DNA of 64,000 nt from assembly GCF_001194135.2 (NCBI RefSeq), contig NC_068981.1, forward strand, positions 57,629,623 to 57,693,622. The letters are read 5' to 3'. The notes under the pieces are model-generated. The model made no database searches. It was not told where the DNA came from and worked only from the letters and a program-made list of their open reading frames with translations. Made by a program: the position numbers and the translations under genes. This document shows, piece after piece, positions 1 through 64,000 of the stretch. This stretch comes from Octopus bimaculoides (lineage: Eukaryota). The first letter of the stretch is position 1; every line of letters starts with the position of its first letter.

Positions 1-365
1 GTGATTCCTGATGGGCCGGGGGCTTTCCCGGTCTTCATACTCTTAATTGCTTTATCTACCCTGGTACTGTCAACTCGGATAGCTGGTCCCTCTATTGGGT
101 CGACATACGGCAGGCTCTCTTCCTCCCATTCATTCTCTTTATTAAGCAATCTATCGTAGTGGCATCTCCAGACCTCTTTCTTTGCATCCTCATTTAGTGC
201 AAGCGTACCATCATCCATGCGAACACATTTCTCTCCTACAACATCACTATTCTCTCTCCTACACTGTCTTGCAACACGAAATACCTCGAGTCTTTGGTCC
301 TCACGGCGCAGAACATTGGCAAATCTTTTCTTATCTGCTTCCCCTCTGGCTTTCTGCTTGCAAAT
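1..365 (-). mobile_element. RTE-clade LINE ORF2 fragment (linker between endonuclease and RT), runs off window edge
   Basis: Minus-strand translation reads ...EKCVRMDDGTLALNEDAKREVWRCHYDRLLNKENEWEKESL...VDKAIKSMKTGKAPGPSGI, typical of RTE ORF2; disrupted by stops. Confidence 0.8.
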
Positions 366-882
366 AAACTGTGAACACTAATTAATTATATATTATATTG
401 TTTGTTTATTATTACTTTGTTTTTGGTAAAATATTTACTAATTGTAGTACTAATACCAAAATTTACTAACTAATACAGCATGCTAGGCATCTTTGTAAAA
501 TGTCATGACTTGCAATTTCCCCACAGCAATATTATACAAATGAGCTTGAAAAGATTGTAATTCAGATTTATGTATTTTTTTTATAAATACCATGATCAGG
601 ATATGTTGACTGATATATTGAAATCAACTTAATCACATTTTGATTTTTTTGCCCTTAGAGACATTATTATGGATACATTTTTGTAGTCTGAATCAGGGAA
701 AAATTAACTCAATGCTATGTTACAGTTGAGATTTCTCCTAGTCTTTGATTTATATACCATAGTTACACCATAAGGTTAAACCCTTTATGGACAGGAAACC
801 CAGGGTAACGAATATTATATGGTAATATTATATGGTTACTAATATTGTATAGGTCACCTGGAATCTAAGCAGCATAATTAAA

Positions 883-1234
883 TTAACTAATCTTCCCCAC
901 TTCATGATTCTGTAATTTAAGCAAAACCAATTTAGCCGAATTGTTAACTGATTCAATTTGCTTCAGGTGGGCATCAACAGCCCATGCAGGATACTGAACA
1001 GCAGACTCCTCAGATTTCAATGAAATAAGGTAATCATGGAGGGAATCTTTTGAGTGAATCGTCTCTTTTTCCTCATTTTTGTCTCCTTTTCCTTCTCCTC
1101 CTCCTATTCTTCTTCTTTGACCTTTTTCTTCTTCTTCTTCTCCTTCTTCTTCTTTATAATCTTCTTGTTCAAGATGTTCATTATAATTTACCCACATAAC
1201 TTCAGTTTCAACTAGATTGTTTGACTTCTCCCTT
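883..1234 (-). CDS. Putative terminal coding exon of the ANKRD60-like gene (acidic, low-complexity)
   Basis: Acceptor ttttttcactgtag|A at 1234. Phase-2 start (1+117 codons) matches the phase-2 array exons upstream. Open to TAA at 883-885; contains ORF 883-1197 (EEEGEEEEEK...). Confidence 0.6.
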
Positions 1235-1559
1235 CTACAGTGAAAAAAAGAATAAAGAAAAGGAAAAAAGGAGACGAAATATTAAAAATTAAGAGCAATA
1301 ATATAATAATGTAATAGCATCTGAAAGAAAAAAGAGGACTGTCATAAATTGGACATTTATTTTCTATTATTCTGTTTAACAGGAAGAGTCAATCCAATGA
1401 TATTTAAACTGGGTATTTTGAAATAATTTCCAGTAGCATATAGTCTATTAAATTAAATTTGATTTAAGCAAACATAATCAAATATAGTTTAATTTTAATG
1501 TAAATGACAGCTAGAAACTAAATTAAATTTAATGTAGGCTTATGTATCACTGTATTACT

Positions 1560-1845
1560 GTATCGACCAGACTATTGGGTGTTGTTATACATGCTGGTCA
1601 CAATGCACTCCCTCACATTGTTATAGCTCTCAAATGATACCACCCTACTGGCTAGGCAGGCAGGCTAGCATTCCCCTTGAACAGAATGTCTGTCCATCAC
1701 AGAGTGACTCATTTACAGCTGAGTGGACTGAAGCAACATGAAGTGTTTTGCTCAAGAACACAACTTGCCTCTAGTCTGGGAATTGAAACCACAGTCTTGC
1801 AATTGTGAGTGCAACACACTAACCACTTGGCAATGTGCCTTCACA
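1560..1845 (-). mobile_element. tRNA-headed SINE
   Basis: On the minus strand it begins with a tRNA-like head (A-box-like ...AAGTGGTTAGTG, B-box-like GTTTCAATTCC), followed by a GC-richer body. Confidence 0.6.
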
Positions 1846-3088
1846 CATATGCTTATATAAATTGATAAAATTAGAGGTTACAAACTCAGTAGGCATGTTA
1901 TAACTATCATGATTTTGATTTGGGTCATATTATCTGTGATATAACTGGAATCTGCAGCTTAAGGTAAGTTACTCAGAGACACCATTCACATAAAAATCAA
2001 TAGTTAAGTTGAGGTTGAACATTTTTAATGCACACTACATTAGAATTTTCAATTAGATTTTCAATGCTTTGCATTAAACATGATCAGCAGCAGACTAGAG
2101 TATGGTATCACTTAGGAATTAAAAAATCACAAACTACAAAGCAAACAAAGCTGTAGTTTTGAACTTCCTATTGTATTCCACCAAACATATGTATTGTACC
2201 ATAAGATTACAGCACTATAAAGACATTAACAAACAATCTGAAGATTATAGCAAAAATAACAAACATTTACAAAAATATATATACAGAAAAATAAAAATAT
2301 TGTTACAATCAGTTCCTTCAAACAAGCTACACATAATTTGAAAAGTAATACATATCAATAGAGTAGATGTGAATACATTTCCTTCCTTCCTGAATCCCAC
2401 AGCTCATGACAAGATCAGAGGATCACCATTATGGTGCATTGTACACCAGTCTTTTCCATCCTTTGAAGAAGCTTGATCAAGTTTGGATCGCTACTAATGA
2501 TTTCCTTGCCCATCTTTTCTGCTTGCTACTCTTTTTCCTTGTCTCTTCAGTTCCTTGAGAAATATTCCCAACAAGAACACAATATCTTGTTATATGACCA
2601 TATTTCTTTTCTTCACTATTGTGAAAAAGTCCTCTTAGTAGTCAATGAGATACTGAATGATTTGACAAACTTGCATGTTTGTCATGTGACCTAAGTATCA
2701 AATGACAAACATGCTGTAGTAGCATCTGACTTCTTTCTCTGAATCTCTGTAGTGAGATGAGGACATACTTTACATATGGTACAGGAAGTTGGGGAGTACT
2801 AGTGCATGCAGGAATTCGATTTTGGTCTTTATGGCAATGTTTCTATCTTTCCATATTGCTTAAATTTGATTAATGCAGTTGTTGTCTCTCTGGTTCATGG
2901 AAGATTTCTTATCTTGAACTTATATCATTTACAATTTCCCCTAGGGATTTCAACTTATGCACTATCTCTAGTATCTGTCCTTGGATAGAGAAGTTGCCAG
3001 TTGTCATCAGTTTGGTTTATTCAGAGCTGGTTTCTATTCCAACAAATTTAAGAAAATAGCATGTAAAGGTAAATTCTATTGTACTTAC

Positions 3089-3187
3089 ATTATACATGCA
3101 TTTGAAGATTTGTTCAAACCATCATTAACTTGAATATTTCGAAAACTTTCTGTACCTGGAGATATTTTGCTCTTACGTTTATTAGAC
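3089..3187 (-). CDS. Array exon C of ANKRD60-like gene (99 nt, phase 2-2): SNKRKSKISPGTESFRNIQVNDGLNKSSNACI
   Basis: ttttctttaacag acceptor, GTAAGT donor, length divisible by 3, open frame. Start and adjacent intron are homologous to exons A and B. Confidence 0.7.
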
Positions 3188-4669
3188 CTGTTAAAGAAAA
3201 TGATAGATATATCTTTTAAAATAGTTAATATTTAGACTTCTTTGGTTCACTACCCATTTCCCTCTATATGTTATACTTCAGTCCTCATAACCTCTATCCT
3301 ATAACATTTCTTATAATAGTTGAGACACAGAAAACTGCATAAGATATTTATACATGAAATTTTAAAATCCACCTCTTGGTAACAACTCAAAGTGCTCTCA
3401 AGCAATATTAATGATCCTGGATATAAATGGGGCTAAATTTGGGAACTATTGTTTTAAAAGAGAAGTATCAGGAACAATGTTTCGATTATATTTTCATTTA
3501 CATAAGTGATTCTGAAGCTGCTACTATGAAAGTAATATGTAGATTGGAATTAAAGAATTACAGAATGCAGAAAATCAGAGCAGTTTGTAAGAAATAAGGT
3601 GACGTCAACATCATCATTTAATATCCATGTTCGATGCTGGCATGAGTTGGATTGTTTGACAGGATCTGATGGATCCAAGGACTGCACTGTGTTCATCACT
3701 GTGGCCATCAATGAAGGTAAGTCAGGAAAGATTTGAAGTAGTGCTAGAGTGGAGATGATTAGATGTGTAGTGGCTTCATGCAAGCACAGTGTCGATTTGA
3801 TCCTCGATCACCAAAGTTCACTTAACAGTTCAACTGCACTTTTCTCATGGTAAAACAATAGTTTTTCTGTGAGTGACAGCAGTTACATTTGCCAGATGCC
3901 TTTGCTAAGCAGAATAATGTCTTTGCCACTTGATTCTTCCAACCTTTGCTAGGCCATAAAAGACCCCAACCGAAATTCATTGTTCTCAACAATATGTCTC
4001 ACCTTCTAACTAGTTTTGGATAGTTATAAATACTAGAATTTGGCAAGGCAAAATTAGTTAGTGAACCGCAACGACTAGAGTCATGGCCAAACAGCCAGAA
4101 GGAGAAAGGTCACAATCAGCCAACTATGAAACACATCTTCCCTCAACTCTATAACTTTCACTAGCTCAATTTCTTTTACAACATCATTCTATCACTATCT
4201 ATGGTTTACTACTAAAATAAGAACCTGTACACACATACAGGCTGAAATTAACTTTCTTAACCTCGCATGCTCTTTCAATTATATTACACCTGCCTGTCGA
4301 GGCATGGCATTATATTAAGTAATGGTAAATATATAAATCTGAAGTCAACATCAACTTTGATCACTGTTCTTCTTTCATCTTGTACATCTGCAACAGCAAT
4401 ACCCATTACAATCGCTAACTGCCAACTCCAACATATATCATAATTCAAACTGTTGCACTGGTGATCACTGATTCCACCTTAACCAACCATTACATTTGCC
4501 ATTATAGATGTGTACTGTGTGCAAGATGTGTGATGGAGACAGGTGCCAGCCAGACTCATTACAACAGAGAAACTGAATTGATGAGCCAAGTTCTGAGAGT
4601 AACAGAAAGAGTTGTTGCATAAATGATTAAGAAGAGAACTAACTTAGATGAGATGCAGTTCAAGTCTGT

Positions 4670-5050
4670 GTAAGGATGGTGTACTACAGACACCCTCTTC
4701 CTAATGAGACAGTTGCAAGAGGAGTTCTTAGGTAAGAGTGAACCACTATACCTAGCCTTCATTGATTGGAAAAGGGCATTTGACAGGATACCATGCTGTG
4801 TAGTCTGATGGTCTTAAAGAAACTTAGATGTAGATGAACAGCTTATGAGAGCTGTCCAAACTAGGTACAGATATACTATCAGTAACATGATAGTTGACAA
4901 TGGGTTCAGTGAGAAATTTAACATGCAGGTAGGTGTTCATCAGGGCTTAGTTCCCAATACCTTATTTTAGTTTTCCACACTAACAGATAAGTTCAAGACT
5001 GGTTGCGCATGGGAACTTTTCTATGTTGAAAATTTAGTTCTTATAGCTAA
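4670..5050 (+). mobile_element. Degraded RTE reverse-transcriptase fragment
   Basis: Translation ...TTDTLFLMRQLQEEFLGKSEPLYLAFIDWKRAFDRIP... (RT motif region), with stops. Confidence 0.75.
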
Positions 5051-5274
5051 ACTCCAAACATTGAAGCAGAGAAGTAGGAGGAGGAGACAGTGGACGTGGT
5101 GGTGGTAGTGTGAAACTTGTTTATGTATTTTTTTTATTTCATCTAAAGAGATGAACAAAAGGCAGATAAATTATTTAACACTGCTTTAAAGAACTGTCCA
5201 AAATATTAGCAAAAACAAGAACTTGTTCATACAAAGCAATCCTACAAAAACAGATGATGACAAATTATACAAAC

Positions 5275-5385
5275 AATTTTTTTGTTGGAGGTTCTTTAAC
5301 ACCACCAATATTTTCCTTTAGTCCTTCTGAGTCAATATCCTTAAGAAGATCTGAAAATCTTTCCGAAGTTTCTTCAACAAGTGGT
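5275..5385 (-). CDS. Array exon A (111 nt, phase 2-2): PLVEETSERFSDLLKDIDSEGLKENIGGVKEPPTKK
   Basis: ttttctttcacag acceptor, GTTTGT donor (same hexamer as the exon-2 donor), open frame. Peptide is clearly paralogous to exon B (EGLKENIGGVKEPP vs EGLKEDIEGVNEPP). Confidence 0.7.
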
Positions 5386-6541
5386 CTGTGAAAGAAAATA
5401 TAATAGATATGTTATAAAATATATTCAAATATCTTTAGTTCACCTGCTTGGCTCCATACATCATACTTCATTCCCAGTAATCCCTAATCTACGGGTTTAC
5501 CCAGAAGAGTTGGGTCAGAGAGAACTGTATTAGAAACAATTTCATGAAATCTGAAAACCACCTTTTAGTAATTATGCATAATGCTTTCAAGTAATATTAA
5601 TGATTCTGGATATTAAGAGAGCTATATTTGGGAACAAATGTTTTAAGAAAAGAAGTGATTCTCAAACTGTTAATATGGAAGTAAAATGTAGATTGGAATT
5701 AAAGAATGCAGAAGATCAGTGTGATTTGTAAGAAAGAAGCAACATATCAAGGTCATTTTTCACTGCTTTCTATGCACCATACCATGTTCAATTATGAACA
5801 GTCATGAATTTCAATATGGTAACTAGTGGCATTATAATTTGTGCTCGATCCATGCTGTAAAGTTGTTGGGAATAAAAAGAATGTGATAATTTACTAAATC
5901 AATGCAAAACCTAACATCATACACAAGGCTAACACATATGGTAGTGTCATGCACAGAAGTGGGCATCTCTTGGACCATCATCAAATGTTTCCACTAACTC
6001 TCTCACTCAGTCACTTTCTAATGCAGATGAATATCAAACAGCCCATCCTTCACAACTGCCACAAGAAACTATCCTCTTTCTGCCATGAGCAACACTTCAG
6101 GTCTGCTACCATCAATACTGATACAATGAAATATCAGTATCAACATTTTTTTGGCCATCTTGAAAACGTCTGAACCACTTGTATATTTGTGTGTGGTTCA
6201 TACACTCCTCTCCCTACACTTTCTGCAAGTTTGCGTAGGTCTCTGAGCAGGTATTGCCATGACAACTTTCTCTGTCATGGTCAATGCAATGATCACACGC
6301 TACCCACCGTCCTTCCAAGCACTGCTGCTGTAAGCAGCAGATGTGAGCTAAAATGTTAAACTTTAGTGCACATGCACAGCAGAGTTCAAGGTCAATCTGT
6401 TCCAAGCGGCTTCACTCTGTGTGCTTTAGCTTCATTACTATGGCAACAGTCCAAATACTTATTAATCAGACCTCATGTATTTCAACCTCCTTAAAAAGCA
6501 GTTAAATTATTGAACACTACTTACAAGAATTGTTCAGAATA

Positions 6542-7403
6542 CGAGGTTGTATCAAAAGATCCCTGGACAATTATGTTTAATAAAAAATAAGTTATTTACC
6601 TAAGTTTTAACACCATCTCCTTTGAAATAGTCATCTTACACAGCAACATGCCAATCCCAGAGTTTCTGCCACTTTTGGGATCTGGCCTGGAAGTCATTTT
6701 CCATAAGCGAGTTGAGAACCTTCTGCGATTCACTCTGAATCTTGACAATGATGTTAAAACAGTGATCTCTGAGCAGCTTTATCATCTTGGGGAAGAGATG
6801 GAAGTCTGCAGGTGCTAAATCTGGCAAATAGGGTGGGTGCAGAGACAATATCATGTTGTTTTTGATGAGAAACTCATGAGTGAAGAGAGCTTGGTGAAAA
6901 ATCCAATTCCTCACACTCCACAGATCCAGTCACTTTTGCCAAACATCCTCCCTCAAACACTTCAAAACATCACAGCAGAACTCTCAATTGATGGCCTGGC
7001 CTTCATTGATACATGATACCACATTATTGGGGGTGACACACATGACAGGTCTTCCAGTTTTCTCATCATCTTCCAGGGATGTTCTTCCACTTTTGAAGTG
7101 TTTGTGCCACTCAAAACATTGCATATGACCCATTGCCTCACTGCTGTAAGCTTGCCAAAACATTCTCAATGTCTCTGTAGCAGACTTCCCAAGTTTAACA
7201 CAAAATTTCATGTTGGCTCTTTGTTCATGACAAAATCACAGACTACAGTATACACTTGACCACAAAAACACAAATTTTACAACTTGCAAAGTAAACACAG
7301 CAATGTCACTCAGCACACTATCTCATGAAGTCATTGCTAGCTCTCATTGTGCATGCGGCTGTGTGCTACAGAACTAGTTTAGGAACTTTTTGATACCACC
7401 TCA
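6542..7403 (-). mobile_element. Internally deleted mariner (DD34D-type) transposon
   Basis: Imperfect TIRs CGAGGTTGTATCAAAAG.. / ..TTTTTGATACCACCTCA flanked by TA. HTH segment MKFCVKLGKSATETLRM...FKSGRTSLEDDEKTGRP and catalytic segment HPPYLPDLAPADFHLFPK. Confidence 0.9.
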
Positions 7404-7473
7404 TATAGGCAAAATAAGTTCTAATTCAAACAATGCAAGCCTACAAAAGCAAATGATGACAAATCATACAAAC

Positions 7474-7596
7474 ATGTTTGTCTTTGGAGGTTCATTTACA
7501 CCCTCAATGTCTTCCTTTAATCCTTCTTTATTAATTCCAGATTGATGACTTGTCAAAGTCCTTTCAATATTTGGCATTCTGCTCTCATGTTTAGAC
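7474..7596 (-). CDS. Array exon B (123 nt, phase 2-2): SKHESRMPNIERTLTSHQSGINKEGLKEDIEGVNEPPKTN
   Basis: ttttccttcacag acceptor, GTTTGT donor, open frame, length divisible by 3; homologous flanks. Confidence 0.7.
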
Positions 7597-8288
7597 CTGT
7601 GAAGGAAAACAATAAATATATGTTATAAAGCAATGATATTCAAACATCTCTGGCCCACTACCCATTTGGTTTCATACAGCATATTTCATTTCCAGTGACA
7701 CTTTAGTTCTACCCAGAAGAGTTGAGTCACATAGAACAATATAAAATATCAACAAATGTAATTTGAAATCACTTGTAATGTTCTTAAGCAACATTAATGA
7801 TTCTGAATATAAAGAAAGCTTGATTTAGAATCCAAGGTTTTGAAAGGTATATCTAGAATAATACTTCAAGTATAATTTCATTCTAAATAAGTTACTTTCA
7901 AACTGCTTCTATAGAAGTAAAATGTAGATGAGAATTAAAGTAACACAGAAAATCAATGCAGTTTGTAAGAAATAAGGTAACACATCAAAACTATTTTTCA
8001 CTTCCTTTCATAAATCACATCAAATCAAAATATTGAGATCTGTGAATTTTATATGATATTACATTCACAGCAATCTTCAATGAAGGTTGTTTTGTTTTGT
8101 TTTTTAAATATTTCCATGTATGGAAAGTAATCATAATATTATCCCAGGTCCACATGAAATGTGGCCTAATTATTTGATACTGCTTAAAAGAATTTGCTTA
8201 GGGTAAAGATAGCAGAATGAGGGCAATGATAAAGAGCTGTTTTAATAAATGCAAGCATAGAAGATAGATGATGACAAATTATACAAAC

Positions 8289-8354
8289 ATTTTTTTAAGT
8301 AGAGATTCCGCTAAGTTTTCATGAGTTATTTTTGAATTATCTGTTTCCTTTGCT
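8289..8354 (-). CDS. Array exon D (66 nt, phase 2-2): AKETDNSKITHENLAESLLKK
   Basis: tttcag acceptor, GTTTGT donor. Donor-side intron flank (GATGATGACAAATTATACAAAC on +) is shared with exons A and B. Confidence 0.55.
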
Positions 8355-9202
8355 CTGAAACCTTTTAAATAATAAACGATGATTAAAATAATTGTCATTA
8401 TTAATAGAAATACATGATGAAATTACATTTATAGATAGATATATGCTTTTTAAGAATTAAACTATTTCAAATGATTCCTTTCAGTTTCTACAATGAGAAT
8501 CTATTGTGTTTACTACGGGGGAAAAGCTATGTTGGACTGGTATCCCTATCTAGGAAGTGAATTGCTCTTCAATTGTATTAAGGCTGGAAAAGCTTGAATA
8601 AACACTAGCATCTCTCATATGGTGTATAGAATATTTCTTACAGCAAAATAATAATATAATATATTACATAACATTTAAAACTAGTTGATTTTTTTTTTTC
8701 TTAAATCAAATATCATATCATCATTTCTAATTGTCTTAGTGTTTACTTTTTCCTTCCGACGTAATACAAAATAAATTTTGCCATTTTATTTTTTTCTCTC
8801 CAAAAATTATCATTGATACTTTCCGTAAGATATTTTACAATCAATTCTAAGTTTAATCCAGTAAACCCAGATCTAGATAATAGATGCTCAAGAATTTTTT
8901 TTTTTTTTGTCATTGTTCATATCCATCTTCAGAAATAAACTTTGTTGGAATTAAGTACCATCTACATTTATATGTCACATAATGTAGAGGATGTGTATTA
9001 GATGCAGACATTGTTCACAAATATCTGCAATGGAAGACTTTGCTCAAATTATGCTCAGTCAGCTGTCTCACCAAAGTCCAAGTCTCATACCTTTATCATC
9101 TATACAACAGAAATTTGAGACTGTTACAAAGTATTAAATGATTTGTAAGAAATATATCAATGAATAACAAAATGTTCCTTAAAATGTTCCAACTCAACTT
9201 AC

Positions 9203-9343
9203 TTTTTGCAGGTGTTTTCAATCTTGCAAATTTCTGTCTTGATTGTATTGAACCCAACTGCTTTTCAGCTGCAGTTTTTGCAAATAAAATTGCAATGTTA
9301 ATAGCTGCCCAGCCACTTAAATCCTTTTCTAGGATTTTTATCC
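9203..9343 (-). CDS. ANKRD60: ANKRD60-like exon 5 (second ankyrin repeat): GIKILEKDLSGWAAINIAILFAKTAAEKQLGSIQSRQKFARLKTPAK
   Basis: attccag acceptor (phase 1), GTAAGT donor, 141 nt; continues the frame of exon 4. Confidence 0.75.
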
Positions 9344-9582
9344 CTGGAATCAATGAAATTATATGTATTCATGAAATGGGAGTATCAATGTAAGAATTTT
9401 AACAGAAAGAACAAATTGTAATAGATTTAACTAATGAAATTGAAATGTAACTATATTTGATACACTGAAGTTTAATTGAAGAGCATTCTGATTTTGAAAT
9501 TTAATTGAAGTCTATCCAAATATGATTCAGAAGTGTAATTCAGTTGCTGTCACCACCACTGCTGCTGTCATTGTCATTAACA

Positions 9583-9607
9583 TCAGCAGCAGCAGCAGCA
9601 GCAGCAA
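9583..9607 (+). repeat. (CAG)n microsatellite; a (TA)n/(TG)n compound tract lies nearby at about 9755-9827
   Basis: Directly visible tandem repeats. Confidence 0.95.
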
Positions 9608-9759
9608 CAGTAGAACAGTGGCATTTTCCACCTGCTTTTCTATGTTGGCATGGGCTGGGCATTTTTGGTAAATATATGTTAAAATGAGATATCAGTGTTA
9701 TTTTCATTTTTGTGTAATTAAGACGACAAATTATTCACCACACTCACTCTCTTTATATA

Positions 9760-9827
<68 letters not shown>

Positions 9828-9979
9828 CGTTTTGTATAATATCAAGTTCAAAATCCCAGTTATGGATTTCAATACAGTTTCTGTTAAATGGATTTTCTAC
9901 ATAGAACACTTATTGCCCATGAGAATCATACATAACAATATTTTTGTATCAGTGAAGCAGAGTATTGCTGTTTATTTAC

Positions 9980-10078
9980 CTTCAGAAATGAGCAGGTCTA
10001 TAATTTCCTGACGTCCATGAGATGCAGCTATGTGAAGTGCTGTTCGACCCCTTGAAGTTTTTGCTTTGAGATTCACAC
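9980..10078 (-). CDS. ANKRD60: ANKRD60-like exon 4 (ankyrin repeat): GVNLKAKTSRGRTALHIAASHGRQEIIDLLISEG
   Basis: Canonical ankyrin motif GRTALHxAAxxG; ttttacag / GTAAAT sites; 99 nt, phase 1-1. Confidence 0.9.
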
Positions 10079-13000
10079 CTGTAAAAGTTGATTTCTCATG
10101 ATTATATACCTGGCCAATTTTAGAAGAGAAATGTATATAGCAGACTGAATATTACTATTATATTATTAATGGTACTTAATTGTTGTTGTTTAACCTTACA
10201 ATTGAGTTGATCAATAATCAAAGGCTTTCCAGCTTCAACTATCCTTTTATTCAGAATTAGAATTACACTATTTAATGAGTCTTTTAAACTACTGCAGAAT
10301 GTGAGGAATGAGATTTGACTGCTATTACTAGCAGATCTTGTTGATGAATGGCTTGTGCTTCTTCTTGAGTAATAACCTTAATCCATTGTCCCTGTTGGAT
10401 CTGTTGCAGACATTGGACCAAGTCTTCAGTCTGTAGATAACCTATCAGTTGTAGCTTCTTCCTCTTTTGCTCTCACCAAACAAACAAAAAAAAAATGAGA
10501 TACCATTTCATGGTTTATGAGTTGAAAGGAATTTATTGTGTCCTTTGACTGAACATCTATTCAGCATGCTTCACTTTATCTCAGAATGGTGGATAAATAA
10601 TAGGAGGCAACACAATGACAAGAATTCTATAGTTTTTGGTTAGTATTCCAGTATCTAATTGGACTGACTCAGGATAATGGGTAGAAGGGGTCAAAGCAAT
10701 ATTTGTCACAGAATTTCATCTTAGACAAGTAATTTGATTTCTTCTGACTAGACACAGACCAATTTTGGCAGGGAAAGAGTAAAGGTGATATGTTGAATAT
10801 TGGTTCATTATTGTTAGTTACTGAAACAGGGAAAGGCAAAGATGACCCCAACAGAATTTAAACTAAGATTGTGATGAAACTAAAATTGCAATGCATTGTC
10901 TTGAAAAACTATTTCCTGTGAGTTGCAGCCAACTACTGAGTAGCAAATATAGAGCCTAGCCTCCAAGTCTTCAGCATAAAACCACAAATTTATATGGATA
11001 TGAGATTGTGAGAACATTCATAGTTTTCTTAGAAGTGATTGAATGAGTGAAGAGAATTGGCTTTAACCTTTTAGCATCCAGATAACTCTGTGAAATCTAA
11101 TGCTTATTTATTCACATTGCTTTGAATTAATCCTGCATTGTCTTGAAGTGTCAAAATTTCAATGATGTGATTGTATATTTTTTGAATGACATTATAGGGG
11201 AGGTGTGGGAGGTTGGAGTTGGTCAGTTTTAGCATTAAACACATAAATTATTAGGGCCAGTAATGACCGGTTTAAATGCTAAAGAGTTAAGAAGTAAGAC
11301 TTAATCTCAAATATATATTTTTAGAAGTTCTTGCTCTATAGTGCTGACCAACTCACTGTTGTTGAAGATTTCAACACGATATAGTGGTATTTTTATAAGT
11401 AATTTAAATATGATATTAGTAACTATATTTTTCTATAAAGCCTAGCACATTTTTGCTCAGTGAGGATTTCCTTATGTAATGAGAATCTTCCATTGATAAA
11501 TAATCTTCAGACAATCTTCATCTTGACTTCTATTAAATGATCCTTAATTATAAAACCTGAATGTCACTAATTTACTCTTTGAATAATTTTTACTTGCATT
11601 AAATGAAACAATCTTTGTTTTCTTCTCAACTTTACTAGGATGAGCAGAATATTTTCCAGATATTTTATATGGTAAATGAAATACATCACTGATTAAAAAA
11701 TCATCCCAGTAGTTTATGTAACACAAAGAATATCAGTAATAGATAGTTGGATACACCATAAATTGAGCAATTTTAGAATGGAGCTTAACAATCTACATCA
11801 TCTCTCTCTCAGCTATCTGATTTTTTGACAATTAATGTAAAATTATTATTTGAATCAATCCACTTTTAAATTAAGTCATTTTTATAAGGTCCTCTCTTGT
11901 TTTTCTCTTTATATCATTTCTGTAATTCTTGTGTTCTTATACCTCAGTATTTTTATTAGAACATATATCCATGCTTAACATTTCCTTCTGTGCATCTTTC
12001 AGTTGTGTATTTGTAATTTTATAAAGAGAGTAATGAGGGTTTAATAACTGAAAGAGTATGATCATGAATATAAGTAACCAAAATGAGGTTCTCTGAATGG
12101 AATGGTCTCTGAAGTAACAGTACTTGACAGGGTGTGTAGCTTGAAGATCAGGGTATCTCTCCAGGTTGACCCATCACTTTTCTGCTCTGGTACATCACTT
12201 TTTATGCTCTGGTACATAGAAATGTGATTAGAATGTCACAGAAAAAAAATCTCAAGATAAATCCTTTAATCTGAGTTAACAGGCAAGGAGACCTAGTAAT
12301 AGACCAAGAATGAGATGGCTGAATAATATCCATAGTCTCAGTTGGTCATGCTTTGGGATCTAGTCAGAAAGTCTAATGACAGATGCTTCTGATAGGACCT
12401 TATGGAGGAGGTGCCTGAAGACTCTTCTCCCACAATCCTCCCAGGAATAGCGTGGAAGGAGAAGATGGATGGATAATGATTGAGTAAGAAGTTCTCAGCC
12501 TCAATTCAAAGAATAAAAAACTTCTGTCTAACCATAATAACATCAAGAAATAGCAAAAGGAAACTAAAGAGAATTAAAGATTTCATGGTAGGTGAGCTCT
12601 ATACGAAGATCATTATATTCATATGAAATTATAAAGGTCACTAACTTCATAGAATTTATTCTCCCACTTGCAAGTGGCCTTTCTATCCACCCAGTACAGT
12701 TACAATAAGGAAGTTGGATACTACAATGAAACCCAGGAGTGTAAAAGGAACTTTAATTCTAATGACAAGGAGCTGTGTGGCACCATAACCACAGTGAAGA
12801 CAATCCATCTAGGAAAGGAGATATTCTGGACTAGAACTGATATAAGATGGAGAAGGGCCTTAATCTTGCAAGGCAAGAAAGCATGTATCTAGTGCTGCTA
12901 GCAGTTGTTGATAAGAAAGGCAGCTAGTCATGAAATCTTTGCTTAAAATCATGAAACTGAAGATTACAGTTTGTAACAGCAATTGTGTTAACAGAACTGA

Positions 13001-13299
13001 TATCAGATACATTAGTACTATGCACAAAGGGATAGTGCCTGATGTGAAAAGTCTCTTGACTATTATCAAGTCTTCTTTTCAGAATCTACATTCCAAGCTT
13101 GCCATTGTTGATATTGGTAAAAATGAAGGATAGAATGGTGGGAGATAGTTAAGATGTTAGAATAGAAATAGTTGGATGCATGTTGTGTGCAAAAAGTGAC
13201 ATGGGAAAGGTACTTCACCTAAACACACAAGGAAGCAAAAGCACTGGTTTCACTGATGATGTATGTATACTCAAAGCAGAGAAGTAGATAAATGTTAAT

Positions 13300-14450
13300 T
13301 GAAATCATCAGAATGAGTAAGTAAACTCAAAGTACTATTATACAGTATGATAGCAACTGTTTTCTCTACTTGTACTTTACAAGTAAAATTGAGAGATGAG
13401 CAAAATTACTGAAACAACCATGCAAGCTACCTTGAGAACTCATGACAATGATATTGTCAACATAGCTTCTGATTTTAATGATTATCTAGAATATACTGGT
13501 ACACATGGAGGCAATAGTCATATTACAAAAATCTTGGTCAAGGAAGGATCAACACTTCAAGAGTTCTGTGGTGCAAATGACCTAACAAAACAAACTTTGG
13601 TAAAGCAACTAGCCAGTGGGTTTAAGAGCTAGGTTAGCTTTATATTTACCAGATAACATGGGATGCTAACAAGCATTCCAGTGAAGTTTTCAGTTTCCTC
13701 CCCCATTCCTGTTTTTATTTGCAAATATTCAAGTTGTGCCTTAACAACATCAATCTCACTAATTTGGGAGAGCCTGAAAAGATCATTGGCACTTCTTCTA
13801 AGTAGAAGGAAAAAAGATTAATGGTTATCAAATTAAGGCTGAGGACCAAACACATTCAGAAACCCAGCCTAATATAAGGAATAGGAGGGTATGCACAAAA
13901 GCAAAATTTCCAAACAGCTCCTGTTGAAGATGATTTCAATAGCAAAGAGAATAGATTACAATATAGAAGTTGGGAATTTCTAAGTGACAAGCAGTTTCAA
14001 GTTATTGACCACTTCAGTAGAAAGAACAAGGCTGCAACTAAAAGCAGGCAATGCGATGGACAGGATTACAAGGGTTAAGCAGCATTCCAAGAAATAATAG
14101 CAAAAAATTGTGTAGCAAGGATACTAGTAAATCATGAGCATTGATCATAGAAGATCGGTGGGGATAGAGAGAAATGAGTAAAACATATCTGTTGAATGCG
14201 TAATGTTAGCTTTGAGATACTCAGCCCAAATCAGTAAAGGGTACCCAAAGAAAAGAAAACATGGTAATATGTGGTAAGGAAACATCTCAGGATATTGAAC
14301 CTCACAGAAGATGAAAGATTGAAACAGTCATTAATATGTTGTGCAGTAGATGTATGTCTAACACATTCCATCGTGGGAAAAACAGATGTTAAAATGTTAA
14401 TGGTGATGATTATGAACTGAAAGAACCAGCAACTATTTAATAAGGATAGT
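13300..14450 (+). mobile_element. Degraded RTE ORF2 (AP-endonuclease region)
   Basis: ORF 13396-13632 contains DFN...GTHGG...QEFCGANDL, a decayed APE-domain signature. Confidence 0.55.
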
Positions 14451-14647
14451 AAACACAATTCCTCACTTGATTTTTGGTTTTGATTAGATGCGAAAAAAAA
14501 AAAGTCTAAGGGAGTGAACTCTTATTCAGCATTCAACCACATACGCCAGTACTTTTTTCTCTATATTATCTTGATTTATTTACACTCCAGAATTTATTAA
14601 TATGTAAGGTATAATGTTGAATATTCTAAATAGCATTCCATTCTTAC

Positions 14648-14822
14648 CATGAGCAACCAGTTCTTTGCAAAGTGACAGGAAACCTCGATTAGCTCCAATA
14701 CACAAAGCAACGAAAGCTCTGAAGTCAATCCAGTCTCTTCGAACATCTTCTTCCATAGCTAATATATATTGACTTGTAGGTGCTTCAAATTGAGTGTCAT
14801 GAGTTACTCCTAATCTGAAAAC
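14648..14822 (-). CDS. ANKRD60: ANKRD60-like exon 3: VFRLGVTHDTQFEAPTSQYILAMEEDVRRDWIDFRAFVALCIGANRGFLSLCKELVAHG
   Basis: tttttgaaag acceptor, GTAAGA donor, 175 nt phase 0-1. RAFVAL motif as I recall it from ANKRD60. Confidence 0.85.
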
Positions 14823-15509
14823 CTTTCAAAAAAGATAGCAAATCACACCTATAATTTACTTTAACTTCTTTCATACATACAAAGATTTAAATGGGAAGGA
14901 ACAGAAAACTGCAACATTTATATCTTCCTTTGAAATTAAAACTAAATAACAGATGCAGCTTATCTCTATTTATAGTCACCATCAGAGGTGTAGCCAGGTT
15001 CTAAATTTAACGGGAATGAGCACATAAAAAAAATGGTGTTGTGACACATACCAAACAATTTTTAACTCATTTCTCTTATATAACACAAAATATTTCATTA
15101 GTTATAATATACAAAATTGTATTCTACAGTCATTACTTTCATGCTTCAGGAACAATGTCATTATGTATGAAACTTACAGCTACTGATATAAACAACGAGA
15201 GAATTTTAAAGATTTGTTGAAAAAGATGCCAATTTTGAAAAATATGTTCAGAGGGAGCAGCCTCTCCCCTTGATCCACATTAGCTATGCCACTGGTCACT
15301 GCCAAGGAAAAAAATATTTCTAATAAGAGGTTGCAAGAAGCAATGAAAATTTTAGGAAAAACACTAAAAAATGAGTGGAAATTGAACCAATGTGCATTAA
15401 AACAGAATGATTCTCCCCAGATACAACAAAGTTCTAAGTTTTATTCTTTATTCTTAATTCTCTTATATAGGATTTAGTAATTATATACACTGGTTTCAAT
15501 TTTGGCATG

Positions 15510-15910
15510 AGGATAGCAATTGGAGGGGGGAGGACTTGATTACATCAAGCTCAGAGTTAAACTGGTACTTATTTTATTGTCCCTGAAAAGATGAGAAGTG
15601 GAATTTGAAATCAGAAAGTGAAGATGGATGAAATACCGTTAAGTATTTTGCCTGGCATTCTAATGATTCTGCCAGGTCACTACCTTAGAAATCTTACATA
15701 TATTGGTTTCAAATTTTGACACAAGGTCAGCAATTTTGGGGGAGTGAGTAAGTTGATTAAATCAACCCCAGTGCTCAACTGGTACATATTTTACCAACCC
15801 TGAAAGATTGAAAGGCAAAGTTGACAGTATTTGAACTGAGAATGTAAAGATGGGACAAAATGCTGCTAAACATTTTGCCTAGTGTGATAACGATTCTGCC
15901 AGCTCACCGC
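15510..15910 (-). mobile_element. Two tandem copies of a tRNA-derived SINE (family repeated across the window)
   Basis: Shared motifs AACTGGTACTTATTT / GAATTTGAACTCAG / GATTCTGCCAG recur at about 19680, 19905, 53090, 53745, 58760, 61530 and 61740. Confidence 0.75.
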
Positions 15911-16388
15911 CTTAGTAGTCATATATTAAGATATACACTTTACATTATTCACTTTAAATTAATTCAATATACCAATGCTAAAAAAGTATACAGTATATGG
16001 ATTTTTTTTCATGATTTAGTACATGACAGGTTTTATAGGGGAAATGAATATAGTCAACTGAATATTATTACTATATTACAAATGGTATTTATTTTATCAA
16101 TCTTGGAAAAATAAAGTATGTAAAACTCATGAAACATTTAATTCAGTTCTTAACTGTTAGTGCCATTACTTGTTTCAGTCATTTTGACTGTGGCCATGCT
16201 GGAGCACAACCTTTTTAGTCAAAGAAATTGTCCCTAGACTTATTCTTTGTAAGACTGGCACTTATTCTATCAGTCTCTTTTGCTGAACAGCTAAGTCATG
16301 GGGACGTAAACACATCAACATTGGTTGTCAAGCGACAATGGTGAGACAAACACAGACACACAATTATACACACATGCACACACACACA

Positions 16389-16448
<60 letters not shown>

Positions 16449-17020
16449 NNNNNNNNNNNNNNNNNNNNNNNNNNNNNNNNNNNNNNNNNNNNNNNNNNNN
16501 NNNNNNNNNNNNNNNNNNNNNNNNNNNNNNNNNNNNNNNNNNNNNNNNNNNNNNNNNNNNNNNNNNNNNNNNNNNNNNNNNNNNNNNNNNNNNNNNNNNN
16601 NNNNNNNNNNNNNNNNNNNNNNNNNNNNNNNNNNNNNNNNNNNNNNNNNNNNNNNNNNNNNNNNNNNNNNNNNNNNNNNNNNNNNNNNNNNNNNNNNNNN
16701 NNNNNNNNNNNNNNNNNNNNNNNNNNNNNNNNNNNNNNNNNNNNNNNNNNNNNNNNNNNNNNNNNNNNNNNNNNNNNNNNNNNNNNNNNNNNNNNNNNNN
16801 NNNNNNNNNNNNNNNNNNNNNNNNNNNNNNNNNNNNNNNNNNNNTATATATATATATATATAATGAGCTTTTTTCAGAATAAAAGAAAACTTCAAACCTT
16901 TAGAAACCATAGAACGTTTGGAATCATGCAATAAAGAAAGAAGACAAATGTTTCTTTTTTTTCCTTCTTTTCTTAATCTGAGGAGGGACAAGCCAGATAA
17001 AAGTTAAGGCATTTACAAAC

Positions 17021-17145
17021 CTCATAAACATCACCTTTAATTGCTGCTTTTACAAACTCTCTCCATATTGTCCAGACATCAAGATCTACTTCTGTTTTAG
17101 GAAGAATACGGTTTTCTGTAAGGGTTGTGTCATCCAACAAATCTG
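17021..17145 (-). CDS. ANKRD60: ANKRD60-like exon 2: ADLLDDTTLTENRILPKTEVDLDVWTIWREFVKAAIKGDVYE
   Basis: NAGNAG acceptor (cagcag, start 17145 or 17142), GTTTGT donor; completes the ubiquitin-like fold (LDDTTL). Confidence 0.85.
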
Positions 17146-20100
17146 CTGCATTGGACAGGTAAACAGATAAAAAGAGTGTCAGTAAATAGACTCAGAGTCT
17201 TTTCTATAAAATACAGGGAATGTTAGTTACCACTACTACATTGTAACTTTAAAGAAGAAGCCATGGAAAGAGTTGATATTTATCAATTGTTGCAAGGAAA
17301 TTATATTTATTAAATGTGTGTAAACGTATGTCATTCTATCTGTTTGTATGACTATGTGGTTAAGCAGTTCACTTTGAAAATACATGGTGCCAGGTTTGAT
17401 CTCACAACACAGCACATTTGGCAAATACCCTCAGATTGACTGATACCTTGTAAGCGGCATTTGATAGTCAAAAACCCATAATATTTATACACACACACAA
17501 ACATACGTGTGTGTGTGTGCGTGTGTGTTTGTGCATGTACATCTTTCACCTGTGTACCTCAAGGAAAGATATAAAGAACAAGGAGGAAAACAGAAAAATG
17601 ATATTTTTATGAAGTTCCTGGAGATATTTTTTCCCCACTGAGTTTTCTTATTATCAGAAATGCAGTGAACGAAGGGGTGGCCAGTTGGAAATTTGGAACC
17701 AGTAACCCTATTGTTTACATATTGCAATATGCAATATATAAAATATTTATTAATCATTTAATTATACTGCCAGTAAATGAACAATATGCAAATTAGTTTA
17801 ACCATTTCAGTTAGATCTTGGTTTGTGTTTGATTTAGTGTTAGCTATTCAGTTCTCTTCATTCAAGATAAAAAGGGGTATATCTTCCTATCATTTATCCC
17901 TCCATCACTCTTCTAACAACTGCATTATTCTGTAATCAATTAAGAGCAGAACTACATGTACCATCATCCTCTCTTGTGCTACTAATTATCTTTCCCTCTT
18001 CTCTGAACTACTGCCTCTTGACATCTATCCCCTTATTCTTCACACCACTCATATTATCCACTGACTACCCTTTCTATGCTGCCAGTATCACTCCCTTTCC
18101 TTAGAGACACTTCCTGTTAACACCCATATTTCATTAAGAACACCATTTCATACTACCATCAATCACTCTGACATTTTTGCCATTCACTTCATTCAAACCT
18201 ATGTACGTCTAACCACTCCAACTCCATCATTGTGTCTTTCACTCTCCCACCAACTCCTGCGATCTTTGGCCTTCTACCTCCACCCATTATTTTTCCATCT
18301 CTCATCCCTCCCCTATTAATTATATTAGTCTGCTGCTCTTGGGTGTAAAATCTAGGCCAGTGTTTCCAACCTATTTTCTCCCAGGCCTCACTATAACTTC
18401 CCAGAAAAATGTATTCCTCACTGGTGGTTAGAAAAGAACAACTTTATTTTTAATATTTTATCAAAATTATTTTATACAAAAGCATCTACCAGTAACTCTT
18501 TTATTAAGCACTGAGGGTAGAAATGATAATACCATATTGGATGAACCTTACTTTGTCTATATTTCTTATATTAGATAAAGGAACAAGGACCTTCGGCTAG
18601 CCATGACAATTGTTTCGATTGCCACCATAAGAGATAGACCATCTGATCCCAAAATAATTCAGGTTTTCCCAATCTGTATTTGAAATTGTAGTAATCATTC
18701 TTCTGCCTTACAATCTAATATGTTTATGTAACTACTATAATTTGCCTTTATATTCATAGTGTATAAGCACACTCTTTATTTTGGACATACCAACTCTTGA
18801 TCACTATATGTACATATGTACATATGGATGGATGCATTAATGGTATGCATGTCTGTAGAGTACTCAGCCACTTGCAAGTTAATTTTATCCTCATGTGGTA
18901 ATGAAAAGTGAAAGTGACATCCAATATTTGCTGTAGTTATTTGTCTTTGATTTAACAATATCTATGTATCAACTTTCTTTTGATCTATGTATCTATCTCT
19001 TTCACTTCCTCTGTGTACCTCTTCTCTCCCACTTTTAATTTAACAATGTGTGTATGTATCAACTTTTCTTTTGATCTCTGTATCTACTTTTCTTGTGATG
19101 TGATAAACATTTAAAAACAAAACGAACGCCATCACCACTCACTGTCTCTTTCTCTCTTACTTCCTCTCTGAAACAATTATATAACACAAAACGAACACCA
19201 TCACCACTCAATGTCTCATTCACTCTCTCTTACTTCCTCTCTCTCACTTCTTCTTTTGAAGTGTAACACACACTACTGGTACGTACAAAACAAACAAAAC
19301 TAAGTGTATTAATATTATTGACATATACACCCTGAACTCTAATCATCTATTTCTCTCCTCCTCTCACATCACACTAGTGGAGTTAACCACTCACTCTTCC
19401 TAATCCCTTGTCTATTCTTTCTTATACTCACCTTCTTGTATTTTGAAAGTATGTTCTGACACTTCATCACTATCAGTTTTCTTTCCAGTTACTTCCACCC
19501 TTATATAACACAAGGCAACCATGTATCTCCTCTACAGCAAGACACCTGTGCCCGTTCATCTGTCATACTTCAGCATCTCAACACTGGGCATAGAGTCACT
19601 TCCCTGTCTACTGCAATCCCATTCAGTTGAAGAGTCATTTTCTTTGTCTTGCGAGTTAATCAGCAACCTCACTAGTGCCAATATTTTGTCTGTGTGAACA
19701 TTCTGAGTTCAAATTCCACCAAGGTTGACTTTGCCTATCATCCTTGTGCCTTTAGTAGAAAGGATATTAGGAAAGGCATCCAGCTGTAGAAATCATGTCA
19801 AAACAAATACTGGAGCCTAATGCAGTCTTCCAGTTCACTAGATCCTGTCAAACCATCCAACCCATGCCAGCATAGAAGATGGACATGAAATGATAATCCT
19901 TTCTACTAAAGGTACAAGGCCTGAAATTTGGGGGAAGGAGCTAGTTGATTTCATCAACCCAATGTGTAACTGGTACTTATTTAACTGACCTCGGCGGAAT
20001 TTGAACTCAGAACGTAGCAGCAGATGAAATACTGCTAAGCATTTCGCCCAGTGTGCTAATGATGATGATGATGATGACTGAAATACATGTGTGTGTATGA

Positions 20101-20899
20101 ATGTGTATGCATGTCTATGTGTTTGTGTTTATCACTGCTTGGAAAATGCAGGCTGCATTTTAACAGCAGCAAGAGTTGCAAACTCTGTTTGGTAGGGAAG
20201 TGGATGGTCCTGAACAATTCTCTTCATCTGGATAGTTTACTGAATTCCAAAAAGGATATTTTTATGCCTTGCTTCCACAAATGTGAATATAGTCTAAACT
20301 GGTTGAGTCCTACTAAGCAGTTGAGATTGGTGTAATTTATTCCATTCCAACACTCTCAGACATTCTTTTCCTTATCCCTAAACACCTCTCATATGTACAC
20401 ATACGTACATGTAATACTCTAACATTGCCTTTTCCTCCATCCACTTGCTTTACAATATAACTTTTTTCATACCAGGGTAAATAACTTTGAAAGCCTTTTC
20501 CAAAATGTCTCTTGATAAATTAAAGGTTTTCTTAGGTTTCATTTTCCAGCTTCCTGCAGCCAAGTAGTTTGCTTTGCTTTTACCCTTCTACCTGACCAGA
20601 TGTTAATTTTTGAAACTCCAGTACAAATGATGTCTGGTTATACATTTCCAGTCAAATGATGATTAGGTGATTTCACTTTCTGCTTAGAAAAGTCTGATCT
20701 TGCATGAAATCGCCTGGCATTTTTGCTTCGCCACAACATTGTTTTTAATTTATAATTTTATATTCAAACTGTTTGTCTGTTTGTATGTGTGTATATGTGT
20801 ATGCGTGTGTGCATGCATGTGTGTGTATATGTATGTATGTAATTTAGAATAAAATCTGACAGGCCACCTACTTGGTTGCAAGGTTATGAAGGACAGCAG

Positions 20900-21460
20900 T
20901 TTGTTTTGTTTATCATCCTTACAAATTTTTATTACCCCAGATATTGTGATCATTTGTAGTGTACAAATTAAAGAGTTGAATACTCTTCCAAAGAATCCAA
21001 GATCAGCCATACTTTGCTTTAGGTGGATTGGGATGTATCCTCCTGCTCCGATAATAATAGTTATGAATCTGAAAGTGCATCCTGAGCACTAGATTTGCAA
21101 ACTCTTTATCAATGGTCCATAGATGTTCTCTTTCTCTTGTATTTTCTAACCACGCTGAGTCCTGGGGGTAGCTGATTTCCACAATGGAACACATCTTTTC
21201 CTTGCAGTCACACACAATAATATCTGGCTGGTTGTGTTTTAACTTAGTTGCTGTTTTAATTTTTAAATTCTGTCAATATCTTATTGACCCATTAGTCTCA
21301 ATAAGGTCAACTTCATTTGTGGATGTTTTCTTTTTTGTTATCCTAGTCCAAACTGTTCTGCCCACCACACCATGCCTCATGGGAAGATGATATCTGGAAA
21401 ATATTCTCTCACAGTTGGCAATAACGTAGTTGATGTCTTCAGTCTTGGTCTTGCTTAGCA
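20900..21460 (-). mobile_element. Fragment of a restriction-like-endonuclease (REL) non-LTR retrotransposon (R4/Dong/NeSL/HERO-type)
   Basis: Minus-strand peptide INYVIANCERIFSRYHLPMRH...KLKHNQPDIIVCDCKEKMCSIVEISYPQD: zinc-knuckle/RH motif followed by a PD..(D/E) REL motif. Confidence 0.7.
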
Positions 21461-23469
21461 TGCATGGATGGATGCATGTAAGTAGGTAAATATTACATTC
21501 TAGCAGGTATCAAAGAAAAAGAGAAACATAGTGACATATGAAATTAACTATCTTTGAAAAGATGAGATATTCCTTACTATAATGCCTTTGATCTTAGGTC
21601 TGGCCAACCTGACTAGCCCTAGAAATGACCTGGAGTTAATTAATCAGTAACCCACATACTTTACAACAAACCAACATTACCTCCATAAATTGAGTCCTAA
21701 ATAACAACCTTCAATCTAGTCTCTTTCAACAGTGCAAAGATATAATTGTGACATGTTCTAGAAAAAGAAAGTCCTTTACTTCATCCTCTACAGCTCCAAG
21801 TTCAGAGATGCACTGTTTCTTCTCTCTGCCTGTGTTCTTATGAACTGGTTTGCCTACATTTCCCATCAACTCGGCCAAAATGATTTACTCATATCTCCTC
21901 CACTCATTCCCCCTACTGTTTTTCACTTCTTATTTTCTGCACAAAGCACTTCAGTTAATTATTCTGTCCCAGAACTGAAACTCCCTGGAATTCATTACTC
22001 TCATTACCCATTACTCTCTGGAATTCATTACTTGTCTATATTTTTTTCTCTGCAGATACAAAACTTGGCACAACTTGCAAAGGACATGAGCACTGCCCTC
22101 TTTTCTTTGACTAACTTTAAAAAAAAAAAAAGAGATCAGGTCAACTACTATACAATTGAAAATCAAACCTGCACTGCAGGTATTCCATTGTATATTTGTA
22201 TAGTTTACTTAATTGTGTTTTTCAGAATAAATATCAGATCTTCAGGGTATGTCTATCACCTGAGATAGACTGACTTTTTAATTAAAGAGTTTATATTTCA
22301 CCTGCTTCTTGCCAAAAAAAGTAAAGCTAACAGAAGTCTTAACACAACACATTTTTTTTTTTACTGAATGTCCATAAAACCTAAAGACAACATACATTAG
22401 AATACATCTGACATACTGAGGATGATGCACCCTCTTCTTTAATATATTCTAGATTACATAAAAATAATTTGAGCAGATATTAAGTAAGCTTTAACTCATC
22501 AGTCTACAAACACTGACCTAGGTCATACTGTGTCTCATTTTCATCTCGTTTGCAATTAACTATAGTGGACACTGTTTTGAACTTGTAGATTATGCAATGT
22601 CCTAAAGTAAATCAATTTCATGCACTTGTCTCTCTCTCTCTTCCATCAAAATAATTGTCAATATTTTGAATGGTATGTAGAAGACTACAGTGGCATGTAA
22701 GATAAGATAAATGGGAGGAGAGTAATGTATAAAGAATGGGTTTAGGTGAGCCATTCAGGGAAGTATTGTAATAATAGTTGTAGAAATAGATGTGTCTATT
22801 TAATTGATTGGAAAGTGATTGTAGAGACTCAGAAAGTAATGGTTTGTCTACTTAGCAAGCTAACAAGTAGTTAGCAGGTTTTATAAACACATGCATATGG
22901 CAGGTACTTTGATCCATATATCTGAACAGAATTTTTGTACAGAATGTATTTTTACCATACCTAAAACTATTCAATGATGACATATTAATTGTCTCTCAAA
23001 AGAAAAATTAAATATTTGTGCTGCAATCTTAGCTATATGAAGAAAGTGCATGCTCCCATATGTCACAAGAAACTGTTTGGCATGGCATTTACAATGTAGT
23101 TTACAGCTTTTAGCTATCAGCAAATAGTTTATGAATGACACGTTTCCTTGAGATATATAGTTTTAAATGACAATGGAATGAGACACTCCCACCAGAGGTG
23201 ATGCCAAAAAGGGTAAAATATTGTCTAAGTAAGTAGACAGCCTAAAATATCTAGGTTTTGTTTGTGGGAGACACTAAGAGCAGAGGTATAGCTATAATCA
23301 AAGATCAAAATTGGTATTCTATGTTGATATCTTTGTGACCAGGTATATACTGTAAGCTTACTCTCCAGTGCTTGAAATGTTGAAATAAAACTTGTCTGCA
23401 ATTGTAATTACATTTGTGTTTTGTTACCATATAAATTACTAATGTGTATTTTATGTTTACTGAAACAAG

Positions 23470-25273
23470 GTAACCATAGTTTCCTCTATCGGCCCACTGG
23501 TTGACGGAAACAGCATCCCTCACAGTAATGCCAAAGACATGGCTGAGATCCTGCAAAGTCAATACTGCTCTGTTTTCAGTGACCCTGATTCAGTAGACTC
23601 ATGCAGCTTTGCTTCTTTGAATCCTCAACATGTCCTTCCGACATAACCTTCAATGCCACCAATATCCTAGCAGCAATAAAAGAAATCGAACCTCATTCAG
23701 CAGTGGGTCCAGACAGGATCCCTGCTAGAGTGCTGAAGGAATACAGACAGCAACTTGCAGCTCCTCTTGCAAATCTCTGGAAGAAATTACTAGATACCAG
23801 TTTTATCTCTCAAAACCTTCTCTCCCAGTCAGCCGTTCCTATCTTTAAAAAGGGGAATAAATCACTCTCTGTAAACTACCGTCCAATGTCACTTACCTCA
23901 CATATCAAAGTATTTGAGAGTGTTGAGATCAAGAATAACAGTCTTCCTAGAACAAAATCATTTCCTAAATTGCAACCAGCATGGCTTTCGTGTTGGGAGG
24001 GATTGTCTAACACATCTCCTCCACCATTTTGATGACATCTTAAATACACTGAGGGCTCTAGCGCAGATGTCATATACTTTGAATTTTCGCAAGGCCTTTG
24101 ACAGAGTCGACCACAATATACTGTTAAAGAAACTATCCAACACTGGAGTCGGTGGAAAGCTACTTCAATGGATTAGGTATTTCCTAACAAACAGGACCCA
24201 GCATGTTGTGGTTGATGGCATCCACTCAAGACCAGCAAAAGTCATCAGCAGAGTCTCGCAGGGTACTGTGCTGAGTCCACTTCTTTTTATTGTCTATATC
24301 AATGACATTGCAGATTCCATTGAACATAACACCATTAAAATATTTGCAGATGACTCTAAGCTCCAGAAAGTCATTAAAGGAGCGATGCTTCAATTGGACC
24401 TATGTGCAGTAATCCAGTGGGCACAAAAAAACAATATGCATTTGAACGAAGAAAAATGTGAGCTCATCCACTTTGGAAAAGAGGGCACACTCAAACAACC
24501 ATATACACTACCATCAGGAGACCTACTTGAACCATCGGATAATATCAGAGACTTAGGTGTAACTATCAACAGCAACCTTAGCTGGAGTGTGCACATCAAC
24601 AAAAAAGTTGATGTTGCCCACAGAATGTGCTCAAGGATCCTCAGAACTTTTCTATCTAGGGATCATGAAATCATCATCCTTCTCTCCACATTCACTAGGT
24701 CCCACCTCGAATACTGCTGCCCATTGTGGTCCCCCTACAAAAAACAAGACATAATGAGGATCAAAGCACCACAAAGATCAATCACTAAAAAAATAAATGG
24801 CATGATGGGACTTGATTATTGGGCTTGACTTAAACAGCTGAAACTATTCTCTGCAATGCCACTGTGAGCGATATATTACTTGCACCATGTGGAAAATATT
24901 CCACCAATATTATCCAAATGATATCGATATTATGTTTACAATTCACCCAAAACTAGGCCTCCATGCAATGCATCCCCTACACATAAGAACATTGTGACAC
25001 AATTTCTTCAGTGCAAATGGTCTTGCTCTTTTCAATGTTATCCCGAAAGAAATTAAAGTACCTAAAGACCCCACAACTTTCAAATGGTACTTGGACAAAT
25101 TCCTTCAGGAAATACTGGATAAACCACATACACCTGGATACATCTCAACCAACAACAACTCTCTACTTGAGTGGTTCATGGTGTCCCAAAATAATTAGCT
25201 AAAAGACTTTTCCAGGTGGTGCTATTGAGTTAGTCATGGCCTGGGCCTATAATGACCAAAACCAAAACCAAAC
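23470..25273 (+). mobile_element. 5'-truncated CR1/L2-group LINE (RT domain, frameshifted), antisense within ANKRD60 intron 1
   Basis: AVGPDRIPARVLK, NYRPMSLTS, KAFDRVDH, SQGTVLSPLLF, FADDSK motifs across ORFs 23601-24032 and 23914-24828; short (AAACC)n-like tail at about 25255-25273. Confidence 0.92.
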
Positions 25274-25373
25274 TAAGTTATCTAAGTTAAGTCATCTGAT
25301 GGTATTTTTAAGAACAATTGAAATTCACTGAATATCATAAATGTCAATGAGATGATGGTCAAGCTGCTTAAAA

Positions 25374-26291
25374 NNNNNNNNNNNNNNNNNNNNNNNNNNN
25401 NNNNNNNNNNNNNNNNNNNNNNNNNNNNNNNNNNNNNNNNNNNNNNNNNNNNNNNNNNNNNNNNNNNNNNNNNNNNNNNNNNNNNNNNNNNNNNNNNNNN
25501 NNNNNNNNNNNNNNNNNNNNNNNNNNNNNNNNNNNNNNNNNNNNNNNNNNNNNNNNNNNNNNNNNNNNNNNNNNNNNNNNNNNNNNNNNNNNNNNNNNNN
25601 NNNNNNNNNNNNNNNNNNNNNNNNNNNNNNNNNNNNNNNNNNNNNNNNNNNNNNNNNNNNNNNNNNNNNNNNNNNNNNNNNNNNNNNNNNNNNNNNNNNN
25701 NNNNNNNNNNNNNNNNNNNNNNNNNNNNNNNNNNNNNNNNNNNNNNNNNNNNNNNNNNNNNNNNNNNNNNNNNNNNNNNNNNNNNNNNNNNNNNNNNNNN
25801 NNNNNNNNNNNNNNNNNNNNNNNNNNNNNNNNNNNNNNNNNNNNNNNNNNNNNNNNNNNNNNNNNNNNNNNNNNNNNNNNNNNNNNNNNNNNNNNNNNNN
25901 NNNNNNNNNNNNNNNNNNNNNNNNNNNNNNNNNNNNNNNNNNNNNNNNNNNNNNNNNNNNNNNNNNNNNNNNNNNNNNNNNNNNNNNNNNNNNNNNNNNN
26001 NNNNNNNNNNNNNNNNNNNNNNNNNNNNNNNNNNNNNNNNNNNNNNNNNNNNNNNNNNNNNNNNNNNNNNNNNNNNNNNNNNNNNNNNNNNNNNNNNNNN
26101 NNNNNNNNNNNNNNNNNNNNNNNNNNNNNNNNNNNNNNNNNNNNNNNNNNNNNNNNNNNNNNNNNNNNNNNNNNNNNNNNNNNNNNNNNNNNNNNNNNNN
26201 NNNNNNNNNNNNNNNNNNNNNNNNNNNNNNNNNNNNNNNNNNNNNNNNNNNNNNNNNNNNNNNNNNNNNNNNNNNNNNNNNNNNNNNNNNN
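25374..26291. other. Assembly gap (other gaps: 16449-16844, 28335-28457, 42289-42468, 50182-50869, 51611-52184)
   Basis: N runs; ORFs spanning them are artefacts. Confidence 1.
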
Positions 26292-26829
26292 NTTTTTTCT
26301 TTGTAGGGAATTTCATTAAAAAATATCCATTTTCTTGAAAGTTAAGACGAATTGGACTCCGGTGAATTTTTCGAAATTCCCCACCTCAACCCCCTCCTAA
26401 AACACTTTCCCCACAAAATTTTGTATATTCGGAATCTACTTGATATAAAACATATTCGTAGAAAATTTCATTAAAAAATATCCACTTTTCTGAAAGTTAT
26501 AATCATCCAAAGTCGGGGGTGCAGAAATCTGGAGTTATGCCAAATGAAATGTTAGCACCAAGAAGTGTTTAGGCATAAACAAAATTTAGGTAAGTTAAAA
26601 TATGATTGTGACAGAAGGATACTAGAAGTTTTTAAATGTCAATACTTCCCAATTTTGCTTCTCGAAACCAGGTGTCACACGCATTTAATACATTAAAGAT
26701 TTTATCCCTATAAATTATGATTAAACACTTTATTTATTCGAAGAGAAGGTTGAATCAACTCTAAAACGACATACACTTATACTAGAGTGAAGTTTCAATT
26801 AACTCACGCACTGAATTTAATCATTTTAC

Positions 26830-27025
26830 CTGCATCCAAGTAGCTTAGTTTTTGTAGACTGTATGGTATTCCAGTAACTAATTCCAAATGATCTTTGAGT
26901 TCTGAAATTTTCATTTTCAACGAAACATAGACATTATAAACATCGACTTTCAATAGTCTGATCTTTATCGAAACTGGATGAGTATTTTTCCATGTAAGTT
27001 TATATTTATCTCTTGGCTTGGACAT
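26830..27025 (-). CDS. ANKRD60: ANKRD60-like exon 1 (ubiquitin-like domain N-half)
   Basis: MKISELKDHLELVTGIPYSLQKLSYLDA matches the recalled ANKRD60 segment ([23 protein letters not shown]); donor AG|GTAAAA, 196 nt, phase 1. Confidence 0.85.
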
Positions 27026-27293
27026 CTTTGAGAAAAGCCACTATATTGGAAGCGACAGAAATGGGAACTGTAATTACCATAGTAACTTCAATGCGGAATT
27101 AATATTTTTTTCCCCACAACTTCACTCCAATTATAAATTTTAAATTCAACCAAAGAAAAATAATTTAAAATTTAATTCCATGTTAAGATATATTTTTAAA
27201 CACAAATTGAATGATGTTATTTCTATTAGAAATATATTTTCAAATCTATAATTTTCTGCTTAATAGTTGCATTTTCTTGACTCGGTGTTGAAG
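27026..27293. promoter_or_regulatory. Bidirectional promoter region shared by ANKRD60-like and NDUFV2
   Basis: Only 268 bp separate two divergent ATGs (27025 on minus, 27294 on plus). Confidence 0.7.
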
Positions 27294-41542
<14,249 letters not shown>

Positions 41543-41605
41543 AAACAAAAAAATAGAGACCATGTATTACTTAGCTTTCTTTCAACACTGAAATGTATGA
41601 TGTAA

Positions 41606-41611
41606 AATAAA
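41606..41611 (+). terminator. Candidate polyadenylation signal of NDUFV2
   Basis: AATAAA 64 nt after the stop codon. Confidence 0.45.
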
Positions 41612-41987
41612 TTTATTACTGAATATCCTAAGTTCTTTGTATACTCATTGATTAGATTATGCCATTTCTTAAATTTAAGAAAAAGCTAGTCTTCTTAAAG
41701 GAAAACCAGATTAATGTATTTGAAATTGTCCTTCAAAGGACAATTTCATCAAACCACAAATAAAAATGTCTACTAAAATCAATTTGTTTCTTTCTAACAA
41801 TTGGAGAATAGGTTGCATGTTTTTCTTACAAAGAGTTCTCCTATCATTAGATTTTTATTAAAATCAAACCAAAAGTACAAGTTTTCAATCTTTATAACAA
41901 CAGTTTAAAGAATTTCTCAAACTATTGCAAAATGAATTTAACATCAAAATAAATGAAGATTCTTGAATTTTATATATATATATATAT

Positions 41988-42018
<31 letters not shown>

Positions 42019-42189
42019 CATACATACATATATATTTCAGTTGTATAATCTAAACTAGAAAGAGTCACAACATGAATAACAAACAAAATAAAGTGATTAA
42101 GAAAAATATAACATCTTTTATGACTTCATGATGAAAATCCCATTAATTTCATTTGAAAAGAGGATGAAGTTTTACAGTCAAGTTTTACA

Positions 42190-42685
42190 TAGGCATAGGA
42201 GTGGCTGTCTGGTAAGTAGCTTGCTTACCAACCACATGGTTGCGGGTTCAGTCCCACTGCATAGCATCTTGGGCAAGTGTCTTCTATTNNNNNNNNNNNN
42301 NNNNNNNNNNNNNNNNNNNNNNNNNNNNNNNNNNNNNNNNNNNNNNNNNNNNNNNNNNNNNNNNNNNNNNNNNNNNNNNNNNNNNNNNNNNNNNNNNNNN
42401 NNNNNNNNNNNNNNNNNNNNNNNNNNNNNNNNNNNNNNNNNNNNNNNNNNNNNNNNNNNNNNNNNNNNTATATATATACGCGTGTGTGTTTGTCCTCTCA
42501 ACATCGCTTGACAACCGATGCTGGTATGTTTACGTCCCCATAACTTAGCGGTTCGGCAAAAGAGACCAATAAAATAAATACTAGGTTTCCAAAGAATAAG
42601 TCCTGGGGTCGATTTGCTCAACTAAAGGCAGTGCTCCAGCATGGCCACAGTCAAAAGACTGAAACAAGTAAAAGAGTAAAGAGAG
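42190..42685 (+). mobile_element. tRNA-headed SINE with internal (TA)n (gap-spanning)
   Basis: Head GGAGTGGCTGTCTGGTAAG...GGTTGCGGGTTCAGTCCC; 3' part CTCCAGCATGGCCACAGTCAAAAGACTGAAACAAG also occurs inverted at about 16150-16450. Confidence 0.8.
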
Positions 42686-43528
42686 TCAATTAAACTAATT
42701 CCAGTATACTGTTAGTACAATTTTACTGACCTTGAAGCAATGAAAAATCAATTGCATTGAGATTTGAACTCAAAAATATTGCAATTATCAATGCACTATT
42801 CAAGGAACCTATACTGAAAGCAAATCTCAAATCCAAATAAGCCCTTACTTCCCAATTTGCAAGACTTCTTTCATCACCTGGCATGGCATATTACAAAATG
42901 ATACAACTCTATGCTATGGAATACGTTCGCATTCACAATGAAGATTGGATAATCATGCTGACTAATGAAATTTCTATAAAAAAAAAAAGGTTTCATCCTC
43001 AGAGATGAGATTAATATATGAGAAATTAGAATCATAATAATTCATCTTAGACATTTTAAACAAAGTTTTATGCTGCTATTTATGGCTCTGAGAGGCTTGT
43101 GCTACTGAATATTTACAACTGAATGCCTTTTTTTTAATTACAAATTAAATGTCAACTGAGACTGGTACCGATCCAATTGATAACTACAGACGCTGGAGTC
43201 TTTCAGAGAAGCTGTCTTTAGACAAGACATCTAAAATCCTCAAACAGCTTCAAAAATTATACAATAAAATATAAGATGATGATGACACCCAACTCAAATG
43301 TTTTATATTCACTACTTTGTTATGAAAATTGTTCCCCCTGCCCTATATTAATAATATACACTCATTTTTGTAAAGTAAAATGCCTGCAAAGTTGAGCCAT
43401 TAGATGGTACACAGAAAAATCTTTTTTAAAAAATGCTGAATAAATGTTTATAAGTACGAATGGATCACCAAATATATATTTATGAATATAATAGGTTAAA
43501 TATATAAAACCCTCAAAACAAGGGGAAA

Positions 43529-46315
43529 TCATTTGTACGATCTGGAGTTATTGTCTCTATATTGATCATACTGATCAGTCCACCCACTTTTGTTTCTATT
43601 TTGGTTATAACCATAGTTTCCACCACCTCGCGGATTAAATCTTCTGTTATATCCTCCGCCTCCACCACCTCTGTTCTGTTGCCTATAACCTCCTCCCCCT
43701 CCATAACGATTTCCAGAGTAACCACTGCTGTTGTAACTGTCATTGTTCCAATTCATCAACATTGGAGGAGGATTATTATAATTTCTTCCTTGATATAACT
43801 CCAAAGGTGGGGGAATCCTAGCACCATCTCCAGAGTAGCCTTGTTGTGTAGGTTGTTGATTCGGCTGATTGGTACTGTGGCGTATCATTCGTACCATTGC
43901 ATTAACATCTGTTTCACGGTACCCAGAGTTTCTCTGAAATCCTAATTGAGGTCTATATGGCTGATTACGATTTTTCCTATCATAGTCAGATGGTTTGATT
44001 GAGGGTGGTGGGAAAACAGCATTACGCAAAACTTTAGCAGAAAACAAAAAGTCATCACCATATTGTGGGTCAGTAAAATATACACACAATGCTTGGTTTT
44101 TAAAATCCTTCAATTTTGAAAGAGGTGAGAAGAAAGTGTGGCCTGGTAAAACAGCAGTGTTATCACACCAAACAATACCTGCCATACCATCAGCTAACTT
44201 TGGATTAATCTGTGACTTCACACTATATAGATTTTGCTCGTATAAAGAATCAAAGAAACTGTGAATTGGATTTTTACAACCAACAAACAATCGGTCACTA
44301 CCTCTGGTATTCCTAAGTTTTTCTTCACTTGTAAGATCATCATAAACAGTGCTAAGAGCTTTCTTTAGCCTAATTTCATCAACAAAAGGAAGAAGAGCTA
44401 CTCCTTGCCAAGCATATTTCTTGCCATTAAGATCAACTTTAAAATCAGTAGGATAAAAGTCAATAACTGGAGAATCCTCATCAACCATCAATCGCTGCCA
44501 AGTAACAGGTAAGAATTGACGACTAGCTGCTGGAAAAACTCCCATTAGCTGCTCTAAAGGTTTAAATGGTTCAGTGTTTTTTTCAAATTCATTTGATAGA
44601 TCACCTACATTTAAAAAATCTGAGGCAAATGGTGCATAATGATATGGAAAATACCACTTCCAACTGGAACATCCTTGATAGTAGTACCTCAAAACCCAAC
44701 AGAGTCCACGTACATAATGATTAGCAACTTGATGCCGAAAAGCAACATCATCCTTATCAACATCAAATTTTGACTTATAATACCTGTCCTTCCAACCATT
44801 TTCCCAGAGTTTTACATCATCTGCTGGCTCATCTTCTTCTTCATCGTCTTCATGCTTACGTTTGTTAGATTGGCTTCGTTCAGATTCATTTCTGGAAGAA
44901 TTATCAGAGTGATTCTGTTTTGAACCATATGTCATTTTACGCATATCTGCTGCTGTTTGACGAGGATTTTGAACTGGGTCCCTATTACTTCCAACTGCTG
45001 ATGGGGCATATTGTCCTCCAAGCATCCATTTTGGTTTATCTCCAAATTTAGCTCTCTTATTTTGCTTTTCTCGGCGCCGATATTCAATATCTCTTTGACG
45101 ACGATTTTTGAAAATTTCATCCTCCACTTTTCCCAACTCTGACAGTACAAATTGTACTCTATCCAACTTTACCACACCATCCTCAGTCAGATATCCTCCA
45201 GTTCTGTAAACACACCTTTTATAAATGCCAACAAGACGATCAATAGCTCCCTCTCTGATTTCCAATGATGGCAGATGAGGTAAGAAATCATTACCAACAA
45301 AAAAGCACATGAAGACCCAGTCATCGACAGCTCGTTCAAAATCGTATTTAAAGGGGAGCCCATCCATATGGAGTTGTAGTTGTAAGTGTTCTCTTAATAC
45401 ACACAATCGGATAAAAATGAACTCTTGTTCTGAACCCAATGCTTTTTCAAGTGGTTTGTCACATTCTTCTTTTGGTAATCCAACACATTCTGTCATTTCA
45501 TGACCTAACTGCCCGCATAGCTCACATGGTCTGGGTTGATTATATTTGAATTCTTCTCTTATTATAGTAAAATGTGGTTCATGTGTTGCCAGTCCCAACA
45601 TTATCAAATCAGCGTCGGCTCCACAGAGACAGTGATGCGTATTTGGATCATGGTCAGGTTGGGCTCTCTGTCGTCGAATATAATCCATAATTTTATGTTC
45701 TCCTTCTCCTGGAACATTTGCATCAGAAAGAATTACTTTGATGTTTTCCCATCCAGGTGCATTATTTAAGCGATCGTAGACGTAATAGCGAAGACATTCA
45801 GCAAGACGAAACATAAATGGAGTACCTGGAGTAATACAATTACTATCGAATCTTTCACCTTTTTCTTTCGGTGGTGGTAAATGGTAGCCTTTAGACAAAA
45901 GTTCATCTCGTAGTTTAGATTTTTCGAATTCGCTTTCAACTGCTTCTTTGGAAGAACGAAATCTCCGTGAACGCTGCTGGTTCATTTTTGCACGTGGAGC
46001 CACACCGTCGATGGCCATATACAAAAGCTTACGGGGTCGGCAAATGTTAAAAATTCTATCGATATATTCAAAAATATCAATCATCATTTCGTCTTCATTT
46101 GCGGGAGCAGGTTTGTTTTCAGGGTGACAACATGGATGAATAATGCCATTCATGTCTAAATATAGGTTATCAAATTCAACATCGTTCGGGTTCGGCTTAC
46201 TAGCGTCTACTGGTACTGTTGTGTCCTCAATTTCTTTTGGCTTCTCTTCCACACAATGTACAACAATTGATGTATACTTACGGCTTAGCCATCTGAAAAA
46301 TGCTGGAACTCCCAT
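43529..46315 (-). CDS. XRN2: 5'-3' exoribonuclease 2 (Rat1 ortholog), single-exon CDS, 928 aa
   Basis: MGVPAFFRWLSRKY start; catalytic motifs LYLDMNGIIH, DGVAPRAKMNQQRSRRFR, PGEGEHKI, GADADLIML, GNDFLPH; CCHC knuckle CELCGQLGHEMTEC; G/R/Y-rich C-terminus. No stop or intron across 2787 nt. Confidence 0.98.
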   Translation of the reverse strand: MGVPAFFRWLSRKYTSIVVHCVEEKPKEIEDTTVPVDASKPNPNDVEFDNLYLDMNGIIHPCCHPENKPAPANEDEMMIDIFEYIDRIFNICRPRKLLYMAIDGVAPRAKMNQQRSRRFRSSKEAVESEFEKSKLRDELLSKGYHLPPPKEKGERFDSNCITPGTPFMFRLAECLRYYVYDRLNNAPGWENIKVILSDANVPGEGEHKIMDYIRRQRAQPDHDPNTHHCLCGADADLIMLGLATHEPHFTIIREEFKYNQPRPCELCGQLGHEMTECVGLPKEECDKPLEKALGSEQEFIFIRLCVLREHLQLQLHMDGLPFKYDFERAVDDWVFMCFFVGNDFLPHLPSLEIREGAIDRLVGIYKRCVYRTGGYLTEDGVVKLDRVQFVLSELGKVEDEIFKNRRQRDIEYRRREKQNKRAKFGDKPKWMLGGQYAPSAVGSNRDPVQNPRQTAADMRKMTYGSKQNHSDNSSRNESERSQSNKRKHEDDEEEDEPADDVKLWENGWKDRYYKSKFDVDKDDVAFRHQVANHYVRGLCWVLRYYYQGCSSWKWYFPYHYAPFASDFLNVGDLSNEFEKNTEPFKPLEQLMGVFPAASRQFLPVTWQRLMVDEDSPVIDFYPTDFKVDLNGKKYAWQGVALLPFVDEIRLKKALSTVYDDLTSEEKLRNTRGSDRLFVGCKNPIHSFFDSLYEQNLYSVKSQINPKLADGMAGIVWCDNTAVLPGHTFFSPLSKLKDFKNQALCVYFTDPQYGDDFLFSAKVLRNAVFPPPSIKPSDYDRKNRNQPYRPQLGFQRNSGYRETDVNAMVRMIRHSTNQPNQQPTQQGYSGDGARIPPPLELYQGRNYNNPPPMLMNWNNDSYNSSGYSGNRYGGGGGYRQQNRGGGGGGYNRRFNPRGGGNYGYNQNRNKSGWTDQYDQYRDNNSRSYK

Positions 46316-46533
46316 GTTTGATTCACAAATATCTTAACAAACAGCGAGACACTCAATCGCAACGCTCAAGTTACGATAAACAATGGCTGTTTATACATTT
46401 CCGGTATCCATGGGCGAAAAGCTAACTTCCGTTTAATTTTGCAGTTAAGATTCTTGAAACATTAATATCTATATTTTTGTTTGTATGCAATACACGTTAA
46501 TTCTTATTTTAAAATATATTGGAATAAAAAAAA

Positions 46534-47155
46534 GTCACTGTCATGGTATTAGCTGTCAGAAATGAAAGTAGAAAAATCCAAACAAGGAATGTTACTGCTG
46601 GTTTGAGTTGAAATCTGTTTCTTTGGCTACTGACTGGCCGGAGCTATCTGTCTGTCTGTCTCTCCCTCGTAGAATTTAAACAAATGAAATTCAGTTTAAA
46701 CTTTATAAATAAATATATTTTTGCATTATTCATTATTGTTTTTAAAAACAAATCACATACACCAATCAGCACCACCAATGACCACCACCACGCGTAATCC
46801 AAAGTTGGAATTAATCACAGCGATATTGCCATCGCCACCGCTACAACAGAAAATAGTATTAATTGGCTTAAGAGACATGGACTTTTAAATACCCCCAAAA
46901 TATGCCCCTCGTGTGGAGCTAGCATGATGGAAGTAGCCAAAAAGTTTTTTTTTCTAATTTGATAAATTCTACGGAAACAAACGAAGGTGGACGAGTGATA
47001 GAGAGATAGACAGACAGACAGATAGATAGAAAGATAGATAGATAGCTCCGGCCAGTCAGTAGCCAAAGAAACAGATTTCAACTCAAACCAGCAGTAACAT
47101 TCTTTGTTTAGATTTTTCTACTTTCGCTTCTGACAGCTAATACCATGACAGTGCC
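46534..47155 (+). mobile_element. Non-autonomous Merlin (IS1016/ISXO2-like) DNA transposon derivative
   Basis: About 120-bp TIRs G(T/G)CACTGTCATGGTATTAGCTGTCAGA...; 8-bp A8 target duplication (46526-33 / 47156-63); internal peptide SINWLKRHGLLNTPKICPSCGASMMEV resembles a Merlin transposase N-terminus. Confidence 0.75.
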
Positions 47156-47825
47156 AAAAAAAATTATATATGTATATATACTGAATTTTTTCATTTATCT
47201 ATTTACAAAAAACCTTATCTGTATTAATGGAACGAGTATCAACTTTTAAGGGAACATTAAATGAAACTGTGGGCGAGAAGAGTTGTATTGCACAATCAAC
47301 TTATGTTGTTATTATTTCAACAACCAAGTCTATGTTGCGCTAACAATATTAGCTAGGTATAATTTTGTATAGAATTTTCTTTCAGATTTTTGATTTTACG
47401 AAGGTGTGCAATAATTTTTATGATATCGTAGAATAAATAATAGTATATTGTTTGCTAACCTATATCATTTGAAATAATTTCTAATCAATTAGAATCGTAT
47501 TTGATGAAAGAGGTTTCCACGAATTTATAGGGAAGTGAAACTGGCTTAATGTGATACCTGTTTTTGGAAGTAAAGTGAAATATTTTCAACTGTAACCAAG
47601 GCCTCTAACTTTGTTGGTTGACCTAGAAATAGCGTCCACCTCTCCCTTAAATTACACTCCATTTTAAAAGAAGGCAAGAACACAAATAATGCACTCCTAG
47701 ATACTCTCCCCTCTGAAAATAAAGGGATAGTCATGGAAAGCATTTGATCATATATCTTGTTAAATCAGGTTAACACAGCAGGTAAATCAAACCTTGCCCT
47801 CTTCTATATAGACAAGACAGACGGA

Positions 47826-47929
47826 GGTAAAGAATACGTACACCACCCACTTTCGGCGTAACAAAAACCTTAATCATAACCCTGACTCTAAACCCTAACC
47901 CTAAACACCGGGTGTATGTATTCTTTACT
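47826..47929. mobile_element. About 104-bp hairpin MITE with CCCTAA core
   Basis: GGTAAAGAATACGTACACC ... GGTGTATGTATTCTTTACT inverted arms; no clear TSD. Confidence 0.6.
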
Positions 47930-48143
47930 TTCGCAGACAAGACCAATAGATAATGTGGGGGGGGGGGCGGTAATAGTTGAAAAGCCTTTAATCATAAGCC
48001 TCTTCGATAATGTTGACCTGGTGGTTAAAAAATACATAATCAAGAACTACAATGCTCAGTTTTCTTTGCTAGCAGTGGTTTACTATAAAATTTCTCTTAC
48101 ATCTTAATCACCATCTCCCCAGTAAGGTAACATTAGTTTATTT

Positions 48144-48232
48144 GGTAAATTTTCAGATTAACACCCGCACGCTAAAACCCTGACCCTAACACCCAAGTGA
48201 AAATCGTGCGGGTGTTAATCTGAAAATTTACC
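48144..48232. mobile_element. 89-bp Merlin-type mini-MITE
   Basis: Perfect 28-bp TIR GGTAAATTTTCAGATTAACACCCGCACG; perfect 8-bp TSD GTTTATTT; CCCTGA/CCCTAA core. Confidence 0.9.
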
Positions 48233-48859
48233 GTTTATTTTTAATAAACAAATCAAACCACTGAGGCAAAGTACTTGGAGATGCCATCCACATGGAAAAA
48301 AATAGTTAAATTTTTGTTAGCATATTTTAAGTAAGAAGCATCTACAAATTTCACTTTTTGAATTTAAGAAGACACCTAGATTGTGTGAATTTTTTAGGAT
48401 CATTGTCCTCTCAGCCAAGCAATGTTTGTACTGTCTGGTTCTGTTGAGATACCACTCTGGTTGTTCCAGCAGCTTCCAGTTAATTTTATATGGCATTTCC
48501 TCATCTTTTAAATGCCATATATAACTGGCTAATGTTGTAACATTATGCCTCAGAGGACTTGTGGTTATTTAGTCTGGTCTAACATATTGCTGCTCCAACA
48601 TATTTTCATGTATGTGTCCTTACATTGTTGCTGTTACTGTTGAACACCACCTCTACTTTGTAGATGCATTTCTTGAACCTTGTCAATATGTACACTTTTG
48701 TCTTTTGCTTGAAGAAAATCTGCACCTTAATATATAAGAATAGTGAATAATATAGTCACTGATATTGCAGAATGCTTTCTGAGTTGTAAAAAAACTTGAT
48801 GATCACAAGTGAAACAACTGTTTTCAATTTTAGGATGGAGGTATATAGAGTTAATTTAA

Positions 48860-49952
48860 GCAGAAGTTCCAGTCATACAATCTAGCATGTCTACTCAAGA
48901 AGCCAAGAGACAACGCACTGTAAATTTGCTTCATGCCAGGGTTGCAATTAGATGTATTGCTGGGAGGCATCAAGAGAAAGCAAGGAAATAGAGGCATATA
49001 TAAAAAATGGGATAATGCATTTCTTAAATCTCTCAAAGCCAAAATTTCGAAAGACCCAACAACATCTATGAGAAAACTGTCCATGGACATGAAAGTTGAT
49101 CCAAAGACCATCAGAACTGCTGTACACACTGATTTACATTTGGGGGTCATATGTGAGGAACTTGAGACACCTATTGACCCATGAAATGAAAGCCAGAAGG
49201 CACGAAAGGGCCAAAAATGTGTTGTGATATCAGAAGCACAATGGACAAACTGTCAAAATCTTTTCAGATGAAAAAATCTTTACCGTTGATACTGTTTTAA
49301 ACCGTTGCCATGATCGATACATTGCTAAGTCACCTTCTGAAGTAAAGGGCATCTTTAGGACCAAGCACCCAGCTCAAGTCATGGTACTCGGTGTCATGGC
49401 GTCTGATGGACAAAAAGATGCCTCTCCATTTTTTTCAAGTTTGAGGAAAAGGTGGGGGCTGAAGTTTACTATAAAGTCCTGCAGTATAAGGTTTTGCCTT
49501 GGCTGAAGTCTAATTACCCCAATGGTAATTATGTGTGGACCTAAGATAGTTTTCTTTCTCATACGACAAAGAAAGTGTAGAAATTCTGCTAAGACAACTT
49601 TGCTGACTTTTGGCCTGCCAACTTCTGGCCTTCTTCCAGCTCAGACTTGAACCCCCTGGACTATGCCGTATGGGGAAAATTGGAGCATTCTACCAACAGA
49701 GCTTCGCATCCAAGTGTTGATCATCTTAAGAAAAATGTCCTGGACGAAGAGTGGGACAAATGTCAGAGTACTTCATCATGAAAAGTTGTGATGACTTCAG
49801 GCAGCATATGAAGGTAGACACATTGAATAAATTGTCTCTTTAAACACCTATAAACTTGTATTAAAATAATATTTACCTCGGGTTGCTGGTTGTTTATAAA
49901 ATTAAGAATTTGGTAATTATCTATTATTTCCAAGATTTGGTTCCCCACCCTG
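48860..49952 (+). mobile_element. Decayed Tc1/mariner-superfamily maT (DD37D) transposon, left end missing
   Basis: FSDEKIFTVD...VWT*DSF...WPSSSSDLNPLDY with 37 residues between the second and third Asp; right end CACCCTG followed by TA; in-frame stops. Confidence 0.85.
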
Positions 49953-51017
49953 TAAATGTATTTATATACCCTAGAAAGGCATGCTGCTGTAGTTTTTATC
50001 TGAGAGAAAATCTCGTCATAGACATGTTAAAAACAATGTATATCAAAGCGAAATAAGCACCATCGCAGAATGACTCATGGGACACATTTCACTTTTCTTG
50101 GGAGCTTGTCAATAATATGTATCAATTTGTCAAGTGCTTGAATGAAATTCATGTCCTGATATGCAAAAAAAGAGCGAATATNNNNNNNNNNNNNNNNNNN
50201 NNNNNNNNNNNNNNNNNNNNNNNNNNNNNNNNNNNNNNNNNNNNNNNNNNNNNNNNNNNNNNNNNNNNNNNNNNNNNNNNNNNNNNNNNNNNNNNNNNNN
50301 NNNNNNNNNNNNNNNNNNNNNNNNNNNNNNNNNNNNNNNNNNNNNNNNNNNNNNNNNNNNNNNNNNNNNNNNNNNNNNNNNNNNNNNNNNNNNNNNNNNN
50401 NNNNNNNNNNNNNNNNNNNNNNNNNNNNNNNNNNNNNNNNNNNNNNNNNNNNNNNNNNNNNNNNNNNNNNNNNNNNNNNNNNNNNNNNNNNNNNNNNNNN
50501 NNNNNNNNNNNNNNNNNNNNNNNNNNNNNNNNNNNNNNNNNNNNNNNNNNNNNNNNNNNNNNNNNNNNNNNNNNNNNNNNNNNNNNNNNNNNNNNNNNNN
50601 NNNNNNNNNNNNNNNNNNNNNNNNNNNNNNNNNNNNNNNNNNNNNNNNNNNNNNNNNNNNNNNNNNNNNNNNNNNNNNNNNNNNNNNNNNNNNNNNNNNN
50701 NNNNNNNNNNNNNNNNNNNNNNNNNNNNNNNNNNNNNNNNNNNNNNNNNNNNNNNNNNNNNNNNNNNNNNNNNNNNNNNNNNNNNNNNNNNNNNNNNNNN
50801 NNNNNNNNNNNNNNNNNNNNNNNNNNNNNNNNNNNNNNNNNNNNNNNNNNNNNNNNNNNNNNNNNNNNNCATCCAGCTGTAGAAACTCTGCCAAATTAGA
50901 TTGGAGCTTGGTGTTGCCATCCGGTTTCACCAGTCCTCAGTCAAATCGTCCAACCCATGCTAGCATGGAAAGCGGACGTTAAACGATGATGATGATGATG
51001 ATATATATATATATATC

Positions 51018-51049
<32 letters not shown>

Positions 51050-51059
51050 CACGGTGGGA

Positions 51060-51480
51060 CAGAGAAGATGGACGTTTTTGAACTGGCTATTACTCAGCCC
51101 CAGGGGGAGGAACATAGGTCTGCAAGGACCTATGCCTCGAGGCATCCCACTGAACTTGGCATCGGTAACCATGCAGTAAGGTGTATTTTGCATGAAGATC
51201 TGCATTTCCACCCTTTCCAAGTTGTTGAAGATGACGATGAACAGTCTTCAACTGATAATGCAGGATTTTCTTCAAGTAATGCCTCAAGGATGTCCTGTTT
51301 GATCTTTCAAGGCTGAAATCTCCACTTCTGAACTTTGCAAACCATCCTCTGCAAGTTCTTTCATTCAAGCATTCTTTCCCATAAACTGAGTGTATGAATT
51401 GCTTCAGCTGCAGAGTTTCCTTTTTTTGTACTCATAAAGCATTATGTGCCTCAAATGCTCTTTGGAGACTTCCATGTTAG
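51060..51480 (-). mobile_element. Mariner transposase 5' fragment
   Basis: NERTCRGWFAKFRSGDFSLE (mariner HTH segment). Confidence 0.7.
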
Positions 51481-52184
51481 AATCAAAGAAAAAAATTTTA
51501 TTCTATTATTCTGTAAAATAATATTTAATTAGTTTAAATGTATACAAATGCATAAAAATAATTTTTAATTCCATTAGACATTCTAAAATACTATTAAATT
51601 TCATTCAATTNNNNNNNNNNNNNNNNNNNNNNNNNNNNNNNNNNNNNNNNNNNNNNNNNNNNNNNNNNNNNNNNNNNNNNNNNNNNNNNNNNNNNNNNNN
51701 NNNNNNNNNNNNNNNNNNNNNNNNNNNNNNNNNNNNNNNNNNNNNNNNNNNNNNNNNNNNNNNNNNNNNNNNNNNNNNNNNNNNNNNNNNNNNNNNNNNN
51801 NNNNNNNNNNNNNNNNNNNNNNNNNNNNNNNNNNNNNNNNNNNNNNNNNNNNNNNNNNNNNNNNNNNNNNNNNNNNNNNNNNNNNNNNNNNNNNNNNNNN
51901 NNNNNNNNNNNNNNNNNNNNNNNNNNNNNNNNNNNNNNNNNNNNNNNNNNNNNNNNNNNNNNNNNNNNNNNNNNNNNNNNNNNNNNNNNNNNNNNNNNNN
52001 NNNNNNNNNNNNNNNNNNNNNNNNNNNNNNNNNNNNNNNNNNNNNNNNNNNNNNNNNNNNNNNNNNNNNNNNNNNNNNNNNNNNNNNNNNNNNNNNNNNN
52101 NNNNNNNNNNNNNNNNNNNNNNNNNNNNNNNNNNNNNNNNNNNNNNNNNNNNNNNNNNNNNNNNNNNNNNNNNNNNNNNNNNNN

Positions 52185-52520
52185 ACATAAGATGTACCAT
52201 CCTGAGCGTGACCGTTGCCAGTACCGCCTGACTGGCCTTGTAGGGTTTTCGAGCGAGATCGTTGCCAGTGCCCCTGGACTAGCTCTTGTGTGGGTGGCAC
52301 ATAAAAGACACCATTTTGAGCGTGGCCGTTTTCGTGCGGGTGACACGTAAAAGCACCCACTACACTCTCTGAGTTGTTGGCATTAGGAAGGGCATCCAGC
52401 TGTAGAAACTCTGCCAAATTAGATTGGAGCCTGGTGTAGCCATCCGTTTGCACCAGTCCTCAGTCAAATCGTCCAACCCATGCTAGCATGGAAAGCGGAC
52501 GTTAAACGATGATGATGATG
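52185..52520 (+). mobile_element. RTE 3'-UTR copy with (GAT)n tail
   Basis: Near-identical to the reverse complement of 39150-39480. Confidence 0.9.
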
Positions 52521-55500
52521 ATATATTCATATATATATTCTGTATGTATGACAACTATTCAGACAAATGAAAATACAGTCTTATTGTTCTATGAGAGTCA
52601 TGTTACCTCTACAAATGAAAAACTCATGGTTTTTAATGCTTGCCCAAGCTGGGGACTGAACCCAAAACCATGCTGTTGGGAAGCAAATTTCTTATCACAT
52701 TGATAAAATCTCAAAATCTTTTTTCTTCCTGATTACTCTGATTCAGGTTATTTCATTGTAAGGCTAGAAATTGAAGTCTTCAGAAAGAATAGATAAATTA
52801 TATATGATTTCTGAATCTGCTAAATCTCTTTATTTTTTTTAGTATAAAGGAAAAAGTATAGATTACAATAACGTACAGATTTTGTTATGTAATCATAATT
52901 GGAATTAAAAATTTGTCCTTACCATTTCCAACTGTTGCTCAATAGATCAATCTTCACCTTGTCTCAGTCTGTCTAATCAGAGCTGGATAACAGGAAAAAG
53001 TCTTCCTTACATTCAGTGCTGACCATGTCGAGCTTGTTTTTACTTTCTTTTGAAATGTTCAATTAATGCATTATTAGAGGCTTTGGTTAAGGTGGTGAGC
53101 TAGTGGAATCATTTGCATGATGGGCAAAATGCTTTGCTGAATTTTGTCTGTCTTTATGTTCTGAGTTCAAATCCTGCCGAAGTCAACTTTGCCTTTCGTC
53201 CTTTAGAGTCAATGAAATAAGTACCAGTTGAGGAACGGGGTCATCAGAAAGGTTTATTGTAGCTATGATAATGATGTCTAAGAGTAAATAAGTTTGGATA
53301 AAGTGAGTTAGGGAGTAATGTAGAATGAGAGGACAGTCTAGTAAACAGTATGTTTGGTCATCTCTAGAATCTTGTTTTCAAGAAAACTGATCTGACCTTT
53401 CAAGTCAATGATCCCAGAATAGTTGTTTTTGTAAATATTGGCAATGTCTGGGTAGGATTTTTTATTCAAGCTGCAAAAAAGATGGGATTCTTGTACACAT
53501 TTATGATCAATTTCTTTTCTTCTTCATTTGGATGATTGTGCACAGAGGTATCCATTTCTGAGGAACAAATGATGAAGATCCAGTTATTTCAGCCATGACA
53601 ATCAGCACAAGTTTGCCATGTAGAGTTTTGTTGCAATAAAAATAGTTTTTGTCATTTCTTTCATTTTTTGACTAGTTTTCATGTTGGTGATTGAGGTCTC
53701 AGAATTTTTATAATTAATGGCCTAATTAATTTAGAAAAGTCAGATGGCAAGCTGACAGATCATTAGCATGCTGAGAAAATGCTTAGCAGCATTTCATCTT
53801 TTACATTCTGAGTTCAAATTTCACTAAGGTCAACTTTGTCTTTTACCCTCTCAGGGTTGATAAAGTAGGTACCAGTTAAACTCTGGAGTTGTTATAATCA
53901 ACGTACTTCTCTAAAATTACTGGCCTTGTGTCAAAATTTGAAATTAATATCCTAATTAATTTAGAAAGAAGCTGAGGATAGACAAATGTTGTTTTTTGAT
54001 ACTTCAAACATTAACAGAAACATTGTTTAATCTAAATAAGCTCTGCATCTGCACTGATCGATGAATCAGATCCATTATATGTGGAAGAACGACATGTCAA
54101 TGAAGTAAGTTACACAATTCTGGAGGTTTTCATGGATTTTCACTTTTACTGAATGCTAGTCACTTTGCTCACAACTATGAGATAAATGTGTAGCTGGGGT
54201 AAATATATTCTCAATTATGAAGCCATTGGATTGTCCAAGGATGATGACAATAGACACAATGAGCTTACATTTTGCTTTGGGTTACAAATAGATACCTCTT
54301 ATGGGATGCCACCGTGACTCCTTCACTCCACCATACACCTTTAGAACAGTGGTGGAGGAGAGGGGTTTACTGCACCTACAGCTGAATAGAAGAAAATGTT
54401 AAAATAGCATAATTTGCCAGTGGATTATGTACTTCAGTTCATGGTGAGCAAGATATTTGGAGGAGCCAAGCTGGTGACAGTGAAGTTTTTACTACGGTAG
54501 GTATTTCACTCAATTATCACTTCTGTGAGGGTATGTTTGTTTCAGGGCTTTTAACATGGCCTTCACTTGTAGTAATGTCATAGTTGTTTTATGTTGCTTG
54601 AAACTTTTCAGCATTCAAACCTACCATATCTGGCTTAAATATTCTACTTCCTTTATGTTCAAACCATCCAGATCCAGCCTATCACACCTCCTATACAATT
54701 GTAGTAGCGCTGTGCGCATGCGTAGTCTCACGCATGCGTGGAATTCAACAACCAAGCATTCCCGCTTCTATTCTGTCTCTTTCTTGCTGGCCAGTGATTG
54801 AGCATGGACGTGTTTAGCTGTCTCTCTCCATCTTTCGAACTTACGCTAGACAGCTCGCTCACATCTACATAACAATGTCCCAACAACCATGCTCACATAC
54901 ACAGAAGCTGTAACAACAAACAAGAGCTAAAAATGTATATATTAACCACCTGAATAAATGTTGTTTAAGTTGATAGTCTGGAGTTCAGCGTTCCGTTATA
55001 TTCTTAATTTTATACAGGAACGTCAGGTATACATCTAATGATGTATAACCCACTTTCCTATACAATCATCATCATTTAACATCCGCTTTCCATTCTGGCA
55101 CGGTTTGGACAGTTTGACAGAAGCTGGCTAGGCAGAAGACTGCACCGGGCTTCAGTGTCTGTTTTGTCATGGTTTTTATGGCTGGATGCTCTTCCTAACG
55201 CCAACATTCTAAAAATAAGATCCGAAAAGCTGCAAGATAATGCATGATTAATTCAAAATAATGCGAACAAATAAGCATTGCATTTGACAGAGTAATCCAA
55301 ATGCTAAAATGATAAAACATTTTTGAACTGAACACTAGTGTCTCCCGATGTGGTGTATAATTAAGAAAGTGTACAAGCTTTATTATTACTTTTTTTGTCC
55401 CGTTTTTAATATTGTTGTTCGTTTACTTTGGTAAATTGTATTATCTAATAGGTTTAAAATTAATTAATAAAACAATCCCATTTATCTAAGGTAATAGAAA

Positions 55501-56808
55501 TAAGTTTTTAAATTATAGAAAGTAAAAAATATATACTGACATGTAGTGAGCAGAAATCAAAAATTAACTTCTGCCAAGCACTTATAATTCAATCAAAGTA
55601 TCTGTAACGAAGAGGTCCGAAAATCTGACGATGATGTGTTGGTTGGAGTTATCGGACGTAACTGATGACGATGAGGATGATTCTTGCAGAGTATGTCTTC
55701 TTGTTGAAAAGTGTGTAACTGAAAGGTGAAGTTTCAAGCAACATGATTTATTTTCGTTACATTTACGATTATAAATCAACCACGTTGGATCGATGAAAAT
55801 CAACATATAATTTTAACTGTATGCATTTGTTGACAATCTACTTAGTCTTGTGTGGTGTGTGACATGTGATAGAAAGGGTAATCTAAATGTGGTAGGCATG
55901 ACAATTAGATAGATAAATCAAGTGTGAGTAGATGTATGTCAGTGTGAAAGAAATGAATGGGGGAGAAAGGAGAGATGATAACAGTAGTTTTCATTTGACC
56001 CAGTGACATCGTTTCTTGTTCAGCCCCCAAACTGTCTGCAACAGGCTGCCACGATCGCTAGCAGGGAACTGACCCCTTTGGCTGGTCAGTTGATCGTATT
56101 TATAACAGTCTGCAGCCGATAGAAAGATGGACAAACCTTAGCTAAATATTCAGGTCAGATCTGGTTCATCTGAATTTAATTTCACCTAGCTGGTAATTAA
56201 AAACTCATCAATCATTGTTTTAATTGACAGGATAAGTTTTTCCGCGCTACAAACTGATTTGGCGGGCAAAAGTGCGACCAGTAATTTTAAAATGCAGTTT
56301 CAAATCTCAGGCGATAGAACTGATATTCGTTCTTTATATGTCCACAAAGAAAGTCAGATTTATTATTTTATTCTTAATTTTTAAGGACAGAAGAAATTAG
56401 TGATATTAGAGTTATTTCCCTTGATCTACACATTCTCTTCGCGCAGTTCCCTGCCATTTTTAGTCAACTGGTATCGAACGGAACATAAAATATGTGGGTG
56501 CGTCTTCGTCAAACAGATGTATAATTTATTTAGTTATTGCGATAAACACCTGTCTAACTGATTAATTCCCCTTGATCACTGTTTTGTATCGATTACACTA
56601 TGAAGTTTTACATATCGAAGTTCCCGCTGTCATGCAACCTGTCGAGAATCACACCCTCACGGAAGCTGTTTCACATATAACCTAACAAAACACTCGAAAA
56701 ACAATTTTTATTTATTGCTGCAGTTTCGGTTTCTTCCCCTGTTATTTATATATTATACCACCAATCCTGTTATTGAACTGATTTGGAAGAGAAATACCTC
56801 AGAGCGGC

Positions 56809-56923
56809 ATGGCTTTTTACACTATTTTGAATGTTGTTACAATAGTGTTGCTAATAATTGTAGGGCAGTGCCGGTCCTTAGACGTTGACCAAAGTGGATA
56901 TATAGTCTACTGTCCTTGCATGG
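56809..56923 (+). CDS. POFUT1: GDP-fucose protein O-fucosyltransferase 1, first coding exon (rest not found in window)
   Basis: MAFYTILNVVTIVLLIIVGQCRSLDVDQSGYIVYCPCM-G: signal peptide plus the POFUT1 motif GYxxYCPCMG, ending at a G|GTAAGT donor just before the expected RFGNQ. Confidence 0.88.
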
Positions 56924-57884
56924 GTAAGTAATATTTTTGGGATGATTTTTTTTTTTGTAATTTTTATTACTTATTTATATGGGTGGGGTTTCGGAATAGG
57001 TATTACTATCCTATGATGGTGGAGGTGAGGGAAGGTAAACTGTAAAAAGTTCCTACTTCCTATTGTAAGAAAAACAGGAATACTAAAAAAAAAAAGTTTT
57101 AAAAAATATCTCCCAGTCCCTTGCCCTTTTTCTTCCCCATGAGGTAGTGATTGTTATTCAAAAACTTCGCCCAAGAACGTTCAAACGTTATACCCGATTT
57201 GACACTGGTTTGCTTTAAACTTGCGACGAAGTTTAGCCATCTTTTCTAGCACGTGCGAAATATTTTGAGTTCCTGTTTTTTAACATCAAGGGATGGTGTT
57301 GTATAACCTCAGGTCGGTAACTTGGGCTAACCAAATGTCTTCACTGTTGCCTCAGGTGAACCAAAGCCTTATGAAGTTTGGTTGACGGAAACTGTACGGA
57401 GAACTGGTCGCATGCTCTGAGAAAGTTCGCCAAGTCTGTAGGGTAACAGATAACTAGCTGAAAGGTCTGCGGTTCATATATGCTCAGCATTGGATTGAGC
57501 CAATAGCTATAATACTGAACTCTCAAAACGGTGCGGTAACCAAATTCACTTACTTTCGTAAGGTAAACTGAGCTTCAAATGACAGCGATGAACACATCTG
57601 TAACCTACCAAGAAATCCTTACGGGCGTGGATGTTCACCAGAGCCACCAATTGACAGATTTGAATCACTAATGTTTGCCTTTGTGTTAGGGTTTTAGTTA
57701 CTGTAGCCTATTTGTTTTTGATATAATTTTTGTAGTTCCGTTCCTGAGTAACTTCATTAGTTTCTCTCTTCAACCATTGATCTCTAAGTATTACCTCTAT
57801 CACACGCGCGCACGTACGCATCCACGCACAAGATGGTTTGGAATTTTATGCGTTTTACGCACTTAGTGATTCACTTAGATCTGT

Positions 57885-58293
57885 GGTACTTAACCATTTT
57901 TTGCCTATTGATCCCTTTAGTTCTTATTTTACACGGCTGGACCTTATTAATTTTTTTTACGGAATCCCACGTTTTAGGCTATGGAGATTCCGATTCTGAA
58001 AAAAAATTTTTTGAAAAATTTCACCCCCCCCCACCAAGCAGGCTATTTACATGCTAGAAATAACAGCCAAATCTCACAAAACTGGTGTTAGGGTTAGGGT
58101 TACGGTCAGGGTTAGGGTTAGGGTTTGAGTTAGGGTTAGGTTTACCCTGTGGATCTATATAAAAACCAGGGCGGGGGAATCGAAATTTTGAAATTGAGAT
58201 TTTAGAAATTTTTTTTCCAGAATCGAATTCTCCATGGTCTGAAACATAGGATTCCTTAAAAAAAATAACAAAATTTAAAAGGTGGGGTATACC
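57885..58293. mobile_element. TIR element (GGTA...TACC ends) containing an internal (TTAGGG)n-like tract
   Basis: Inverted segments GGAATCCCACGTTTTAGGCTATGGAGATTCCGATTCTG / CAGAATCGAATTCTCCATGGTCTGAAACATAGGATTCC; telomere-like repeats at 58088-58140. Confidence 0.7.
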
Positions 58294-59210
58294 CAGATTA
58301 CATATACTCCATCTCCACCGAATATTTTAACAAAGTATACGCAATTATAAGGGGGGGGGGAAGGTTCAGATTACATATAGTCCATCTCTACCAAATATTC
58401 ATTGTATTATAACCTTTATTTTCATATATGTCTTATAGCATAATAATTAATAATAAAATCTTTTAACATTATTTACTCCAGAATCTCTTCATATTCACAT
58501 TTCACTTGGCTCTCTATTTTACTCTTACTTATCTTCTTCTTTCTATGTTTGTCTACTCTCTCTCTCCTGCTTATTCTCTTTCCCTTTCTATCAGTCATCT
58601 CTTCTTTATATATCTATCTTTCTATCTGTATCTCTCTGTCTCTTCTGTTTGCTTTTCTCTCCCCCACTCTTCCTCTTTCTATGTTTGTTTACTCTCTTTT
58701 CAACTTATTCTCCTTCCCTTTCCGTCATTTCTGTATCAATCCTGTCTATCTAATAGTTTCACATTTTGACACAAGTCCAAAAATTTTGTGGGAGAGGGGA
58801 TAAATCAATTACATCAACCCCAGTGCTCAACTGGTACTTATTTCACCAACTCCTGAAAAGATGAAAGACGCAGTCGACCATGGTGGAATTTGAACGGAGA
58901 ACATGAAGACAGACAAAATGCTGCTAAGCATTTTGCCTCGCATAATAATAATAATAATAATAATAATAATAGCAACATCTGCGGGCTTCTTTCCAAATCA
59001 TTGGTGGGACTCAAATGTCACATTCAACATAAGCATTATGACTGACAAAGAAAGTGTACTTCAAAACCAGTGAGAGATTCCATCATCATCATCTATATAT
59101 ACATATATGTATTTTAAAATTTTGCATAGGCATACGGAGACTAATAACCTGGTGTAGAACTCAATATACATATGGTCTAGAACACAATGTTAGATGAGTA
59201 TGCAGTGGTA

Positions 59211-59663
59211 TAGGAACAAAGAGATGACACGAGAAAAAAAAACAAAGGTTATGTAATAAACTTCATTATCTTACAGCTGTTTCTGCTATAAGATGTGGTG
59301 AACTCCGAGTTGACTTTATGTCTAGATGTGGTGGACTCTCTGCATGACTATATGTCTGCGTAAGTTTTCTTCTTTTTTCATTCTGGTATACGCACATATA
59401 TATTTGCATATTTTTTTCAACATTTGGACAAATCTTTCCATGGGCATCAACATCAACTTCCTCACTCCTGATGCCTGTATGTTCTGAAAATGTAATTTTC
59501 ACAAATAAAGCACACTTCATATTCAAGGCTTTGATGAAGCTATAGGATGTTACCCAGGGACTCAACTAAGAGTCTACCACATCTTATAGCAGAAACAGCT
59601 GTAAGCTAATGCAGTTCATTACATGAGCTTAGTTTTTTTTCTGATGTCATCTCTTTGTTCCTA
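59211..59663. mobile_element. Tc1/mariner-type MITE with about 105-bp TIRs
   Basis: TAGGAACAAAGAGATGAC...CTTACAGCTGTTTCTGCTATAAGATGTGGT is inverted at the right end; flanked by TA on both sides. Confidence 0.8.
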
Positions 59664-59680
59664 TACATACATATATAATA

Positions 59681-59800
59681 GTCTATAGGCCATATCACGC
59701 TGAGAGCACCGGTTCTCATCCGATCACCGAAGTTAAGCAACGTCGAGCTTAGTGAGTACTTAGATGGGTGACCGCTTGAGAAACCTAGGTGCTGTAAGCG
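59681..59800 (+). pseudogene. Isolated, diverged full-length 5S rRNA copy (likely retroposed or a SINE3 head)
   Basis: GGCCATATCACGCTGAGAGCACCGGTTCTCATCCGATCACCGAAGTTAAGCAACGTCGAG...AGTACTTAGATGGGTGACCGCTTGAG...GTGCTGTAAGC follows the 5S consensus including A- and C-box regions; single copy, no oligo-T terminator directly after. Confidence 0.9.
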
Positions 59801-59812
59801 TCCCACACGTTC

Positions 59813-60097
59813 ATCGTTGCCAGTGCCACTGGACTGGCTCCTGTGCAGGTGGCGCGTAAAAAACACCTTTTTGAGCGTGGCCATTGCCAGTATCGCATGA
59901 CTGGCCCTCGTGCCATTGGCACGTAAAAGCACCCACTACACTCTCGGAGTGGTTGGTGTTAGGAAGGGCATCCAGCTGTAGAAACTCTGCCAGATCAGAT
60001 TGGAGTCTGGTGCAGCCTTCTGGCTTGCCAGTCCTCAATCAAATCGTCCAACCCATGCTAGCATTGAAAGCAGGCGTTAAACGATGATGATGATGAT
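59813..60097 (+). mobile_element. RTE 3'-UTR segment with (GAT)n tail, abutting the 5S copy
   Basis: Starts ATCGTTGCCAGTGCC, the sequence that follows the ORF2 stop in the 39148-39800 element; ends AAACGATGATGATGATGAT. Confidence 0.88.
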
Positions 60098-60523
60098 TAA
60101 TGCACATCATATCACTGAAAGACGTTTTAATGCTTAGCACAGAATTATATTTATATATTATATGTATAACATATTTAATAATAAGATGTTATGACGTAAA
60201 GCTGGAATAAAATGTCCAAATATTGTAATTTAACACATGATATTTATACATACTTTTTGCACTAATGTTTCTATTTCTAAAGTCATACCATTTTCTAAAC
60301 AAGAAAAACTACTTTACTCTTCATTTCCTATCATCACCTGTCAAAATTGATTAGAAGAGTGTCAAACAAAATACCTGTAATGTTAATTTAATTGTGCCAC
60401 GTTTTGTATTAATTTAAAATTCTGTTGAAGCCAACATTGTTTCATTTTTCTGGAGTTAATAAAAAATTATCAGTCAACTGCTGGGGTTAATTTAATACTT
60501 CTATAAGGCCTCCTAGATATAAT

Positions 60524-60860
60524 CATCAACATCATTTAACATCTGTTTTCCATGATGGCATGGGTTGGACAGTTTGACAGGAGCTGCCCAAGCTCCATGT
60601 CTGTTTTGGTATGATTTTGGATACAACAATTTGGAGATATGTGTTTGTGTGCTAATATTGAACTGTGGGAATGAGTGTTCAACATCGCACTGGTGGACAA
60701 ATGTAGCATGGCTGTTCGCACACACGCGTCATACAGTCTACCTTTTACTTTGAACGAGAGGCCCTTCGTCACCAACAGAGGTAGGCGCTCTCTGAACTTT
60801 GCCCAGGTTATTCTTATTCTAGCAGCTACACTCTCAGAGCATCCACCTACACTAGTGTCT
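60524..60860 (-). mobile_element. RTE remnants (RT C-terminal region and 3' tail)
   Basis: GGCSESVAARIRITWAKFRERLPLLVTKGLSFKVKGRLYDACVRTAMLH. Confidence 0.8.
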
Positions 60861-61949
60861 TTTGTTTGTAGTCTTCCTTGCTTGGAAACATGGAATTTGG
60901 TGACAGAAAGAGCATCTAGCCAAAGAAAATCTGCTTCAATGAATTTTGTCTGACTTTGTGTCTCCAAAAAGTAAATGTTAAAATGATGATGATATATGGT
61001 GTGTATGTAAGTGTGTGTGTATAGCATCCACTTTCTCATCCCCTTCCATGATCCACCATCCTTGTCTTCTCTTATGCTCACCTTCTTCCATGAAAGTTTG
61101 TTCTACTTCCCCATCACTACCTTCCTCTTACCTCCTTCAGCCATATATCTTCTTTGTAGCAAGACAACTGTCCTTGTCCCTCTATCATATTTTAGCCTTT
61201 CAACACCTGGCATACAGCCACTCATCTCCATCTTCCCCTTGTAAATACTTCCTCTTAGTAGTGGAAGCTTTTTCCTTCCTTTCCTTTTCCTCCCCTGTTC
61301 TTTTCTGTCTTGCAAGTTACATGACAACCTCACTTGTGCTAGTGGCGCCAAAAAAGCACCTAGTACACTCTGTAAAGTGGTTGGTGTTAGGAAGGGCATC
61401 CATTCATAGAAACCATGTCAAAAACGACATTAGAGCTGGATGCAATCCCACATTTGCCAGTTTGTGTTGAACTGCCCAGCCTATGCTGGCATGAAAAGTG
61501 GACATTAAATGATGATATATATATGTGATTTGTGGGGAGGGGACTAGTCAATTATATTACCCTCAGTGCTCAACTGGTACTTATTTTATCAATCCCGAAA
61601 GGATGAAAAGCAGACAACCTTGGCAGAATTTAAACTCAGAAATGAAAAGATAGATGAAATGCCACTAAGCATTTTGTCCTGTGTGTTAACAATTCTGCCA
61701 GCTTAGTGTCTTAATGGTATTAATAATGATAATAATGGTTTCAAATTTTGGTACAAAACTAGTAACTCGGGGAGGGGTAAGGCAATTACATTGATCCCAG
61801 TGCTCAACCCCAAAAGGCTGAAAGGCAAAGTCATCATTGGCAGAATTTGAACTCAGAGTGTAAAGATGGATGAAATGCCGCCTTGCATTTGGCCCTGTGT
61901 GTCAACGTCTCTGCCAGCTCGTTGCTTTAACAATATTATTCATCATCGC

Positions 61950-62390
61950 CGTCGTCATCGTTTAACGTCCACTTTCCATGCTGGCATGGGTTGAACGGTT
62001 TGACTGAGGGCTGGCAAGCCAGAAGGCTGCACCAGGTTCCAATCTGATCTGGCAAAGTTTCTACAGCTGGATGCCCTTCCTAACGCCAACCACTCTGAGA
62101 GTGTAGTGGGTGCTTTTTACGTGCCACTGGCATGAGGGCCAGTCAGGTGGTACTGACATTGACCACGGTTGAATGGTGCTTTTTACATACCACTGGCATG
62201 GGAGCCAGTCAGGCGGCACTGGCAATGACCACGCTCAAATGGGACTTTTTATGTGTCACCTGCACAGGAGCCAGACAGGCAGCACTGATATCGACCACAA
62301 TCGAATGGAGTATTTTACATGACACAGGCACGGGTGCCAATCGGGCAGTATTGGCGACTTCACTTGACTCAATATTAGCCGTATAGTTTG
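61950..62390 (-). mobile_element. RTE 3'-UTR copy
   Basis: CATCGTTTAACGTCCACTTTCCATGCTGGCATGGG start and tandem GCCAGTC..ACTGGC units. Confidence 0.85.
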
Positions 62391-63533
62391 ATTGTTCTAC
62401 CATTTCTAACTCTTCACTAATCTAGCTGAAGTATGTGATTCAATAAATTCTTTTTACTATAAATCAATATAAACTAAATTTGTCAGCCTTCGTTAAAAAT
62501 GATTTGGGTATTTTTGTGAGTGGGTGGGGGTTCTGAAATGTAAGAGTGAGAAGAAAGAAGTTGAAATAAAATGACTAAAATTTTTAATCACCTTTAAATT
62601 TTTTTTACTTTGTGTTTTTAAAAACTCATTGCTTTTGTATTTCTATGAGAAAGAATATTAGATATGAAAATTACACAAATATAAACATAAAATAAATGTA
62701 AAACAAAACTTAATGAAATCATTGTAAGGATTAACTATTTATATATTCAGTTAAAATCAAGCATGCCACCGACATATGTTAACAGTTTAGTGCTAGCTAA
62801 TTGCTATTCTATCATATTTAATTATCCATAAAAATAGTTTGTGCTACATTAATTTAATCAAGTGATATTGTTATAAAGCTTTGTGTATAACCTTCATCGT
62901 TTTTTCAAATCCTCTTATGATATCAGTCTAGAAAGAGTTTCTCAACTGTGAAATAAACACTTACCAAAAGATTACTTTTGTTCTCTGTAATTTAGTATCT
63001 GAGAGAATCTGGATTAAGAATAATTCGTTATTCTCTGATTTTTTGTGTATGATTATACAATTCAATTAAGGGAAAGTTTAATTACTTCCTGCTGATTTTT
63101 GTTTCTGTTAAATTGTGAGGCTAATTACATGTGAATATTGATGAAATCTTTGTGTTTCCACCAATGTCTAGAACTTAGATGAGTATATATTGGATATAAC
63201 ATATCCCATCTGTGTGGGGTTTTCTCATACTGTTGTATATATTACTCTCAAGGATTTCTGTTCCATATCAACTAGTGCTATCGCTTTTGAAGCAAAAAAC
63301 AAAAAGTGTTACTATGCTATGATACCTTTTTCATATCATGTGACAAGCAGTTGAAAATAGATGGATTAAAATTCAGTTAAACCCCTAATTTGTATGATAA
63401 AGTCATTAAATCTGATGTGTTTACATCAATAGATCACCACCAAATGTTTGATTGACCATTTCTGTATCAAAATTTATAGTTTGTAGTTAAGTCACTGTTA
63501 CATTCTTAAGTAATTAAACCTATAACGGTATTT

Positions 63534-63985
63534 CATCATCATCATCGTCATCATTTAATGTCCACTTTCCATGCTAGCATGGGTTGGACGATTTGACTGG
63601 GGACTGGCGAACCAGATGGTTACACCAGACTCCAATCTGATCTGGCAGAGTTTCTACAGCTGGATGCCCTTCTTAACGCCAACCACTCCGAGAGTGTAGT
63701 GGATGCTTTTTACGTGCCACCAGCACGAAGGCCAGTCCGGCGGTACTGGCAACAGCTACGCTCAAATGGTGTTTATTTTTTTTATGTGCCACCTGCACAG
63801 GAGTCAGTCCAATGCTTTGTTCACATGTCACCGGCACGAGTGCCAGTAAGGCGAAGCTGGAAACGATCGCGCTCAAATGGTGCCTTTTACGTGCCACCGG
63901 CACGGAAGCGAGACCGCTGCTCTGGCAGTGATCCCGCTCAGATGGTGCTGTTAGCGCTCCACTGGCACGGGTGCCAGTCACCGAA
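63534..63985 (-). mobile_element. RTE 3'-UTR copy with an expanded subunit array
   Basis: Same family; several GCCAGT/ACTGGC and CGCTCA(A/G)ATGGTG subunits. Confidence 0.85.
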
Positions 63986-64000
63986 TTTGGTTCAGTTTCG

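What the first reader, a model, noticed from the sequence alone, without database searches (positions are those of the whole stretch)
3089..8354. Tandem array of four duplicated, symmetric phase-2 exons extending an ANKRD60-like protein
Seen: four minus-strand segments (8289-8354, 7474-7596, 5275-5385, 3089-3187) each have an AG acceptor, a GT donor, a length divisible by 3 and an open frame in the same phase (2-2). Their introns are mutually homologous over hundreds of bases: 3188-3620, 5386-5830 and 7597-8050 share blocks such as AATATTAATGATTCTGG and ATGTAGATTGGAATTAAAG, and the donor flanks of D, B and A share GATGACAAAT(T/C)ATACAAAC. The D-to-B spacing of about 815 bp suggests the original repeat unit; TEs were inserted later. 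The exons have diverged in sequence while all keeping their frames. Knowledge: vertebrate ANKRD60 is short and ends soon after the ankyrin repeats. Inference: lineage-specific growth of a charged, disordered tail by exon tandem duplication, allowing combinatorial cassette or mutually exclusive splicing.
Basis: partly seen in the sequence, partly recalled or inferred. Interest (0 to 1): 0.72.

Follow-up and report, generated by a model that had tools for sequence, protein, structure and literature searches.

The report
Triplicated exon-intron segment in ANKRD60 tail
A 0.8-kb piece of an ANKRD60-like gene, running from inside one small tail exon to inside the next, was copied three times in tandem, which made two extra frame-compatible hybrid exons; this is an ordinary case of exon duplication, and nothing here shows that the extra exons are used.

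Summary
Four minus-strand AG..GT segments have lengths divisible by 3, and one frame is open in all four. Three ~440-bp intron blocks are 70-74% identical, and the unit occurs nowhere else in the 64-kb window. The gene is an ANKRD60 orthologue.

The interpretation needs four corrections.
1. The array is three copies of an ~815-bp unit whose ends lie inside exons. D and C are the parental exons. B and A are C-5'/D-3' hybrids.
2. The last ankyrin exon (9343-9203) ends in phase 1. D as delimited (start 8354) is therefore out of frame, with a stop after 9 codons. An acceptor at 8361 or 8352 makes D a phase 1-to-2 exon and gives one 494-aa ORF.
3. A long charged tail built from small exons with these phases is ancestral. 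Lottia has the same phase order, and invertebrate orthologues are 444-572 aa. The window's terminal exon (1234-883) matches their terminal exon.
4. Ka/Ks is ~0.8-1, no database protein matches the exons, and no basis for mutually exclusive splicing was found.

ORF retention and in-frame length changes modestly favour real cassette exons. There is no expression evidence.

The parts
26830..27025 (-). E0: first coding exon of the ANKRD60-like gene (ATG at 27025; ubiquitin-like domain); ends in phase 1.
   Evidence: tblastn with 13 orthologues. Sequence and boundaries. Weak Pfam ubiquitin match at residues 20-85.
17021..17145 (-). E1: ends GAG|GTTTGTAA, the same unusual donor type as D, B and A.
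   Evidence: Homology. Lottia has an intron at the same position. Boundaries.
14648..14822 (-). E2: linker plus first ankyrin repeat.
9980..10078 (-). E3: ankyrin repeat.
   Evidence: Pfam Ank
9203..9343 (-). E4: last ankyrin exon, 141 nt, donor AAA|GTAAGT, ends in phase 1. It lacks the conserved C-terminal module (HQxxDSK..W..PGEFxG..AP), which in Lottia is part of the same exon.
8289..8361 (-). Exon D. The donor is fixed at 8289|gt. Starts 8361 (73 nt) and 8352 (64 nt) are phase 1-to-2 and in frame with E4; start 8354 is not. Only 8308-8289 belongs to the repeat.
7597..8288 (-). Intron D-B, 692 bp: the intact copy of the repeat's intron. 8050-7597 is homologous to 5830-5386 and to 3603-3188.
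7474..7596 (-). Exon B, 123 nt, phase 2-2, a hybrid. The first 70 nt (7596-7527) are C-like and the last 20 nt (7493-7474) are D-like.
6539..7406 (.). Mariner insertion in intron B-A, with 26-nt inverted ends and an HTH_48 Mos1 transposase fragment. It splits the post-donor flank of B: 6541-6493 continues the homology to 5205-5157.
5831..6492 (.). Second stretch of intron B-A with no counterpart in the intact unit. By eye it holds a mariner-like HTH remnant, which no tool confirmed.
   Evidence: No homology to the other units. Pfam gave no hit for 6217-6411.
5275..5385 (-). Exon A, 111 nt, phase 2-2, a hybrid like B. Its last 20 nt plus donor flank are 80% identical to D, including a 31-nt block at 97%.
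3604..5156 (.). Stretch of intron A-C with no counterpart in the intact unit. Its end at 3605-3668 is a dispersed element with at least 6 other copies in the window, and 4604-4670 resembles 34122-34188.
   Evidence: Reverse-transcriptase-like motifs are seen by eye on the plus strand at 4674-4967, but Pfam gave no hit.
3089..3187 (-). Exon C, 99 nt, phase 2-2, strong donor AAT|GTAAGT. Its upstream intron and its first 79 nt belong to the repeat; its last 20 nt and what follows do not.
883..1234 (-). Exon T: terminal coding exon with a phase-2 acceptor after a long pyrimidine tract; 116 codons plus a TAA stop at 885-883. It matches the orthologues' terminal exon (..LRLYLRSLG..SYExWL..).
   Evidence: Ranks 1 of 3746 six-frame ORFs against the tail profile (10.6 bits, E 0.14). 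At most 1 of 3000 composition-preserving shuffles reaches the real score. Acceptor phase is the same as in Lottia.

Best explanation
The window holds the orthologue of ANKRD60 on the minus strand: a ubiquitin-like domain, ankyrin repeats, and a charged tail encoded by small exons.

Proposed origin. Between the last ankyrin exon (E4, donor in phase 1) and the terminal exon (T, acceptor in phase 2) the gene originally had two small exons. D was a phase 1-to-2 exon and C was a phase 2-2 exon, separated by a ~690-bp intron. This is the order seen in the limpet Lottia. A segment of ~815 bp, running from 20 nt before the end of D to about 79 nt into C, was then duplicated in tandem. A second round, probably unequal crossing-over between the two copies, made three copies.

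Consequences. Each internal junction created a hybrid exon (B, then A) with C's acceptor and 5' part and D's 3' part and donor. Both ends are phase 2 and the junction kept the frame, so B and A can be included or skipped without a frameshift. Mariner and other elements later inserted into two of the three intron copies.

Product. If every exon is used, the product is 494 aa. The array contributes about 130 residues of charged, polar sequence with few aromatic residues, probably disordered.

Shown:
- the duplication and its break-points;
- the gene's identity;
- the phases;
- the single long ORF;
- the orthology of T.

Inferred:
- that D uses an in-frame acceptor (8361 or 8352);
- that B and A are actually spliced in, most likely as optional cassette exons under weak constraint that preserves length and frame but not residues.
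For: Repeat and break-points.

Gene identity: Lottia LOTGIDRAFT_73337 is 45% identical over 100% of the E1-E4 query, and Latimeria ANKRD60 is 41%. Pfam finds Ank and ubiquitin.

Architecture in Lottia (L001): a phase-1 donor, a 61-nt 1-to-2 exon, a 2-2 exon, then a phase-2 terminal exon.

Orthology of T: rank 1 of 3746 ORFs, with 0-1 of 3000 shuffles reaching the real score.

One ORF of 494 aa runs from ATG 27025 to the stop at 883 when D starts at 8352 (M1). That length is close to the gastropod orthologues, 481-495 aa.

Frames and lengths: one of six frames is open in all four exons. Neutral retention has probability 0.003-0.04. Exon length differences of 12 and 24 nt are all multiples of 3, against 6 of 21 intron indels.

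Splice sites:
- Acceptors of B, A, C and T score in the top 1%.
- The GTTTGT donor type is also used by the homology-supported exon E1.
- The donor flank is 82% identical over 60 nt between B and A, and a 31-nt block is 97% identical between D and A. The introns are 70-74% identical.
Against: There is no transcript or protein evidence.
- The D-B-A-C peptide and the T peptide have no match among 5.8 billion proteins.
- The T ORF is not on record.
- No cephalopod ANKRD60 protein turned up.

Sequence-level constraint is not seen.
- Ka/Ks between the paralogous exons is 0.8-1.0.
- The exon is no better conserved than the intron: B-A is 62% in the exon and 74% in the intron.

Splice-site problems.
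- With the best-looking acceptor of D (CAG at 8357-8355, exon start 8354), the E4-D junction is out of frame. The in-frame acceptors are AAG and GAG, which are weaker contexts.
- Donors of D, B and A score only in the 40th-71st percentile of all GT sites on a vertebrate-style matrix.

Other points.
- D, B, A and C show no detectable similarity to the orthologues' middle-tail exons.
- The gene has lost the conserved C-terminal module, so it may be evolving freely or decaying.
Confidence: 0.59

Rival explanations
1. The triplication is real but B and A are silent intronic pseudo-exons. The mature mRNA joins E4 to D, then to C and/or T. The open frames of B and A have simply not yet been hit by a stop.
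For: Ka/Ks is 0.8-1.0 and exon divergence is at least as high as in the intron. For B and A alone, neutral retention of the frame is not rare: about 0.15 at per-branch d = 0.15 and 0.05 at d = 0.25. Their donors are weak on a generic matrix. No protein in any database contains them.
Against: Their acceptors are among the best in the window. The donor flank is conserved above the intron level. Length differences are in frame. All other five frames are closed in at least three of the four exons.
Confidence: 0.3
2. The ANKRD60-like gene is decaying or truncated in this lineage. The protein ends shortly after E4, by read-through (stop at 9101-9099) or by the out-of-frame E4-D junction (stop after 9 codons). 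The D-B-A-C-T frames are then relics.
For: The conserved C-terminal module is missing. E4 is only 28% identical to Lottia, whereas E2 and E3 are 54-56% identical. The strongest acceptor of D gives a frameshift (M2). Bird orthologues are short, 253-257 aa.
Against: T still matches the orthologues' terminal exon beyond composition and has kept a 116-codon frame and a top-1% acceptor in the ancestral phase. E0-E4 are intact, with good splice sites and a start codon. Two in-frame acceptors exist for D.
Confidence: 0.08
3. The unit is a dispersed repeat (a transposable element or satellite) that happens to lie three times in this intron, and the exon-like features are coincidental.
For: This could not be excluded genome-wide with the tools at hand. 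The region is rich in transposable elements.
Against: There is no copy elsewhere in the 64-kb window, whereas genuine dispersed elements there have 6-10 copies. The copies are head to tail and in register, with the intact spacing of one unit. There are no terminal repeats, no coding capacity typical of a transposable element, and no Rfam match. The array ends fall inside D and C.
Confidence: 0.03

Closest known systems
Tandem exon duplication as a source of cassette or alternative exons (general phenomenon described by Kondrashov and Koonin 2001 and by Letunic, Copley and Bork 2002; cited from my own knowledge, not checked here)
   Same: Adjacent homologous exons with their flanking introns, kept splice sites, symmetric phase, and a frame kept through in-frame indels.
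   Different: The break-points lie inside two different neighbouring exons, so the new exons are hybrids of the two neighbours rather than copies of one exon. No alternative splicing has been shown.
ANKRD60 orthologues of other bilaterians (Lottia LOTGIDRAFT_73337, Haliotis XP_046558870, Bradybaena BFZ13542, Owenia, Saccoglossus, Antedon, Branchiostoma, Macrostomum)
   Same: Ubiquitin-like domain, ankyrin repeats, shared intron positions in E0-E3, a phase-1 donor before the tail, a phase-2 terminal exon with the LRLYLxSLG...YxxW motif region, and an overall length near 480-495 aa.
   Different: The conserved module HQxxDSK..W..PGEFxG..AP is missing and E4 is cut short by a donor. The [YF][ED]xWL motifs are degenerate. 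The middle tail exons have no detectable similarity to those of the orthologues, and there are two more of them.
Dscam-type clusters of mutually exclusive exons with a docking site and selector sequences
   Same: Several related exons in a row. One site in the upstream intron (8951-8969) is 16/19 complementary to the best conserved block of each repeated intron.
   Different: The duplexes are weak (-12 to -16.5 kcal/mol) and are not the best in that intron. Only two to three variants exist. The exons differ in length and are poorly conserved.

Membership tests
ANKRD60 orthologue | N-terminal ubiquitin-like domain followed by ankyrin repeats, with best matches to ANKRD60 proteins over the full length. 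| tested here: met
   45% identity to Lottia and 41% to Latimeria ANKRD60 over 100% of the E1-E4 query. Ank_2 at 2.6e-10; ubiquitin at 1.6e-4, below Pfam's cut-off.
ANKRD60 orthologue | Conserved post-ankyrin module ERHLFLFxWQxRA...HQxxDSK..W..G..Q.Y...LPPGEFxG...AP. | tested here: not met
   A profile of 15 orthologues finds nothing in any of 3746 six-frame ORFs. tblastn also finds nothing. Only a degenerate AEKQLGSIQSRQKFARLK remains in E4.
ANKRD60 orthologue | Intron positions and phases shared with a mollusc orthologue, including phase 1 before the tail and a phase-2 terminal exon. | tested here: met
   Lottia locus L001 compared with the window.
ANKRD60 orthologue | Terminal exon homologous to that of the orthologues. 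| tested here: met
   Rank 1 of 3746 ORFs, E 0.14. 1 of 3000 and 0 of 3000 shuffles reach the real score. The match is weak in bits but specific.
Tandem exon duplication | Neighbouring exons and their introns are homologous, head to tail, in one gene. | tested here: met
Tandem exon duplication | The duplicated exons keep splice sites, the frame, and a phase that allows inclusion. | tested here: met
Tandem exon duplication | The duplicated exons are present in transcripts. | not testable with these tools
   No RNA data for this organism. Protein searches were empty.
Tandem exon duplication | Purifying selection on the encoded residues. | tested here: not met
   Ka/Ks is 0.82 (B-A), 0.96 (B-C) and 1.59 (A-C), from short and uncertain alignments.
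Mutually exclusive exon cluster (docking/selector type) | A docking site that pairs with a selector upstream of each variant, better than background. | tested here: not met
Dispersed transposable element | Many copies at unrelated sites. | tested here: inconclusive
   None in the other 58 kb of the window. The rest of the genome is not available.

The most novel reading that the evidence does not exclude
B, A and C are optional cassette exons used in combination. This cephalopod would then make up to eight tail variants of a cilia- or sperm-associated ANKRD60 protein, and the hybrid exons would be evolving fast under diversifying rather than relaxed selection, after the ancestral C-terminal module was replaced.
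Probability: 0.1. Interest if true: 0.45.

Novelty: new member of a known kind. Interest (0 to 1): 0.25.

Why it matters
If B and A are used, this is a dated, step-by-step example of a disordered protein tail growing through an intragenic duplication whose break-points lie inside two different exons. That kind of event yields hybrid exons rather than simple copies. ANKRD60 has no described function; it is listed only as a candidate multiciliation gene (PMC8470418).

The practical value is for annotation.
- The gene model should join E4 to a D that starts at 8361 or 8352, not 8354.
- It should end in exon T (1234-883).
- The orthologue has lost the family's conserved C-terminal module.

Beyond that the finding is ordinary.

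Tried and rejected
1. C/D-box snoRNA on the plus strand, suggested by TGATGA in the conserved donor flank. Rfam gave only sub-threshold hits: snoZ194 at 21.6 bits (E 9.5) and snoZ159 at 23.7 bits (E 1). The CTGA box is not conserved between units. Rejected.
2. Docking/selector pairing for mutually exclusive splicing. There is a 16/19 complementarity between 8951-8969 and the conserved intron block, but its duplex energy is not better than other windows of the same intron. Rejected.
3. Antisense coding. Only exon A is open on the plus strand. Rejected.
4. A bridging exon between E4 and D. The best candidate is 9099-9072 (28 nt). It would give TGA when joined to D, and nothing supports it. It is not needed once D's alternative acceptors are considered.
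5. An alternative E4 donor 4 nt downstream (AA|GTTGAG). It restores the frame with D at 8354 (M6), but it is a very poor donor. Kept only as a remote option.
6. Homology of D, B, A or C to the orthologues' middle-tail exons or to the [YF][ED]xWL motif. None was found.
7. Homology between the two ~1.6-kb insertions, prompted by the near-equal intron lengths of 2088 and 2087 bp. None was found, so the equal lengths are coincidence.
8. Protein database searches with the D-B-A-C peptide, the T peptide and the T ORF. All were empty.
That search was used instead with the Lottia protein, which found the long-tailed orthologues.
10. Pfam on the presumed reverse-transcriptase fragment in intron A-C. 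No hit.

Full report
OBSERVATION

- D, 8354-8289, 66 nt.
- B, 7596-7474, 123 nt.
- A, 5385-5275, 111 nt.
- C, 3187-3089, 99 nt.

Only one of the six frames is open in all four. It starts at the second base of each segment, so both flanking introns are phase 2.

The introns upstream of B, A and C are homologous over 410-610 bp at 65-68% by BLAST and at 70-74% in a MAFFT alignment. The quoted sequence blocks and the donor flank are found as repeat families. The unit has no other copy in the 64-kb window, while real dispersed elements in the same region have 6-10 copies.

AG..GT segments divisible by 3 and open in that frame are frequent by chance, 95 in 6.7 kb. The evidence is therefore their homologous position behind very good acceptors (top 1% for B, A and C), not those properties themselves.

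THE GENE

The exons at 27025-26830, 17145-17021, 14822-14648, 10078-9980 and 9343-9203 encode an ANKRD60 orthologue.
- Identity is 45% to Lottia LOTGIDRAFT_73337 and 41% to Latimeria ANKRD60, each over the whole E1-E4 query.
- Pfam finds Ank repeats and a weak ubiquitin-like domain.

A full HMMER search with the Lottia protein found full-length orthologues of 444-572 aa in Haliotis, Bradybaena, Owenia, Saccoglossus, Antedon, Branchiostoma and Macrostomum. All of them share two features:
- a conserved post-ankyrin module (ERHLFLFxWQxRA...HQxxDSK..W..PGEFxG..AP);
- a charged tail of 155-285 residues, which in most of them carries one to three [YF][ED]xWL motifs.

A long charged tail is therefore the ancestral state. 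The short vertebrate proteins of 250-280 aa are the derived ones. This removes the premise of 'lineage-specific growth of a tail'.

ARCHITECTURE IN LOTTIA

I fetched the Lottia locus (L001) and mapped its exons.
- Introns in the first four coding exons are at the same positions as in the window.
- The last ankyrin exon runs on through the conserved module and ends in phase 1 (GAT G|gtaaga).
- Next comes a 61-nt exon that goes from phase 1 to phase 2.
- Next comes a phase 2-2 exon carrying FDDWL.
- Last is a terminal exon with a phase-2 acceptor.

THE WINDOW'S TAIL

At 1234-883 there is an exon (T) behind a long pyrimidine tract, with a phase-2 acceptor, 116 codons and a stop.
- It is the best of 3746 six-frame ORFs of the window against a profile of the orthologues' terminal exons. 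The alignment is collinear over hmm positions 15-88, at 10.6 bits and E 0.14.
- Only 1 of 3000 and 0 of 3000 composition-preserving shuffles reach its score.
- I take T to be the orthologous terminal exon.

The conserved post-ankyrin module is absent from the window. E4 is cut short by a consensus donor (AAA|GTAAGT), and reading through that donor stops after 35 codons.

THE FRAME PROBLEM

E4 ends in phase 1. D, B, A, C and T all need phase 2.
- Three AGs lie within 11 nt upstream of D: aaAG|GGTTTCAG|AG|CAAAGG.
- A start at 8361 (73 nt) or at 8352 (64 nt) makes D a phase 1-to-2 exon in its own open frame.
- With 8352, the exons E0-E4, D, B, A, C and T form a single ORF of 494 aa from the ATG to the stop in T (M1).
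- Without B, A and C it is 383 aa (M4).

This is the same phase order as in Lottia: a phase-1 donor, a short 1-to-2 exon, a 2-2 exon or exons, then a phase-2 terminal exon. D is therefore not a symmetric cassette. It has to be constitutive for any long product. Which acceptor is used cannot be decided from sequence: the middle CAG looks best, and it is the one that breaks the frame.

WHAT WAS DUPLICATED

Local alignments show where the homology runs.
- Homology between D and B or A covers only the last 20 nt of D (8308-8289) plus 67-77 nt after the donor.
- Homology between C and B covers the upstream intron plus the first 79 nt of C, matching the first 70 nt of B.
- D's 5' part and upstream intron are unique. 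So are C's last 20 nt, its GTAAGT donor and everything downstream.

The array is thus three tandem copies of a segment that starts inside D and ends inside C. D and C are the parental exons. B and A are hybrids that carry C's acceptor and 5' part and D's 3' part and donor.

The intact intron D-B (692 bp) plus a hybrid exon gives the 815-bp period. Introns B-A (2088 bp) and A-C (2087 bp) were enlarged by unrelated insertions:
- a mariner with 26-nt inverted ends and an HTH_48 domain at 6539-7406, which splits B's post-donor flank;
- a second stretch at about 5831-6492;
- a 1.55-kb block at 3604-5156 that contains pieces repeated elsewhere in the window.

ARE B AND A CODING?

For:
- The frame is kept in all copies. 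Neutral retention of all four has probability 0.04 at intron-like divergence and 0.003-0.02 at the divergence seen in the exons.
- The length differences of 12 and 24 nt are multiples of 3, while only 6 of 21 intron indels are.
- The acceptors are excellent.
- The donor flank is more conserved than the intron: 82% over 60 nt for B-A, and a 31-nt block at 97% for D-A.
- The unusual GTTTGT donor is also used by exon E1, whose boundary is fixed by homology and by the Lottia intron.

Against:
- Ka/Ks is 0.82 (B-A) and 0.96 (B-C).
- Exon identity for B-A is 62%, no higher than the intron's 74%.
- Nothing in 5.8 billion proteins matches the D-B-A-C peptide or T, and no cephalopod ANKRD60 protein was returned either. 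The databases searched are therefore uninformative for this organism.

The encoded 132 residues (D with its 8352 start, plus B, A and C) are 17% K+R, 17% D+E, 40% S/T/N/Q/G/P and 1.5% aromatic. That composition suits a disordered tail in which length and frame matter more than residues. I put about 0.59 on real, at least optionally included exons. I put 0.3 on silent pseudo-exons.

SPLICING MODE

Symmetric phase 2 lets B, A and C be skipped or included freely. Nothing points to mutual exclusion.
- The introns are long.
- All splice sites are of the ordinary GT-AG type.
- Inclusion of several of these exons keeps the frame.
- The single docking-like site (8951-8969, 16/19 complementary to the best conserved intron block) forms duplexes of only -12 to -16.5 kcal/mol. 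Other windows of the same intron do better.

A snoRNA reading of the conserved donor flank was also rejected.

COMPARISON AND VERDICT

This is a tandem intragenic duplication that produced extra exons, a well-known route of gene evolution. The slightly unusual points are that the break-points lie inside two neighbouring exons, so the new exons are in-frame hybrids, and that the host gene has lost its family's conserved C-terminal module.

ANKRD60 itself is uncharacterised. The literature held here mentions it only as a candidate multiciliation gene and in association scans.

Novelty: a new member of a known kind. Interest is low to moderate (0.25), mainly for gene annotation. RNA-seq junctions and a comparison with other cephalopod genomes would settle it.

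Noticed in passing
window 43532-46333 (-): An uninterrupted 934-aa ORF with XRN_N (1e-103) and XRN_M (6e-165) domains, beginning MGVPAFFRWLSRKY. That is 2.8 kb without an intron, next to a gene whose introns are 0.7-9.7 kb. It could be one very large exon or a retrocopy of a 5'-3' exoribonuclease.
   Followed up: partly
window 9099-9343 (-) compared with L001 12045-12430: The last ankyrin exon of the ANKRD60-like gene is cut short by a consensus donor and lacks the conserved module HQxxDSK..W..PGEFxG..AP, which in Lottia is part of the same exon. Read-through stops after 35 codons. This exon is also far more diverged than the other exons (28% against 54-56% identity to Lottia).
   Followed up: partly
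window 3188-5274 and 5386-7473: Introns A-C and B-A are 2087 and 2088 bp long, although the ~1.6 kb inserted into each is unrelated. This is apparently coincidence.
   Followed up: yes
window 8951-8969 vs 7920-7938, 5684-5702 (and 3535-3553): One site in the E4-D intron is 16/19 complementary to the best conserved block of each repeated intron, which looks like a docking/selector arrangement. The duplex energies are not better than background.
   Followed up: yes
window 3605-3668; also 19840-19897, 37616-37671, 55067-55126, 60523-60586, 61955-62004, 63542-63600: The end of a short dispersed element (about 56-64 nt, 78-88% identical), present at least seven times in the window on both strands. 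It is probably a SINE-like family.
   Followed up: no
window 17021 (E1 donor), 8289, 7474, 5275: The homology-supported exon E1 uses the donor GAG|GTTTGTAA. The donors of D, B and A are the same non-consensus GTTTGT type, so this type seems to work in this organism.
   Followed up: partly
window 16449-16844, 25374-26292, 28335-28457, 42289-42468, 50182-50869, 51611-52184: Six runs of N (assembly gaps). Two lie in introns of the ANKRD60-like gene and could hide small exons upstream of the finding. None lies between E4 and the window start.
   Followed up: no
window 62109-62346: A tandem repeat of a 66-bp unit, 3.6 copies, 74% matches, inside a region of GC-richer repeats whose translations recur at 59.8, 62.1 and 63.6 kb.
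   Followed up: no
window 1107-1154: A (TTC)n/(GAA)n microsatellite inside terminal exon T encodes the poly-Glu stretch EEEGEEEEE, so the length of the acidic run is probably polymorphic.
   Followed up: no
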